The notes beneath the pieces were generated by a model, which had not been told where the DNA came from, made no database searches, and saw nothing but the letters and a program-made list of their open reading frames with translations. A stretch of 64,000 bases of DNA from the NCBI RefSeq assembly GCF_044647545.1, contig NZ_CP172818.1; one strand, given 5' to 3'. Position 1 is the first letter of the stretch, and each line of letters starts with the position of its first letter. Position numbers and translations under genes: made by a program. Origin of the DNA: Escherichia coli. Its GTDB lineage: Bacteria > Pseudomonadota > Gammaproteobacteria > Enterobacterales > Enterobacteriaceae. Positions 1-64,000 of this stretch are shown here, one piece after another.

Positions 1-1
1 T

Positions 2-1048
2 AGCGCGGCGGCCTATCATGCCGGGCTGGAAAATAATATTCGCGTCGACGTGCAGGAAAAATTTCAGCGCGATGACCTGCAAATTGTGGTGGCGACCGTG
101 GCGTTTGGCATGGGCATCAACAAGCCTAACGTCCGCTTCGTGGTCCACTTTGATATTCCGCGCAATATCGAATCCTATTATCAGGAAACCGGTCGCGCCG
201 GGCGTGATGGCCTGCCCGCGGAAGCGATGCTGTTTTACGATCCGGCCGATATGGCGTGGCTACGCCGTTGTCTGGAAGAGAAGCCGCAGGGGCAATTGCA
301 GGATATCGAGCGCCATAAACTCAATGCGATGGGCGCGTTTGCCGAAGCGCAAACTTGCCGTCGTCTGGTGCTGCTGAACTACTTTGGCGAAGGGCGGCAG
401 GAGCCGTGCGGGAACTGCGATATCTGCCTCGATCCGCCGAAACAATACGATGGTTCAACCGATGCTCAGATTGCCCTTTCCACCATTGGTCGTGTGAATC
501 AGCGGTTTGGGATGGGTTATGTGGTGGAAGTGATTCGTGGCGCTAATAACCAGCGTATCCGCGACTATGGTCATGACAAACTGAAAGTCTATGGCATGGG
601 CCGTGATAAAAGCCATGAACATTGGGTGAGCGTGATCCGCCAGCTGATTCACCTCGGCCTGGTGACGCAAAATATTGCCCAGCATTCTGCCCTACAACTG
701 ACAGAGGCTGCGCGTCCGGTGCTGCGCGGCGAATCCTCTTTGCAACTTGCCGTGCCGCGTATCGTGGCGCTCAAACCGAAAGCGATGCAGAAATCGTTCG
801 GCGGCAACTATGATCGCAAACTGTTCGCCAAATTACGCAAACTGCGTAAATCGATTGCCGATGAAAGCAATGTCCCGCCGTACGTGGTATTTAACGACGC
901 AACCTTGATTGAGATGGCGGAACAGATGCCGATCACTGCCAGCGAAATGCTCAGCGTTAACGGCGTTGGGATGCGCAAGCTGGAACGCTTTGGCAAACCG
1001 TTTATGGCGCTGATTCGTGCGCATGTCGATGGCGATGACGAAGAGTAG
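2..1048 (+). CDS. recQ: ATP-dependent DNA helicase RecQ, C-terminal part (5' end lies upstream of window)
   Basis: ORF runs in frame from window edge; translation contains helicase C-terminal, RQC and HRDC-like sequence (..FDIPRNIESYYQETGRAGRDG..) ending DGDDEE-stop. Confidence 0.93.
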   Translation, partial: SAAAYHAGLENNIRVDVQEKFQRDDLQIVVATVAFGMGINKPNVRFVVHFDIPRNIESYYQETGRAGRDGLPAEAMLFYDPADMAWLRRCLEEKPQGQLQDIERHKLNAMGAFAEAQTCRRLVLLNYFGEGRQEPCGNCDICLDPPKQYDGSTDAQIALSTIGRVNQRFGMGYVVEVIRGANNQRIRDYGHDKLKVYGMGRDKSHEHWVSVIRQLIHLGLVTQNIAQHSALQLTEAARPVLRGESSLQLAVPRIVALKPKAMQKSFGGNYDRKLFAKLRKLRKSIADESNVPPYVVFNDATLIEMAEQMPITASEMLSVNGVGMRKLERFGKPFMALIRAHVDGDDEE

Positions 1049-1111
1049 TCAGCAGGATAAAAAAGTGCCAGGATGAAGACTCCGTAAACGTTTCCCCCGC
1101 GAGTCTAATGT

Positions 1112-1732
1112 ATGTTGATGTTATTCCTCACCGTCGCCATGGTGCACATTGTGGCGCTTATGAGCCCCGGTCCCGATTTCTTTTTTGTCTCTCAGACCGC
1201 TGTCAGTCGTTCCCGTAAAGAAGCGATGATGGGCGTGCTGGGCATTACCTGCGGCGTAATGGTTTGGGCTGGGATTGCGTTGCTTGGCCTACATTTGATT
1301 ATCGAAAAAATGGCCTGGCTGCATACGCTGATTATGGTGGGCGGTGGCCTGTATCTCTGCTGGATGGGTTACCAGATGCTACGCGGTGCACTGAAAAAAG
1401 AGGTTGTTTCTGCGCCTGCGCCACAGGTAGAACTGGCAAAAAGCGGGCGCAGTTTCCTGAAAGGCTTACTGACCAATCTCGCCAATCCGAAAGCGATTAT
1501 CTACTTTGGTTCGGTATTCTCGCTGTTTGTCGGCGATAACGTCGGCACCACTGAGCGCTGGGGCATTTTCGCGTTGATTATTATCGAAACACTGGCGTGG
1601 TTTACCGTCGTTGCCAGCCTGTTTGCCCTGCCGCAAATGCGCCGTGGTTATCAACGTCTGGCGAAGTGGATTGATGGTTTTGCCGGGGCGTTATTTGCCG
1701 GATTTGGTATTCATTTGATTATTTCGCGGTAA
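1112..1732 (+). CDS. rhtC: threonine efflux protein (LysE/RhtB family), 206 aa
   Basis: 206-aa hydrophobic ORF in expected position after recQ; matches remembered RhtC length and context. Confidence 0.9.
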   Translation: MLMLFLTVAMVHIVALMSPGPDFFFVSQTAVSRSRKEAMMGVLGITCGVMVWAGIALLGLHLIIEKMAWLHTLIMVGGGLYLCWMGYQMLRGALKKEVVSAPAPQVELAKSGRSFLKGLLTNLANPKAIIYFGSVFSLFVGDNVGTTERWGIFALIIIETLAWFTVVASLFALPQMRRGYQRLAKWIDGFAGALFAGFGIHLIISR

Positions 1733-1798
1733 TGCCAGACGCGTCTTCAGAATAAGTCGGATAAGGCATTTACGCCGCATCCGAGCTTTATTCCAGTT

Positions 1799-2419
1799 TT
1801 AAGCATGCCTCGCCGATGCTAACAGCGCTCCCACCAGCATAAACAACGAGCCGAAAATCTTATTCAGCGCCTTCATCTGCTTTGGTCCTTTAATCCATAG
1901 AGCAATCCGTTGAGCAAGGGTGGCGTAACCGATCATCACAATAATATCGACCACAATAGTGGTGACGCCGAGCACGATATACTGCATCAGTTGTGGCTGC
2001 TGCGGCATGATGAATTGCGGAAATAGCGCCGCCAGAAACACAATACTTTTGGGATTGGTAAGATTCACAAAAACTGCGCGCTGGAACAAATGTCGGCGCG
2101 ATTGAGTAGAGGCCAGCGATTTAAGATCAATTGCGCCAGCGGCGCGCCACTGCTGGATCCCAAGCCAAATCAGATAAGCTGCGCCCGCCCACTTCAACAC
2201 TTCAAACGCAATCACTGAGCGGGAAAATAGCGTCCCCAAACCCACGCCAACCAGCACAATATGAATCGCCAGTCCGGTCTGAAGCCCAGCAATAGACGCC
2301 ACCGCGCCGCGATAACCGTGGTTGAGCGAGGTGGTCATGGTGTTGATTGCGCCAGAGCCTGGCGACAGGCTTAAAATGATCGATGTCAGCAGGTAGGCAA
2401 ACCACCATTCTAAGGTCAT
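1799..2419 (-). CDS. rhtB: homoserine/homoserine-lactone efflux protein (LysE/RhtB family), 206 aa
   Basis: 206-aa membrane ORF convergent with rhtC, divergent from pldB. Confidence 0.9.
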
Positions 2420-2529
2420 GATGAACTCCCGGTGTGTCTATTTTTGTGCCACAATACGCTACTGTCGCAGCGTTGTGTCAGGCACGCTTAAAAAAACGAT
2501 TTTACGTGGTTTAAGAGGCAGATTACCTG

Positions 2530-3552
2530 ATGTTTCAGCAGCAAAAAGACTGGGAAACAAGAGAAAACGCGTTTGCTGCTTTTACCATGGGACTGCTGAC
2601 TGATTTCTGGCGTCAGCGTGATGAAGCAGAATTTACTGGTGTGGATGACATTCCGGTGCGCTTTGTCCGTTTTCGCGCACAGCACCATGACCGGGTGGTA
2701 GTCATCTGCCCGGGGCGTATTGAGAGCTACGTAAAATATGCGGAACTGGCCTACGATCTGTTCCATTTGGGGTTTGATGTCTTAATCATCGACCATCGCG
2801 GGCAGGGACGTTCCGGTCGCCTGTTAGCCGATCCGCATCTCGGGCATGTTAATCGCTTTAATGATTATGTTGATGATCTGGCGGCATTCTGGCAACAGGA
2901 GGTTCAGCCCGGTCCGTGGCGTAAACGTTATATACTGGCACATTCGATGGGCGGTGCGATCTCCACATTATTTCTGCAACGCCATCCAGGTGTATGTGAC
3001 GCCATTGCGCTAACTGCGCCAATGTTTGGGATCGTGATTCGTATGCCGTCATTTATGGCACGGCAGATCCTCAACTGGGCCGAAGCGCATCCACGTTTCC
3101 GTGATGGCTATGCAATAGGCACCGGGCGCTGGCGCGCGTTGCCGTTTGCTATCAACGTACTGACCCACAGCAGACAGCGATATCGACGTAACTTACGCTT
3201 CTATGCTGATGATCCAACGATTCGCGTCGGTGGGCCGACCTACCATTGGGTACGCGAAAGTATTCTGGCTGGCGAACAGGTGTTAGCCGGTGCGGGTGAT
3301 GACGCCACGCCAACGCTTCTCTTACAAGCTGAAGAGGAACGCGTGGTGGATAACCGCATGCATGACCGTTTTTGTGAACTCCGCACCGCTGCGGGCCATC
3401 CTGTCGAAGGAGGACGGCCGTTGGTAATTAAAGGTGCGTACCATGAGATCCTTTTTGAAAAGGACGCAATGCGCTCAGTCGCGCTCCACGCCATCGTTGA
3501 TTTTTTCAACAGGCATAACTCACCCAGCGGAAACCGCTCTACAGAGGTTTAA
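2530..3552 (+). CDS. pldB: lysophospholipase L2, 340 aa
   Basis: 340-aa ORF with alpha/beta hydrolase GHSMGG motif; conserved context. Confidence 0.92.
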   Translation: MFQQQKDWETRENAFAAFTMGLLTDFWRQRDEAEFTGVDDIPVRFVRFRAQHHDRVVVICPGRIESYVKYAELAYDLFHLGFDVLIIDHRGQGRSGRLLADPHLGHVNRFNDYVDDLAAFWQQEVQPGPWRKRYILAHSMGGAISTLFLQRHPGVCDAIALTAPMFGIVIRMPSFMARQILNWAEAHPRFRDGYAIGTGRWRALPFAINVLTHSRQRYRRNLRFYADDPTIRVGGPTYHWVRESILAGEQVLAGAGDDATPTLLLQAEEERVVDNRMHDRFCELRTAAGHPVEGGRPLVIKGAYHEILFEKDAMRSVALHAIVDFFNRHNSPSGNRSTEV

Positions 3553-3559
3553 ATTTCTT

Positions 3560-4360
3560 ATGTATCAGGTTGTTGCGTCTGATTTAGATGGCACGTTACT
3601 TTCTCCCGACCATACGTTATCCCCTTACGCCAAAGAAACTCTGAAGCTGCTCACCGCGCGCGGCATCAACTTTGTGTTTGCGACCGGTCGTCACCACGTT
3701 GATGTGGGGCAAATTCGCGATAATCTGGAGATTAAGTCTTACATGATTACCTCCAATGGCGCGCGCGTTCACGATCTGGATGGCAATCTGATTTTTGCTC
3801 ATAACCTGGATCGCGACATTGCCAGCGATCTGTTTGGCGTAGTCAACGACAATCCGGACATCATTACTAATGTTTATCGCGACGACGAATGGTTTATGAA
3901 TCGCCATCGCCCGGAAGAGATGCGCTTTTTTAAAGAAGCGGTGTTCAAATATGCGCTGTATGAGCCGGGATTACTGGAGCCGGAAGGCGTCAGCAAAGTG
4001 TTCTTCACCTGCGATTCCCATGAAAAACTTCTGCCACTGGAGCAAGCGATTAACGCTCGCTGGGGCGATCGCGTCAATGTCAGTTTCTCTACCTTAACCT
4101 GCCTGGAAGTCATGGCGGGCGGCGTGTCAAAAGGCCATGCGCTGGAAGCAGTGGCGAAGAAACTGGGCTACAGCCTGAAGGATTGTATTGCGTTTGGTGA
4201 CGGGATGAACGATGCCGAAATGCTGTCGATGGCGGGGAAAGGCTGCATTATGGGCAGTGCGCACCAGCGTCTGAAAGATCTGCATCCGGAACTGGAAGTG
4301 ATTGGTACTAACGCCGAGGACGCAGTGCCGCATTATCTGCGTAAGCTCTATTTATCGTAA
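3560..4360 (+). CDS. yigL: HAD-family sugar/pyridoxal phosphate phosphatase, 266 aa
   Basis: ATG at 3560 in frame with longer track ORF; HAD motifs (DLDGTLL, GDGMND). Confidence 0.9.
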   Translation: MYQVVASDLDGTLLSPDHTLSPYAKETLKLLTARGINFVFATGRHHVDVGQIRDNLEIKSYMITSNGARVHDLDGNLIFAHNLDRDIASDLFGVVNDNPDIITNVYRDDEWFMNRHRPEEMRFFKEAVFKYALYEPGLLEPEGVSKVFFTCDSHEKLLPLEQAINARWGDRVNVSFSTLTCLEVMAGGVSKGHALEAVAKKLGYSLKDCIAFGDGMNDAEMLSMAGKGCIMGSAHQRLKDLHPELEVIGTNAEDAVPHYLRKLYLS

Positions 4361-4435
4361 TCGTTCTTTATTTGGTCAGTTGTCAACCTGATACTTCGCT
4401 ACAATGGATACTCGTTAATCAAAGAGTTTTCCATT

Positions 4436-5335
4436 GTGGCGCTACTTATCATCACCACGATTCTGTGGGCCTTCTCCTTTAGCTTTTATGGCGAGTACCT
4501 TGCGGGGCACGTCGATAGCTATTTTGCGGTTCTGGTGCGCGTTGGCCTGGCGGCACTCGTTTTTCTGCCGTTTCTGCGTACCCGTGGCAATAGCCTGAAA
4601 ACGGTCGGCCTGTATATGCTGGTGGGCGCGATGCAGCTCGGTGTGATGTATATGCTGAGTTTCCGCGCCTATCTCTACCTGACGGTCTCCGAACTGTTGC
4701 TGTTCACCGTACTGACGCCGCTCTACATCACGCTGATTTATGACATCATGAGTAAGCGCCGTCTGCGCTGGGGCTATGCTTTTAGCGCCTTGCTGGCGGT
4801 GATTGGTGCCGGGATTATTCGCTATGATCAGGTCACCGACCATTTCTGGACTGGCTTATTGCTGGTGCAACTCTCCAATATCACTTTTGCCATCGGCATG
4901 GTGGGTTACAAACGTCTGATGGAAACTCGCCCGATGCCGCAGCATAACGCCTTTGCGTGGTTCTATCTTGGCGCGTTCCTGGTGGCAGTGATTGCATGGT
5001 TCTTGCTGGGAAATGCACAGAAAATGCCGCAAACCACGTTGCAATGGGGCATTCTGGTGTTTCTTGGCGTGGTGGCTTCCGGGATTGGCTACTTTATGTG
5101 GAACTACGGCGCGACGCAGGTGGACGCCGGAACGCTGGGCATTATGAATAATATGCACGTTCCGGCAGGGCTGCTGGTAAACCTGGCTATCTGGCACCAA
5201 CAGCCGCACTGGCCAACGTTTATTACAGGCGCGCTGGTGATCCTGGCCTCACTGTGGGTGCATCGTAAGTGGGTCGCTCCGCGCTCTTCACAAACGGCAG
5301 ATGATCGCAGGCGTGATTGCGCGCTGAACGAATAA
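4436..5335 (+). CDS. yigM: EamA/DMT-family membrane transporter (biotin transporter BioP/YigM), 299 aa
   Basis: 299-aa polytopic membrane ORF with GTG start; conserved position between yigL and metR. Confidence 0.85.
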
Positions 5336-6176
5336 ATGCTTCTGTAATCGGCTGACGCTGCTCTCCATCGCGCACGGCGGCGTACAGTCGGCTCCACAAG
5401 CCTTCGCCCAGGGTTTTGGTCACCACCAGACCCTGGCGCTCAAAACTCTCAACTACCCAATGCGGCAGCGCGGCAATACCCATCCGCGCGGCAACCATCT
5501 GAATCAACAATAAGGTGTTATCGACGCTTTTCAGTGACGGGCTGACGCCTGCCGGCTGAAGAAAATGCCGCCAGACATCCAGTCGACTACGCTGCACCGG
5601 ATAAATCAACAGCGTCTCGCTGGCGAGATCTTCCGGTGTAATTCGCGTTTTCGCCGCCAGTGGATGGTCAGGTGCTAACACCAGACGCACTTCATAGTCG
5701 AACATCGGCGAATAATGCAGGCCACTGCGCGGCAGAATATCGGACGTCATCACCAGATCCAGCTCGCCCTGTTGCAACGCAGGCTGCGGATCAAACGTTA
5801 CGCCCGATTTAAAATCCATCTCCACCTGCGGCCAGTTCTTATGGAAATTTTCTAATGCGGGCGTCAGCCACTGAATACAGCTATGGCACTCAATGGCAAT
5901 GCGCAGGCGCGTCTGCTGCGGTTCATTGCAGGCTTGCAGTGCCTGGCTAATTTGCGGCAGCACCTGATTTGCCAGTTGCAACAGGATTTCTCCCTGCGGT
6001 GTAAAGCGAAGCGGCTGGCTTTTACGCACAAATAGCCGGAAGCCAAGGCGTTGTTCCAGATCGCTAAACTGGTGAGACAGGGCGGATTGCGTTTGATGCA
6101 ACGTCGCCGCAGCGGCTGCGAGTGAGCCGCAGTTCCGCAACGCTTGTAGCGTTTTCAGGTGTTTTACTTCGATCAT
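5223..6176 (-). CDS. metR: LysR-family transcriptional activator of metE/metH, 317 aa
   Basis: 317-aa ORF with N-terminal LysR HTH, divergent from metE. Confidence 0.93.
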
Positions 6177-6293
6177 GAAAGTCCTTCACTTCGGCATGAA
6201 TAATTTGCGCTTGAGGAATATACAGTAACCGCCAATTATGGATGTGTAAACATCTGGACGGCTAAATACTAAAAATTCCATAAGGGGCATATA

Positions 6294-8555
6294 ATGACAA
6301 TTCTTAATCACACCCTCGGTTTCCCTCGCGTTGGCCTGCGTCGCGAGCTGAAAAAAGCGCAAGAGAGTTATTGGGCGGGGAACTCCACGCGTGAAGAACT
6401 GCTGGCGGTAGGGCGTGAACTGCGTGCTCGTCACTGGGATCAACAAAAGCAAGCAGGTATCGACCTGCTGCCGGTGGGTGATTTTGCCTGGTACGATCAT
6501 GTCCTGACCACCAGCCTGCTGCTGGGTAACGTTCCGGCGCGTCACCAGAACAAAGATGGTTCGGTAGATATCGACACCCTGTTCCGTATTGGTCGTGGAC
6601 GTGCGCCGACTGGCGAACCTGCGGCGGCGGCGGAAATGACCAAATGGTTTAACACCAACTATCACTACATGGTGCCGGAGTTCGTTAAAGGCCAACAGTT
6701 CAAACTGACCTGGACGCAGCTGCTGGAGGAAGTGGACGAGGCGCTGGCGCTGGGCCACAAGGTGAAACCTGTGCTGCTGGGGCCGGTTACCTGGCTGTGG
6801 CTGGGTAAAGTGAAAGGTGAACAGTTTGATCGCCTGAGCCTGCTGAACGACATTCTGCCGGTTTATCAGCAAGTGCTGGCAGAACTGGCAAAACGCGGCA
6901 TCGAGTGGGTACAGATCGACGAACCCGCGCTGGTACTGGAACTACCGCAGGCGTGGCTGGACGCCTATAAACCCGCTTACGACGCGCTCCAGGGGCAGGT
7001 GAAACTGCTGCTGACTACTTATTTTGAAGGCGTAACACCAAATCTCGACACGATTACTGCGCTGCCTGTTCAGGGGCTGCATGTGGACCTTGTACATGGT
7101 AAAGATGACGTTGCTGAACTGCACAAGCGCCTGCCTTCTGACTGGCTACTGTCTGTGGGTCTGATCAATGGTCGTAACGTCTGGCGCGCCGATCTTACCG
7201 AGAAATATGCGCAAATTAAGGACATTGTCGGCAAACGTGATTTGTGGGTGGCATCTTCCTGCTCACTGCTGCACAGCCCCATCGACCTGAGCGTGGAAAC
7301 GCGTCTTGATGCAGAAGTGAAAAGCTGGTTTGCCTTCGCCCTACAAAAATGCCATGAACTGGCACTGCTGCGCGATGCGCTGAACAGTGGTGATACGGCG
7401 GCTCTGGCAGAGTGGAGCGCTCCGATTCAGGCGCGTCGTCACTCTACTCGTGTACATAATCCGGCAGTAGAAAAGCGTCTGGCGGCGATCACCGCTCAGG
7501 ACAGTCAGCGTGCGAATGTCTATGAAGTGCGTGCTGAAGCCCAGCGTGCGCGTTTTAAACTGCCCGCGTGGCCGACCACCACGATTGGTTCCTTCCCGCA
7601 AACTACGGAGATTCGTACCCTGCGTCTGGATTTTAAAAAGGGTAATCTCGACGCCAATAACTACCGCACGGGCATTGCGGAACATATCAAGCAGGCCATT
7701 GTTGAGCAGGAACGTTTGGGACTGGATGTGCTGGTACATGGCGAGGCCGAGCGTAATGACATGGTGGAATACTTTGGCGAGCATCTGGATGGCTTTGTCT
7801 TTACGCAAAACGGTTGGGTACAGAGCTACGGTTCCCGCTGCGTGAAGCCACCGATTGTTATTGGTGACGTTAGCCGCCCGGCACCGATTACTGTGGAGTG
7901 GGCAAAATATGCGCAATCCCTGACTGATAAACCGGTGAAAGGGATGTTGACCGGCCCGGTGACTATTCTCTGCTGGTCGTTCCCGCGTGAAGATGTCAGC
8001 CGTGAAACCATCGCCAAACAAATTGCGCTGGCGCTGCGTGATGAAGTGGCCGATCTGGAAGCCGCTGGAATTGGCATCATCCAGATTGACGAACCGGCTC
8101 TGCGCGAAGGTTTACCGCTGCGTCGCAGCGACTGGGATGTGTATCTCCAGTGGGGCGTAGAGGCCTTCCGTATCAACGCCGCCGTGGCGAAAGATGACAC
8201 ACAAATCCACACTCACATGTGTTATTGCGAGTTCAACGACATCATGGATTCCATTGCGGCGCTGGACGCAGACGTCATCACCATCGAAACCTCGCGTTCC
8301 GACATGGAGTTGCTGGAGTCGTTTGAAGAGTTTGATTATCCAAATGAAATCGGTCCTGGCGTCTATGACATTCACTCGCCAAACGTACCGAGCGTGGAAT
8401 GGATTGAAGCCTTGCTGAAGAAAGCGGCAAAACGCATTCCGGCAGAGCGTCTGTGGGTCAACCCGGACTGTGGCCTGAAAACGCGCGGCTGGCCAGAAAC
8501 CCGCGCGGCACTGGCGAACATGGTGCAGGCGGCGCAGAATTTGCGTCGGGGGTAA
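6294..8555 (+). CDS. metE: cobalamin-independent methionine synthase, 753 aa
   Basis: 753-aa ORF beginning [14 protein letters not shown]; canonical MetE. Confidence 0.96.
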
Positions 8556-8595
8556 ATCCCAAACTGGGTGGCAAACACCACCCGGTCTTTTCTCA

Positions 8596-9411
8596 TTACA
8601 GCGACTTCTTCCCACCATACTGTGTAAACCATTCCAACATTCGCTGCCAGCCGTCTTTCGCAGACTCGGCATGATAGCTCGGACGATAATCGGCGTTGAA
8701 CGCATGCCCGGCATCCGGGTAGACGATAATCTCTGCTTTCGCGTTTGCTGCCCGCAGCGCCTGGCGCATCGTTTCAACGCTCTCCTGCGGAATGCTGTTA
8801 TCCTGGCCGCCATATAAGCCGATAACCGGCGCGTTAAGATCGGTTGCGATATCAACAGGCTGTTTCGGTGAATTCAGCGTCTTATCGCCGGTTAATTTGC
8901 CGTACCATGCCACCGCTGCTTTCAGTTGTGGATTATGCGCAGCATACAGCCAGGTGATGCGCCCACCCCAGCAAAATCCGGTGATCATTAAGCGATGAAC
9001 ATCGCCGCCGTTGCGTGACGCCCAACTGGCGACATGATCGAGATCGGCCAGCACCTGCGAGTCAGGCACTTTTGCTACCAGACCGCTAAGCAGCGTAGGG
9101 ATATCGGCAAAATCATTCGGATCGCCTTCGCGGAAGTAAAGTTCAGGTGCGATAGCCAGATACCCCTCCAGCGCCAGACGGCGACAAATATCGCGGATAT
9201 GTTCATGCACGCCAAAAATTTCCTGCACTACAATGACCACTGGCAGTGGGCCATCGCTTTGCTTTGGTCTGGCATGGTAAGCAGGCATGTTATCCCCTTG
9301 TGAAGGGATAGAGGTGAAGCCCGCCACAATCGCGTCGTCCGGAGTCTGAACGATGGTCGAAGCGAGAGGCGATGCAGCAGGTGCAAATCCAGATTGTTGT
9401 GTTGTTGCCAT
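8596..9411 (-). CDS. ysgA: dienelactone hydrolase family protein, about 271 aa (start chosen at internal Met; track ORF extends to 9477)
   Basis: Alpha/beta hydrolase-like ORF convergent with metE; start position uncertain. Confidence 0.8.
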
Positions 9412-9531
9412 GGTATTCTCCGTACCCTTATAAAAATGTTGCGCAATGTTAACTATAGTCAGCATGCAACAAATCACATTGCCTGAATCGGCTCATCTTT
9501 TATGCAGTCCTGCAGAATGAAGAGTGATTTA

Positions 9532-9599
9532 TGTGATTTGCATCACTTTTGGCGGGTAAATTTATGCAACGCATTTTCGTCATGGTGATGAGTATCACG
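9532..9599 (+). promoter_or_regulatory. udp promoter region with two CRP-type sites (tgtgatttgcatcact; ggtgatgagtatcacg)
   Basis: Two TGTGA-N6-TCACA-like motifs 75-140 bp upstream of udp; udp is a known CRP/CytR target. Confidence 0.6.
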
Positions 9600-9672
9600 A
9601 AAAAATGTTAAACCCTTCGGTAAAGTGTCTTTTTGCTTCTTCTGACTAAACCGATTCACAGAGGAGTTGTAT

Positions 9673-10515
9673 ATGTCCAAGTCTGATGTTTTTCATCTCG
9701 GCCTCACTAAAAACGATTTACAAGGGGCTACGCTTGCCATCGTCCCTGGCGACCCGGATCGTGTGGAAAAGATCGCCGCGCTGATGGATAAGCCGGTTAA
9801 GCTGGCATCTCATCGCGAATTCACCACCTGGCGTGCAGAGCTGGATGGTAAACCTGTTATCGTCTGCTCTACCGGTATCGGCGGCCCGTCTACCTCTATT
9901 GCTGTTGAAGAGCTGGCACAGCTGGGCATTCGCACCTTCCTGCGTATCGGTACAACGGGCGCTATTCAGCCGCATATTAATGTGGGTGATGTCCTGGTTA
10001 CCACGGCGTCTGTTCGTCTGGACGGCGCGAGCCTGCACTTCGCACCGCTGGAATTCCCGGCTGTCGCTGATTTCGAATGTACGACTGCGCTGGTTGAAGC
10101 GGCGAAGTCAATTGGTGCCACCACTCACGTTGGTGTGACGGCTTCTTCTGATACCTTCTACCCGGGTCAGGAACGTTACGATACTTACTCTGGTCGCGTA
10201 GTTCGTCACTTTAAAGGTTCTATGGAAGAGTGGCAGGCGATGGGCGTAATGAACTATGAAATGGAATCTGCAACCCTGCTGACCATGTGTGCAAGTCAGG
10301 GCCTGCGTGCCGGTATGGTAGCGGGGGTTATCGTTAACCGCACCCAGCAAGAGATCCCGAATGCTGAGACGATGAAACAAACCGAAAGCCATGCGGTGAA
10401 AATCGTGGTGGAAGCGGCGCGTCGTCTGCTGAAATTCTCTTTCTCCTGTCAGCCCTGGGTGAAGGCATCCCATCTTCATCTCCAGGATGCATTCACCGAA
10501 ATCGAATCGGGATAA
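9673..10515 (+). CDS. udp: uridine phosphorylase with a 27-codon C-terminal read-through; the expected stop position 10432-10434 reads AAA
   Basis: Translation matches Udp through ..VEAARRLL, then continues [27 protein letters not shown] to TAA at 10513-10515. Confidence 0.88.
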
Positions 10516-11690
10516 AACATCAAATAACTCCCCTCATAAATCTGGAAATCTAATTTTTTTTCAACTACTGCCCATTTCGCATTTGCCGGTAACCTATCAC
10601 ATGCATACCCTGATGGATCGCGTTTTCAGGCCGGTTCCATCGACACACCTGAATTTTTTCTCTTCGCCACGCATCACTTCGGCATTTCACCTTCTTTAAT
10701 CACCCAGCATGATTCAGCATTTCTCTCTGTGATAACACGTCAACTGCTTCGCCAGACCCTCGAATGACCGCAAGGTAAATAACTGCTGTTGCCACCCTTC
10801 GCACTCCGACATCCGCAAGCCATACCGCATGGGTTTTCGACCATCCCGCAGACACGTAAAACGTATCTGGAAACTCCTCACGTTTCTCCTGGAGGTAATT
10901 TCATGATCCCCAGAATTCACGTTTTTCTTTGATCTTGATTCGCCAAAACGCCATGCCCGAACGATGACTTCCCCATCCAGGATTAAATCTAAGTTCTGCA
11001 TTATCTTTCCTTTAATCATTTTATTTATCTTTCGGACGTCTTACCCCACCCATTCACGGATATCTCTTCTGCACAGGATTTGACGAAGTGCCACTTCAAC
11101 CCCACGACATATACTGTACTCGACAGAAATACCGCCACAATTTCATCCCGCTTGTAAACCCTCAACGCAACGGATATCGGCTCTTTCCTTCCAATCAAAA
11201 CAAAACCACTCCAAACGACGCATGTTCTAATAAAGCGCCCATTTTGTTTCATCACCACAGGCTTTACCGCCACTTTCTTCTTTCGTTAGATCAATCCTCC
11301 GATCCGTGATTCCATCATCGATCCTCTGACGCATTTCCACCCCCTGACTTTGATCTTCTCCAGATACAGCACTTCTCGCCTTCAACGATCCCCAGATGCA
11401 CGGTTCCAGTTAACCAACGTTCAAAACCGCAATTTTACACGAGTCTTTCCATCTCTCACTGAATCGATCATTTCACCCATTTACCCTCGTGACACGCAGT
11501 AACTTTTCCACAAACTGACTAAACATGTTTCTCCTCGTCCTGAACTCCCGATAATTTTAGTCACACGTTATAAACACATTAAGAACCGCCATCCACGTAA
11601 TAACGTTTCCGCCTCGTGTTGAAGAGGTTTCTCCCACTCACTTCTCTATGATATTCTGAATTTCCACATAATGACGTGGGGAAAAAGTGA
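10516..11690 (+). other. ORF-poor, G-depleted tract (top strand roughly 12-13% G, about 30% C) between udp and rmuC; origin and function unknown
   Basis: Hand counts on two 100-120 nt samples; only short ORFs (70-101 aa) on either strand, none resembling a known protein. Confidence 0.6.
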
Positions 11691-11696
11691 TATATC

Positions 11697-11725
11697 CCAC
11701 AATATAAACCCATCTCATATTGTGG
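11697..11725. promoter_or_regulatory. inverted repeat ccacaatat-N11-atattgtgg about 120 bp upstream of rmuC; candidate operator
   Basis: Perfect 9-bp arms read directly from the sequence. Confidence 0.35.
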
Positions 11726-11842
11726 ATAAATAATGAAAATTAACATTTTTGCGTAGCGCCTCGCAGGAAACTTCTTTCAAACTGGACGTTTGTACAGCAC
11801 AATTCTATTTTGTGCGGGTAAGTTGTTGCGTCAGGAGGCGTT

Positions 11843-13270
11843 GTGGATTTCTCAATCATGGTTTACGCAGTTATTGCATTGGTGGGTGTGGCAATTGGCT
11901 GGCTGTTTGCCAGTTATCAACATGCGCAGCAAAAAGCCGAGCAATTAGCTGAACGTGAAGAGATGGTCGCGGAGTTAAGCGCGGCAAAACAACAAATTAC
12001 TCAAAGCGAGCACTGGCGCGCTGAGTGCGAGTTACTCAATAACGAAGTGCGCAGCCTGCAAAGTATTAACACCTCTCTGGAGGCCGATCTGCGTGAAGTA
12101 ACCACGCGGATGGAAGCTGCACAGCAACATGCTGACGATAAAATTCGCCAGATGATTAACAGCGAGCAGCGCCTCAGTGAGCAGTTTGAAAACCTCGCCA
12201 ACCGTATTTTTGAGCACAGCAATCGCCGGGTTGATGAGCAAAACCGTCAGAGCCTGAACAGCCTGTTGTCGCCGCTACGTGAACAACTGGACGGTTTCCG
12301 CCGTCAGGTCCAGGACAGCTTTGGTAAAGAAGCCCAAGAACGTCATACCCTGACTCACGAAATCCGCAACCTCCAGCAACTCAACGCCCAGATGGCCCAG
12401 GAAGCGATCAACCTGACGCGTGCGCTGAAAGGCGACAATAAAACCCAGGGCAACTGGGGCGAGGTAGTATTGACGCGGGTGCTGGAGGCTTCCGGTCTGC
12501 GTGAAGGGTATGAATATGAAACCCAGGTCAGCATCGAAAATGACGCCCGCTCGCGGATGCAGCCGGATGTCATCGTGCGGTTGCCGCAGGGAAAAGATGT
12601 GGTGATCGACGCCAAAATGACGCTGGTCGCCTATGAACGCTATTTCAACGCTGAAGATGACTACACACGTGAAAGCGCGCTACAGGAGCATATCGCGTCG
12701 GTGCGTAACCACATCCGCTTGCTTGGACGCAAAGATTATCAACAGTTGCCGGGGCTGCGAACCCTGGATTACGTGCTGATGTTTATCCCCGTTGAGCCAG
12801 CATTTTTATTGGCACTGGATCGCCAGCCGGAGCTGATCACCGAAGCGTTGAAAAACAATATCATGCTGGTTAGCCCGACTACGCTGCTGGTGGCGCTGCG
12901 CACTATCGCCAACCTGTGGCGTTATGAGCATCAAAGCCGCAACGCCCAGCAAATCGCCGATCGTGCCAGCAAGCTGTACGACAAGATGCGTTTGTTCATC
13001 GATGACATGTCCGCGATTGGTCAAAGTCTCGACAAAGCGCAGGATAACTATCGCCAGGCAATGAAAAAACTCTCTTCAGGTCGCGGAAATGTGCTGGCGC
13101 AGGCAGAAGCGTTTCGCGGTTTAGGGGTAGAAATTAAACGCGAGATTAATCCGGATTTGGCTGAACAGGCGGTGAGCCAGGATGAAGAGTATCGACTTCG
13201 GTCGGTTCCGGAGCAACCGAATGATGAAGCTTATCAACGCGATGATGAATATAATCAGCAGTCGCGCTAG
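11843..13270 (+). CDS. rmuC: DNA recombination protein RmuC, 475 aa
   Basis: 475-aa ORF with GTG start after RBS aggagg; N-terminal TM segment, coiled-coil, C-terminal RmuC nuclease-like domain. Confidence 0.92.
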   Translation: MDFSIMVYAVIALVGVAIGWLFASYQHAQQKAEQLAEREEMVAELSAAKQQITQSEHWRAECELLNNEVRSLQSINTSLEADLREVTTRMEAAQQHADDKIRQMINSEQRLSEQFENLANRIFEHSNRRVDEQNRQSLNSLLSPLREQLDGFRRQVQDSFGKEAQERHTLTHEIRNLQQLNAQMAQEAINLTRALKGDNKTQGNWGEVVLTRVLEASGLREGYEYETQVSIENDARSRMQPDVIVRLPQGKDVVIDAKMTLVAYERYFNAEDDYTRESALQEHIASVRNHIRLLGRKDYQQLPGLRTLDYVLMFIPVEPAFLLALDRQPELITEALKNNIMLVSPTTLLVALRTIANLWRYEHQSRNAQQIADRASKLYDKMRLFIDDMSAIGQSLDKAQDNYRQAMKKLSSGRGNVLAQAEAFRGLGVEIKREINPDLAEQAVSQDEEYRLRSVPEQPNDEAYQRDDEYNQQSR

Positions 13271-13364
13271 CCCATTGGGGGTAGTTAAGCCGGGTAGAAA
13301 TCTAGGGCATCGACGCCCAATCTGTTACACTTCTGGAACAATTTTTTGATGAGCAGGCATTGAG

Positions 13365-14120
13365 ATGGTGGATAAGTCACAAGAAACGACGCACTTTGGT
13401 TTTCAGACCGTCGCGAAGGAACAAAAAGCGGATATGGTCGCCCACGTTTTCCATTCCGTGGCATCAAAATACGATGTCATGAATGATTTGATGTCATTCG
13501 GTATTCATCGTTTGTGGAAGCGATTCACGATTGATTGCAGCGGCGTACGCCGTGGGCAGACCGTGCTGGATCTGGCTGGTGGCACCGGCGACCTGACAGC
13601 GAAATTCTCCCGCCTGGTCGGAGAAACTGGCAAAGTGGTCCTTGCTGATATCAATGAATCCATGCTCAAAATGGGACGCGAGAAGCTGCGTAATATCGGT
13701 GTGATTGGCAACGTTGAGTATGTTCAAGCGAACGCTGAGGCGCTGCCGTTCCCGGATAACACCTTTGATTGCATCACCATTTCGTTTGGTCTGCGTAACG
13801 TCACCGACAAAGATAAAGCACTGCGTTCAATGTATCGCGTGCTGAAACCCGGCGGCCGCCTGCTGGTGCTTGAGTTCTCGAAGCCAATTATCGAGCCGCT
13901 GAGCAAAGCCTATGATGCATACTCCTTCCATGTGCTGCCGCGTATTGGCTCACTGGTCGCGAACGACGCCGACAGCTACCGTTATCTGGCAGAATCCATC
14001 CGTATGCATCCCGATCAGGATACCCTGAAAGCCATGATGCAGGATGCCGGATTCGAAAGTGTCGACTACTACAATCTGACGGCAGGGGTTGTGGCGTTGC
14101 ATCGTGGTTATAAGTTCTGA
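13365..14120 (+). CDS. ubiE: ubiquinone/menaquinone C-methyltransferase, 251 aa
   Basis: 251-aa ORF with SAM-binding motif (LDLAGGTGD). Confidence 0.95.
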
Positions 14121-14133
14121 CAGGAGACCGGAA

Positions 14134-16376
<2,243 letters not shown>

Positions 16377-16454
16377 TTTTTTCATCGCTCAAGGCGGGCC
16401 GTGTAACGTATAATGCGGCCTTGTTTAATCATCATCTACCACAGAGGAACATGT

Positions 16455-16724
16455 ATGGGTGGTATCAGTATTTGGCAGTTATTGATTATTGCCGTCATCG
16501 TTGTACTGCTTTTTGGCACCAAAAAGCTCGGCTCCATCGGTTCCGATCTTGGTGCGTCGATCAAAGGCTTTAAAAAAGCAATGAGCGATGATGAACCAAA
16601 GCAGGATAAAACCAGTCAGGATGCTGATTTTACTGCGAAAACTATCGCCGATAAGCAGGCGGATACGAATCAGGAACAGGCTAAAACAGAAGACGCGAAG
16701 CGCCACGATAAAGAGCAGGTGTAA
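16455..16724 (+). CDS. tatA: twin-arginine translocase subunit TatA, 89 aa
   Basis: [33 protein letters not shown].. canonical TatA. Confidence 0.96.
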
Positions 16725-16727
16725 TCC

Positions 16728-17243
16728 GTGTTTGATATCGGTTTTAGCGAACTGCTATTGGTATTCATCATCGGCCTCGTCGTTCTGGGGCCGCAACGAC
16801 TGCCTGTGGCGGTAAAAACGGTCGCGGGCTGGATTCGCGCGTTGCGTTCACTGGCGACAACGGTGCAGAACGAACTGACCCAGGAGTTAAAACTCCAGGA
16901 GTTTCAGGACAGTCTGAAAAAGGTTGAAAAGGCGAGCCTCACTAACCTGACACCCGAACTGAAAGCGTCGATGGATGAATTACGCCAGGCCGCGGAGTCG
17001 ATGAAGCGTTCCTACGTTGCAAACGATCCTGAAAAGGCGAGCGATGAAGCGCACACCATCCATAACCCGGTGGTGAAAGACAATGAAGCTGCGCATGAAG
17101 GCGTAACGCCTGCCGCTGCACAAACGCAGGCCAGTTCGCCGGAACAGAAGCCAGAAACCACGCCAGAGCCGGTGGTAAAACCTGCTGCGGACGCTGAACC
17201 GAAAACCGCTGCACCTTCCCCTTCGTCGAGTGATAAACCGTAA
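16728..17243 (+). CDS. tatB: twin-arginine translocase subunit TatB, 171 aa
   Basis: GTG start; [26 protein letters not shown].. Confidence 0.95.
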
Positions 17244-17245
17244 AC

Positions 17246-18022
17246 ATGTCTGTAGAAGATACTCAACCGCTTATCACGCATCTGATTGAGCTGCGTAAGC
17301 GTCTGCTGAACTGCATTATCGCGGTGATCGTGATATTCCTGTGTCTGGTCTATTTCGCCAATGACATCTATCACCTGGTATCCGCGCCATTGATCAAGCA
17401 GTTGCCGCAAGGTTCAACGATGATCGCCACCGACGTGGCCTCGCCGTTCTTTACGCCGATCAAGCTGACCTTTATGGTGTCGCTGATTCTGTCAGCGCCG
17501 GTGATTCTCTATCAGGTGTGGGCGTTTATCGCCCCAGCGCTGTATAAGCATGAACGTCGCCTGGTGGTGCCGCTGCTGGTTTCCAGCTCTCTGTTGTTTT
17601 ATATCGGCATGGCGTTCGCCTACTTTGTGGTCTTTCCGCTGGCATTTGGCTTCCTTGCCAATACCGCGCCGGAAGGGGTACAGGTATCCACCGACATCGC
17701 CAGCTATTTAAGCTTCGTTATGGCGCTGTTTATGGCGTTTGGTGTCTCCTTTGAAGTGCCTGTGGCAATTGTGCTGCTGTGCTGGATGGGGATTACCTCG
17801 CCAGAAGACTTACGCAAAAAACGCCCGTATGTGCTGGTTGGTGCATTCGTTGTCGGGATGTTGCTGACGCCGCCGGATGTCTTCTCGCAAACGCTGCTGG
17901 CGATCCCGATGTACTGCCTGTTTGAAATCGGTGTCTTCTTCTCTCGCTTTTACGTTGGTAAGGGTCGAAACCGGGAAGAGGAAAACGACGCTGAAGCAGA
18001 AAGCGAAAAAACTGAAGAATAA
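17246..18022 (+). CDS. tatC: twin-arginine translocase subunit TatC, 258 aa
   Basis: 258-aa six-TM ORF directly after tatB. Confidence 0.96.
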
Positions 18023-18063
18023 ATTCAACCGCCCGTCAGGGCGGTTGTCATATGGAGTACAGG

Positions 18064-19376
<1,313 letters not shown>

Positions 19377-19497
19377 TTACGCTAAGTTAATTATATTCCC
19401 CGGTATGCGTTATACCGTCAGAGTTCACGCTAATTTAACAAATTTACAGCATCGCAAAGATGAACGCCGTATAATGGGCGCAGATTAAGAGGCTACA

Positions 19498-20991
19498 ATG
19501 GACGCCATGAAATATAACGATTTACGCGACTTCTTGACGCTGCTTGAACAGCAGGGTGAGCTAAAACGTATCACGCTCCCGGTGGATCCGCACCTGGAAA
19601 TCACTGAAATTGCTGACCGCACTTTGCGTGCCGGTGGGCCTGCGCTGTTGTTCGAAAACCCTAAAGGCTACTCAATGCCGGTGCTGTGCAACCTGTTCGG
19701 TACGCCAAAGCGCGTGGCGATGGGCATGGGGCAGGAAGATGTTTCGGCGCTGCGTGAAGTTGGTAAATTATTGGCGTTTCTGAAAGAGCCGGAGCCGCCA
19801 AAAGGTTTCCGCGACCTGTTTGATAAACTGCCGCAGTTTAAGCAAGTATTGAATATGCCGACAAAGCGACTGCGTGGTGCGCCCTGCCAACAAAAAATCG
19901 TCTCTGGCGATGACGTCGATCTCAATCGCATTCCCATTATGACCTGTTGGCCGGAAGATGCCGCGCCGCTGATTACCTGGGGGCTGACCGTAACGCGCGG
20001 TCCGCATAAAGAGCGTCAGAATCTGGGCATTTATCGCCAGCAGCTGATTGGTAAAAACAAACTGATTATGCGCTGGCTGTCGCATCGCGGTGGCGCGCTG
20101 GATTATCAGGAGTGGTGTGCGGCGCATCCGGGCGAACGTTTCCCGGTTTCTGTGGCGCTGGGTGCCGATCCCGCCACGATTCTCGGCGCAGTCACCCCCG
20201 TTCCGGATACGCTTTCAGAGTATGCGTTTGCCGGATTGCTGCGCGGCACCAAGACCGAAGTGGTGAAGTGTATCTCCAATGACCTGGAAGTGCCCGCCAG
20301 TGCGGAGATTGTGCTGGAAGGGTATATCGAACAAGGCGAAACTGCGCCGGAAGGGCCGTATGGCGACCACACCGGTTACTATAACGAAGTCGATAGTTTC
20401 CCGGTATTCACCGTGACGCATATTACCCAGCGTGAAGATGCGATTTACCATTCCACCTATACCGGGCGTCCGCCGGATGAACCTGCGGTGCTGGGTGTCG
20501 CACTGAACGAAGTGTTTGTGCCGATTCTGCAAAAACAGTTCCCGGAAATTGTCGATTTTTACCTGCCGCCGGAAGGATGTTCTTATCGTCTGGCGGTAGT
20601 GACGATCAAAAAACAGTACGCCGGACACGCGAAGCGCGTCATGATGGGCGTCTGGTCGTTTTTACGCCAGTTTATGTACACTAAGTTTGTGATCGTTTGC
20701 GATGATGACGTCAACGCACGCGACTGGAACGATGTGATTTGGGCGATTACCACCCGTATGGACCCGGCGCGGGACACGGTGTTGGTCGAAAATACGCCTA
20801 TTGATTATCTGGATTTTGCCTCGCCTGTGTCCGGGCTGGGTTCAAAAATGGGGCTGGATGCCACGAATAAATGGCCGGGGGAAACCCAGCGTGAATGGGG
20901 ACGTCCCATCAAAAAAGATCCAGATGTTGTCGCGCATATTGACGCCATCTGGGATGAACTGGCTATTTTTAACAACGGTAAAAGCGCCTGA
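19498..20991 (+). CDS. ubiD: 3-octaprenyl-4-hydroxybenzoate decarboxylase, 497 aa
   Basis: 497-aa ORF beginning [25 protein letters not shown]. Confidence 0.95.
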
Positions 20992-21036
20992 TGCGCGTTT
21001 GTTTTGCCCTATTTATCGATCCGACAGAGAAAGCGC

Positions 21037-21738
21037 ATGACAACCTTAAGCTGTAAAGTGACCTCGGTAGAAGCTATCACGGATACCGTATACCGTGTCC
21101 GAATCGTACCAGACGCGGCCTTTTCTTTTCGTGCTGGTCAGTATTTGATGGTAGTGATGGATGAGCGTGACAAACGTCCGTTCTCAATGGCTTCGACGCC
21201 GGATGAAAAAGGTTTCATCGAGCTGCATATTGGCGCTTCTGAAATCAACCTTTACGCGAAAGCAGTCATGGACCGCATTCTTAAAGATCATCAAATCGTG
21301 GTCGATATTCCGCACGGTGAGGCATGGCTGCGCGATGATGAAGAACGTCCGATGATTTTGATTGCGGGTGGCACCGGGTTCTCTTATGCGCGCTCGATTT
21401 TGCTGACGGCGCTGGCGCGTAACCCAAACCGTGATATCACCATTTACTGGGGCGGGCGTGAAGAGCAGCATCTTTATGATCTCTCCGAGCTTGAGGCGCT
21501 TTCGTTGAAGCATCCTGGTCTACAAGTGGTGCCGGTGGTTGAACAACCGGAAGCGGGCTGGCGTGGGCGTACTGGCACCGTGTTAACGGCGGTATTGCAG
21601 GATCATGGTACGCTGGCAGAGCATGATATCTATATTGCCGGACGTTTTGAGATGGCGAAAATTGCCCGTGACCTGTTTTGCAGCGAGCGTAATGCGCGGG
21701 AAGATCGCCTGTTTGGCGATGCGTTTGCATTTATCTGA
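21037..21738 (+). CDS. fre: NAD(P)H-flavin reductase, 233 aa
   Basis: [23 protein letters not shown].. ferredoxin-NADP reductase fold; internal ATG of track ORF. Confidence 0.93.
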
Positions 21739-21743
21739 GATAT

Positions 21744-21768
21744 AAAAAACCCGCCCCTGACAGGCGGG
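21744..21768 (-). terminator. intrinsic terminator downstream of fadA (hairpin ccgcccctgacaggcggg with T-run on minus strand)
   Basis: GC-rich hairpin followed by TTTTTTAT on the minus strand. Confidence 0.6.
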
Positions 21769-21817
21769 AAGAACGGCAACTAAAACTTTATACAGTGGCA
21801 TTTAGATCGTCGCATCC

Positions 21818-23098
<1,281 letters not shown>

Positions 23099-25288
23099 TT
23101 AAGCCGTTTTCAGGTCGCCAACCGGACGGGCTGGCTCAACCGGGGGATAGTACGGTTCGTTATGACGCGCTTTATTACGCAGACCTTCCGGCACTTCATA
23201 CATCGGGCCGAGGTGCTGATATTGTTGTGCCATATCGAGGTATTTTGCGCTACCGAGGGTGTCCAGCCAGCGGAACGCGCCGCCGTGGAACGGAGGGAAC
23301 CCCAGTCCGTAGACCAGCGCCATATCCGCTTCTGCTGGAGTGGCGATAATGCCTTCTTCCAGACAGCGCACCACTTCGTTGACCATCGGGATCATCATGC
23401 GGGCGATAATCTCTTCTTCGCTGAAATCGCGCTTCGCGTGGCTGACCTCTGCCAGCAGGTCGTCAACGACGGCGTCTTCTTCTTTCTTCGGCTTGCCTTT
23501 ACTGTCTTCTTTATAACGCCAGAAACCGAGGCCGTTCTTCTGACCAAAACGGTTGGCATCAAACAGCGCATCGATGGCATCGCGGTAATCTTTCTGCATC
23601 CGCTGCGGGAAGCCTGCTGTCATCACCGCCTGAGCGTGATGCGCGGTATCAATCCCCACAACGTCCAGCAGATATGCCGGCCCCATCGGCCAGCCAAACT
23701 GTTTTTCCATCACTTTGTCGATCTTGCGGAAATCCGCGCCGTCGCGCAGCAGCTGGCTGAAACCCGCGAAGTAGGGGAACAGCACGCGGTTAACGAAGAA
23801 TCCGGGGCAGTCGTTAACCACAATCGGCGTCTTGCCCATCTTGCTCGCCCATGCGACGACTTTCGCGATGGTTTCGTCGGAGCTTTTCTCGCCGCGAATA
23901 ATTTCCACCAACGGCATCCGGTGCACCGGGTTAAAGAAGTGCATCCCGCAGAAGTTTTCCGGACGTTCCAGCGCGTTGGCCAGTTCGCTGATAGGAATGG
24001 TTGAAGTGTTAGACGCCAGCACGGTATCCGGGCGTACTTTCTGCTCGGTTTCTGCCAGCACGGCTTTTTTCACTTTCGGGTTTTCAACAACCGCTTCTAC
24101 CACAACATCCACGCGGTCAAACCCGGCGTAGTCGAGCGTTGGGTGAATTGTGGAGATCACGCCAGCCAGTTTCAGACCATCGATCTTGCCGCGCTCAAGC
24201 TGCTTGTTCAGCAGTTTCGCGGCTTCGGTCATGCCGAGGGTTAACGACTTGTCGTTGATATCTTTCATGACAACCGGCACGCCTTTCCACGCAGACTGGT
24301 AAGCGATGCCGCCGCCCATAATGCCTGCGCCCAGCACAGCGGCCTGTTTCGGGGTTTCAACATCTTTGGTGAGTTTCTTCGCTTTACCTTTTACATATTG
24401 ATCGTTAAGGAAAATGCCGACCAGTGCGCGGGCTTCGTTGGTATGCGCCAGCGGGACAAAACTTTTGTTTTCCAGGTTTAAGGCTTCTTCACGACCAAAA
24501 CGGGCCGCAGCTTCAATGGTTTTTACTGCGGTGATGGGGGCCGGATAATGTTTCCCCGCCGTTTGCGCGACCATCCCTTTAGCGATGGTGAAGCTCATGG
24601 TGACTTCAATCTTGCTCAGTTTTAGCGGTTCCAGCTTCGGCTGACGTTTTGCTTTCCAGTCGAGGTCGCCGTTAATGGCCTGGCGTAAAATCGCCATCGC
24701 CCCTTCAACCAGTTTTTCTGCTTTGACTACGCCATCCACCAGACCGATTTTCAGCGCCTGATCCGCGCCGACATCTTTACCGGCGGCAATGATTTCCAGC
24801 GCACTGTCAGCGCCCAGCATACGTGGCATACGTACAGAACCGCCAAAGCCCGGCATGATGCCCAGTTTAGTTTCCGGCAGACCGATGCGCAGATCCGGCG
24901 TCGCCAGACGATAATCGGTCGCCAGCACGCATTCGCAGCCACCGCCCAGCGCATAGCCGTTGACAGCAGCAATGGTCGGCACCGGCAGATCCTCCAGGCG
25001 ATTAAACACGCTATTGGCAAAGTGTAGCCACTGACTTAACTGTTCTTCAGGAACGAGGAACAGGGACAAAAATTCGGTGATATCAGCACCGACGATAAAG
25101 GCTGCTTTGTTCGAACGCAGCAGCAGCCCTTTTAGATCTGATTGCTGTTCCAGCACGCCGATGGCCTCGCCGAGGCTGGCGACGGTGGCAGTGTCGAGTT
25201 TATTAACTGAACCTGGGGCATCAAATACCAGTTCGGCAATGCCATCTTCCAGCCAGTCAAGGTACAGGGTGTCGCCTTTGTAAAGCAT
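23099..25288 (-). CDS. fadB: fatty acid oxidation complex alpha subunit (enoyl-CoA hydratase / 3-hydroxyacyl-CoA dehydrogenase), 729 aa
   Basis: Start at [22 protein letters not shown] (internal Met of longer track ORF). Confidence 0.95.
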
Positions 25289-25313
25289 GTCAGTCTCCTG
25301 AATCCGCAAGGTG

Positions 25314-25330
25314 ATCTGGTCGTACCAGAT
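25314..25330. promoter_or_regulatory. FadR operator of the fadBA promoter (atctggtcgtaccagat)
   Basis: 17-bp near-palindrome about 30 bp upstream of fadB start, matching the remembered fadB FadR box. Confidence 0.7.
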
Positions 25331-25477
25331 GAATCGAAGTGTGTATTTTGTGTTAAAAATATGCAAACAAAAGATTAAAGAAATGCCGATCTGATCACGC
25401 TCGGCAGAAATCACGCTCTGGATGAACGATGTGCTAAGATGCGGAGACTTAAGGTCAAAAAAACAGAAGGGTAAAAA

Positions 25478-26809
25478 ATGGAATCACTGGCCTCACTCTA
25501 TAAAAATCATATAGCTACCTTACAAGAACGGACTCGCGATGCGCTGGCGCGCTTCAAGCTGGATGCGTTACTTATTCACTCCGGCGAACTGTTCAACGTT
25601 TTTCTCGACGATCATCCCTATCCGTTTAAAGTGAACCCGCAATTCAAAGCGTGGGTGCCGGTAACTCAGGTGCCAAACTGCTGGTTGCTGGTGGATGGCG
25701 TGAACAAGCCGAAACTGTGGTTTTATCTGCCGGTTGATTACTGGCACAACGTCGAACCGCTGCCGAACTCCTTCTGGACTGAAGATGTGGAAGTGATCGC
25801 GCTGCCGAAAGCCGATGGCATTGGTAGCCTGCTGCCTGCTGCGCGCGGCAATATCGGTTATATCGGTCCGGTGCCGGAACGTGCGCTGCAACTGGGTATT
25901 GAGGCCAGCAACATCAACCCGAAAGGGGTGATCGACTACCTGCATTACTACCGCTCCTTCAAAACCGAGTACGAACTGGCCTGTATGCGTGAAGCGCAGA
26001 AAATGGCGGTCAACGGTCATCGTGCGGCAGAAGAAGCGTTCCGTTCTGGCATGAGCGAGTTCGATATCAATATTGCCTATCTGACCGCGACCGGTCATCG
26101 TGATACTGACGTACCTTACAGCAACATTGTGGCGCTTAACGAACACGCTGCGGTGTTGCATTACACCAAACTGGACCACCAGGCACCGGAAGAGATGCGC
26201 AGCTTCCTGCTGGATGCCGGGGCCGAATATAACGGCTATGCGGCTGACCTGACCCGTACCTGGTCGGCAAAAAGCGACAACGACTACGCACAGCTGGTGA
26301 AAGACGTAAATGATGAACAACTGGCGCTGATCGCCACCATGAAAGCAGGCGTCAGCTATGTGGATTATCACATCCAGTTCCATCAGCGCATCGCCAAACT
26401 GCTGCGTAAACATCAAATCATCACCGATATGAGTGAAGAAGCGATGGTCGAAAACGATCTCACCGGACCTTTTATGCCGCACGGTATCGGTCATCCGCTG
26501 GGCCTGCAGGTGCATGACGTAGCTGGCTTTATGCAAGATGATAGCGGTACGCACCTCGCGGCACCGGCAAAATATCCGTACCTGCGCTGCACCCGTATTC
26601 TCCAGCCGGGCATGGTGTTAACCATCGAACCGGGTATCTACTTCATCGAATCGCTGCTGGCACCGTGGCGTGAAGGGCAGTTCAGCAAGCACTTCAACTG
26701 GCAGAAAATTGAAGCACTGAAACCGTTCGGCGGCATTCGTATCGAAGACAATGTGGTGATCCACGAAAACAGCGTGGAAAACATGACCCGGGATCTGAAA
26801 CTGGCGTGA
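25478..26809 (+). CDS. pepQ: Xaa-Pro dipeptidase (prolidase), 443 aa
   Basis: 443-aa M24-family metallopeptidase ORF. Confidence 0.95.
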
Positions 26810-27423
26810 TGGAAAGCTGGTTAATTCCTGCGGCACCGGTCACGGTCGTTGAAGAGATCAAAAAAAGCCGCTTCATAACGATGTTGGCGCATACCGATGG
26901 CGTTGAGGCGGCGAAAGCGTTTGTTGAATCGGTACGGGCAGAACACCCCGATGCCCGCCACCATTGCGTAGCGTGGGTGGCGGGTGCGCCGGATGATTCT
27001 CAACAGCTCGGTTTCTCTGACGACGGGGAACCGGCGGGAACGGCCGGTAAACCGATGCTCGCCCAACTAATGGGCAGCGGCGTCGGGGAAATTACCGCTG
27101 TGGTGGTGCGCTACTACGGCGGCATATTGCTTGGTACCGGTGGGTTAGTGAAAGCGTATGGCGGCGGCGTGAATCAGGCGCTGCGCCAGCTAACGACCCA
27201 ACGCAAGACGCCATTAACCGAATATACTTTGCAATGTGAATATAGTCAGTTAACCGGCATTGAAGCGTTGCTGGGGCAGTGTGACGGCAAAATTATCAAC
27301 AGTGATTATCAGGCATTCGTTCTGCTGCGGGTGGCGCTTCCGGCGGCGAAAGTGGCTGAATTTTCCGCAAAGCTGGCGGATTTTAGCCGTGGTTCATTGC
27401 AATTGTTAGCGATTGAAGAATAA
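26809..27423 (+). CDS. yigZ: IMPACT-family protein YigZ, about 204 aa
   Basis: ORF overlapping pepQ stop; conserved position before trkH. Confidence 0.88.
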   Translation: MESWLIPAAPVTVVEEIKKSRFITMLAHTDGVEAAKAFVESVRAEHPDARHHCVAWVAGAPDDSQQLGFSDDGEPAGTAGKPMLAQLMGSGVGEITAVVVRYYGGILLGTGGLVKAYGGGVNQALRQLTTQRKTPLTEYTLQCEYSQLTGIEALLGQCDGKIINSDYQAFVLLRVALPAAKVAEFSAKLADFSRGSLQLLAIEE

Positions 27424-27461
27424 TCCCCACTTCGTTTTGCAGAACTAAGGAAGCGGCAGAG

Positions 27462-28913
27462 ATGCATTTTCGCGCCATTACCCGAATCGTTGGACTACTG
27501 GTCATCTTATTTTCAGGGACCATGATTATCCCTGGGCTGGTAGCACTCATCTACCGGGATGGAGCGGGCCGCGCTTTTACCCAGACCTTTTTTGTCGCCC
27601 TCGCCATTGGCTCTATGCTGTGGTGGCCGAACCGCAAAGAGAAGGGCGAACTGAAATCCCGTGAGGGGTTTCTGATAGTGGTGCTGTTCTGGACCGTGCT
27701 GGGTAGCGTCGGTGCGCTCCCTTTTATCTTCTCGGAAAGCCCGAACCTCACGATTACCGATGCGTTTTTTGAATCTTTCTCTGGCCTGACCACCACGGGA
27801 GCCACTACGCTGGTGGGGCTGGATTCGCTCCCTCATGCCATCCTCTTTTATCGCCAGATGCTGCAATGGTTTGGCGGGATGGGGATCATCGTGCTGGCGG
27901 TTGCGATACTGCCTATCCTCGGCGTGGGTGGGATGCAGCTCTATCGCGCAGAAATGCCCGGCCCGCTGAAAGATAACAAAATGCGCCCGCGAATTGCGGA
28001 AACGGCGAAAACCCTGTGGTTGATTTATGTCTTGCTGACCGTCGCCTGTGCGCTGGCGTTGTGGTTTGCCGGAATGGATGCCTTTGATGCCATCGGCCAT
28101 AGCTTTGCGACTATCGCTATTGGCGGCTTCTCGACACATGATGCCAGTATCGGTTATTTCGACAGCCCGACTATTAACACTATCATTGCTATCTTCCTGC
28201 TGATCTCCGGCTGTAACTACGGTCTGCACTTTTCACTGTTAAGTGGGCGTAGTCTGAAGGTTTATTGGCGCGATCCGGAATTTCGCATGTTTATCGGCGT
28301 ACAGTTTACGCTGGTGATTATTTGTACCCTCGTGCTGTGGTTTCATAATGTCTATAGTTCGGCGCTGATGACAATTAACCAGGCGTTTTTCCAGGTGGTG
28401 TCGATGGCGACAACCGCCGGGTTTACGACTGACAGCATTGCCCGCTGGCCGCTCTTTTTGCCGGTACTGCTCTTATGTTCAGCTTTTATCGGCGGTTGTG
28501 CCGGGTCAACGGGCGGTGGCCTGAAAGTGATCCGCATCCTGCTGCTGTTTAAGCAGGGGAACCGTGAGCTGAAACGACTGGTGCATCCGAACGCCGTCTA
28601 CAGCATTAAGCTGGGGAATCGCGCACTGCCGGAACGTATCCTCGAAGCCGTTTGGGGATTTTTCTCCGCCTATGCATTGGTGTTTATTGTCAGTATGCTG
28701 GCGATTATCGCCACGGGCGTGGATGACTTTTCTGCCTTTGCCTCGGTTGTTGCGACATTGAATAACCTGGGGCCAGGGCTTGGTGTGGTTGCTGATAACT
28801 TTACCAGTATGAACCCGGTGGCTAAATGGATCCTGATTGCCAACATGCTGTTTGGTCGTCTTGAGGTCTTTACATTGCTGGTGCTCTTTACCCCGACTTT
28901 CTGGCGTGAATGA
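27462..28913 (+). CDS. trkH: potassium uptake protein TrkH, 483 aa
   Basis: 483-aa polytopic membrane ORF. Confidence 0.95.
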   Translation: MHFRAITRIVGLLVILFSGTMIIPGLVALIYRDGAGRAFTQTFFVALAIGSMLWWPNRKEKGELKSREGFLIVVLFWTVLGSVGALPFIFSESPNLTITDAFFESFSGLTTTGATTLVGLDSLPHAILFYRQMLQWFGGMGIIVLAVAILPILGVGGMQLYRAEMPGPLKDNKMRPRIAETAKTLWLIYVLLTVACALALWFAGMDAFDAIGHSFATIAIGGFSTHDASIGYFDSPTINTIIAIFLLISGCNYGLHFSLLSGRSLKVYWRDPEFRMFIGVQFTLVIICTLVLWFHNVYSSALMTINQAFFQVVSMATTAGFTTDSIARWPLFLPVLLLCSAFIGGCAGSTGGGLKVIRILLLFKQGNRELKRLVHPNAVYSIKLGNRALPERILEAVWGFFSAYALVFIVSMLAIIATGVDDFSAFASVVATLNNLGPGLGVVADNFTSMNPVAKWILIANMLFGRLEVFTLLVLFTPTFWRE

Positions 28914-28924
28914 TGGAGTAATAC

Positions 28925-29470
28925 GTGAAAACATTAATTCTTTTCTCAACAAGGGACGGACAAACGCGCGAGATTGCCTCCTACCTGGCTTCGGAACTGA
29001 AAGAACTGGGTATCCAGGCGGATGTTGCTAATGTACACCGCATTGAAGAACCACAGTGGGAAAACTACGACCGTGTGGTCATTGGAGCTTCTATTCGCTA
29101 CGGTCATTACCATTCAGCGTTCCAGGCATTTGTCAAAAAGCATGCCACCCAGCTGAACTCAATGCCGAGCGCCTTTTACTCTGTCAACCTGGTGGCACGC
29201 AAGCCGGAGAAGCGGACTGTGCAGACCAACAGCTACGCCCGAAAGTTTCTGATGAACTCACAATGGCGCCCCGATCGCTGTGCCGTCATTGCCGGGGCGC
29301 TGCGTTATCCACGCTATCGTTGGTACGACCGTTTTATGATCAAGCTGATTATGAAGATGTCAGGCGGTGAAACGGATACGCGCAAAGAAGTTGTCTATAC
29401 CGATTGGGAGCAGGTGGCGAATTTCGCCCGAGAAATCGCCCATTTAACCGACAAACCGACGCTGAAATAA
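28925..29470 (+). CDS. hemG: protoporphyrinogen IX dehydrogenase (menaquinone-dependent, flavodoxin-like), 181 aa
   Basis: GTG start; 181-aa ORF immediately upstream of rrnA promoters. Confidence 0.93.
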
Positions 29471-29496
29471 GCATAAAGAATAAAAAATGCGCGGTC

Positions 29497-29547
29497 AGAA
29501 AATTATTTTAAATTTCCTCTTGTCAGGCCGGAATAACTCCCTATAAT
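29497..29547 (+). promoter_or_regulatory. rrnA P1 promoter: A/T-rich UP element, -35 ttgtca (29520-29525), -10 tataat (29542-29547)
   Basis: agaaaattattttaaatttcctcttgtcaggccggaataactccctataatgcg is a canonical rrn P1 sequence. Confidence 0.85.
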
Positions 29548-29638
29548 GCGCCACCACTGACACGGAACAACGGCAAACACGCCGCCGGGTCAGCGGGGTT
29601 CTCCTGAGAATTCCGGCAGAGAAAGCAAAAATAAATGC

Positions 29639-29666
29639 TTGACTCTGTAGCGGGAAAGCGTATTAT
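29639..29666 (+). promoter_or_regulatory. rrnA P2 promoter: -35 ttgact, -10 tattat
   Basis: ttgactctgtagcgggaaagcgtattatgc followed by the leader boxA gctctttaacaa. Confidence 0.8.
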
Positions 29667-29847
29667 GCACACCCCGCGCCGCTGAGAAAAAGCGAAGCGG
29701 CACTGCTCTTTAACAATTTATCAGACAATCTGTGTGGGCACTCGAAGATACGGATTCTTAACGTCGCAAGACGAAAAATGAATACCAAGTCTCAAGAGTG
29801 AACACGTAATTCATTACGAAGTTTAATTCTTTGAGCATCAAACTTTT

Positions 29848-31389
<1,542 letters not shown>

Positions 31390-31457
31390 CCTTAAAGAAG
31401 CGTACTTTGCAGTGCTCACACAGATTGTCTGATGAAAATGAGCAGTAAAACCTCTAC

Positions 31458-31534
<77 letters not shown>

Positions 31535-31576
31535 AATTTGCACCGCAAATTTGAAGAGGTTTTAACTACATGTTAT

Positions 31577-31652
31577 GGGGCTATAGCTCAGCTGGGAGAG
31601 CGCCTGCTTTGCACGCAGGAGGTCTGCGGTTCGATCCCGCATAGCTCCACCA
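31577..31652 (+). tRNA. alaT: tRNA-Ala (UGC), 76 nt, in the 16S-23S spacer
   Basis: ggggctatagctcagctgggagagcgcctgctttgcacgcaggaggtctgcggttcgatcccgcatagctccacca. Confidence 0.97.
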
Positions 31653-31835
31653 TCTCTGTAGTGATTAAATAAAAAATACTTCAGAGTGTACCTGCAAAGG
31701 TTCACTGCGAAGTTTTGCTCTTTAAAAATCTGGATCAAGCTGAAAATTGAAACACTGAACAACGAAAGTTGTTCGTGAGTCTCTCAAATTTTCGCAACAC
31801 GATGATGAGTCGAAAGAAACATCTTCGGGTTGTGA

Positions 31836-34739
<2,904 letters not shown>

Positions 34740-34831
34740 ACAACGCCGAAGGTGTTTTGGCGGATTGAGAGAAGATTTTCAGCCTGATACAGATTAAATC
34801 AGAACGCAGAAGCGGTCTGATAAACAGAATT

Positions 34832-34939
34832 TGCCTGGCGGCCTTAGCGCGGTGGTCCCACCTGACCCCATGCCGAACTCAGAAGTGAAACGCCGTAGCG
34901 CCGATGGTAGTGTGGGGTCTCCCCATGCGAGAGTAGGGA
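34832..34939 (+). rRNA. rrfA: 5S ribosomal RNA, first 108 of 120 nt only; 3' terminal 12 nt (actgccaggcat) replaced by unrelated sequence
   Basis: tgcctggcggcc..ccccatgcgagagtaggga matches 5S, then continues ccacctttttgcg instead of actgccaggcat. Confidence 0.85.
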
Positions 34940-34968
34940 CCACCTTTTTGCGTTGGTGCGGAATAAAT

Positions 34969-35005
34969 GCCGGATGCGACGCTGGCGCGTTTGCTCCAGC
35001 CTACT
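34969..35005. repeat. degenerate REP-like element (gccggatgcgacgctggcgcgtttgctccagcctac)
   Basis: Matches REP consensus except for three positions in the second arm. Confidence 0.5.
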
Positions 35006-35010
35006 CTTGC

Positions 35011-35538
35011 TTATCCGTCCTGCTTTTGCATCCACTCCACCACAAAATCAGCCAGCCCCTCAACATCATTAATATCCAGTAACGCGACATCAAGATTAAG
35101 CGGCACATCACTGGCTACAACAATAACATGTCTGTCTATCACTAATTCTTCTGGTCGATGTCCGGTTCCATCGCGAAACAGCACAATCTTTGCGATCTCT
35201 TCATGCTTAAACCCTTCGACCAGAATCAAATCCAGCTTTGAAGCATCCATCCGGCTTGCGAGAAAATGCAGATCCAGTTCTTCTTCGTCTGGCGTTTCTG
35301 TCATCAAAGCCCATCGTTGCTGGCTGGCAACGATGGTTTGCGCCGCGCCAGCCTTGCGCAGCTCATAGCTATCTTTGCCCGGTTTATCAACATCCATATC
35401 ATGGTGCGTATGCTTAATCAGCCCCGGACGGATCCCTCTGGCGCATAATGCCGGGATCAGTTTTTTCAGCAGCGTCGTTTTTCCGGTGCCACTCCACGCG
35501 GCAAAGGCGAGTAACGGTATCATTGTCTTTCCTGCCAT
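35011..35538 (-). CDS. mobB: molybdopterin-guanine dinucleotide biosynthesis adapter protein MobB, 175 aa
   Basis: P-loop [10 protein letters not shown]; overlaps mobA stop. Confidence 0.92.
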
Positions 35539-36104
35539 CGGGCAAGCTCCTCTGGCGTATTCACGTTAACAAATGCATCTTTATGATCGCTGAAATCAAC
35601 CGCATGACCGCCAGCCTGACGCATAAATGCCATTACCCGGCGTTCTCCTGCTTGCAAATATTCTTGTAATAAAGGCTCAATAGCGCGGTTTACCAGAGCA
35701 ATAGTCGGGTGATCGCGTTCACCGTCGTGGACCCACACGACAGGCGCATCTTTGCGCTGATGATTAAGCCGGGCGGCTAAATCCTGGGGAATATAAGGCG
35801 TATCGCACGGACAAAACAAAAACCACTCACCCGCTTCCTGCTGCATTACTGAAAGCATTCCTGCCAGAGGGCCTGGGTAATCCGCCAGTGAATCTTCAAT
35901 CACTTTCAGACCGCTTGCCTGATAGATTTCCTGATGACGATTAGCATTAACCACGACGTGAGAGAGCTGCGTCATAAGCGCGTCAGCGACATGTTGCCAT
36001 AATGGTTTGCCGTTTAATTCAAGCAATCCTTTATCTACGCCGCCCATTCGTCTGGCTTTACCGCCTGCCAGCACAACGCCTGTTATCGTCGTCATCAGAT
36101 TCAC
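35520..36104 (-). CDS. mobA: molybdenum cofactor guanylyltransferase MobA, 194 aa
   Basis: [30 protein letters not shown].. canonical MobA. Confidence 0.95.
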
Positions 36105-36173
36105 CGATATCGCCTCTTTTATTGTGGGATTGACCCTGCTAACGTGTCTGTCTCAAGAGTAAGGAGCATTACT

Positions 36174-36443
36174 ATGAAATGTAAACGTCTGAATGAAGTT
36201 ATTGAACTCCTCCAGCCAGCCTGGCAAAAAGAGCCAGACCTTAACCTGCTGCAATTTTTGCAGAAACTGGCGAAAGAGTCAGGTTTTGACGGCGAACTGG
36301 CGGATTTGACGGATGACATTCTGATCTATCACCTGAAAATGCGTGATTCCGCGAAAGATGCGGTGATTCCGGGTTTGCAGAAAGATTATGAAGAAGATTT
36401 CAAAACGGCGCTATTACGCGCACGTGGCGTAATTAAAGAGTAA
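36174..36443 (+). CDS. yihD: DUF1040 family protein YihD, 89 aa
   Basis: [42 protein letters not shown].. Confidence 0.88.
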
Positions 36444-36519
36444 AAGCTTGTAAGCGGTGCCACCAAAATCATCATGAAATGATATCCTTCATCATTCGTA
36501 ATGTTTTCCGGATGATGGG

Positions 36520-37506
36520 ATGAACAACAGCGCTTTTACTTTCCAGACACTACACCCGGATACCATCATGGATGCTCTGTTTGAGCAAGGGATCCGGGTG
36601 GATTCCGGTCTTACCCCGCTTAACAGCTATGAAAACCGTGTCTATCAATTTCAGGACGAAGATCGTCGACGTTTTGTCGTCAAATTTTATCGTCCTGAAC
36701 GTTGGACAGCCGATCAAATCCTCGAAGAACATCAATTTGCGTTGCAGTTGGTAAATGATGAAGTTCCGGTCGCAGCACCTGTGGCCTTTAACGGTCAGAC
36801 TTTATTGAATCATCAGGGATTTTATTTCGCTGTTTTTCCAGGCGTCGGTGGTCGCCAGTTCGAAGCTGATAATATCGATCAGATGGAAGCGGTTGGGCGT
36901 TATTTAGGGCGTATGCACCAGACGGGGCGCAAACAGCTTTTTATCCATCGCCCGACCATCGGTCTGAATGAATATCTCATTGAGCCTCGCAAGCTGTTTG
37001 AGGACGCTACACTGATACCTTCCGGGTTGAAAGCGGCATTTCTGAAAGCGACAGATGAGCTGATCGCCGCCGTTACAGCACACTGGCGGGAAGATTTCAC
37101 CGTTCTGCGGCTACATGGAGACTGCCACGCTGGGAATATTCTCTGGCGCGATGGTCCAATGTTTGTTGATCTGGATGATGCACGTAATGGTCCGGCTATT
37201 CAGGATTTGTGGATGTTGCTCAATGGCGATAAAGCCGAGCAGCGGATGCAACTGGAAACTATTATTGAAGCTTATGAAGAATTTAGCGAGTTCGACACTG
37301 CTGAAATCGGACTGATTGAACCTTTACGCGCCATGCGTTTGGTTTATTATCTTGCCTGGCTAATGCGGCGTTGGGCTGATCCCGCGTTCCCGAAAAATTT
37401 CCCGTGGTTAACCGGGGAAGATTACTGGCTACGACAGACGGCGACTTTTATAGAACAGGCAAAAGTTCTACAAGAACCCCCTTTGCAATTAACACCTATG
37501 TATTAA
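36520..37506 (+). CDS. srkA: stress response Ser/Thr protein kinase SrkA (RdoA), 328 aa
   Basis: 328-aa ORF with aminoglycoside-phosphotransferase-like kinase motifs (HGDCHAGN, DLDD). Confidence 0.92.
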   Translation: MNNSAFTFQTLHPDTIMDALFEQGIRVDSGLTPLNSYENRVYQFQDEDRRRFVVKFYRPERWTADQILEEHQFALQLVNDEVPVAAPVAFNGQTLLNHQGFYFAVFPGVGGRQFEADNIDQMEAVGRYLGRMHQTGRKQLFIHRPTIGLNEYLIEPRKLFEDATLIPSGLKAAFLKATDELIAAVTAHWREDFTVLRLHGDCHAGNILWRDGPMFVDLDDARNGPAIQDLWMLLNGDKAEQRMQLETIIEAYEEFSEFDTAEIGLIEPLRAMRLVYYLAWLMRRWADPAFPKNFPWLTGEDYWLRQTATFIEQAKVLQEPPLQLTPMY

Positions 37507-37522
37507 TCGGAGAGAGTAGATC

Positions 37523-38149
37523 ATGAAAAAGATTTGGCTGGCGCTGGCTGGTTTAGTTTTAGCGTTTAGCGCATCGGCGGCGCAGTATGAAGATGGTAAA
37601 CAGTACACTACCCTGGAAAAACCAGTTGCTGGCGCGCCGCAAGTGCTGGAGTTTTTCTCTTTCTTCTGCCCGCACTGCTATCAGTTTGAAGAAGTTCTGC
37701 ATATTTCTGATAACGTGAAGAAAAAACTGCCGGAAGGCGTGAAGATGACTAAATACCACGTCAACTTCATGGGTGGTGACCTGGGCAAAGATCTGACTCA
37801 GGCATGGGCAGTGGCGATGGCACTGGGCGTGGAAGACAAAGTCACTGTTCCGCTGTTTGAAGGCGTACAGAAAACCCAGACCATTCGTTCAGCATCTGAT
37901 ATCCGCGATGTATTTATCAACGCAGGTATTAAAGGTGAAGAGTACGACGCGGCGTGGAACAGCTTCGTGGTGAAATCCCTGGTCGCTCAGCAGGAAAAAG
38001 CTGCAGCTGACGTGCAATTGCGTGGCGTTCCGGCGATGTTTGTTAACGGTAAATATCAGCTGAATCCGCAGGGTATGGATACCAGCAATATGGATGTTTT
38101 TGTTCAGCAGTATGCTGATACTGTGAAATATCTGTCCGAGAAAAAATAA
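37523..38149 (+). CDS. dsbA: periplasmic thiol:disulfide oxidoreductase DsbA, 208 aa
   Basis: Signal peptide plus CPHC active site ([14 protein letters not shown]). Confidence 0.97.
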
Positions 38150-38166
38150 TTCAATGTAAATTACAT

Positions 38167-38197
38167 AAAGCCCGTGAATATTCACGGGCTTTTTTTA
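38167..38197 (+). terminator. intrinsic terminator downstream of dsbA
   Basis: aaagcccgtgaatattcacgggcttttttt hairpin plus T-run. Confidence 0.8.
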
Positions 38198-38303
38198 TTA
38201 TTTAATAAATATAAATACATTCTGATAATGCATCCCGCCGCTGGACATTATTTCAGCATAAGTGGATATTCAAAGCTTTGCTGTTTTATCAGGGAATATT
38301 TAT

Positions 38304-39734
38304 ATGATACGTAAGTCAGCTACAGGTGTTATTGTTGCGTTAGCCGTAATCTGGGGTGGTGGCACATGGTACACAGGTACGCAAATTCAGCCTGGTGTCG
38401 AAAAGTTTATTAAAGATTTTAACGATGCTAAAAAGAAAGGTGAACATGCCTACGATATGACGTTAAGTTATAAAAACTTTGACAAAGGCTTTTTTAATTC
38501 TCATTTTCAAATGCAAATAACATTTGATAACGGTGCACCCGATCTCAATATCAAGCCAGGCCAGAAAGTTGCATTTGATGTGGATGTTGAGCACGGTCCG
38601 TTGCCCATCACAATGTTAATGCGTGGTAATGTCATCCCCGCACTGGCAGCGGCAAAAGTGAACTTAGTGAATAATGAACTGACACAACCGCTATTTATCG
38701 CCGCAAAAAATAAATCGCCCGTGGAAGCGACATTGCGATTCGCGTTTGGTGGCTCATTCTCCACGACATTAGATGTTGCCCCTGCAAAATATGGAAAGTT
38801 TTCTTTTGGTGAGGGCCAGTTTACTTTTAATGGTGATGGTAGTTCATTGTCTAACCTGGATAGTGAAGGCAAAGTCGAAGATATTGTTCTGCAATTTTCA
38901 CCAATGAACAAAGTAACGGCGAAAAGTTTTACCTTTGATTCTCTGACACGATTAGAAGAAAAGAAATTTCCGGTTGGTGAAAGCGAGTCGAAATTTAATC
39001 AGGTTAATATTATCAACCAGGGGGAAGTCGTTGCCCAAATCGATGCTTTCGTTGCAAAAACCAGGCTGGATCGCGTTAAAGACAAAGATTATATCAATGT
39101 CAATCTGACCTACGAACTTGATAAGTTAATAAAAGGGAATCAGCAACTCGGTAGTGGTGAGTGGTCATTGATTGCTGAATCTATTGATCCATCAGCGGTG
39201 CGCCAATTTATCATCCAGTATAACATTGCGATGCAGAAGCAGCTTGCTGCACACCCTGAGTTAGCAAACGATGAAGTTGCTCTGCAAGAAGTGAATGCTG
39301 CATTGTTCAAAGAGTATTTACCGTTATTACAAAAAAGTGAGCCGACCATTAAACAACCGGTAAGATGGAAGAACGCACTCGGCGAACTAAATGCCAATCT
39401 GGATATCAGTATTGCCGACCCAGCCAAATCTTCATCATCCACAAACAAAGATATCAAATCGCTCAATTTTGATGTGAAGTTACCGCTTAATGTCGTCACA
39501 GAAACCGCAAAACAGCTTAATTTATCTGAAGGAATGGATGCGGAAAAAGCGCAAAAGCAGGCTGATAAACAAATCAGCGGGATGATGACATTAGGTCAGA
39601 TGTTTCAGTTAATCACGATTGACAACAATACCGCCTCGCTGCAGCTGCGTTATACACCGGGTAAAGTTGTTTTTAACGGACAGGAGATGAGCGAAGAAGA
39701 ATTTATGTCTCGTGCCGGACGTTTTGTTCATTAA
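38304..39734 (+). CDS. yihF: DUF945/GTP-binding family protein YihF, about 476 aa (track ORF starts at 38262)
   Basis: Start chosen at MIRKSATGVIVALAV (signal/TM-like N-terminus). Confidence 0.85.
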   Translation: MIRKSATGVIVALAVIWGGGTWYTGTQIQPGVEKFIKDFNDAKKKGEHAYDMTLSYKNFDKGFFNSHFQMQITFDNGAPDLNIKPGQKVAFDVDVEHGPLPITMLMRGNVIPALAAAKVNLVNNELTQPLFIAAKNKSPVEATLRFAFGGSFSTTLDVAPAKYGKFSFGEGQFTFNGDGSSLSNLDSEGKVEDIVLQFSPMNKVTAKSFTFDSLTRLEEKKFPVGESESKFNQVNIINQGEVVAQIDAFVAKTRLDRVKDKDYINVNLTYELDKLIKGNQQLGSGEWSLIAESIDPSAVRQFIIQYNIAMQKQLAAHPELANDEVALQEVNAALFKEYLPLLQKSEPTIKQPVRWKNALGELNANLDISIADPAKSSSSTNKDIKSLNFDVKLPLNVVTETAKQLNLSEGMDAEKAQKQADKQISGMMTLGQMFQLITIDNNTASLQLRYTPGKVVFNGQEMSEEEFMSRAGRFVH

Positions 39735-39774
39735 AATACTCACTCGCCTCTGCTCATTCAGAGGCGAGTAAAAC

Positions 39775-40707
39775 TTACTTTTCCTGCCGCTGTGATGACA
39801 TGAGAGACGTCAGAAGCCGGTCTTTTTCCTGCCACAATGAGTTCAGCCATTGCTGAAAATGGCGCTTAAAGCTTTTGTCATTGATGTAGTCGCCATGTAA
39901 CTCATCGGCAATAGGCTGTAAATCCACATGTACGACAATTCGCGTCAGTTTACCGCTTAACATATCGAAGAACGGCTGACGGTTATTGTCCGGATAACAC
40001 AGCGTAACATTAAGCAGTTTATCGAATTGTTTACCCAGTACATTTAGCGCCATCGCAATGCCTGCCGCCTTTGGTGGCAACAAGTTTTGAAAAGTGGAGT
40101 GGGTTTGCTGATGTTTTTCTTGCGTGAAACGGGAGCCTTCAACGAAATTGACAATGGTGGTGGGATGCAGGCGAAACTTTTCACAAGAACGCCGAGTGGT
40201 TTCAACATCTTTACCACGTCGCTCCGGATGACGTAATAAATAAGCGCGGGAATAACGCTTCATAAACGGCATATCCAGCGCCCAGCACGCCAGGCCAAGA
40301 AATGGCACCCAGGCCAGCTGTTGCTTGAGGAAATATTTATTCATCGGAATGTGCTTACGAAACAGCACGCACAGTACGACAATATCTGCCCAACTACGGT
40401 GGTTACAAATAAGCAGATACCAGTTCTTCTTACTTAACCCTTCCAGCCCGTGAACTTCCCATTGCAGGTGTGGGTTCAGATGCAGTAATACCGCCAGACC
40501 TTCACACCAGCAATACATCATAAAATCACAAAAACGCGAAACCTTTCGCCAAATGACTGGCACAGGTAGCAATAGTTTTACAATCCCGGCAATGATGATC
40601 GGGACGGAGCAAAAAATAGTGACCAAAATGGTCAATACGATACTCAGCAAAAGGGTTATCGCAGCGAGTATTCTCGTCATAATGAATTTATTCAAAAGGT
40701 TAGCCAT
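39775..40707 (-). CDS. yihG: putative lysophospholipid acyltransferase YihG, about 310 aa
   Basis: PlsC-like acyltransferase ORF; start at internal Met MANLLNKF of the 318-aa track ORF. Confidence 0.85.
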
Positions 40708-41070
40708 AGACAGTGCGCTAAAGGAGCGCAAGGCGCAGATTTTAGCAGAAAACGCCCCAAATAACGGATGATCCTTAAGGAGAAAAATAATTCATATCTA
40801 TCCACATTAGAAAAAATCCCATTATCTCAATTATTAGGGATGGCTTTATTTTTAACTACATGAAAAACAAAGACAAACATCATGCTGTAAAAAGCATGAT
40901 AATAAATTAAAAGTGATGTAAATAATTTATGCACAAAGTTATCCACATGACGATTTGCGAGCGATCCAGAAGATCTACAAAAGATTTTCACGAAAAGCGG
41001 TGAAAAACTCATGTTTTCATCCTGTCTGTGGCATCCTTTACCCATAATCTGATAAACAGGCACGGACATT

Positions 41071-43857
41071 ATGGTTCAGATCCCCCAAAATCCACTTATC
41101 CTTGTAGATGGTTCATCTTATCTTTATCGCGCATATCACGCGTTTCCCCCGCTGACTAACAGCGCAGGCGAGCCGACTGGTGCGATGTATGGTGTCCTCA
41201 ACATGCTGCGCAGTCTGATCATGCAATATAAACCGACGCATGCAGCGGTGGTCTTTGACGCCAAGGGAAAAACCTTTCGTGATGAACTGTTTGAACATTA
41301 CAAATCACATCGCCCGCCAATGCCGGACGATCTGCGAGCACAAATCGAACCTCTGCACGCGATGGTTAAAGCGATGGGACTGCCGCTGCTGGCGGTTTCT
41401 GGCGTAGAAGCGGACGACGTTATTGGTACTCTGGCGCGCGAAGCCGAAAAAGCCGGGCGTCCGGTGCTGATCAGCACTGGCGATAAAGATATGGCGCAGC
41501 TGGTGACACCAAATATCACGCTTATCAACACCATGACGAATACCATCCTCGGACCGGAAGAGGTGGTGAATAAGTACGGCGTGCCGCCAGAACTGATCAT
41601 CGATTTCCTGGCGCTGATGGGTGACTCCTCTGATAACATTCCTGGCGTACCGGGCGTCGGTGAAAAAACCGCGCAGGCATTGCTGCAAGGTCTTGGCGGA
41701 CTGGATACGCTGTATGCCGAGCCAGAAAAAATTGCTGGGTTGAGCTTCCGTGGCGCGAAAACAATGGCAGCGAAGCTCGAGCAAAACAAAGAAGTTGCTT
41801 ATCTCTCATACCAGCTGGCGACGATTAAAACCGACGTTGAACTGGAGCTGACCTGTGAACAACTGGAAGTGCAGCCACCGGCGGCGGAAGAGTTGTTAGG
41901 GCTGTTCAAAAAGTATGAGTTCAAACGCTGGACTGCTGATGTCGAAGCGGGCAAATGGCTACAGGCCAAAGGGGCGAAACCCGCAGCCAAGCCGCAGGAA
42001 ACCAGTGTTGCAGACGAAGCGCCAGAAGTGACGGCAACGGTGATTTCTTATGACAACTACGTCACCATCCTTGATGAAGAAACACTGAAAGAGTGGATTG
42101 CGAAGCTGGAAAAAGCGCCGGTATTTGCATTTGATACCGAAACCGACAGCCTTGATAACATCTCTGCTAACCTGGTCGGGCTTTCTTTTGCTATCGAGCC
42201 AGGCGTAGCGGCATATATTCCGGTTGCTCATGATTATCTTGATGCGCCCGATCAAATCTCTCGCGAGCGTGCACTCGAGTTGCTAAAACCGCTGCTGGAA
42301 GATGAAAAGGCGCTGAAGGTCGGGCAAAACCTGAAATACGATCGCGGTATTCTGGCGAACTACGGCATTGAACTACGTGGGATTGCGTTTGATACCATGC
42401 TGGAGTCCTACATTCTCAATAGCGTTGCCGGGCGTCACGATATGGACAGCCTCGCGGAACGTTGGTTGAAGCACAAAACCATCACTTTTGAAGAGATTGC
42501 GGGTAAAGGCAAAAATCAACTGACCTTTAACCAGATTGCCCTCGAAGAAGCCGGACGTTACGCCGCCGAAGATGCAGATGTCACCTTGCAGTTGCATCTG
42601 AAAATGTGGCCGGATCTGCAAAAACACAAAGGGCCGTTGAACGTCTTCGAGAATATCGAAATGCCGCTGGTGCCGGTGCTTTCACGCATTGAACGTAACG
42701 GTGTGAAGATCGATCCGAAAGTACTGCACAATCACTCTGAAGAGCTCACCTTGCGTCTGGCTGAGCTGGAAAAGAAAGCGCATGAAATTGCAGGTGAAGA
42801 ATTTAACCTTTCTTCCACCAAGCAGTTACAAACCATTCTGTTTGAAAAACAGGGCATTAAACCGCTGAAGAAAACGCCGGGTGGCGCGCCGTCAACGTCG
42901 GAAGAGGTACTGGAAGAACTGGCGCTGGACTATCCGTTGCCAAAAGTGATTCTGGAGTATCGTGGTCTGGCGAAGCTGAAATCGACCTACACCGACAAGC
43001 TGCCGCTGATGATCAACCCGAAAACCGGGCGTGTACATACCTCTTATCACCAGGCAGTAACCGCAACGGGACGTTTATCGTCAACCGATCCTAACCTGCA
43101 AAACATTCCGGTGCGTAATGAAGAAGGTCGTCGTATCCGCCAGGCGTTTATTGCGCCAGAGGATTATGTGATTGTCTCGGCGGACTACTCGCAGATTGAA
43201 CTGCGCATTATGGCGCATCTCTCGCGTGACAAAGGCTTGCTGACCGCATTCGCGGAAGGAAAAGATATCCACCGGGCTACGGCGGCAGAAGTGTTTGGTT
43301 TGCCACTGGAAACCGTAACCAGCGAGCAACGCCGTAGCGCGAAAGCGATCAACTTTGGTCTGATTTATGGCATGAGTGCTTTCGGCCTGGCGCGGCAATT
43401 GAACATTCCACGTAAAGAAGCGCAGAAGTACATGGACCTTTACTTCGAACGCTACCCTGGCGTGCTGGAGTATATGGAACGCACCCGTGCTCAGGCGAAA
43501 GAGCAGGGCTACGTTGAAACGCTGGACGGACGCCGTCTGTATCTGCCGGATATCAAATCCAGCAATGGTGCTCGTCGTGCAGCGGCTGAACGTGCAGCCA
43601 TTAACGCGCCAATGCAGGGAACCGCCGCCGACATTATCAAACGGGCGATGATTGCCGTTGATGCGTGGCTACAGGCTGAGCAACCGCGTGTACGTATGAT
43701 CATGCAGGTACACGATGAACTGGTATTTGAAGTTCATAAAGATGATGTCGATGCCGTCGCGAAGCAGATTCATCAACTGATGGAAAACTGTACCCGTCTG
43801 GATGTGCCGTTGCTGGTGGAAGTGGGGAGTGGCGAAAACTGGGATCAGGCGCACTAA
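41071..43857 (+). CDS. polA: DNA polymerase I, 928 aa
   Basis: [25 protein letters not shown].. 5'-3' exonuclease, 3'-5' exonuclease and polymerase domains. Confidence 0.98.
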
Positions 43858-44004
43858 GATTCGCCTGAACATGCCCTTTTTTCGTAAGTAAGCAACATAA
43901 GCTGTCACGTTTTGTGATGGCTATTAGAAATTCCTATGCAACAACTGAAAAAAAATTACAAAAAATGCTTTCTGAACTGAACAAAAAAGAGTAAAGTTAG
44001 TCGC

Positions 44005-44113
44005 GTAGGGTACAGAGGTAAGATGTTCTATCTTTCAGACCTTTTACTTCACGTAATCGGATTTGGCTGAATATTTTAGCCGCCCCAGTCAGTAATGACT
44101 GGGGCGTTTTTTA
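44005..44113 (+). ncRNA. spf: Spot 42 small regulatory RNA, 109 nt, including its intrinsic terminator
   Basis: gtagggtacagaggtaagatgttctatctttcagacc..gccgccccagtcagtaatgactggggcgtttttta. Confidence 0.95.
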
Positions 44114-44138
44114 TTGGGCGAAAGAAAAGATCCGTAAT

Positions 44139-44222
44139 GCCTGATGCGCCATGTTTATCAGGCCAACGGTAGAAGTGTAATCTATTGAATTTACTGGCCG
44201 GATACGCCACATCCGGCACAAG
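44139..44222. repeat. REP-like palindromic elements
   Basis: tgcctgatgcgccatgtttatcaggcc .. ggccggatacgccacatccggcac. Confidence 0.7.
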
Positions 44223-44238
44223 CATTAAGGCAAGAAAA

Positions 44239-44871
44239 TTATTCGCCGTCCTGCGTTTCTTCTACAGGCTGCATCTCGCTAAACCAGGTATCCAGTTTCT
44301 GCCGCAGCTTGTCCACGCCTTGTTTCTTCAGTGAAGAGAAGGTTTCAACCTGCACATCACCGTTAAACGCCAGCACCGCTTCACGCACCATATTCAATTG
44401 CGCTTTACGTGCGCCGCTTGCCAGTTTGTCCGCTTTGGTCAGCAGCACCAGCACGGCGATATTGCTGTCTACCGCCCACTCAATCATCTGCTGATCCAAA
44501 TCTTTCAGCGGATGGCGAATATCCATTAGCACCACCAGACCTTGCAGGCTCTGACGTTTTTCGAGGTACTCGCCGAGCGCGCGCTGCCATTTGCGCTTCA
44601 TCTCTTCCGGGACTTCCGCATAACCGTACCCAGGCAAGTCAACCAGACGCTTGCCGTCAGCCACTTCAAACAGGTTGATAAGCTGGGTGCGCCCTGGGGT
44701 TTTTGAGGTCCGCGCCAGGCTTTTCTGGTTAGTCAGCGTGTTCAGCGCGCTGGATTTACCTGCGTTGGAACGGCCTGCAAAAGCCACTTCAATTCCGGTA
44801 TCGGAAGGTAGGTGGCGAATATCAGGCGCACTCATCACAAAATGCGTCTGTTGATAATTCAAATTAGTCAA
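44239..44871 (-). CDS. engB: ribosome biogenesis GTP-binding protein EngB/YihA, 210 aa
   Basis: (M)[20 protein letters not shown].. with G1 motif GRSNAGKSS; apparent TTG start. Confidence 0.93.
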
Positions 44872-45141
44872 AGCGGTCGTCTCCGTCAGTCAAAGCTTTG
44901 CGGCGATTATACCTGAACCATAATAAAAGGCGGATTTTTCGGCGTGAGCGTTGTAAGTAAAAGCCATACGCTTTGTGAGACATTGCCGATAGTCTTTATG
45001 CGAAATAGCAGAGAAAATTCTGCGATGCATGTCAAATAAGCTATATAAATCAGTTAATTGCTTTTATATAAAACTCTGAAAATGTGCAAATACTGATGGC
45101 GGTTGATTGTTTGTTTAAAGCAAAGGCGTAAAGTAGCACCC

Positions 45142-45384
45142 ATAGAGCGAGGACGCTAACAGGAACAATGACTCAGGATGAGGGTCAGGAGCGCCAGGAG
45201 GCGAAGACAGAGGATTGTCAGGAAGACAAACGTCCGGAGACGTAATTAAACGGAAATGGAATCAACACGGATTGTTCCGGCTAATGGAAAAACAGGGTGT
45301 GTTGGCGGCCTGCAAGGATTGTAAGACCCGTTAAGGGTTATGAGTCAGGAAAAAAGGCGACAGAGTAATCTGTCGCCTTTTTTC
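45142..45384 (+). ncRNA. csrC: CsrC small RNA (CsrA-sequestering), about 243 nt
   Basis: Multiple GGA motifs (caggatga, aggagc, caggaag, acggaaatgg, caaggatt, tcaggaaa) ending in hairpin ggcgacagagtaatctgtcgcc plus T-run. Confidence 0.9.
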
Positions 45385-45452
45385 TTTGCTTGCTTTCTGT
45401 TAGATTCCGCCGCAAATCTATACTGAATAAAACGGCTAAAAGACGAACCATT

Positions 45453-45962
45453 ATGAAACCATCATCTTCAAACTCACGCAGCAAAGGTCATGCAAAAGCG
45501 CGTCGAAAAACACGCGAGGAGCTGGATCAGGAAGCTCGTGACCGTAAGCGTCAGAAAAAACGTCGTGGTCATGCGCCGGGCAGCCGCGCAGCGGGCGGTA
45601 ACACCTCGTCAGGCAGCAAAGGCCAGAACGCACCAAAAGATCCACGTATTGGCAGTAAAACCCCTATTCCATTGGGCGTGACTGAAAAAGTCACCAAACA
45701 GCACAAACCGAAGAGTGAGAAACCTATGCTTTCACCGCAGGCGGAGTTGGAATTACTGGAAACGGATGAGCGTCTGGATGCGCTGCTGGAACGTCTGGAA
45801 GCAGGCGAAACCCTGAGCGCCGAAGAGCAATCCTGGGTGGATGCTAAACTGGATCGTATTGATGAGTTGATGCAGAAACTCGGCCTCTCTTATGACGATG
45901 ACGAAGAAGAGGAAGAAGACGAGAAGCAAGAAGACATGATGCGTCTGCTGCGGGGCAACTAA
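45453..45962 (+). CDS. yihI: Der GTPase-activating protein YihI, 169 aa
   Basis: [46 protein letters not shown]..; internal ATG of track ORF. Confidence 0.92.
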
Positions 45963-46150
45963 CGGATTGCCGCCGTGGGCCTTCCCGTTCTGCTGATAAC
46001 CCTTCCGGTTATATGTTATCTGGTGTGGTTATTCGTTAAACTACAGCGGTTGTCGCGGCGACAAAAGTGGCTGCGCAACCGGCTGATGACCCGAAACGGG
46101 CATCCGCCGGTACGCCGTAGCCGCCAGAGACGCCATCGGAAGGAGTGAGC

Positions 46151-47524
46151 ATGTCTGTACAGCAAATCGACTGGGATCTGGCCCTGATCCAGAAATATAA
46201 CTATTCCGGGCCACGATACACCTCGTACCCGACCGCGCTGGAGTTTTCAGAAGACTTCGGCGAACAGGCGTTTTTACAAGCCGTGGCGCGCTATCCTGAG
46301 CGTCCATTATCTCTCTACGTACATATTCCGTTCTGCCATAAGCTTTGTTACTTCTGCGGTTGCAATAAGATAGTTACTCGCCAGCAGCACAAGGCCGATC
46401 AGTATCTGGACGCGCTGGAGCAAGAAATCGTCCATCGTGCACCGCTTTTTGCCGGGCGCAAGGTGAGCCAGCTGCACTGGGGCGGTGGTACGCCGACGTA
46501 TCTGAACAAAGCGCAAATCAGCCGTCTGATGAAGCTGCTGCGCGAAAACTTCCAGTTCAATGCCGATGCGGAGATTTCGATCGAAGTCGATCCGCGCGAA
46601 ATCGAACTGGATGTACTCGATCATTTACGCGCCGAGGGCTTTAATCGCCTGAGCATGGGCGTGCAGGACTTCAACAAAGAAGTGCAACGTCTGGTTAACC
46701 GCGAGCAGGATGAAGAGTTCATCTTTGCACTGCTTAACCATGCGCGTGAGATTGGCTTTACCTCCACCAACATCGACCTGATTTACGGTCTGCCGAAACA
46801 GACGCCGGAAAGTTTTGCCTTTACCCTGAAACGTGTGGCGGAGCTGAACCCCGATCGTCTGAGCGTCTTTAACTACGCGCATTTGCCGACCATTTTTGCT
46901 GCTCAGCGCAAAATCAAAGATGCTGACCTGCCGAGTCCGCAGCAAAAACTCGATATCCTGCAGGAAACCATTGCCTTCCTGACGCAATCGGGCTATCAGT
47001 TTATCGGGATGGATCACTTTGCCCGCCCGGATGACGAGCTGGCGGTGGCCCAGCGTGAAGGCGTGCTGCATCGTAACTTCCAGGGCTACACCACTCAGGG
47101 CGATACCGATCTGCTGGGGATGGGCGTTTCCGCCATCAGTATGATTGGCGACTGCTACGCGCAGAACCAGAAAGAGTTGAAGCACTACTATCAGCAAGTG
47201 GATGAACAAGGCAACGCGCTGTGGCGTGGTATTGCGCTAACGCGTGATGACTGTATTCGCCGCGATGTGATTAAGTCGCTCATCTGCAACTTCCGTCTGG
47301 ATTACGCTCCCATTGAGCAACAGTGGGATTTGCACTTCGCTGATTACTTTGCGGAAGATCTCAAGCTGCTCGCCCCGTTAGCAAAAGATGGGCTGGTGGA
47401 TGTGGATGAGAAGGGGATTCAGGTGACGGCGAAAGGTCGCTTGCTGATCCGCAACATTTGCATGTGCTTTGATACCTATCTGCGCCAGAAAGCGCGGATG
47501 CAGCAGTTCTCACGGGTGATTTAA
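46151..47524 (+). CDS. hemN: oxygen-independent coproporphyrinogen III oxidase (radical SAM), 457 aa
   Basis: Radical SAM CxxxCxxC (CHKLCYFCGC); start at second Met MSVQQIDWDL. Confidence 0.95.
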   Translation: MSVQQIDWDLALIQKYNYSGPRYTSYPTALEFSEDFGEQAFLQAVARYPERPLSLYVHIPFCHKLCYFCGCNKIVTRQQHKADQYLDALEQEIVHRAPLFAGRKVSQLHWGGGTPTYLNKAQISRLMKLLRENFQFNADAEISIEVDPREIELDVLDHLRAEGFNRLSMGVQDFNKEVQRLVNREQDEEFIFALLNHAREIGFTSTNIDLIYGLPKQTPESFAFTLKRVAELNPDRLSVFNYAHLPTIFAAQRKIKDADLPSPQQKLDILQETIAFLTQSGYQFIGMDHFARPDDELAVAQREGVLHRNFQGYTTQGDTDLLGMGVSAISMIGDCYAQNQKELKHYYQQVDEQGNALWRGIALTRDDCIRRDVIKSLICNFRLDYAPIEQQWDLHFADYFAEDLKLLAPLAKDGLVDVDEKGIQVTAKGRLLIRNICMCFDTYLRQKARMQQFSRVI

Positions 47525-47589
47525 ATAGTGAATGGCGCTTCGTTTACAAAGTAGAAAACGAAAGCGCCATCAATGTGCTGAGAACAAGA

Positions 47590-47745
47590 TTGCCTGATGC
47601 GCTGGGCAACAAAACCTGTAGAAATTATTGCTTTTGTAGGCCAGATAAGGCGTTTACGCCGCATCTGGCATCTGAGCATGATGCCTGATGCGACGCTGGT
47701 CGCGTCTTATCAGGCCTACGACTTTCTCCGCATCCGGCATAAACA
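47590..47745. repeat. REP/BIME cluster between hemN and glnG
   Basis: Repeated gcctgatgcgacgctgg / ggataaggcgtttacgccgcatc motifs. Confidence 0.85.
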
Positions 47746-47974
47746 ACGAGCTTCAGCTAAACAGCCCAATCATCGCGGCACACAGCACGGCAGCAACGGC
47801 AGTTTGCGGTGTGTGGCTGTCAACTGCGCCACTCGATACCAGATTAATTATTGATTCCAGCATAATGACTCTCCCCGTTTTCCGGGCAAGATCATACTGA
47901 ACTTATCGGAACAGTAAAGCGCAAAATACCAGCAATTTGCGCTCAATAATCAATCTTTACACACAAGCCGTGAA

Positions 47975-49384
47975 TCACTCCATTCCCAGCTCTTTTAACT
48001 TCCGCGTCAGAGTGTTACGCCCCCAGCCGAGTAGCCGCGCCGCTTCCTGTTTATGCCCCTGCGTATGTCGCAACGCGGTCGTCAGTAACGTCCGCTCCAA
48101 CTCTGGTTGCGCTTCAGACAGCAAGTTTTGATGACCGGAACGTAGCGCCCGATCTGCCCACTGTGCTAACAGCGTTGCCCAACTGTCCGGCTGCATTTGT
48201 GAAGTGCTTTCCGGTACGGTTGATTCAAACAGTTCGCCAGGCAAATCCTGAATCAACACTTCCTGTCCGGCAGCCATTACCGTTAGCCAGCGGCAGGTGT
48301 TTTCCAGCTGGCGCACGTTGCCTGGCCACGCCAGACGCGTCAGAGCGGCTTCAGTTTCCGGATGCAGCAACTTTGCTTCTACGCCCAGCTCGCGAGCAGC
48401 AACTTGTAAAAAATGGTGTGCCAGACGGGGAATATCTTCCCGACGCTCACGCAGCGGCGGCAGATGAACACGGATGACGTTCAGGCGGTGGAACAGATCC
48501 TCACGGAACTTGCCTTCCTGCACCCGCTGTTCGAGATTCTGGTGAGTGGCAGCGATAATCCGCACATCCACTTTCACCGGTGCATAGCCGCCAACGCGAT
48601 AAAACTGACCGTCTGCCAGCACGCGCAGCAAACGCGTCTGCACATCCAGCGGCATATCGCCAATTTCATCGAGAAATAACGTGCCGCCATCGGCTTGTTC
48701 AAAACGCCCCTGACGAATGGTATTCGCGCCGGTAAACGCGCCTTTCTCGTGACCAAACAGTTCTGATTCGATCAAATCCTTCGGGATAGCCGCCATATTG
48801 AGCGCGATAAACGGCGCTTTGGCTCGCGGGCTGTGGCGATGCAGGGCATGAGCGACCAGTTCTTTACCAGTGCCGGATTCGCCGTTGATCAGCACGCTAA
48901 TGGAAGAACGCGAAAGTCGACCGATAATACGGAACACGTCCTGCATGGCTGGCGCTTCGCCGATGATATCGGTCGTTGGGCCGTTAAGCTGAACATTACG
49001 CGGCTGCTGCTGTTCCTGATAATGACTGATGGCGCGCTCAACCAGCGCCACGGCTTCGTCGATATCAAACGGTTTGGGCAGATAATCAAACGCCCCTTGT
49101 TGATAGGCGCTGACGGCAGCATCCAGATCGGAATGTGCGGTCATAATGATGACCGGAAGCATTGGATGGCGCTGTTTAATCTGCTTGAGCAGCGCCAGCC
49201 CGTCCATTCCCGGCATACGGATATCTGAAAGCAGTACATCCGGCGTTTTGCTCGCCAACGCCTCCAGTACTTCCGCGCCGTTCTCAAATGTCGTACAGGT
49301 TAAACCCGCTCCAGCGAGCGCACGTTCAAGCACCCAACGGATGGAACTATCGTCATCGACTACCCAGACTATCCCTCGTTGCAT
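47975..49384 (-). CDS. glnG: nitrogen regulation response regulator NtrC (sigma-54 activator), 469 aa
   Basis: [23 protein letters not shown].. receiver, AAA+ (GESGTGKE) and HTH domains. Confidence 0.96.
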
Positions 49385-49395
49385 AAACGTCACCT

Positions 49396-50445
49396 TTATT
49401 TCCTGATAGGCAGGTAAACCGAGAACTCGGTATGACCTGGCCAACTGGTAAATTCAATTTTGCCTGAATGCTGATCAATCAAATTACGGGCGATGGATAA
49501 GCCAAGCCCGGTGCCACCTTCGCGGCCGCTGACCATCGGGTAAAACAGCGTATCCTGCAAATGAGGCGGAATGCCCGGCCCGTTATCTTCCACATCAATC
49601 CGCGCCGCCAGCCGATAGCGCTCGCCGTGCAAGGTCAGTTGAAACGCTGTGCGGGTACGCAGAATGATTTCACCACCCTCCGGCCCCAGCGCCTGTAGCG
49701 CATTGCGCACAATATTCAGCAAGACCTGTTCAATTTGATCCGGGTCGTGCGCCAGTTCCGGCAGGCTGGGATCGTAATCACGAATCAACCGCACGTTGTC
49801 CGGCAGTTCCATCGACACCAGCGTCACCACGCGTTCAGCCACTTTGTGAATACTTTCGGTAACGCGCGTACCGGGCAGCTGCGGCCCCAACAGACGGTCG
49901 ACCAGATTTCGCAGCCGGTCCGCCTGTTCGATAATTACTTTGGTATATTCGAGTAGTGACGGGTCAGGTAATGCCTTGCTGAGTAGCTGCGCCGCACCAC
50001 GTAAACCGCCAAGCGGATTTTTAATCTCATGCGCCAGGCCGCGCACTAAATCACGGGCAGCAACCTGCTGGGCGTGCTGTAGCTGTTCCTGACTTAAGCG
50101 GCGCTGGTTATCCATCGGTGCCATCTCCAGCAGGATCATGCCGTCCGGCATACGCTGGGCCGTCACAGAAAGGATATGCGAACGCCCGTCGATGACCAGC
50201 GTCACTTCGTTATCGGTAAAACCTTGCCCCGCCTCCAGACTTTCTTGCATCAGCTCGATATTTAATGAGAAGTAGCTCAACAGTTCCGGTAACGGTGTAC
50301 CAAACAATTTGCGGGAGCTTTGGGCGAGCAGTTGTTGCGCGGCGGGGTTGGCGTAATGGATCGCCAGGTTGTCATCGATTAACAAAATACTGTTAATCAG
50401 CGAGTTGAGGATCTGCCCAGCATCGGGCTGCGTGCCTGTTGCCAT
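49396..50445 (-). CDS. glnL: nitrogen regulation sensor histidine kinase NtrB, 349 aa
   Basis: PAS, H-box (HEIKNPL) and ATPase domains. Confidence 0.96.
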
Positions 50446-50531
50446 AAAGCAGTCTCCTGAACAGGTTGCACCATTTTAGTGCATTATAGCTTTTTACGGA
50501 TAAAAAGCGCGAAGCATCAGAGAATTGACGG

Positions 50532-50558
50532 AGAAAAAAGCCCATGCAGAGATGGGCT
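50532..50558 (-). terminator. intrinsic terminator between glnA and glnL
   Basis: Hairpin agcccatctctgcatgggct followed by TTTTTT on the minus strand. Confidence 0.7.
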
Positions 50559-50583
50559 GAAGTTTCCCGAACAACTTCAACTA

Positions 50584-51993
50584 TTAGACGCTGTAGTACA
50601 GCTCAAACTCTACCGGATGCGGAGTCATACGCACACGGTCATCTTCTTCGCGACGCAGAGCGATGTACGCATCGATCGCTTCATCAGTGAACACGCCACC
50701 GGCTTTCAGGAACTCGCGGTCCAGATCCAGTTCGTTCAGTGCTTCTTCCAGAGAACCAGCAACCTGTGGGATCTCTTTCGCTTCTTCCGGCGGCAGGTCA
50801 TACAGGTTTTTGTCCATCGCTTCGCCCGGATGGATCTTGTTCTTGATACCGTCAAGACCGGCCATCAGCAGGGCAGCAAAGCACAGGTACGGGTTAGCCG
50901 CCGGGTCCGGGAAACGTACTTCGATACGACGTGCTTTCGGAGAAGAAACCACCGGAATACGGATAGACGCAGAACGGTTACGCGCAGAGTAAGCCAGCAT
51001 TACCGGTGCTTCGTAGCCCGGGACCAGACGCTTATAAGAGTTGGTGGTCGGGTTTGCCAGGGCGTTAATTGCTTTCGCGTGTTTGATTACGCCGCCAATG
51101 TAGTACAGCGCCTGTTCAGACAGACCTGCGTATTTGTCGCCAGCAAACAGGTTAACGCCGTTTTTAGACAGCGACATGTGGCAGTGCATACCGGAACCGT
51201 TATCACCGAACATCGGTTTTGGCATAAAGGTCGCAGTTTTACCGAAGCGGTGCGCTACGTTGTGCACAACATATTTGTAGATCTGAATTTCGTCAGCTTT
51301 TTTGGTCATGGTATTGAAGCGGGTAGCCACTTCGTTCTGACCAGCAGTCGCTACTTCGTGGTGATGGGCTTCAACCACCAGACCCATCTGTTCCATCACC
51401 AGACACATTTCAGAACGAATATCCTGAGCCGAGTCTACCGGTGGAACCGGGAAGTAACCGCCTTTCACTGCCGGACGGTGACCTTTGTTACCACCTTCGT
51501 ATTGGGTGGAGGAGTTCCATGCGCCTTCGATATCGTCGATAGCAACGTGGGAACCGGAGATAGATGATCCGAAACGGATGTCATCGAACAGGAAGAATTC
51601 AGGTTCTGGCCCGAACAGTACGGTGTCGGCAATGCCAGTGGAACGCAGGTAATCTTCGGCGCGCTTCGCAATGGAGCGCGGGTCACGGTCATAGCCTTGC
51701 AGGGTGCCAGGTTCAAGGATGTCGCAACGGATAATCAGGGTGGAGTCGGCGAAGAACGGGTCAATCACTGCGGTGGATGCGTCTGGCATCAGCACCATGT
51801 CGGATTCGTTAATGCCTTTCCAGCCGCCAATCGAGGAGCCGTCAAACATTTTGCCTTCTTCGAAGAATTCAGCATTCACCTGATGAGCAGGGATAGTGAC
51901 GTGCTGTTCTTTACCTTTGGTATCGGTGAAGCGCAAATCAACAAACTTCACTTCGTGCTCGTTCAGCATCGTCAGTACGTGTTCAGCGGACAT
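50584..51993 (-). CDS. glnA: glutamine synthetase, 469 aa
   Basis: [31 protein letters not shown].. canonical GlnA. Confidence 0.98.
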
Positions 51994-52078
51994 ACTTTAA
52001 CTCTCCTGGATTGGTCATGGTCGTCGTGGTAACGAAATCTGCAATTATTTTGGCCGTGTCGCCGTAAAAAAGATAAAG

Positions 52079-52095
52079 CGAAAACTGTGCCAACT
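52079..52095 (-). promoter_or_regulatory. glnAp2 sigma-54 promoter (-24 GG / -12 GC; minus strand reads gttggcacagttttcgc)
   Basis: TGGCAC-N5-TTCGC element about 90 bp upstream of glnA start. Confidence 0.75.
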
Positions 52096-52139
52096 TTTAA
52101 ATTGCCCCTAAAAGGCGTTATCATGCTTAACATCGTGCA

Positions 52140-52215
52140 AAAGGGCTGCACCATGATGTGAATGTTGCACCAATATAGTGCTTCAATGGAAACATTAAGC
52201 ACCATATTGGTGCAA
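52140..52215. promoter_or_regulatory. NtrC enhancer sites upstream of glnA (tgcaccaatatagtgc, gcaccatattggtgca) overlapping the glnAp1 region
   Basis: Repeated TGCACC-N5-GGTGCA-like palindromes. Confidence 0.7.
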
Positions 52216-52365
52216 TGGCCTTTGGATAACCCTTTTTATGCTCCGTGAAAGCGATCACAAAGGGACTCTGCAATACTTGTTTGCGGAGGATGTTTGTGAT
52301 CCTGTTTTGTAGTGCGATTAATCCGTGTACAATAACGCGCTATTTCTAATGCCTGAGGCAAAGTT

Positions 52366-54189
52366 GTGATCGAAAAATTGCGTAATATCGCCATCATCGC
52401 GCACGTAGACCATGGTAAAACCACCCTGGTAGACAAGCTGCTCCAACAATCCGGTACGTTCGACTCTCGTGCCGAAACCCAAGAGCGCGTGATGGACTCC
52501 AACGATTTGGAGAAAGAGCGTGGGATTACCATCCTCGCGAAAAACACCGCTATCAAATGGAATGATTACCGTATCAACATCGTTGATACCCCGGGGCACG
52601 CCGACTTCGGTGGTGAAGTTGAACGTGTAATGTCCATGGTAGACTCAGTGCTGCTGGTGGTTGACGCATTTGACGGCCCGATGCCGCAAACGCGCTTCGT
52701 AACCAAAAAAGCGTTTGCTTACGGCCTGAAGCCGATTGTTGTTATCAACAAAGTTGACCGCCCTGGCGCGCGTCCTGATTGGGTTGTGGATCAGGTATTC
52801 GATCTGTTCGTTAACCTCGACGCGACCGACGAGCAGCTGGACTTCCCGATCGTTTACGCTTCTGCGCTGAATGGTATCGCGGGTCTGGACCACGAAGATA
52901 TGGCGGAAGACATGACCCCGCTGTATCAGGCGATTGTTGACCACGTTCCTGCGCCGGACGTTGACCTTGACGGTCCGTTCCAGATGCAGATTTCTCAGCT
53001 CGATTACAACAGCTATGTTGGCGTTATCGGCATTGGCCGCATCAAGCGCGGTAAAGTGAAGCCGAACCAACAGGTTACTATCATCGATAGCGAAGGCAAA
53101 ACCCGCAACGCGAAAGTCGGTAAAGTGCTGGGCCACCTCGGTCTGGAACGTATCGAAACCGATCTGGCGGAAGCTGGCGATATCGTGGCGATCACGGGTC
53201 TTGGCGAACTGAACATTTCTGACACCGTTTGCGACACGCAAAACGTTGAAGCGCTGCCGGCACTCTCCGTTGATGAGCCGACCGTTTCTATGTTCTTCTG
53301 CGTTAACACCTCGCCGTTCTGCGGTAAAGAAGGTAAGTTCGTAACGTCTCGTCAGATCCTGGATCGTCTGAACAAAGAACTGGTACACAACGTTGCGCTG
53401 CGCGTAGAAGAAACCGAAGACGCCGATGCGTTCCGCGTTTCTGGTCGTGGCGAACTGCACCTGTCTGTTCTTATCGAAAACATGCGTCGTGAAGGTTTCG
53501 AACTGGCGGTATCCCGTCCGAAAGTAATCTTCCGTGAAATCGACGGTCGTAAACAAGAGCCGTATGAAAACGTGACGCTGGACGTTGAAGAACAGCATCA
53601 GGGTTCTGTGATGCAGGCGCTGGGCGAACGTAAAGGCGACCTGAAAAACATGAATCCAGACGGTAAAGGCCGCGTACGTCTCGACTACGTGATCCCAAGC
53701 CGTGGTCTGATTGGCTTCCGTTCTGAGTTCATGACCATGACTTCCGGTACTGGTCTGCTGTACTCCACCTTCAGCCACTACGACGACGTACGTCCGGGCG
53801 AAGTGGGTCAGCGTCAGAACGGTGTACTGATCTCTAACGGTCAGGGTAAAGCGGTCGCGTTCGCGCTGTTCGGTCTGCAGGATCGCGGTAAGCTGTTCCT
53901 CGGTCACGGTGCAGAAGTTTACGAAGGTCAGATTATCGGTATTCATAGCCGCTCTAACGACCTGACTGTAAACTGCCTGACCGGTAAGAAACTGACCAAC
54001 ATGCGTGCTTCCGGTACTGACGAAGCCGTTGTTCTGGTTCCGCCTATCCGCATGACTCTGGAACAAGCTCTGGAGTTCATCGATGATGACGAACTGGTAG
54101 AAGTGACTCCGACCTCTATCCGTATTCGTAAACGTCACCTGACGGAAAACGATCGTCGTCGCGCCAACCGCGCACCGAAAGACGATTAA
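52366..54189 (+). CDS. typA: ribosome-associated translational GTPase BipA/TypA, 607 aa
   Basis: GTG start; [25 protein letters not shown].. EF-G-like GTPase. Confidence 0.96.
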
Positions 54190-54206
54190 TTTCGTTTTTT
54201 AGTTAT

Positions 54207-54239
54207 AAAAAACCTGCCATCGCTGGCAGGTTTTTTTTT
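54207..54239 (+). terminator. intrinsic terminator downstream of typA
   Basis: aaaaaacctgccatcgctggcaggttttttttt. Confidence 0.85.
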
Positions 54240-54405
54240 GCCTGTCGTGAGCGCACACCAATGCGAGTATCTCCCTTATAAGTCTGTGGTTACGTCAATA
54301 GAGAGCTTTGTCACAATTATCTGCAAAGTCATACGCCGTTAATTGCTTTCTTTTTTGGCGTAAGCGTAAGATGCTTCATCTGGTTTAAACCAAAAGGATT
54401 AAACA

Positions 54406-55115
54406 ATGGCGGAGAATCAATCCACCGTAGAAAATGCAAAAGAGAAACTGGATCGGTGGTTGAAAGATGGCATCACCACGCCGGGTGGAAAACTCCCTTC
54501 AGAAAGAGAGCTGGGAGAACTGCTGGGCATTAAACGTATGACGCTGCGCCAGGCGTTGTTGAACCTCGAGGCAGAATCCAAAATCTTCCGTAAGGATTGT
54601 AGGGGTGGTTCGTGACCCAGCCGCGATTTAATTACAGTCCGGAGCTGTCAGCGAGCTTTCAGCGGGCCGCAATTGAGCAAGGACGAGAGCCTTCCTGGGG
54701 GTTTACCGAGAAAAACCGTACCAGCGATATTCCCGAGACGCTCGCGCCACTGATCGCAGTGACACCATCAACTGAACTCTATCGCATCACCGGCTGGGGG
54801 GCGCTGGAAGGACATAAAGTTTTCTATCACGAAACATATATTAATCCTGAAGTTGCTCCGGGCTTTATTGAACAACTTGAAAACCACTCATTTTCTGCAG
54901 TCTGGGAAAAGTGCTACCAAAAAGAGACGGTAGTAAAAAAATTGATTTTCAAACCCGTCAGAATGCCGGGCGATATCAGCAAGTATCTTGGCGGTTCTGC
55001 GGGTATGCCAGCGATCTTAATTGAAAAGCATCGCGCCGACCAGCAAGGCAATATTGTCCAAATAGATATTGAATATTGGCGATTTGAGGCCGTAGACCTC
55101 ATCATTAATCTGTAG
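54406..55115 (+). pseudogene. yihL: GntR-family transcriptional regulator YihL, interrupted by a frameshift near 54590-54615 (ORFs 54406..54615, 69 aa, and 54612..55115, 167 aa)
   Basis: Two adjacent ORFs in different frames overlapping at gtga; together 236 aa, matching the remembered YihL length (N-terminal HTH plus C-terminal UTRA-like domain). Confidence 0.7.
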
Positions 55116-55122
55116 GTGTTTT

Positions 55123-56103
55123 ATGGTGACAATAAATAACGCAAGAAAGATTCTACAACGTGTCGACACTCTTCCTCTTTATTTACATGCTTATGCCTTT
55201 CATTTAAATATGCGGCTGGAAAGAGTGTTGCCTGCTGATTTACTTGATATCGCAAGTGAAAATAATCTACGTGGCGTCAAAATCCATGTTCTCGATGGCG
55301 AGCGTTTTTCTCTTGGTAATATGGACGATAAAGAACTCTCTGCCTTTGGGGATAAAGCCCGCCGTCTGAACCTTGATATTCATATTGAAACCAGCGCCTC
55401 AGATAAGGCATCTATTGACGAAGCCGTCGCCATCGCGTTGAAAACTGGGGCATCGTCCGTACGTTTTTATCCACGTTATGAAGGTAATTTGCGCGACGTA
55501 TTATCGATTATCGCTAACGACATTGCCTATGTACGGGAAACGTATCAGGACAGCGGCCTGACTTTTACGATCGAGCAGCATGAAGATTTAAAAAGTCATG
55601 AGCTGGTGTCGCTGGTCAAAGAAAGTGAGATGGAATCTCTTTCCTTACTGTTTGATTTTGCGAACATGATCAATGCAAATGAGCATCCCATCGACGCTTT
55701 AAAAACGATGGCACCGCATATTACCCAGGTCCATATCAAAGATGCCTTGATCGTTAAAGAACCGGGTGGCCTGGGTCATAAAGCCTGTATTTCAGGTCAG
55801 GGTGATATGCCGTTCAAAGCGTTATTAACGCACCTTATCTGCCTGGGTGATGATGAGCCGCAGGTGACGGCATATGGCCTGGAAGAAGAGGTTGATTACT
55901 ATGCGCCGGCGTTCCGCTTTGAAGACGAAGATGATAATCCGTGGATCCCTTATCGCCAGATGAGTGAAACACCATTGCCAGAAAATCATTTACTGGATGC
56001 GCGGTTACGTAAAGAAAAAGAAGATGCAATTAATCAGATAAATCATGTGCGTAACGTACTACAACAAATCAAACAAGAGGCAAACCATCTTCTGAACCAC
56101 TAA
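55123..56103 (+). CDS. yihM: xylose-isomerase-like TIM-barrel (sugar phosphate isomerase/epimerase family) protein YihM, 326 aa
   Basis: 326-aa ORF in conserved position. Confidence 0.85.
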   Translation: MVTINNARKILQRVDTLPLYLHAYAFHLNMRLERVLPADLLDIASENNLRGVKIHVLDGERFSLGNMDDKELSAFGDKARRLNLDIHIETSASDKASIDEAVAIALKTGASSVRFYPRYEGNLRDVLSIIANDIAYVRETYQDSGLTFTIEQHEDLKSHELVSLVKESEMESLSLLFDFANMINANEHPIDALKTMAPHITQVHIKDALIVKEPGGLGHKACISGQGDMPFKALLTHLICLGDDEPQVTAYGLEEEVDYYAPAFRFEDEDDNPWIPYRQMSETPLPENHLLDARLRKEKEDAINQINHVRNVLQQIKQEANHLLNH

Positions 56104-56204
56104 TAAGTTTTAACTCATACGCAGTTAATAAAACCATTCCATATGAATGGTCGGTATCTTATTGCCTTTAAAACAGTGATTTTAAAAATCGCTTAGGGGA
56201 TGTT

Positions 56205-57470
56205 ATGCTCACGAAAAAGAAATGGGCGTTATTTAGTCTATTAACACTGTGTGGCGGTACAATTTATAAATTACCGTCGCTGAAAGATGCGTTTTATATC
56301 CCGATGCAGGAATATTTCCATTTGACCAATGGTCAAATTGGTAATGCTATGTCGGTAAACTCATTTGTCACCACAGTGGGCTTTTTTCTGTCTATTTATT
56401 TTGCCGATAAACTACCGCGCAGATACACCATGTCATTCTCACTCATTGCGACAGGATTACTGGGTGTTTATTTGACGACAATGCCGGGGTATTGGGGCAT
56501 CCTCTTTGTCTGGGCGCTATTTGGCGTTACTTGCGACATGATGAACTGGCCGGTCTTGCTCAAGTCGGTAAGTCGATTGGGCAATAGCGAACAACAAGGT
56601 CGGTTGTTTGGCTTCTTCGAAACAGGGCGTGGCATTGTCGATACCGTGGTGGCATTTTCTGCGTTGGCAGTATTTACCTGGTTTGGCAGTGGCTTATTAG
56701 GTTTTAAAGCAGGCATCTGGTTCTATTCCCTTATTGTGATTGCCGTAGGCATTATTATTTTCTTTGTCCTGAATGACAAAGAAGAGGCACCGTCCGTTGA
56801 GGTGAAAAAAGAAGACGGAGCATCGAAAAACACCAGTATGACCTCGGTGCTGAAAGACAAAACTATCTGGCTTATCGCTTTTAACGTCTTCTTCGTTTAC
56901 GCGGTTTACTGTGGCCTGACATTCTTCATTCCATTCCTGAAAAACATCTATCTATTGCCCGTTGCGCTGGTGGGGGCTTACGGCATCATTAACCAATACT
57001 GTCTGAAAATGATTGGTGGACCGATTGGTGGCATGATTTCAGATAAGATCCTGAAATCGCCAAGTAAATATCTATGCTACACCTTTATCATTAGTACCGC
57101 TGCGCTCGTACTGTTGATTATGCTGCCGCACGAAAGTATGCCGGTCTATTTAGGGATGGCATGTACGCTGGGCTTTGGCGCGATAGTCTTTACACAGCGA
57201 GCCGTATTTTTTGCACCTATCGGCGAAGCAAAAATTGCTGAAAATAAAACAGGTGCGGCGATGGCGTTGGGTAGCTTTATTGGTTACGCTCCGGCGATGT
57301 TCTGCTTCAGTCTGTATGGCTACATTCTGGATTTAAATCCGGGGATTATTGGCTACAAAATCGTGTTTGGCATTATGGCCTGCTTCGCATTCAGTGGTGC
57401 GGTGGTTTCCGTAATGCTGGTTAAGCGTATTAGCCAACGTAAGAAAGAGATGCTGGCGGCTGAAGCTTAA
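56205..57470 (+). CDS. yihN: MFS-family transporter YihN, 421 aa
   Basis: 421-aa polytopic membrane ORF. Confidence 0.88.
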   Translation: MLTKKKWALFSLLTLCGGTIYKLPSLKDAFYIPMQEYFHLTNGQIGNAMSVNSFVTTVGFFLSIYFADKLPRRYTMSFSLIATGLLGVYLTTMPGYWGILFVWALFGVTCDMMNWPVLLKSVSRLGNSEQQGRLFGFFETGRGIVDTVVAFSALAVFTWFGSGLLGFKAGIWFYSLIVIAVGIIIFFVLNDKEEAPSVEVKKEDGASKNTSMTSVLKDKTIWLIAFNVFFVYAVYCGLTFFIPFLKNIYLLPVALVGAYGIINQYCLKMIGGPIGGMISDKILKSPSKYLCYTFIISTAALVLLIMLPHESMPVYLGMACTLGFGAIVFTQRAVFFAPIGEAKIAENKTGAAMALGSFIGYAPAMFCFSLYGYILDLNPGIIGYKIVFGIMACFAFSGAVVSVMLVKRISQRKKEMLAAEA

Positions 57471-57476
57471 TTAATG

Positions 57477-57560
<84 letters not shown>

Positions 57561-58253
57561 TCAGAAGAAATACTTCGTCCCGATACGAATCTGGTTTTGC
57601 TCGCGGTGGTACGGTTCGACATTACGATCTAACCAGCGCAATTCAATATAGGGCAACCAGTGCTCATTAATGCGATAACGGAAGGTGTTAGTGATTTCCC
57701 AGTGATGCTTCGTACCATTGCTGCTATTGAAATCATTAATGTTATAAAAATAATGCGGTTCAAAGGTATATGAGAACTTATCGGTAATAATAAAGTTCCA
57801 GTAGTTGCCAATCTCGTAGCTGTCATTATTATCCAGATCACCGTTCAAATCGGTTGAGCTGTAGTTATTATGGTTAAAACGATTACGTACCGTCAGGTTA
57901 AACCATGGAGTAAATTTGTAGTTAACATCCAGATAAACAGCACCACCCGAACCGATACTCTTATCATTAATTAAGCCACCGGGCTGGATGGTTAATTTAT
58001 CGGTTGGTTTGAATAACGGATACCAACCTTCGATTTCGTTATATCCATGTTTGAGTTCATCTTCTCGCTGAAAGGTGTAGGTATTGGTTAACATAATACC
58101 CGCGCCCATATCGAAGTTATAACCCACACGTAGCATAACCTCGCCCTGATCGGAGGCGAGATTATATGCCTCCCTGTTTTCGACGTATGCGCCAGCAAAT
58201 ACCGAGGCAGAGGTCAGAGAGGATAATAGAATTATTGCATTAATCTTTTTCAT
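57561..58253 (-). CDS. ompL: outer membrane porin OmpL, 230 aa
   Basis: MKKINAIILLSSLTSASVFA signal peptide, beta-barrel-like sequence ending ..GTKYFF. Confidence 0.9.
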   Translation of the reverse strand: MKKINAIILLSSLTSASVFAGAYVENREAYNLASDQGEVMLRVGYNFDMGAGIMLTNTYTFQREDELKHGYNEIEGWYPLFKPTDKLTIQPGGLINDKSIGSGGAVYLDVNYKFTPWFNLTVRNRFNHNNYSSTDLNGDLDNNDSYEIGNYWNFIITDKFSYTFEPHYFYNINDFNSSNGTKHHWEITNTFRYRINEHWLPYIELRWLDRNVEPYHREQNQIRIGTKYFF

Positions 58254-58319
58254 AATAAGTCCATTTTTAAACGTAGGGAGGCCGCCACCCACCAGGATGG
58301 AAATAGCGGCTATTGACAT

Positions 58320-59723
58320 TTATAACGTTACGGAAGCCGTTTTTTCTTCTGTCGCCATCTCTTTATTTTTGCGTTGGTTGATTTCCTCAATAATCAATGC
58401 AAACCGTTTTTCATTGAGTGTGTAAAAGAATCCCATCGTCAATGCAGCAATAATTGCCAGTGCACAAGGCCAGATAAAAATGAGCTGACGCAAACCCTGT
58501 AATGTCGCATCACTTTGCGCGATGTTGGGAACATAACCGATTTGCGTCAGCATAATGCCTGGCAAGAAGCCAGCAAGTGCGGCAGAAATTTTACGAAAGA
58601 AGGTATAACCGGTATAAACAGAACCTTCGGCACGAATACCGGTTTTCCATTCACCGTAATCTACGGTATCTGGCACCAGTGCCCAGTTCAGGCTGTTTAC
58701 AAAGGCCGTGCCAAAAAAGGCGACACAAGAGAACATGACGAAAGTGAAAGAGTTACTTCCCCAGAAATAATTCAGGATATCACCAACCGCCCATAGCACC
58801 ATGCCAGCTAAATAAACCTGTTTTTTACCAAAACATTTTACAGTTAATGGCACCAGTAATACGCCGACGAGGATACATCCCATACTGAAAAATCCCATCC
58901 ACGACAATAAATTAATATCATTCAGCACATACTGGGTGTAATAGACCTGAATCGCCAGTTTGATATTAAATGCCGCCAGGGTACACAGGTTAGCAATGCA
59001 CAAAACCAGCAATGGCGGATTACGAAATATCGCGCAAAAAGATTTGAGAATACTGGCTTTATGTCCGGTTGGCGTCGTGTCTACATAATGCTCTTTGACG
59101 CCTCTGTAGCACAGCATCATAAAAATAAAGCCACCAATGGAGAACATCAGTGCCGCGCAGGCATAACCGACGGTGGAGTCAGAAAAAAGCGACTGCAATG
59201 GAATAAATGCTACGGTACAAATCAATAGCCCTATGGTTGCGCCGCCCTGGCGGTAAGCCGCAAGCTGCGCGCGCTCATTCGGGTTTTTGGTAATTGCCGG
59301 GATCATCGCGCCATACGAGCAGTTCATCAGACTGTATGAAAGTCCAAACATCATAAACAGCGCGGTGGCAATCGTCGTTTTAACCGGCAAACTAAAAGTG
59401 GTGGCGATAAACTGGAGCGTTGCAATTAACGCCGCCGGAACCGCTGCATATAAAATAAAGGGACGAAATTTGCCTTTAGGCCCAATATTTTTCCGCGAGT
59501 CGAGTAAAAATCCGGTGAGCATATCGGTAAATGCGGTAAAAAACTTCGCCACCAGAAAGATAATCCCGCCATAGTAAGCAGGCATCCCTAATTCATCGGT
59601 ATAAAATTTGAGGAGATACAGAGTACCGATGCAGAGCATTAAATTCGAACCGACGTCGCCCATACCATAGGCGATTTTTTCCCGCAGATTCAGTCTTAAT
59701 GTCAGTGGATTATGGTCAGACAT
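58320..59723 (-). CDS. yihO: GPH-family sugar:cation symporter (sulfoquinovose importer) YihO, about 467 aa
   Basis: Polytopic GPH-family ORF; start MSDHNPLTL. Confidence 0.88.
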   Translation of the reverse strand: MSDHNPLTLRLNLREKIAYGMGDVGSNLMLCIGTLYLLKFYTDELGMPAYYGGIIFLVAKFFTAFTDMLTGFLLDSRKNIGPKGKFRPFILYAAVPAALIATLQFIATTFSLPVKTTIATALFMMFGLSYSLMNCSYGAMIPAITKNPNERAQLAAYRQGGATIGLLICTVAFIPLQSLFSDSTVGYACAALMFSIGGFIFMMLCYRGVKEHYVDTTPTGHKASILKSFCAIFRNPPLLVLCIANLCTLAAFNIKLAIQVYYTQYVLNDINLLSWMGFFSMGCILVGVLLVPLTVKCFGKKQVYLAGMVLWAVGDILNYFWGSNSFTFVMFSCVAFFGTAFVNSLNWALVPDTVDYGEWKTGIRAEGSVYTGYTFFRKISAALAGFLPGIMLTQIGYVPNIAQSDATLQGLRQLIFIWPCALAIIAALTMGFFYTLNEKRFALIIEEINQRKNKEMATEEKTASVTL

Positions 59724-59765
59724 AATCACTCCTTATAACGCCCCGCAGGGCGTTGTTTATTATAA

Positions 59766-61154
59766 TTACGCCGTGCGTTTACGGGCTTCTATCTCTTCAA
59801 CAATGCGGACGTACATCTTCTCGTTCAGACTGTAGAAGCAACCCATTGCCACGATGGTGACTACTGCCAGTGCGCTTGGGTAGATGAAGATCAGTTGGCG
59901 CAACCCTTCGATAGTGTGGTCAGCCTGGGCGACGTTTGGCACATAGCCGATTTGCGTCAGCATCCAGCCTGGGAAGAAACCTGCCAGCGCCTGAGATACT
60001 TTGCGAAAGAAGGTGAAACCGGTGTAGACCGTACCTTCCGAACGCACACCGGTGCGCCACTCGCCGTACTCGACGGTGTCGGAAACCAGCGCCCAGTTCA
60101 GGCTGTTAACAAACGCTGAGCCGAAGAATGCCAGGCAGGAGAACGCCACGAAGCTGACCGAACCGCCGCCAAAGAAATAGTTGAGCAGATCGCCAAGCAC
60201 CCAAATCAGCAGGCCGCCGATATAGACCTTCTTCTTACCAAAACGTCTGACTGCGCCGGGCATCAGGAACACGCCGATGAAAATACAGCCCATGCTGAAA
60301 AATCCCATATATGACAACAGGATGGGATCGTTGAGCACGTACTGGGTGTAATAGACCTGAATGGCGAGCTTGACGTTAAACGCCCCTAAAGTGCAGAGGT
60401 TGGCAATACACAGAATGAACAGTGGGCGGTTACCAGCAATCGCGCGGAAAGACTGCAACAAGCCAGGCTTTTTTTGCGCCGGATTGGTAGGTTGGGTTTC
60501 GACATAACGCTCTTTCACGCCCGAGTAGCAGATCCACATAAACAGCAGGCCGAACAGTGAAAACAGCGTGGCGGCGAAGATATAGCCAAGTTGCTGATTA
60601 CCTTCGATAAGATTCATAACCGGCACGAATCCCACCGTACACAGCAGCAGGCCTAATGTAGCGCCACCCTGACGCCATGCTGCCAGCGATGCACGTTCGT
60701 TGGGGTTTTTAGTAATAGCGGGGACCATCGCGCCATACGAGCAGTTCATCATGCTGAAAAACAGTCCGTAAAGCATAAACAGGATGGTGGCCATCACCGT
60801 TTTACCGGTGACATCGAACGGCGTACCGATAAAGTTGGCGATCGCCAGCAGGGTGACCGGGAATGACGCATACAGAATAAAAGGACGGAACTTGCCTTTT
60901 GGGCCGATCTTGCGTCGGGAATCCAGCATGATGCCTGTTCCCATATCGGTAAACGCAGTAAAGAATTTTGAAATCAAAAAGATAATGCCGCCATAGGTGC
61001 CAGGCAGCCCCAGAACGTCGGTATAAAACTTCAAAAGATAAAGCGTACCAATATCCAGCAGGATGTTAGAGGCCAGGTCGCCAATACCGTAAGAGAGTTT
61101 CTCTTTAAAGGGCAGGCGTAAAGTTGCTGGATCTTCCGTTGTGATGTGACTCAT
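59766..61154 (-). CDS. yihP: GPH-family sugar:cation symporter YihP, about 462 aa (start uncertain; track ORF extends to 61187)
   Basis: Paralogous to yihO; start at MSHITTEDPATL preceded by agggaga RBS. Confidence 0.85.
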   Translation of the reverse strand: MSHITTEDPATLRLPFKEKLSYGIGDLASNILLDIGTLYLLKFYTDVLGLPGTYGGIIFLISKFFTAFTDMGTGIMLDSRRKIGPKGKFRPFILYASFPVTLLAIANFIGTPFDVTGKTVMATILFMLYGLFFSMMNCSYGAMVPAITKNPNERASLAAWRQGGATLGLLLCTVGFVPVMNLIEGNQQLGYIFAATLFSLFGLLFMWICYSGVKERYVETQPTNPAQKKPGLLQSFRAIAGNRPLFILCIANLCTLGAFNVKLAIQVYYTQYVLNDPILLSYMGFFSMGCIFIGVFLMPGAVRRFGKKKVYIGGLLIWVLGDLLNYFFGGGSVSFVAFSCLAFFGSAFVNSLNWALVSDTVEYGEWRTGVRSEGTVYTGFTFFRKVSQALAGFFPGWMLTQIGYVPNVAQADHTIEGLRQLIFIYPSALAVVTIVAMGCFYSLNEKMYVRIVEEIEARKRTA

Positions 61155-61199
61155 CGTTGTTCTCCCTTTGCCCGTGAGTTTCCCCACGGGCGGATGTGA

Positions 61200-63236
61200 T
61201 TAGATGCTTTTTAACGACGCGAACAGTGCCGCCCATTCGCTATCGGCGCGATAAAAGACCGGCGGTTTACCGATGGGCGCATTAACGGTAACTTCCCCGC
61301 CCCGGAACGCTTCACCCGTCCAGGCATGGACCCAGTTATCCTCCGGCAGATAGAGCGTCCAGTCGCTACGGCCTTCTTCATGCACCGGAGCGACCAGAAT
61401 GTCGCGGCCTAACAGGTACTGATATTTCAGGGTGTAGGTCTGCGCGTCGTCTTCGTAATGCAGGAACAGCGGGCGCATAACCGGCAGGCCGGACTTCGCA
61501 TTCAGCGCGACGGCCTCTTTCAGGTAAGGTTTCAGGGTGGTGAAGACGGTGGTCATACGGGCAAAATGGGCGATGGTTTCCGCGTCGCCGTCAAACTGCC
61601 AGTTGTCGCCAGGACGGTTACCTTCGTGGGTGCGCATCATCGGCGTGAAGGCGCTGAAATCGCACCAGCGCAGCAGCAGCTCTTTGCTGCGCTTCATCTC
61701 AAACAGGGTGGTGTAACCGCCAATATCGCTGTGATGCAGGCCATGTCCGGTCATTGCCAGCGACAGCGCCGCCGGGACAACCGACGCCAGGCCATCGTCG
61801 AGACTCCAGTCGACGTTCTGGTCGCCCGCCCACATCATGGTGGAGTATTTCTGGCTACCGGTAGAACCGGCGCGCATAAAGAAAAGGATCTCGCCAAGCT
61901 TGCCCGTTTCTTCAAGGGCTTCGTAGTTACATTTCGCCCACAGTGCGGGCCAGGCGTTATGCATAATTTCCGCGCTGACGCCGTTATGCAGGTAAGTGTC
62001 GGTGGGCAGATACTCGCCGAAGTCAGCCATCCAGCCGCCGCAGCCGAGTTCAATCATGTTCTTTTTGATCACTTCCTTGAACCAGGCGTAGGCTTCTGGA
62101 TTGGTGAGATCGACAACGCCGCCATAGAACTCGCCAAACTCCACCAGATAGTCGCCGCCAGAGGCATCTTTTGCCAGATAGCCGTGTGAAGCCGCCTCGG
62201 CGCAGAGGTCCTTATCGCTGGCAACATACGGGTTGATGTAGGCGAGGAACTGCACGCCTTCTTTGTTCCACTGTTTAATACGCGAATCCAGTTGCGGATA
62301 GTTTTCGCTGTTCCACTTCCAGTTCCACATCACACGTTTACCAAACGAGGTCATACGGATCCCGGACCAGTCCTGCGCCCAGATGCCGTTGACCTTCACG
62401 CCCGCGTTACGCATGGTGTCCAGTTTCTTCTGGCACACCTCAGTGCCGCCCTGAATGCCGAGCGTTACCCCGTCATAAATCCAGTCGGGCAGTTCTGGCT
62501 GGCGTCCCAGCAGGGCAGTTAATTTTTCCAGCAGGGAGATGTATGTATCAGCACATTCAAAACGCAGCGTTGCTTTGTCTTCCCACAGCGCCAGTTCATG
62601 GTATTCCGGGGCGCTAAAGTCGAAGTTCATGTAGCAACTGTTATCAACATGGCAGTAATACTTCTGCGTGCTGACAAACGTAGGCTGTGGGAAGAAAGTC
62701 CAGTAATAGTCGCCGCCCGCGTTCTCTTTGCAGTCGGCCTGCCAGGTGACATAGGTTTGCTTGTTGCGACCAACGCCTTGTTCACTGGTCCATAGCGGGA
62801 ACGGTTTGCCGCGCAGATCAAAGTAGGAGAATTGTTCACCGCAGCCGTAGATATGGTCCTCTGGTTGAGCGGCAAGGCGCAGCCAGATACGGTTGTGGTT
62901 AAGGTTGTCGTTTTGTAGTTCCAGCAATAAACGGCCCTGTTCGTCGGCAGAGATACGCAGCGTGGCGCTAATGTCAGAACCACGGCTGAAATGGATTAAC
63001 CAACCATCCGGTGACTGGCTGACGATGGCGTCGGTAAGCGCAATTTTCTCCTGTAGTTTATCTTTAATGCTGAAATTGCCGCGGAACATATCGATATCCG
63101 CAATACCTGAACCAATCCATAAACAAGGATTATCTTTGCTATGGGTTAAAATAAGACGCTGTTGAAAATGTAGGGTAAAACTGTCGTTATTCTGATGAAA
63201 CTGAAAATCTGGTAATTGTGGGCGTGGCGTATCCAT
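61200..63236 (-). CDS. yihQ: family GH31 alpha-glucosidase-like sulfoquinovosidase YihQ, 678 aa
   Basis: 678-aa GH31-like ORF. Confidence 0.92.
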   Translation of the reverse strand: MDTPRPQLPDFQFHQNNDSFTLHFQQRLILTHSKDNPCLWIGSGIADIDMFRGNFSIKDKLQEKIALTDAIVSQSPDGWLIHFSRGSDISATLRISADEQGRLLLELQNDNLNHNRIWLRLAAQPEDHIYGCGEQFSYFDLRGKPFPLWTSEQGVGRNKQTYVTWQADCKENAGGDYYWTFFPQPTFVSTQKYYCHVDNSCYMNFDFSAPEYHELALWEDKATLRFECADTYISLLEKLTALLGRQPELPDWIYDGVTLGIQGGTEVCQKKLDTMRNAGVKVNGIWAQDWSGIRMTSFGKRVMWNWKWNSENYPQLDSRIKQWNKEGVQFLAYINPYVASDKDLCAEAASHGYLAKDASGGDYLVEFGEFYGGVVDLTNPEAYAWFKEVIKKNMIELGCGGWMADFGEYLPTDTYLHNGVSAEIMHNAWPALWAKCNYEALEETGKLGEILFFMRAGSTGSQKYSTMMWAGDQNVDWSLDDGLASVVPAALSLAMTGHGLHHSDIGGYTTLFEMKRSKELLLRWCDFSAFTPMMRTHEGNRPGDNWQFDGDAETIAHFARMTTVFTTLKPYLKEAVALNAKSGLPVMRPLFLHYEDDAQTYTLKYQYLLGRDILVAPVHEEGRSDWTLYLPEDNWVHAWTGEAFRGGEVTVNAPIGKPPVFYRADSEWAALFASLKSI

Positions 63237-63589
63237 AAATAATCTCCATAGAGTATAAAGCTAATATTTCATGCCATCCTGTTGTTACAGGTTTCATTAA
63301 TTAAAGATTGTGTGCTATAAATAAAACCCCATAAGTGATATATAAAAACTTTTTCAGCCCGGCGGATTGCCGCCATTTTTAACCAAAAATGCCAGTTACA
63401 ATAATAACTAACAATAAACGGAGCAGAATCCAGCCGGGAATTCCCATCCCTTTTATCAACATAGAACCGGAGGCAATCAGCAACAAAAAGACCATCACAC
63501 GGAACACTTTGACTGAAAGCGTTTATGCACATATCTCCAACAAGCGAACCGAGAATCAGGAAAACAAAAAACACCAGTTAAAAAAAGAA

Positions 63590-63950
63590 ACATCAAAATC
63601 CCCCCCCCCCGCCCCCCCCGCCCCCCTTTTTGGGGAAAAAAAGGGTCCGAGGCCCCGAATCCCCCGGGCCCAATTCCAGCATACCTACACCCCCGCCCCG
63701 CCCCCCGCCCCGCTCGCCGCTACTCGCCGATACGCCGCGACCATAACGTCAAAACGACAGACAAGAAATAAACATAAAAAAAAAAAAAAAGAAAAGGATC
63801 CCCCTACCCATTAAAAACGTACATACAAACACACAAACAAACAACAAAAAAAAAAATAACGCCCCCCCAACACAAAAAAAAAAACCCCAACAAAAAGAAA
63901 AAAAAAAAAAAAAAAAAAAAAAACACCCCCCAAAAAAAAAAAAAACATAA
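63590..63950. repeat. low-complexity, homopolymer-rich (poly-C, poly-A) sequence; probable assembly or read-end artefact
   Basis: Runs such as c11, a25, ccccgcccc repeats and acaaacaaaca, atypical of E. coli. Confidence 0.8.
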
Positions 63951-64000
63951 TATTTCCTGTTGTGTAAATACAACCCTAAACAATGATCTCGTTCTTTTCT

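What the first reader, a model, noticed from the sequence alone, without database searches (positions are those of the whole stretch)
54406..57470. yihL-yihM-yihN: poorly characterised putative sugar-catabolic module beside the sulfoquinovose genes
A GntR-type regulator (frameshifted here), a xylose-isomerase-like TIM-barrel enzyme and an MFS transporter form a likely operon upstream of ompL-yihOPQ. Their substrate is not established to my knowledge. Loss of the regulator could derepress the module.
Basis: partly seen in the sequence, partly recalled or inferred. Interest (0 to 1): 0.3.

Follow-up and report, generated by a model that had tools for sequence, protein, structure and literature searches.

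The report
yihLMN module with broken repressor
This is the known but uncharacterised E. coli yihL-yihM-yihN gene trio, a self-contained regulator, enzyme and transporter module that only happens to sit beside the sulfoquinovose genes, and in this strain its repressor gene is split by a private one-base deletion, so the module is probably switched on without its inducer.

Summary
Window 54406-57470 holds yihL, yihM (intact TIM-barrel enzyme) and yihN (intact MFS transporter). yihL is split by a 1-nt deletion at 54601 next to a C>T change at 54598. No complete E. coli genome of 4,252 carrying this segment has that allele.

The proposed link to sulfoquinovose is not supported. The trio keeps the same gene order in about 55 genomes and at least 20 different neighbourhoods. 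It lies next to ompL-yihOPQ only in Escherichia and a few Citrobacter, and there it is convergent with ompL. In 158 E. coli genomes another cassette fills the slot.

A 12-bp palindrome, TGGTTTAAACCA (54381-54392), is invariant just upstream of every yihL ortholog. It coincides with the published YihL ChIP-exo peak. A CRP-like site sits at a fixed distance upstream, about -71.5 from the inferred start, and yihLM is published as Crp-activated.

The best reading is a CRP-activated, YihL-repressed catabolic operon that is inducer-independent in this strain. The substrate remains unknown. YihL resembles PhnR and YihN resembles organophosphate:phosphate exchangers. Relatives sit beside aminoethylphosphonate-type ABC transporters, phosphate transporters, a phosphatase and RidA. 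These point weakly to an anionic, possibly phosphorylated or aminated compound rather than a plain sugar. The finding is ordinary and of modest interest.

The parts
54237..57550 (+). The yihLMN cassette as an insertion/replacement unit between the typA terminator and a REP element
   Evidence: The window is 100% identical to ECONIH1 up to 54236 and 99.98% identical from 57551. Between those points ECONIH1 carries a different six-gene cassette. The cassette is 99.8% identical to common E. coli alleles.
54300..54315 (+). CRP-like site AGAGAGCTTTGTCACA, centred about -71.5 from the inferred start (class I position)
   Evidence: A match of at least 8 of 10 to TGTGAN6TCACA occurs in 47 of 57 orthologous loci, with its centre 72-76 nt upstream of the operator. 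Only 4.7% of random 160-nt windows reach that score. The invariant columns in A3 match the contact positions. yihLM is listed as Crp-activated in PMC8085971.
54343..54372 (+). Inferred sigma-70 promoter: -35 TTGCTT (54343-54348), 18-nt spacer, -10 TAAGAT (54367-54372), start near 54379
   Evidence: Read from the sequence. The TAAGAT/TATGAT hexamer keeps its position in enterobacterial orthologs. The consensus scan did not list it, so this is an inference.
54381..54392 (.). YihL operator, perfect palindrome TGGTTTAAACCA (conserved block ATCTGGTTTAAACCAAA, 54378-54394)
   Evidence: It is the only exact copy in the 64-kb window. It is invariant in E. coli, Klebsiella, Morganella and Aeromonas while the rest of the spacer diverges. 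It occurs once per locus, 13-31 nt before yihL, in about 55 loci that have a YihL ortholog, and is absent where L is absent. It lies inside the YihL ChIP-exo peak, S/N 60 (PMC8464067 supplement).
54406..54615 (+). yihL 5' fragment: GntR winged-helix domain, 65 native residues (one changed, R65C) followed by 4 frameshifted residues
   Evidence: PF00392, 64 bits; alignment A1.
54598..54601 (+). The lesion: C>T (R65C) and a 1-nt deletion that shifts the frame
   Evidence: The allele is private to this sequence among 4,252 genomes.
54612..55115 (+). yihL 3' fragment: UTRA effector/dimerisation domain. It could be re-initiated at a GTG that overlaps the upstream TGA (GTGA) behind an AGGGG Shine-Dalgarno-like run
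   Evidence: PF07702, 79 bits. Re-initiation is an inference.
55123..56103 (+). yihM, intact: metal-dependent (beta/alpha)8 enzyme of the xylose isomerase-like superfamily with a long C-terminal helix
56104..56204 (+). yihM-yihN spacer, with no terminator and no significant structure
   Evidence: One search finds no terminator. The fold z-score is -1.4. The spacer is not conserved between genera.
56205..57470 (+). yihN, intact: MFS transporter distantly related to organophosphate:phosphate exchangers
   Evidence: MFS_1, 94 bits. The best NCBIfam hit is TIGR00881, the PgtP/OPA subfamily, at 72.5 bits over the full length. The only PDB hits of the family profile are SLC37A4 glucose-6-phosphate exchangers, E 6e-4.
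57473..57555 (.). Hairpin plus REP element separating the convergent yihN and ompL
   Evidence: The 57468-57560 stretch folds at -39.3 kcal/mol, z -4.6. The many genome-wide matches of the region fit a REP element.

Best explanation
yihLMN is a self-contained, horizontally shuffled catabolic module transcribed from one CRP-dependent promoter.

In the wild type, a YihL dimer (HutC-type GntR repressor, winged helix plus UTRA domain) sits on the palindrome TGGTTTAAACCA at the transcription start. It blocks transcription of yihL-yihM-yihN until its small-molecule effector binds the UTRA domain. CRP-cAMP bound about 71.5 bp upstream is needed for activity, so the module is also catabolite-repressed.

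YihN takes up an anionic organic compound, most likely a phosphate ester or phosphonate, possibly in exchange for phosphate. YihM, a divalent-metal (beta/alpha)8 enzyme, carries out one proton-transfer step next to a carbonyl. That step could be an isomerisation, an epimerisation or a beta-elimination, and it would feed the compound into central metabolism.

In this strain a private 1-nt deletion separates the DNA-binding domain from the dimerisation/effector domain. No functional repressor is made, and yihM and yihN become inducer-independent while staying CRP-dependent.

Shown: the gene content, the lesion, the conserved operator and CRP site, and YihL binding and Crp activation from published data. 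Inferred: repression rather than activation, derepression in this strain, the direction of transport, the reaction type and the substrate class.
For: - Lesion and intact partner genes.
- Module autonomy: the L>M>N order is kept in about 55 of the loci recovered from 100,044 species genomes, in at least 20 different flanking contexts.
- Operator: it is invariant, occurs once per locus, always lies just before yihL, and is absent where L is absent. Marinobacterium and an Oceanospirillaceae MAG have four tandem copies. The published YihL ChIP-exo peak (S/N 60, against about 5 for the other two sites) covers it.
- CRP: there is a conserved site at fixed spacing, and yihLM is listed as Crp-activated.
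- Enzyme class. H204 aligns with the metal-binding His motif of UlaE.
- Anionic or phosphorylated substrate: YihN is closest to the OPA family and SLC37A4. YihL is by far closest to PhnR, at 183 bits against 51 for the next family. The 63%-identical YihM ortholog of Pseudogulbenkiania follows a PhnS/PhnT2-like ABC transporter and a Na/Pi-cotransporter-PhoU gene. Alphaproteobacterial relatives lie in an operon with a PhnT2-like ABC transporter and a HisN-like phosphatase under a MocR-type regulator. RidA sits inside the module in Photobacterium and in Proteus/Providencia.
- A yihN knockout takes up less of many dyes, which the authors read as influx (PMC8131027).
Against: - No expression data exist for this strain.
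- The premature stop could cause Rho-dependent polarity and lower yihM and yihN expression instead of raising it. Re-initiation at the overlapping GTG is only inferred.
- HutC-type regulators are usually, but not always, repressors.
- The promoter hexamers are weak and were not picked up by the consensus scan.
- PMC8085971 lists yihLM without yihN, so yihN may have its own control.
- The substrate-class argument rests on sub-threshold family hits (PhnR 183 against a cut-off of 297; OPA 72 against 408) and on relatives only 45-63% identical.
- RidA is linked only to the sister subtype of the module.
- Other relatives sit with quite different transporters, NCS1 and SBP_bac_5 ABC systems, or in a kinase-aldolase operon. 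The family may therefore handle several substrates.
- Independent IS insertions in the module in other strains suggest it is often dispensable.
Confidence: 0.6

Rival explanations
1. One reading: yihLMN is an accessory part of sulfoquinovose or sulfosugar catabolism, or a rare-sugar module functionally tied to the neighbouring ompL-yihOPQRSTUVW genes.
For: The trio is physically adjacent to ompL-yihOPQ in E. coli, E. whittamii and three Citrobacter species. YihN belongs to organo-anion transporter families, and sulfonates are anions. The yihUTS genes are Crp-activated like yihLM.
Against: The trio is convergent with ompL and separated from it by a strong hairpin and a REP element. In Klebsiella aerogenes, Raoultella and Pseudocitrobacter it follows typA with no sulfoquinovose genes beside it. 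In Morganella, Aeromonas, Serratia, Photobacterium and others it lies in unrelated contexts. In 158 E. coli genomes another cassette replaces it while ompL-yihOPQ remains. It has its own regulator and its own operator. No paper in the library connects yihM with sulfoquinovose.
Confidence: 0.08
2. The frameshift is an assembly or base-calling artefact. The strain has a normal yihL and the module is regulated as in K-12.
For: The lesion lies in and next to a GATC Dam site (GGATCGTAAGG), a context known to give systematic errors in some long-read base callers (own knowledge). The allele is seen in no other genome, and the truncated product is not on record.
Against: The window has no indels against its closest relative over 34945-49447, 51012-54236 and 57551-62578, a span that contains dozens of GATC sites. 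All other differences in the cassette are ordinary substitutions shared with known alleles.
Confidence: 0.12
3. This is early decay rather than derepression. The module is dispensable in this lineage. The yihL lesion is the first step of pseudogenisation, and polarity from the premature stop lowers yihM and yihN expression.
For: Other strains carry independent IS903B, IS30, ISVsa5 or IS4 insertions in yihL or yihN. About 18% of complete E. coli genomes lack yihL. The stop at 54615 leaves 500 nt before yihM.
Against: yihM, yihN, the promoter, the CRP site and the operator are all intact, and they are identical to a strain with an intact yihL. The stop overlaps a GTG start behind a Shine-Dalgarno-like run, which favours re-initiation and continued translation up to yihM (inference).
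Confidence: 0.15
4. YihN is an exporter and YihM a detoxifying or repair enzyme, so the module protects against a toxic metabolite rather than feeding on a nutrient.
For: RidA, a quencher of reactive enamines and imines, is embedded in the sister module. MFS proteins are often exporters. The Acinetobacter locus has a Bcr/CflA efflux pump next to it.
Against: A CRP-activated promoter conserved across families is typical of catabolic uptake systems. Relatives pair the enzyme with binding-protein-dependent ABC importers. The yihN knockout lowers dye accumulation, which the authors read as influx.
Confidence: 0.05

Closest known systems
PhnR with the 2-aminoethylphosphonate regulon of Salmonella (TIGR03337; PhnSTUV transporter, PhnWX enzymes)
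   Same: Both are HutC-type GntR regulators with a UTRA domain that control a local uptake-plus-catabolism unit. YihL scores 183 bits on the PhnR model, far above any other family. Relatives of YihM sit beside PhnS/PhnT2-like ABC transporters.
   Different: YihL is below the PhnR cut-off of 297 bits. There is no phnW or phnX here. The enzyme is a TIM-barrel protein of another superfamily, and the transporter is an MFS protein, not an ABC system.
HutC/NagR/DasR-type repressors and their GT-N-TA-N-AC palindromic operators
   Same: The domain architecture and operator type are the same (TGGT-T-TA-A-ACCA). The site lies at the promoter of the regulator's own operon.
   Different: The effector is unknown. 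In this strain the two domains are on separate reading frames.
Ketose 3-epimerases, UlaE/SgbU, IolI and the isomerase Art22 (xylose isomerase-like TIM barrels)
   Different: Identity is only 12-20%. NCBIfam scores of 15-17 bits fall far below the cut-offs of 200-290. YihM has extra invariant His and Arg residues and a roughly 75-residue C-terminal extension, with a long helix at 288-325. No substrate is known.
Organophosphate:phosphate antiporters (UhpT, GlpT, PgtP, SLC37A4)
   Same: These are the best-scoring characterised relatives of YihN over its full length. A one-enzyme module fits import of an already phosphorylated compound.
   Different: YihN is very distant (72 bits against a cut-off of 408; E 6e-4 to SLC37A4). 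Antiport and phosphate recognition are untested.
Sulfoquinovose (sulfo-EMP) cluster yihO-yihW with the regulator CsqR
   Same: It is the chromosomal neighbour in E. coli. Both are Crp-activated.
   Different: Transcription is convergent, each has its own regulator and operator, and the two are not co-inherited outside Escherichia and Citrobacter or within all E. coli.

Membership tests
GntR family, HutC subfamily | N-terminal GntR winged helix-turn-helix | tested here: met
   PF00392 scores 70 bits in the intact ortholog and 64 bits in window fragment 54406-54615.
GntR family, HutC subfamily | C-terminal UTRA effector/dimerisation domain on the same polypeptide | tested here: not met
   The UTRA domain is present (PF07702, 79 bits), but in this window it is in another frame after the 1-nt deletion at 54601. 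The feature is met in E. coli C, K-12 and all orthologs.
GntR family, HutC subfamily | Palindromic operator of the GT-N-TA-N-AC type bound by the regulator | tested here: met
   TGGTTTAAACCA is conserved in about 55 loci and lies inside the published YihL ChIP-exo peak.
PhnR (TIGR03337) equivalog | Score above the curated cut-off and adjacency to 2-aminoethylphosphonate degradation genes | tested here: not met
   The score is 183 bits against a cut-off of 296.75. No phnW, phnX or phnSTUV lies in the window near the module.
Xylose isomerase-like TIM barrel (PF01261) | Profile match above the gathering score and a (beta/alpha)8 fold | tested here: met
Xylose isomerase-like TIM barrel (PF01261) | Glu-Asp-His-Glu divalent-metal site at the barrel's C-terminal face | tested here: inconclusive
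   E151/E154, D178, H204 and E254-256 are invariant. H204 aligns with the VHVKD metal motif of UlaE, but only weakly (E 0.028). The model's coordinates could not be inspected.
Characterised sugar enzymes of that superfamily (IolE, L-ribulose-5-P 3-epimerase, ketose 3-epimerase) | Score above the curated equivalog cut-off | tested here: not met
   IolE scores 17.2 against 290, and PRK13210 scores 15.2 against 200.
Major facilitator superfamily | MFS_1 profile over both six-helix halves | tested here: met
   The score is 94 bits over residues 33-364.
Organophosphate:phosphate antiporter (OPA) family | Score above the subfamily cut-off; phosphate-binding arginines; antiport | tested here: not met
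   The score is 72.5 bits against a cut-off of 407.75. The link to SLC37A4 is weak. Residue-level checks and transport were not testable.
Sulfoquinovose catabolic cluster | Co-inheritance and co-orientation with yihO-yihW | tested here: not met
   The orientation is convergent. Adjacency occurs in only 5 species (E. coli counted once) among the roughly 57 orthologous loci compared. In 158 E. coli genomes the slot holds another cassette while ompL-yihOPQ stays.
Sulfoquinovose catabolic cluster | Control by CsqR or induction by sulfoquinovose | not tested
   No data were found in the library.
Class I CRP-dependent promoter | CRP site centred near -61.5, -71.5 or -82.5 and dependence on CRP | tested here: met
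   The site at 54300-54315 lies about 71.5 bp upstream of the inferred start. Its spacing to the operator is conserved in 47 of 57 loci. yihLM is listed as Crp-activated. The start site itself is inferred.

The most novel reading that the evidence does not exclude
YihLMN and its relatives encode uptake and one-step conversion of a nutrient not yet recognised for enterobacteria. That nutrient would be an amino-organophosphate or phosphonate-like anion, sensed by a PhnR-like regulator. It would be processed by a TIM-barrel enzyme with a new activity whose product is an imine or enamine in some lineages, which would explain the embedded RidA. This strain would be a natural constitutive mutant in which that activity could be found directly.
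Probability: 0.2. Interest if true: 0.6.

Novelty: already known. Interest (0 to 1): 0.3.

Why it matters
yihL, yihM and yihN are three of the remaining genes of unknown function in E. coli. The transporter has been singled out as an orphan, and the regulator as a transcription factor of unknown function.

The analysis removes a misleading association with sulfoquinovose. It also gives a precise regulatory model, with the operator, the CRP site and the inferred promoter placed to the base. The substrate search narrows to anionic, probably phosphorylated and possibly aminated compounds.

A strain with a naturally broken repressor, or simply a K-12 yihL deletion, should express the module without its inducer. 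That makes phenotype arrays and metabolomics practical.

The slot between typA and ompL also turns out to be a site of cassette replacement in E. coli. For the genome scan itself the result is ordinary: a known gene set with a strain-private loss-of-function mutation.

Tried and rejected
- Literature: searches for yihL/yihM/yihN, yihLMN, yihM with sulfoquinovose, and phosphonate with xylose isomerase-like found no substrate assignment. A search for Art22, the closest solved structure, found nothing useful.
- An exact look-up of the truncated 69-aa product found no other occurrence.
- Sequence searches of PDB gave only weak hits for YihM, and none for YihN as a single sequence.
- Profile comparison of the YihM family with E. 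coli endonuclease IV gave nothing, so a phosphodiesterase of the Nfo type is not supported. Comparison with UlaE gave only the His motif.
- No informative domain fusions exist among distant YihM relatives. Two of the three distant relatives examined lay on contigs too short to show context.
- The yihM-yihN spacer was checked for a conserved operator, terminator or RNA structure, and none was found.
- An apparent burst of 206 gaps against ECONIH1 turned out to be a poor alignment at another cassette boundary near 10.4-12 kb. It is not a sign of low sequence quality.
- The clustering of all six cassette differences inside yihL first looked like local hypermutation. Three of the six are alleles shared with E. 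coli C, so it is ordinary allelic mosaicism plus three private changes.
- The adjacency of the module to the eut operon in Morganella was considered as a hint to phosphoethanolamine. It was left as a coincidence because it occurs in one genus only.
Full report
**What is there**

The ORF table places three + strand genes exactly at the stated coordinates. A split yihL occupies 54406-54615 and 54612-55115. yihM is at 55123-56103 and yihN at 56205-57470. They lie between typA (52366-54189, + strand) and ompL (57561-58319, - strand), which is followed by yihO and yihP.

Pfam assigns a GntR winged helix to the first yihL piece and a UTRA domain to the second. YihM falls in the xylose isomerase-like TIM-barrel family, just above threshold. 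YihN is an MFS_1 protein.

Alignment with the intact yihL of E. coli C shows GGATCGTAAGG changed to GGATTGT-AGG. This is a C>T change at 54598 (R65C) and loss of one A at 54601. The first frame then ends after four foreign residues at a TGA. That TGA overlaps a GTG (GTGA) from which the UTRA part could be re-initiated.

A 76-nt probe across the lesion matched 4,252 complete E. coli genomes, none exactly. The truncated product is not on record. The allele is therefore private.

yihM and yihN are intact. Each differs by one residue from E. coli C. Both are identical in DNA to strain 300709, as are all the spacers. The only six differences from that strain in 3,314 nt lie in yihL.

Sequence quality around the locus is high, with no indels against the closest genome over roughly 23 kb of flanks. 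A burst of gaps near 10.4-12 kb is a poor alignment at another cassette boundary. The lesion touches a GATC site, so a base-calling artefact cannot be fully excluded. I give that 0.12.

**Relation to the sulfoquinovose genes**

The trio is convergent with ompL, not upstream of it. The two are separated by a hairpin plus a REP element that folds at -39.3 kcal/mol, z -4.6.

The window's flanks are 100% and 99.98% identical to strain ECONIH1. Between typA and ompL, however, that strain carries a different six-gene cassette on the minus strand. It encodes a Cof-type hydrolase, STM4011 and STM4012 radical SAM proteins, an STM4013 hydrolase, STM4014 and STM4015. In all, 158 of 5,426 complete E. coli genomes have that cassette, and 4,422 have yihL. 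The cassette in the window is an ordinary E. coli allele, 99.8% identical to common ones.

Outside E. coli, YihM orthologs of 60-85% identity occur across Enterobacterales, Aeromonas, Photobacterium, Neisseriaceae and Acinetobacter. I called ORFs in the 80 loci recovered from one genome per species and clustered them. The order regulator-enzyme-transporter is kept in about 55 loci, in at least 20 different flanking contexts.

- In Klebsiella aerogenes, Raoultella and Pseudocitrobacter the trio follows typA but is followed by yihX-, yihY- and dtd-like genes, with no sulfoquinovose genes beside it.
- In Morganella it lies between the eut genes and nirBD.
- In Aeromonas it lies elsewhere again.

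ompL-yihOPQ follows yihN only in Escherichia and three Citrobacter species. The module is therefore autonomous, and the adjacency is positional.

**Regulation**

The spacer upstream of yihL diverges between genera except for one block, ATCTGGTTTAAACCAAA. Its core, TGGTTTAAACCA, is a perfect palindrome of the type used by HutC-subfamily regulators. It is the only exact copy in the 64-kb window.

Across the fetched loci the 12-mer, or TGGTTTATACCA in one subgroup, occurs once per roughly 17 kb. It always lies 13-31 nt before the yihL start in loci that have a YihL ortholog. It is absent where that regulator is missing (Proteus/Providencia, alphaproteobacteria). Marinobacterium and a related Oceanospirillaceae genome have four tandem copies, between yihL and a divergent ABC operon.

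Gao et al. 2021 tested YihL by ChIP-exo and report three sites. One dominates, with S/N 60.5 at 4058436-4058459, assigned to yihL. The other two have S/N about 5 (PMC8464067, supplement 5). Reads were mapped to NC_000913.2. In NC_000913.3 yihL starts at 4060447, so the palindrome is at 4060422-4060433. With the 1,977-nt offset between the two versions (from my memory of the record lengths) the 24-bp peak encloses the palindrome.

A CRP-like site matching at least 8 of 10 positions of TGTGAN6TCACA is found in 47 of 57 loci, with its centre 72-76 nt upstream of the operator. Only 4.7% of random 160-nt windows from the same loci reach that score.

In the window the elements are:

| Element | Coordinates |
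|---|---|
| CRP-like site | 54300-54315 |
| Plausible -35, TTGCTT | 54343-54348 |
| Plausible -10, TAAGAT | 54367-54372 |
| Inferred transcription start | about 54379 |
| Operator | 54381-54392 |

This puts CRP at about -71.5 (class I) and the operator at +3 to +14. The hexamers are inferred, and the consensus scan did not list them.

Independently, PMC8085971 lists yihLM among newly assigned Crp-activated units.

The L-M gap is 7 nt. The 101-nt M-N spacer has no terminator and no significant structure, and it is not conserved. Co-transcription of all three genes is therefore likely but not proven.

**Consequence of the lesion**

In HutC-type regulators the UTRA domain provides dimerisation and effector binding. 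A 65-residue winged helix alone is not expected to occupy a palindrome stably (established knowledge of the family; inference here). The most likely result is loss of repression, with expression still dependent on CRP.

The GTGA stop-start overlap sits behind an AGGGG run. This favours re-initiation, which would keep ribosomes on the message up to yihM and limit polarity (inference). The alternative, that the lesion is a first step of decay with polar loss of expression, gets 0.15. Other strains do carry independent IS insertions in yihL and yihN.

**What the module may act on**

The family keeps invariant acidic and histidine residues at the strand ends. Its HIKD motif aligns with the metal-binding His of UlaE. 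No curated enzyme model comes near its cut-off. The fold says 'metal-assisted proton transfer next to a carbonyl' and no more.

Several sub-threshold or contextual pointers agree with each other:

- YihL scores 183 bits on the PhnR model, the regulator of 2-aminoethylphosphonate use. The next family scores 51. The Marinobacterium ortholog behaves the same way.
- YihN's best characterised relatives are the organophosphate:phosphate exchangers. These are TIGR00881 over the full length and SLC37A4 in PDB. The anion:cation symporters come next.
- The 63%-identical YihM ortholog of Pseudogulbenkiania follows a PhnS-like binding protein, two permeases, a PhnT2-like ATPase (376 bits) and a Na/Pi-cotransporter-PhoU protein.
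- In alphaproteobacteria a 45%-identical relative closes an operon. It follows a PhnS/PhnT2-like ABC transporter (424 bits; cut-off 458) and precedes a HisN-like inositol-monophosphatase-family phosphatase. The operon is divergent from a MocR-type, PLP-dependent regulator.
- In the sister subtype of the module a RidA enamine/imine deaminase lies between M and N in three Photobacterium species. In Proteus/Providencia it lies before N-M, where a YheO-type regulator replaces YihL.

Set against this, other relatives pair with an NCS1 permease and an SBP_bac_5 ABC system. One distant relative sits in an operon of oxidase, FGGY kinase, YihM-like protein and class II aldolase. The family may therefore not have a single substrate.

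My reading is as follows. An anionic substrate is likely, at about 0.6. A phosphate ester or phosphonate is plausible, at about 0.35. An amino group is possible. A neutral sugar or a sulfosugar is unlikely. A yihN knockout accumulates less of many dyes, which the authors read as influx (PMC8131027).

**Comparison with what is known, and verdict**

These are the catalogued E. coli genes b3872-b3874. YihL is listed among transcription factors of unknown function (PMC9308461), and YihN is described as an orphan transporter. The object is therefore already known.

What is new here:

- the private frameshift allele;
- the demonstration that the module is autonomous and not tied to sulfoquinovose;
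- the base-level operator, CRP site and inferred promoter, consistent with published ChIP-exo and Crp data;
- a weak but convergent pointer to an organophosph(on)ate-like substrate.

Interest is modest, at 0.3. The most novel reading not excluded is that this is a pathway for an unrecognised amino-organophosphate nutrient with a new TIM-barrel activity, and that this strain is a ready-made constitutive mutant. I give that 0.2.

Noticed in passing
window 54237-57550 and its flanks; L002 3269-8803: The slot between typA and ompL is a cassette-replacement site. Here yihLMN fills it. In ECONIH1 and 157 other complete E. coli genomes a six-gene cassette fills it instead, encoding STM4011/STM4012 radical SAM proteins, HAD-type hydrolases, STM4014 and STM4015. 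The window's flanks are identical to that other lineage.
   Followed up: partly
L093 (E. coli SCEC020023) 470-5667; hits H1-H20, H75-H79: Independent IS insertions disrupt the module in other strains. IS903B interrupts both yihL and yihN in SCEC020023. IS903B, IS30, ISVsa5 and IS4 elements lie in or next to the module in others. This suggests the module is often dispensable.
   Followed up: partly
window 54598-54764: All six differences from the closest cassette allele (strain 300709) fall within 167 nt of yihL, while the remaining 3.1 kb is identical. Three of the six are alleles shared with E. coli C, so this looks like a small recombination patch plus three private changes.
   Followed up: partly
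window 57561-58253 (ompL): The ompL allele differs by about 10% in DNA from that of E. coli C and is also clearly diverged from that of strain 300709. It is identical to ECONIH1. The outer-membrane porin gene is far more diverged than its neighbours.
   Followed up: no
window about 10424-12000: The alignment with ECONIH1 breaks down here. ECONIH1 has a tripartite tricarboxylate transporter and dgo-like genes between udp and rmuC that the window seems to lack or replace. This is another cassette difference.
   Followed up: no
L067 and L078, about 640-710 nt upstream of the YihM homolog: Four tandem copies of TGGTTTAAACCA, spaced 22-26 bp apart, lie between the yihL ortholog and a divergent SBP_bac_5-type ABC transporter operon in Marinobacterium and an Oceanospirillaceae MAG. 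The regulon there is larger.
   Followed up: partly
L095 2933-10060: A distant YihM relative lies in a DeoR-controlled operon. The operon encodes an opine-oxidase-like DAO and Pyr_redox_2 pair, an FGGY kinase, a class II aldolase and an Fe-ADH-like protein, next to an SBP_bac_5 gene.
   Followed up: no
L055, L060, L061, L068, about 1.95-2.05 kb after the yihL start: In the sister subtype of the module a second, weaker operator-like site (GGTATATACC, GGTATACACC or GGTCTATACC) lies about 1.95-2.05 kb after the yihL start, i.e. near the end of yihM or in the yihM-yihN spacer. This hints at separate control of the transporter. E. coli has instead an unrelated palindrome, CCATTCCATATGAATGG, at window 56131-56147.
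   Followed up: no

What the first reader, a model, noticed from the sequence alone, without database searches (positions are those of the whole stretch)
63237..63590. Expected upstream neighbour yihR is not recognisable after yihQ
In K-12 the sulfoquinovose cluster continues on the minus strand with yihR (aldose epimerase) just beyond the yihQ start. Here the minus strand has only a 101-aa AT-rich ORF (63269-63574) whose stop lies about 32 bp from the yihQ start, but whose sequence (MFFVFLILG.., ..YSTQSLINETCNNRMA) does not look like a mutarotase. The sequence degrades into the low-complexity tail, so the region is probably corrupted or replaced.
Basis: partly seen in the sequence, partly recalled or inferred. 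Interest (0 to 1): 0.3.

Follow-up and report, generated by a model that had tools for sequence, protein, structure and literature searches.

The report
Corrupted TauE permease gene, not yihR
The odd ORF next to yihQ is the garbled 3' end of a known TauE/SafE permease gene that lies between yihQ and yihR in about a quarter of E. coli genomes; the damage looks like a sequence-quality artefact, not biology.

Summary
A 101-aa minus-strand ORF (63269-63574) ends 32 nt from the yihQ start and has no YihR similarity.

The expectation behind it was wrong for this lineage. The window has 0 mismatches over 3,508 nt with E. coli FDAARGOS_497, up to base 63307. In that genome, and in 1,288 of 5,426 complete E. 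coli genomes, a 291-aa TauE/SafE permease gene (PF01925) lies between yihQ and yihR. K-12 lacks it.

Window 63308-63945 is a corrupted, colinear copy of that gene:
- 909 reference bases are squeezed into 638.
- Identity falls step by step from 100% to noise.
- Errors are mostly deletions. On the + strand they hit G hardest, then T, then C, and A least.
- The sequence collapses into A/C homopolymers, up to 26 A in a row.
- It snaps back to a perfect match at the TauE start codon (63946-63948).

The 101-aa ORF is a frameshifted chimera of TauE fragments that reads past the destroyed stop codon. yihR is not missing. In the reference, its stop codon begins 9 nt beyond the window's last base.

The gradient, the strand- and base-specific error pattern and the perfect flanks point to a base-calling, assembly or synthetic artefact rather than a real pseudogene. 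Interest is low.

The parts
61200..63236 (-). yihQ (sulfoquinovosidase), 678 aa, intact
   Evidence: ORF. Annotated as yihQ in the matching RefSeq genomes. 100% identical to FDAARGOS_497.
63237..63307 (.). Intact part of the yihQ-TauE spacer, which is 107 nt in the reference (L001 3438-3544). Holds the stop codon of the artefactual 101-aa ORF.
   Evidence: Perfect match to L001 3438-3508. The first difference is at window 63308 / L001 3509.
63308..63945 (.). Corrupted stretch: 638 nt standing for 909 reference nt (L001 3509-4417). Decay worsens towards higher coordinates and ends abruptly.
   Evidence: Identity per 50 nt falls from 1.0 through 0.88-0.72 and 0.6-0.5 to 0.04, then returns to 1.0. 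Error spectrum. Full alignment. Low complexity.
63339..63948 (-). Remnant of the TauE/SafE-family permease gene (876 nt including the stop codon in the reference). The stop codon is destroyed near 63339-63343; the start codon is intact at 63946-63948.
   Evidence: Colinear DNA alignment to L001 3545-4420. tBLASTN with TauE residues 230-280, E = 2e-12. The reference protein matches PF01925 at E = 6.5e-35. Alignment score against shuffles: z = 11.4 for 63621-63780, 2.7 for 63781-63945, 0.8 for 63840-63945.
63269..63574 (-).
   Evidence: Only its ends are TauE in frame: LILGSLVG against TauE MILGSLVG, and MAAIRRAEK against VAAIRRAEE. The middle is out of frame. The tail (VFIYHLWGF...NRMA) is read-through of the lost stop codon into the spacer. 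No Pfam match.
63379..63507 (-). 42-aa ORF in another frame that holds the best-preserved TauE stretch (FRVMVFLLLIASGSMLIKG).
   Evidence: tBLASTN: 87% identity over TauE residues 230-259 at window 63433-63519, which covers most of this ORF. This falls in the best-preserved block, 98% DNA identity at 63474-63522.
63946..64000 (.). Intact TauE start codon (CAT on the + strand) plus 52 nt of the 60-nt TauE-yihR spacer. The window ends 8 nt before the yihR stop codon of the reference.
   Evidence: Perfect match to L001 4418-4472. yihR lies at L001 4481-5383.

Best explanation
The window comes from an E. coli strain whose sulfoquinovose cluster has the gene order yihP-yihQ-TauE/SafE permease-yihR-yihS, all on the minus strand. 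This is a common, already annotated alternative to the K-12 order yihQ-yihR. The flagged interval is the 3' end of that permease gene.

The gene body (63308-63945) has been corrupted by a non-biological process. Read along the + strand, bases are dropped more and more often (G most, then T, then C, then A), the rest drift towards A and C, and the text ends in A/C homopolymer noise. It then returns abruptly to a perfect match at the gene's start codon. Candidate causes are an untrimmed low-quality read tail or low-coverage consensus joined to the next good sequence, or deliberate or model-made corruption of the record.

The frameshifts break the real reading frame and destroy the stop codon. 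An ORF finder therefore reports a meaningless 101-aa ORF running into the spacer. yihR has not been lost; it would begin just past the window edge.

Shown directly: the identity of the locus, the colinearity, the gradient, the error spectrum, and the absence of any YihR match. Inferred: that the cause is technical, and which technical process produced it. Also inferred: the intact permease probably exports a C3-sulfonate or sulfite, by analogy with TauE-type permeases found in other sulfoglycolysis clusters (PMC8873060, PMC7491151).
For: Identity of the source:
- 0 mismatches over 3,508 nt with FDAARGOS_497 up to window 63307.
- 99.94-100% over 20151-54236.

Gene order:
- In that genome the order is yihQ, TauE/SafE (WP_022646362.1), yihR.
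- The TauE segment is present at 80% coverage or more in 1,288 of 5,426 genomes. It is absent from K-12, where yihQ and yihR are 198 nt apart.

Homology of the corrupted stretch:
- Colinear blastn alignment, 777 of 832 positions identical, spanning the junction.
- tBLASTN with TauE, E = 2e-12; with YihR, E > 2.
- Alignment score z = 11.4 against shuffles for 63621-63780.

Gradient and resynchronisation:
- Identity per 50 nt falls from 1.0 to 0.04 and returns to 1.0.
- The last difference is at L001 4417, next to the start codon.

Error spectrum:
- Reference G is kept at 63% and then 26% in the two zones; T at 84% then 36%; C at 96% then 61%; A at 98% then 77%.
- All 7 insertions are A.
- 278 bases are deleted against 7 inserted.

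Low complexity occurs only here in the 64 kb.
Against: I could not identify the source record or its read or quality data, so the technical cause is inferred rather than shown.

A 38-mer from the corrupted zone was not found in the genome-contig collection. No RefSeq complete E. coli genome contains the corrupted version: no place covered 80% or more of the query.

The corrupted span (L001 3509-4417) nearly coincides with the CDS (3545-4420). A random read-tail artefact would produce that overlap only by coincidence. It fits deliberate or model-made corruption of a single gene somewhat better.
Confidence: 0.9

Rival explanations
1. The TauE/SafE gene is a genuine decaying pseudogene in this strain, eroded by real mutations and small deletions.
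For: The gene is accessory: it is absent from about three quarters of E. coli genomes, so it is presumably dispensable. The window carries at least one other apparent frameshift, a 1-nt deletion in yihL.
Against: The flanks have zero differences from a sequenced strain over 3.5 kb, while the gene is 20% to over 90% different. No molecular clock allows that.

The damage is a one-directional gradient with an abrupt end. It is strand- and base-specific (G, then T, lost on the + strand) and ends in A26, A15 and C11 runs. This is unlike known pseudogene decay.
Confidence: 0.03
2. yihR, or the TauE gene, has been replaced by foreign or inserted DNA, such as an island or mobile element, that encodes a novel small membrane protein (the 101-aa ORF).
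For: The ORF is AT-rich, hydrophobic and unmatched in Pfam.
Against: The stretch aligns colinearly with the TauE gene from its 3' end to at least 63780, and both boundaries match the reference exactly. The ORF's in-frame matches to TauE are broken up by frameshifts. There are no repeats or other marks of a mobile element. The composition shift is explained by loss of G and T.
Confidence: 0.01
3. The strain really lacks yihR: the cluster is truncated beyond the TauE gene.
For: No YihR-like sequence exists anywhere in the window.
Against: The window ends 8 nt before the position where the yihR stop codon starts in the reference. The last 55 nt are identical to the reference spacer that leads into yihR. 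The window therefore says nothing against yihR being present.
Confidence: 0.03

Closest known systems
TauE/SafE-family 'sulfite exporter' gene between yihQ and yihR in E. coli (e.g. WP_022646362.1 of strain FDAARGOS_497, NZ_CP033850.1 1635708-1636583)
   Same: Same position, strand and flanks. The spacer towards yihQ is identical for its first 71 nt, and the start codon and upstream spacer are identical. The alignment is colinear through the gene, and residues 230-259 are 87% identical at protein level.
   Different: The window copy is 271 nt shorter (638 nt for 909 reference nt), has many frameshifts, has lost its stop codon, and its 5' half is A/C homopolymer noise. No intact ORF remains and Pfam no longer recognises it.
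K-12 MG1655 yihQ-yihR arrangement (b3878-b3879)
   Same: Same sulfoquinovose cluster and the same yihO-yihP-yihQ order. The window also has K-12-type yihL-yihM-yihN upstream (98.4% identity).
   Different: In K-12, yihR ends 198 nt from the yihQ start and there is no TauE gene. Only the first 56 nt of the K-12 spacer resemble the reference spacer, at 74% identity.
TauE-type (TSUP family) permeases in other sulfoglycolysis clusters, and TauE of Cupriavidus necator H16
   Same: Same Pfam family, PF01925, for the intact ortholog. These permeases recur in sulfoquinovose-degradation clusters and are proposed to export sulfite or organosulfonates (PMC8873060, PMC7491151).
   Different: The substrate of the E. 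coli protein has not been tested. Any role in exporting dihydroxypropanesulfonate, sulfolactate or sulfite is inference.

Membership tests
YihR / aldose 1-epimerase (sulfoquinovose mutarotase) | Sequence similarity to YihR in the flagged interval | tested here: not met
   tBLASTN with YihR from K-12 and from FDAARGOS_497 against 63000-64000: best E = 2.5 over 11 aa. Nothing at E <= 1e-3 in the whole window.
YihR / aldose 1-epimerase (sulfoquinovose mutarotase) | Position immediately upstream of yihQ, as in K-12 | tested here: not met
   In the matching lineage, yihR is the second gene upstream of yihQ, and its stop codon maps 9 nt past the window end.
TauE/SafE sulfite exporter family (Pfam PF01925, TSUP) | Match to the PF01925 profile above the gathering score | tested here: inconclusive
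   The intact ortholog in FDAARGOS_497 matches: 121.4 bits against a cut-off of 32.6, E = 6.5e-35. The two window ORFs (101 aa and 42 aa) give no match, because the frame is broken.
TauE/SafE sulfite exporter family (Pfam PF01925, TSUP) | Orthology to the E. coli yihQ-adjacent TauE gene by DNA colinearity and synteny | tested here: met
   Colinear alignment to L001 3509-4417 with identical flanks. tBLASTN E = 2e-12. z = 11.4 against shuffles for the mid-gene part.
TauE/SafE sulfite exporter family (Pfam PF01925, TSUP) | An intact ORF that encodes a multi-pass membrane permease | tested here: not met
   No ORF covers the gene. 278 bases are deleted and 7 inserted relative to the reference, and the stop codon is destroyed. 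As written, the window copy is non-functional.
TauE/SafE sulfite exporter family (Pfam PF01925, TSUP) | Transport of sulfite or an organosulfonate | not testable with these tools
   Rests only on the family annotation and on proposals in the literature (PMC8873060, PMC7491151).

The most novel reading that the evidence does not exclude
The A/C-rich, G- and T-depleted decay of the TauE gene is real DNA in the source strain. That would imply an unknown local, strand-specific and directional process of mutation and deletion that erased one accessory gene almost exactly from stop codon to start codon while leaving the flanks untouched.
Probability: 0.02. Interest if true: 0.6.

Novelty: not a real feature. 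Interest (0 to 1): 0.05.

Why it matters
It matters mainly for quality control. The last 700 nt or so of this window should not be used for gene calling or comparative claims. The 101-aa ORF and the 141-aa plus-strand ORF at 63389-63814 should be discarded.

It also corrects a reference bias. K-12 is not the universal template for the sulfoquinovose (yih) cluster. About a quarter of complete E. coli genomes, and about a third of those that match the yihQ region, carry an extra TauE/SafE permease gene between yihQ and yihR. That gene is already annotated in RefSeq, so nothing here is new biology.

Tried and rejected
- **Pfam on the 101-aa and 42-aa ORFs:** no match.
- **Search for the corrupted sequence in public data:** megablast against 5,426 complete E. 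coli genomes found no record covering 80% or more of 62800-64000. An exact 38-mer from the mildly corrupted zone was absent from the GTDB species-representative genomes. The source record stays unidentified.
- **Foreign insertion or replacement:** rejected, because the stretch is colinear with the TauE gene and beats shuffled and off-target controls.
- **Genuine pseudogene:** rejected, because of the perfect flanks, the one-way gradient and the base-specific error spectrum.
- **Diversity-generating retroelement (adenine-directed) mutagenesis:** rejected from the error spectrum. A is the best-preserved base, and most errors are deletions.
- **Other corrupted stretches in the window:** none found. 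Low entropy and long homopolymers occur only at 63551-63950.
- **Sequencing technology or process:** I could not tell a Sanger-type read tail from a low-coverage long-read consensus or from synthetic or model-made corruption.

Full report
**Observation.** The minus strand carries yihQ at 61200-63236 (678 aa). It also carries a 101-aa GTG-initiated ORF at 63269-63574, whose stop codon lies 32 nt from the yihQ start. GC falls to 0.355-0.385 across 63100-63600. From about 63550 the text becomes low-complexity: C11, C8, A15, A11, A11, A26 and A14 runs. Low dinucleotide entropy is found only at 63551-63950 in the whole 64 kb. tBLASTN with YihR from K-12 and from the closest reference finds nothing, with a best E of 2.5. 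The ORF has no Pfam match.

**What should be there.** Megablast of 62800-64000 against 5,426 complete E. coli genomes hit 3,918 genomes. In the best of them, the features under the match were 'yihQ' and 'sulfite exporter TauE/SafE family protein'. In strain FDAARGOS_497 (NZ_CP033850.1) the order on the minus strand is yihP, yihQ, a 291-aa TauE/SafE protein (WP_022646362.1), yihR, yihS, yihT. That protein matches PF01925 at E = 6.5e-35. The yihQ-to-yihR interval that contains this gene is present at 80% coverage or more in 1,288 of 5,426 genomes. K-12 MG1655 lacks it: yihR ends 198 nt from the yihQ start.

**How the window relates to the reference.** The window has 0 mismatches over 3,508 nt with FDAARGOS_497, ending at 63307. 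It is 99.94-100% identical over 20151-54236. The first difference is at window 63308 (L001 3509), 36 nt on the yihQ side of the TauE stop codon. The last difference is at L001 4417, next to the TauE start codon. The final 55 nt (63946-64000) again match perfectly: the CAT of the start codon plus 52 nt of the 60-nt TauE-yihR spacer. In between, 909 reference bases are represented by 638.

**Shape of the decay.** Identity per 50 reference bases runs 1.0, 0.88, 0.85, 0.81, 0.86, 0.98, 0.78, 0.72, 0.62, 0.70, 0.52, 0.72, 0.66, 0.51, 0.38, 0.20, 0.04, 0.42, 0.42, 0.72, 1.0. The stretch is still colinear with the TauE gene. The alignment score for 63621-63780 against its expected counterpart is z = 11.4 over composition-preserving shuffles, and it exceeds every off-target segment. 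For 63781-63945, z is 2.7. For the last part, 63840-63945, the signal is gone (z = 0.8).

**Error spectrum.** Errors are dominated by deletions: 278 bases deleted against 7 inserted, and all 7 insertions are A. They are base-specific on the + strand.

| Reference base | Kept, first zone | Kept, second zone |
|---|---|---|
| G | 63% | 26% |
| T | 84% | 36% |
| C | 96% | 61% |
| A | 98% | 77% |

Substitutions go mostly to A or C. Composition shifts from A .30, C .26, G .25, T .19 in the reference to A .49, C .32, G .11, T .08 in the window.

**What the 101-aa ORF is.** Only two short pieces are TauE in frame: LILGSLVG (TauE MILGSLVG, near residue 216) and MAAIRRAEK (TauE VAAIRRAEE, residues 281-289). 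The best-conserved stretch, SVKVFRVMVFLLLIASGSMLIKG, lies in a different frame, mostly within the 42-aa ORF at 63379-63507. tBLASTN gives E = 2e-12 for TauE residues 230-280, and 87% identity over residues 230-259. The natural stop codon (ESK*) is destroyed by an inserted base near 63339-63343. The frame therefore runs on through the spacer (VFIYHLWGF...NRMA) to a chance stop at 63269. The ORF is an artefact of frameshifts and is not a gene. The 141-aa plus-strand ORF at 63389-63814 is equally meaningless.

**yihR.** In the reference, yihR occupies L001 4481-5383, and window base 64000 corresponds to L001 4472. The yihR stop codon would therefore begin 9 nt beyond the window. The window gives no evidence that yihR is absent.

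**Cause.** The flanks are perfect. The decay runs one way and resynchronises abruptly. The loss is strand- and base-specific, and the stretch ends in homopolymer collapse. None of this fits mutation in a living lineage. It does fit a base caller or consensus losing signal, for example an untrimmed read tail or a single-read bridge joined to the next good sequence. It also fits artificial or model-made corruption.

I could not tell these causes apart. No complete RefSeq E. coli genome carries the corrupted version, and an exact 38-mer from it is absent from the species-representative genome collection. The corrupted span almost coincides with the CDS, running from 36 nt past the stop codon to codon 2. 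I cannot explain that coincidence. It leans slightly towards a process that acted on the gene as a unit, but it does not make a biological origin more plausible.

**Function of the intact gene (inference only).** TauE-type (TSUP) permeases recur in sulfoquinovose-degradation clusters. They are proposed to export sulfite or C3-sulfonates such as sulfolactate (PMC8873060; PMC7491151). The E. coli gene's place inside the yih operon suggests a similar role. I tested nothing on this point.

**Verdict.** The underlying gene is already annotated in more than a thousand genomes. The anomaly is an artefact, and interest is low.

Noticed in passing
window 54406-55116 (+), frameshift near 54600: The yihL homologue (GntR-type regulator, 236 aa in K-12) has a 1-nt deletion against K-12 (CGTAAGGGG becomes TGT-AGGGG). 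The frame breaks after about codon 64, and the longest remaining ORF is 167 aa (54612-55115). This may be a real pseudogene or another sequence error. I did not check it against other strains.
   Followed up: partly
window 54237-57550: The window is otherwise about 100% identical to E. coli FDAARGOS_497, but it differs between typA and ompL. Here it carries K-12-type yihL-yihM-yihN (98.4% identity to MG1655 over 52000-58357). FDAARGOS_497 instead has a 5.7-kb cluster of STM4011-STM4015 family genes (two of them radical-SAM proteins) plus a HAD hydrolase. This looks like a natural island swap in an otherwise identical background.
   Followed up: partly
window 50567-50571 and 34939-34945: There are small breaks in the otherwise perfect alignment to FDAARGOS_497. 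About 37 nt of the reference (L003 30465-30501, in the glnL-glnA spacer of that genome) have no counterpart at 50567-50571. A second small break lies at 34939-34945, just downstream of the 5S rRNA gene by the reference annotation. I did not examine either.
   Followed up: no
L001 3438-3495 vs K-12 yihQ-yihR spacer: Only the first 56 nt of the 198-nt K-12 yihQ-yihR spacer resemble the spacer of TauE-positive strains, at 74% identity. The rest has no match. The K-12 arrangement is therefore not a simple clean deletion of the TauE gene from this haplotype.
   Followed up: partly
window 63308-63945 vs TauE CDS: The corrupted span runs from 36 nt beyond the TauE stop codon to codon 2, so it almost exactly covers one gene. 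I have no explanation for this. It is worth checking whether the source data were altered one gene at a time.
   Followed up: no

What the first reader, a model, noticed from the sequence alone, without database searches (positions are those of the whole stretch)
63590..64000. Terminal about 400 nt is homopolymer-rich low-complexity sequence
The sequence contains c11, repeated ccccgcccc, a25 and acaaacaaaca runs with very few G. This is unlike E. coli genomic DNA and typical of low-quality read ends or contig-end junk. It produces a spurious 141-aa plus-strand ORF (63389-63814) rich in P, K and A. It should not be interpreted biologically.
Basis: seen in the sequence. Interest (0 to 1): 0.45.

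Follow-up and report, generated by a model that had tools for sequence, protein, structure and literature searches.

The report
Garbled copy of a real gene
The homopolymer-rich stretch is a sequencing or assembly error that scrambles a real, common E. coli membrane-exporter gene (TauE/SafE family) next to yihQ, so it is not new biology and should only be flagged and re-sequenced.

Summary
The low-complexity stretch is real and extreme: 3-mer entropy is 3.5 against a window mean of 5.63 (sd 0.087), and 10 of the window's 19 homopolymers of 7 nt or more lie in 63580-63945. It is not a contig end and not random junk. The last 55 nt (63946-64000) are normal and match E. coli genomes exactly.

It is collinear with an intact 876-bp TauE/SafE-family exporter gene (291 aa, PF01925). 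That gene lies between yihQ and yihR in 1294 of 5426 complete E. coli genomes.

- Six independent genomes differ from the window at 0 positions over 61200-63307 and 63946-64000.
- In between, 638 nt stand for about 909 nt.
- Errors rise left to right from about 11% to about 87%, then stop abruptly.
- On the + strand G (42% kept) and T (59%) are lost far more than C (74%) or A (86%), and homopolymers are inflated.
- The garbled sequence is absent from 5426 complete E. coli genomes and 100,044 species-representative genomes, and its ORFs are absent from a 15-billion-protein collection.

Verdict: technical artefact, most likely one poor read carried into the consensus. The 141-aa ORF is spurious. 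The underlying gene is real and probably intact in the organism.

The parts
61200..63236 (-). yihQ (sulfoquinovosidase), intact. This is the left-hand context and the quality control.
   Evidence: 678-aa ORF. Annotated yihQ in the matching genomes. 0 differences from six independent genomes over 61200-63307.
63237..63307 (.). Undamaged part of the yihQ-TauE intergenic spacer.
   Evidence: Exact match to L001 and L003-L007.
63308..63439 (-). Onset zone with sporadic loss of G and T. It holds the remains of the G+C-rich hairpin downstream of the TauE gene, and the 3' end of the TauE gene (stop codon remnant at about 63339-63341).
   Evidence: First differences are at 63308 (T for A), 63316 (GGG missing) and 63330 (G missing). 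They fall in the two arms of the reference hairpin TGCGGGT...ACCCGCA. The block aligns to reference 3810-3950 with z = 27.
63440..63535 (-). Nearly clean island inside the damaged TauE gene (about codons 230-260).
   Evidence: Aligns to reference 3951-4049 with z = 32. tblastn recognises TauE residues 230-280 at about 63376-63519 in frame -2, E = 8e-13, including the exact stretch SVKVFRVMVFLLLIASGSMLIKG.
63536..63799 (-). Heavily garbled but still collinear copy of the central part of the TauE gene. G and T are dropped or replaced by A or C, and mixed runs are smoothed into homopolymers.
   Evidence: Four consecutive blocks each find the next collinear reference segment (4052-4112, 4113-4194, 4198-4289, 4296-4368) with z = 5-11; 0 of 200 shuffles reach the observed score. 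Error fraction is 34-38% per 100 reference nt.
63800..63945 (.). Tail of A and C homopolymers carrying no detectable information. It stands in for about 350 nt of the 5' part of the TauE gene.
   Evidence: No alignment signal above shuffles (z = 0.3 and -2.1). None either when only the A and C letters are compared (z = 1.7, 14 of 300 shuffles reach it). Contains A11, C7, A11, A26 and A14.
63946..64000 (.). Abrupt return to correct sequence: the TauE start codon (CAT 63946-63948, which is ATG on the - strand) and the spacer towards yihR.
   Evidence: 55 of 55 identical to L001 4718-4772 and found exactly in L003-L007. yihR follows in the reference genomes.
63389..63814 (+). Spurious 141-aa ORF created by the garbled sequence. 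The - strand ORFs 63269-63574, 63749-63973, 63804-63983 and 63811-63948 are spurious too.
   Evidence: No Pfam family. The 141-, 101- and 74-aa sequences are not in a 15-billion-protein collection. The composition simply reflects C and A runs.

Best explanation
Window 63308-63945 is an artefact of sequence determination, not a property of the organism's DNA. The true sequence here is almost certainly an intact 876-bp gene on the minus strand for a TauE/SafE-family anion exporter (291 aa), with its downstream hairpin, lying between yihQ and yihR in the sulfoquinovose (yih) cluster. Shown: the consensus over this interval behaves like a single poor-quality read running left to right on the + strand. 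Accuracy starts to fail at a G+C-rich hairpin, then decays steadily. G and T are dropped or called as A or C, mixed runs are smoothed into long homopolymers, and the length shrinks by about 30%. The last 146 nt carry no information. At 63946 the consensus switches abruptly to good data. Inferred: the platform. The polar decay, the compression and the onset at a hairpin fit best the unresolved tail of a capillary (dideoxy) read left untrimmed in the consensus and joined to the next piece (about 55%). A bad long-read segment that polishing could not repair is the main alternative (about 35%). All ORFs inside the interval are spurious.
For: (1) Flanks against interior: 0 differences from six independent genomes over 61200-63307 (2108 nt) and over 63946-64000. 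Between them, 638 nt replace about 909 nt with hundreds of differences. (2) Those six genomes carry the same TauE gene, with 0-1 DNA differences among five of them, so a sixth was only compared at protein level. Across 1294 complete E. coli genomes the gene stays at 95-100% identity, so the window copy lies far outside natural variation. (3) Polarity: the error fraction per 100 reference nt runs 0, 11, 14, 15, 34, 38, 34, 59, 87, 56, then about 10% in the last short bin, whose errors all precede 63946. (4) Strand-asymmetric spectrum: G kept 42%, T 59%, C 74%, A 86%. There are 284 deletions against 13 insertions, and substitutions go almost only towards A or C. (5) Mean run length is 2.3 against 1.4 in the reference, with a maximum of 26 against 6. 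(6) Collinearity: each block up to 63799 independently finds the next reference segment, z = 5-32. (7) Uniqueness: no complete E. coli genome covers 80% or more of 62500-64000 (0 of 3919 with the locus). 63540-63780 finds nothing in those genomes. A 71-nt exact pattern is absent from 100,044 species-representative genomes. The ORFs are absent from 15 billion proteins. (8) All 54 contigs read that encode this window's exact YihQ or YihP allele have an intact TauE-family gene beside yihQ. (9) Elsewhere the assembly is clean: against IAI39, 40000-63254 shows 239 substitutions and only 6 gap openings. No other low-complexity patch exists in the window. (10) The first errors fall in the arms of a 7-bp G+C-rich hairpin, which folds better than all but 1 of 200 shuffles.
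Against: No raw reads, quality values or coverage are available, so the artefact is inferred from comparison, not observed. The source assembly could not be identified. The platform assignment is weak. The window spans a complete rRNA operon, which fits either a finished capillary-era genome or a long-read assembly. G loss does not depend on the preceding base, so a classic weak-G-after-A dye-terminator signature is absent. A nearly clean island at about 63440-63518 interrupts the decay. The return to correct sequence coincides exactly with the TauE start codon, about a 1-2% coincidence that the model does not explain.
Confidence: 0.93

Rival explanations
1. Same artefact class, different origin. 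The patch is a very poor segment of a long-read (nanopore or PacBio) draft. Polishing could not repair it because reads would not align to it, so it survived in an otherwise polished assembly.
For: The window spans a full rRNA operon (16S, tRNA-Ile, tRNA-Ala, 23S, 5S at 29848-34948), as long-read assemblies do. Errors are dominated by deletions. The clean island at about 63440-63518 could be a partly successful polish. The rest of the window is clean.
Against: Failed polishing would be expected to improve from both edges. Here the decay is one-directional with an abrupt right edge. A consensus of many long reads should not give A26 or C11 runs or near-total loss of G and T. The onset at a hairpin has no obvious long-read rationale.
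Confidence: 0.33
2. One reading: the stretch is junk at a physical contig end, unrelated to any underlying gene.
For: The composition looks like an untrimmed read tail. An internal end of an underlying sub-contig, later joined without a spacer, would look the same.
Against: Correct sequence resumes at 63946 in the expected order and orientation. The stretch up to 63799 is collinear with the TauE gene, z = 5-32. The window edge at 64000 is only a sampling boundary.
Confidence: 0.05
3. The sequence is real: a TauE pseudogene degraded in this strain by some local hypermutation or slippage process.
For: It occupies the position of a variably present accessory gene. It ends exactly at that gene's start codon and begins at its downstream hairpin, so it roughly covers one gene unit.
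Against: There are 0 substitutions in 2108 nt of left flank, yet more than 300 changes in 638 nt. The gradient is polar, base loss is strand-specific and homopolymers are inflated, which no mutational process I know of produces. It is absent from 5426 complete E. coli genomes, including those with identical neighbouring alleles. Natural alleles stay at 95% identity or above.
Confidence: 0.015
4. Foreign or chimeric DNA (vector, eukaryotic low-complexity contaminant) inserted or mis-joined between yihQ and yihR.
For: The base composition is unlike E. coli.
Against: The similarity to the resident gene is collinear through 63799, and the flanks are in the correct order and orientation. Only the last 146 nt are unassignable.
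Confidence: 0.005

Closest known systems
Untrimmed low-quality read tail carried into a consensus (classic capillary-era assembly artefact, such as single-read coverage at a sub-contig end or an unedited gap-closing read)
   Same: Accuracy decays in one direction. Resolution is lost, so mixed runs are smoothed into homopolymers. The called length is compressed. The final stretch carries no information. There is an abrupt switch to good sequence, the neighbouring sequence is perfect, and no other genome has it.
   Different: It lies inside the sequence, not at a visible end. No Ns or spacer mark the join. There is a clean island in the middle. Qualities or traces are needed to confirm the platform.
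Unpolished patch in a long-read assembly
   Same: A local island of deletion-rich, low-complexity errors sits in an otherwise accurate assembly that spans an rRNA operon.
   Different: The decay is one-sided and two of the four bases are almost completely lost, which is not typical of a multi-read consensus.
TauE/SafE-family (PF01925) exporter gene of the E. coli sulfoquinovose (yih) cluster, between yihQ and yihR
   Same: Same position. The flanks are identical. DNA is collinear over about 490 nt. A 51-residue protein fragment is still recognisable.
   Different: There is no open reading frame and no Pfam hit in the window. About 270 nt are missing and the 5' third is unrecognisable. The difference is attributed to sequence error, not biology.

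Membership tests
Sequencing or assembly artefact (poor single-read consensus) | Divergence is confined to the patch, with flanks identical to independent genomes | tested here: met
   0 differences over 61200-63307 and 63946-64000 against six genomes. Hundreds of differences in between.
Sequencing or assembly artefact (poor single-read consensus) | Error profile has read-like polarity and strand asymmetry instead of a mutational spectrum | tested here: met
   Error fraction rises 0 to 87% left to right, then ends at 63946. G kept 42%, T 59%, C 74%, A 86%. 284 deletions against 13 insertions.
Sequencing or assembly artefact (poor single-read consensus) | Not reproduced in any independent genome or protein set | tested here: met
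   Searches found no occurrence. All 54 contigs read with the same YihQ or YihP allele have an intact TauE-family gene.
Sequencing or assembly artefact (poor single-read consensus) | Low base quality or coverage in the raw data at these coordinates | not testable with these tools
   No reads, qualities or assembly metadata are available, and the source record was not identified.
Physical contig end | Sequence terminates in the junk, with no correct sequence beyond it | tested here: not met
   63946-64000 match the reference exactly and in register.
TauE/SafE exporter gene (PF01925) | Homology and synteny with the gene between yihQ and yihR | tested here: met
   Collinear block alignments, z = 5-32. 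Flanks identical. yihR itself lies beyond the window end.
TauE/SafE exporter gene (PF01925) | Open reading frame of about 291 aa that scores above the Pfam threshold | tested here: not met
   Window ORFs have no Pfam hit, whereas the reference protein scores 121 bits against a cut-off of 32.6. Only residues 230-280 are recognisable. The failure is attributed to sequence error.
Natural pseudogene | Changes compatible with natural variation at the locus and shared by relatives | tested here: not met
   Natural alleles are 95-100% identical in 1294 genomes. None shares the garbled form.

The most novel reading that the evidence does not exclude
The homopolymer-rich sequence is really present in this strain. 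An unknown, strand-specific and polar process would have degraded one whole gene unit, from its start codon to its downstream hairpin, by deleting G and T and expanding A and C runs, while leaving the flanks untouched.
Probability: 0.01. Interest if true: 0.6.

Novelty: not a real feature. Interest (0 to 1): 0.05.

Why it matters
This matters only for data hygiene. Left unflagged, the patch produces at least five spurious ORFs. It also hides a real accessory gene of the sulfoquinovose cluster, so a pangenome or pseudogene survey would wrongly score this strain as having lost or degraded its TauE-family exporter. It also shows that sequence that looks like junk can still be decoded by comparison: the true content of about 490 of the 638 nt can be assigned to the reference gene.

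Tried and rejected
- **Two-channel dropout in the last 146 nt.** I tested whether 63800-63945 is the reference with G and T simply removed, by aligning only the A and C letters. It was not significant (z = 1.7; 14 of 300 shuffles reach the score), so I make no claim for that part.
- **Weak G after A.** I looked for this dye-terminator signature. G is lost at about 47% whatever the preceding base, so it gives no platform evidence.
- **BLAST of the garbled core alone.** 63540-63780 in distant mode found no match. This is uninformative about homology because of the low-complexity filter, but it does show that no identical copy exists in the collection.
- **Exact 71-nt search in 100,044 species-representative genomes.** No hit, so the source assembly was not identified.
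- **Exact protein look-ups of three junk ORFs.** None is in the collection.
- **Tracing the source through exact YihQ and YihP alleles.** Both alleles are very common (listed in more than 4000 blocks of the index), so this did not identify the source. It did show that every contig read has an intact neighbouring TauE-family gene.
- **Metagenome scan.** I did not run it. The E. coli-specific collections already answer the question.
- **Literature search.** It only showed that seven papers mention TauE together with sulfoquinovose and yihQ. I read none of them and rest nothing on them.

Full report
**Observation.** C11 lies at 63600-63610, there are five CCCCGCCCC matches, ACAAACAAACA is at 63833, and there is a long A run of 26 nt (63898-63923), not 25. 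G makes up 10.7% of 63590-63945 against 26.3% for the window. The stretch is a gross outlier. The 3-mer entropy of 200-nt windows falls to 3.51 against 5.63 +/- 0.087 elsewhere. Ten of the window's 19 homopolymers of 7 nt or more lie in 63580-63945. No other part of the 64 kb resembles it. The 141-aa + strand ORF at 63389-63814 exists, and P and K are its commonest residues. However, the last 55 nt of the window (63946-64000) are ordinary sequence.

**What lies underneath.** The window is E. coli chromosome, covering the rrn operon, polA, glnALG, typA, yihLMN, ompL and yihOPQ. A megablast of 62500-64000 hits 3919 complete genomes, always as two pieces. The pieces span about 1772 nt of the record against 1501 nt of the query, and none covers 80% or more of the query. 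In those genomes an 876-bp gene annotated "sulfite exporter TauE/SafE family protein" lies on the minus strand between yihQ and yihR. Its product scores 121 bits on PF01925 against a cut-off of 32.6. The gene is accessory. It is present in 1294 of 5426 complete genomes, always at 95-100% identity, and it is absent from IAI39, which has a 198-nt yihQ-yihR spacer.

**Comparison.** I aligned the window globally to L001 and to five further genomes found through the window's exact YihQ protein.
- There are no differences over 61200-63307 (2108 nt).
- The first difference is at 63308 and the last falls just before 63946, after which the match is exact again.
- L001 and L003-L006 carry the TauE gene with 0-1 DNA differences among them; L007 was compared only as protein.
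- Within the damaged interval, 638 window nt stand for about 909 reference nt.
- The error fraction per 100 reference nt runs 0, 11, 14, 15, 34, 38, 34, 59, 87, 56. In the final short bin the few errors all precede 63946.
- Deletions (284) far outnumber insertions (13).
- On the + strand only 42% of G and 59% of T survive, against 74% of C and 86% of A. Substitutions go almost only towards A or C.
- Mixed runs are smoothed into homopolymers. For example, reference TGTTGTTTGCGGTGAAGAAAGCG appears as TTTTTGGGGAAAAAAAGGG. Mean run length is 2.3 against 1.4.

**Is the stretch unrelated junk?** No. I cut it into blocks and aligned each block locally to the whole reference interval. Every block up to 63799 picked the next collinear reference segment (3810-3950, 3951-4049, 4052-4112, 4113-4194, 4198-4289, 4296-4368). 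The z-scores were 5-32, and none of 200 shuffles reached the observed score. Only 63800-63945 carries no detectable signal, and comparing only the A and C letters did not recover any. At the protein level, residues 230-280 of TauE are still recognisable at about 63376-63519 on the minus strand (E = 8e-13).

**Independent support for the garbled sequence.** There is none.
- No complete E. coli genome covers 80% or more of 62500-64000, and the garbled core 63540-63780 finds nothing in that collection.
- A 71-nt exact pattern is absent from 100,044 species-representative genomes.
- The three largest junk ORFs are absent from a collection of about 15 billion proteins and match no Pfam family.
- All 27 contigs read that encode the window's exact YihQ, and all 27 that encode its exact YihP, have an intact TauE-family gene beside yihQ.

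**Interpretation.** Mutation cannot explain these features together: perfect flanks, a one-directional decay, strand-specific loss of two bases, homopolymer inflation, about 30% length compression, an abrupt return to perfect sequence, and uniqueness to this record. They are what a single poor read in the consensus produces. The rest of the assembly is clean. Against IAI39, 40000-63254 shows 239 substitutions and only 6 gap openings. So this is a local failure, not a generally bad assembly.

The first errors fall in the two arms of a 7-bp G+C-rich hairpin just downstream of the TauE stop codon. This would fit a dideoxy read losing signal at a secondary structure and then decaying into an unresolved tail, but that is inference. 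The window spans a complete rRNA operon, so a long-read assembly with an unpolishable patch is a serious alternative for the platform. G loss is independent of the preceding base, so no chemistry-specific signature was found. I put about 55% on a capillary read tail, about 35% on a long-read patch and the rest on other technical causes. I put about 0.93 on the platform-independent statement that this is an artefact overwriting an intact TauE gene.

**One unexplained detail.** Correct sequence resumes exactly at the CAT that is the TauE start codon (63946-63948). Together with the onset at the downstream hairpin, the damage therefore covers roughly one gene unit. By chance a breakpoint lands within 3 nt of a gene boundary about 1-2% of the time. 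I have no technical or biological explanation and treat it as coincidence.

The placement is not: this is not a contig end, and the damage starts at 63308, not 63590. Calling it content-free junk is also wrong, because it overwrites a real, common accessory gene of the sulfoquinovose cluster. Strains without that gene, such as IAI39, are the wrong reference for this junction.

**Verdict.** This is not a real feature and has no novelty. The interval 63308-63945 should be flagged as low quality and replaced after resequencing. The strain should be assumed to carry an intact TauE-family exporter gene until shown otherwise.

Noticed in passing
window 63946-63948: The return to perfect sequence coincides exactly with the start codon (CAT on +, ATG on -) of the overwritten TauE gene. 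The onset at 63308-63330 falls in that gene's downstream hairpin. The damage therefore spans roughly one gene unit. This is about a 1-2% coincidence with no explanation.
   Followed up: partly
window 29848-34948: A complete rRNA operon (16S, tRNA-Ile GAT, tRNA-Ala TGC, 23S, 5S) lies inside the window with unique sequence on both sides. The source is therefore a finished or long-read assembly, not a short-read draft.
   Followed up: partly
L001 3845-4720 and L002 27709-27905: The TauE/SafE-family gene between yihQ and yihR is an accessory gene. It is present in 1294 of 5426 complete E. coli genomes (95-100% identity) and absent from IAI39, which has a 198-nt spacer instead.
   Followed up: partly
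window about 54200; L002 17276-18622: IAI39 carries an IS4 element between typA and yihL that the window lacks. The alignment jumps from L002 17262 to 18689.
   Followed up: no
L008-L011 8275-10389 against window about 55100-57500: Genomes that share the window's exact YihP and YihQ alleles have different genes beyond ompL (a 281-aa protein, an ATP-grasp protein and a sulfatase). The window has ORFs that correspond by position to yihN, yihM and yihL of IAI39. The window is therefore a recombination mosaic around ompL.
   Followed up: no
L007 2019-2912 and 5083-6470: One public assembly (GCA_052953255.1) has yihP split into 255-aa and 175-aa ORFs and a TauE with an altered C-terminus (297 aa). 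This looks like indel errors or real frameshifts in that record.
   Followed up: no
window 14488-14739, 43995-44113, 45142-45395, 47639-47716, 52177-52284: Known small RNA families score above their Rfam gathering thresholds: Erse, Spot 42 (next to polA), CsrC, naRNA4 and ES222. All are ordinary for this E. coli region.
   Followed up: no
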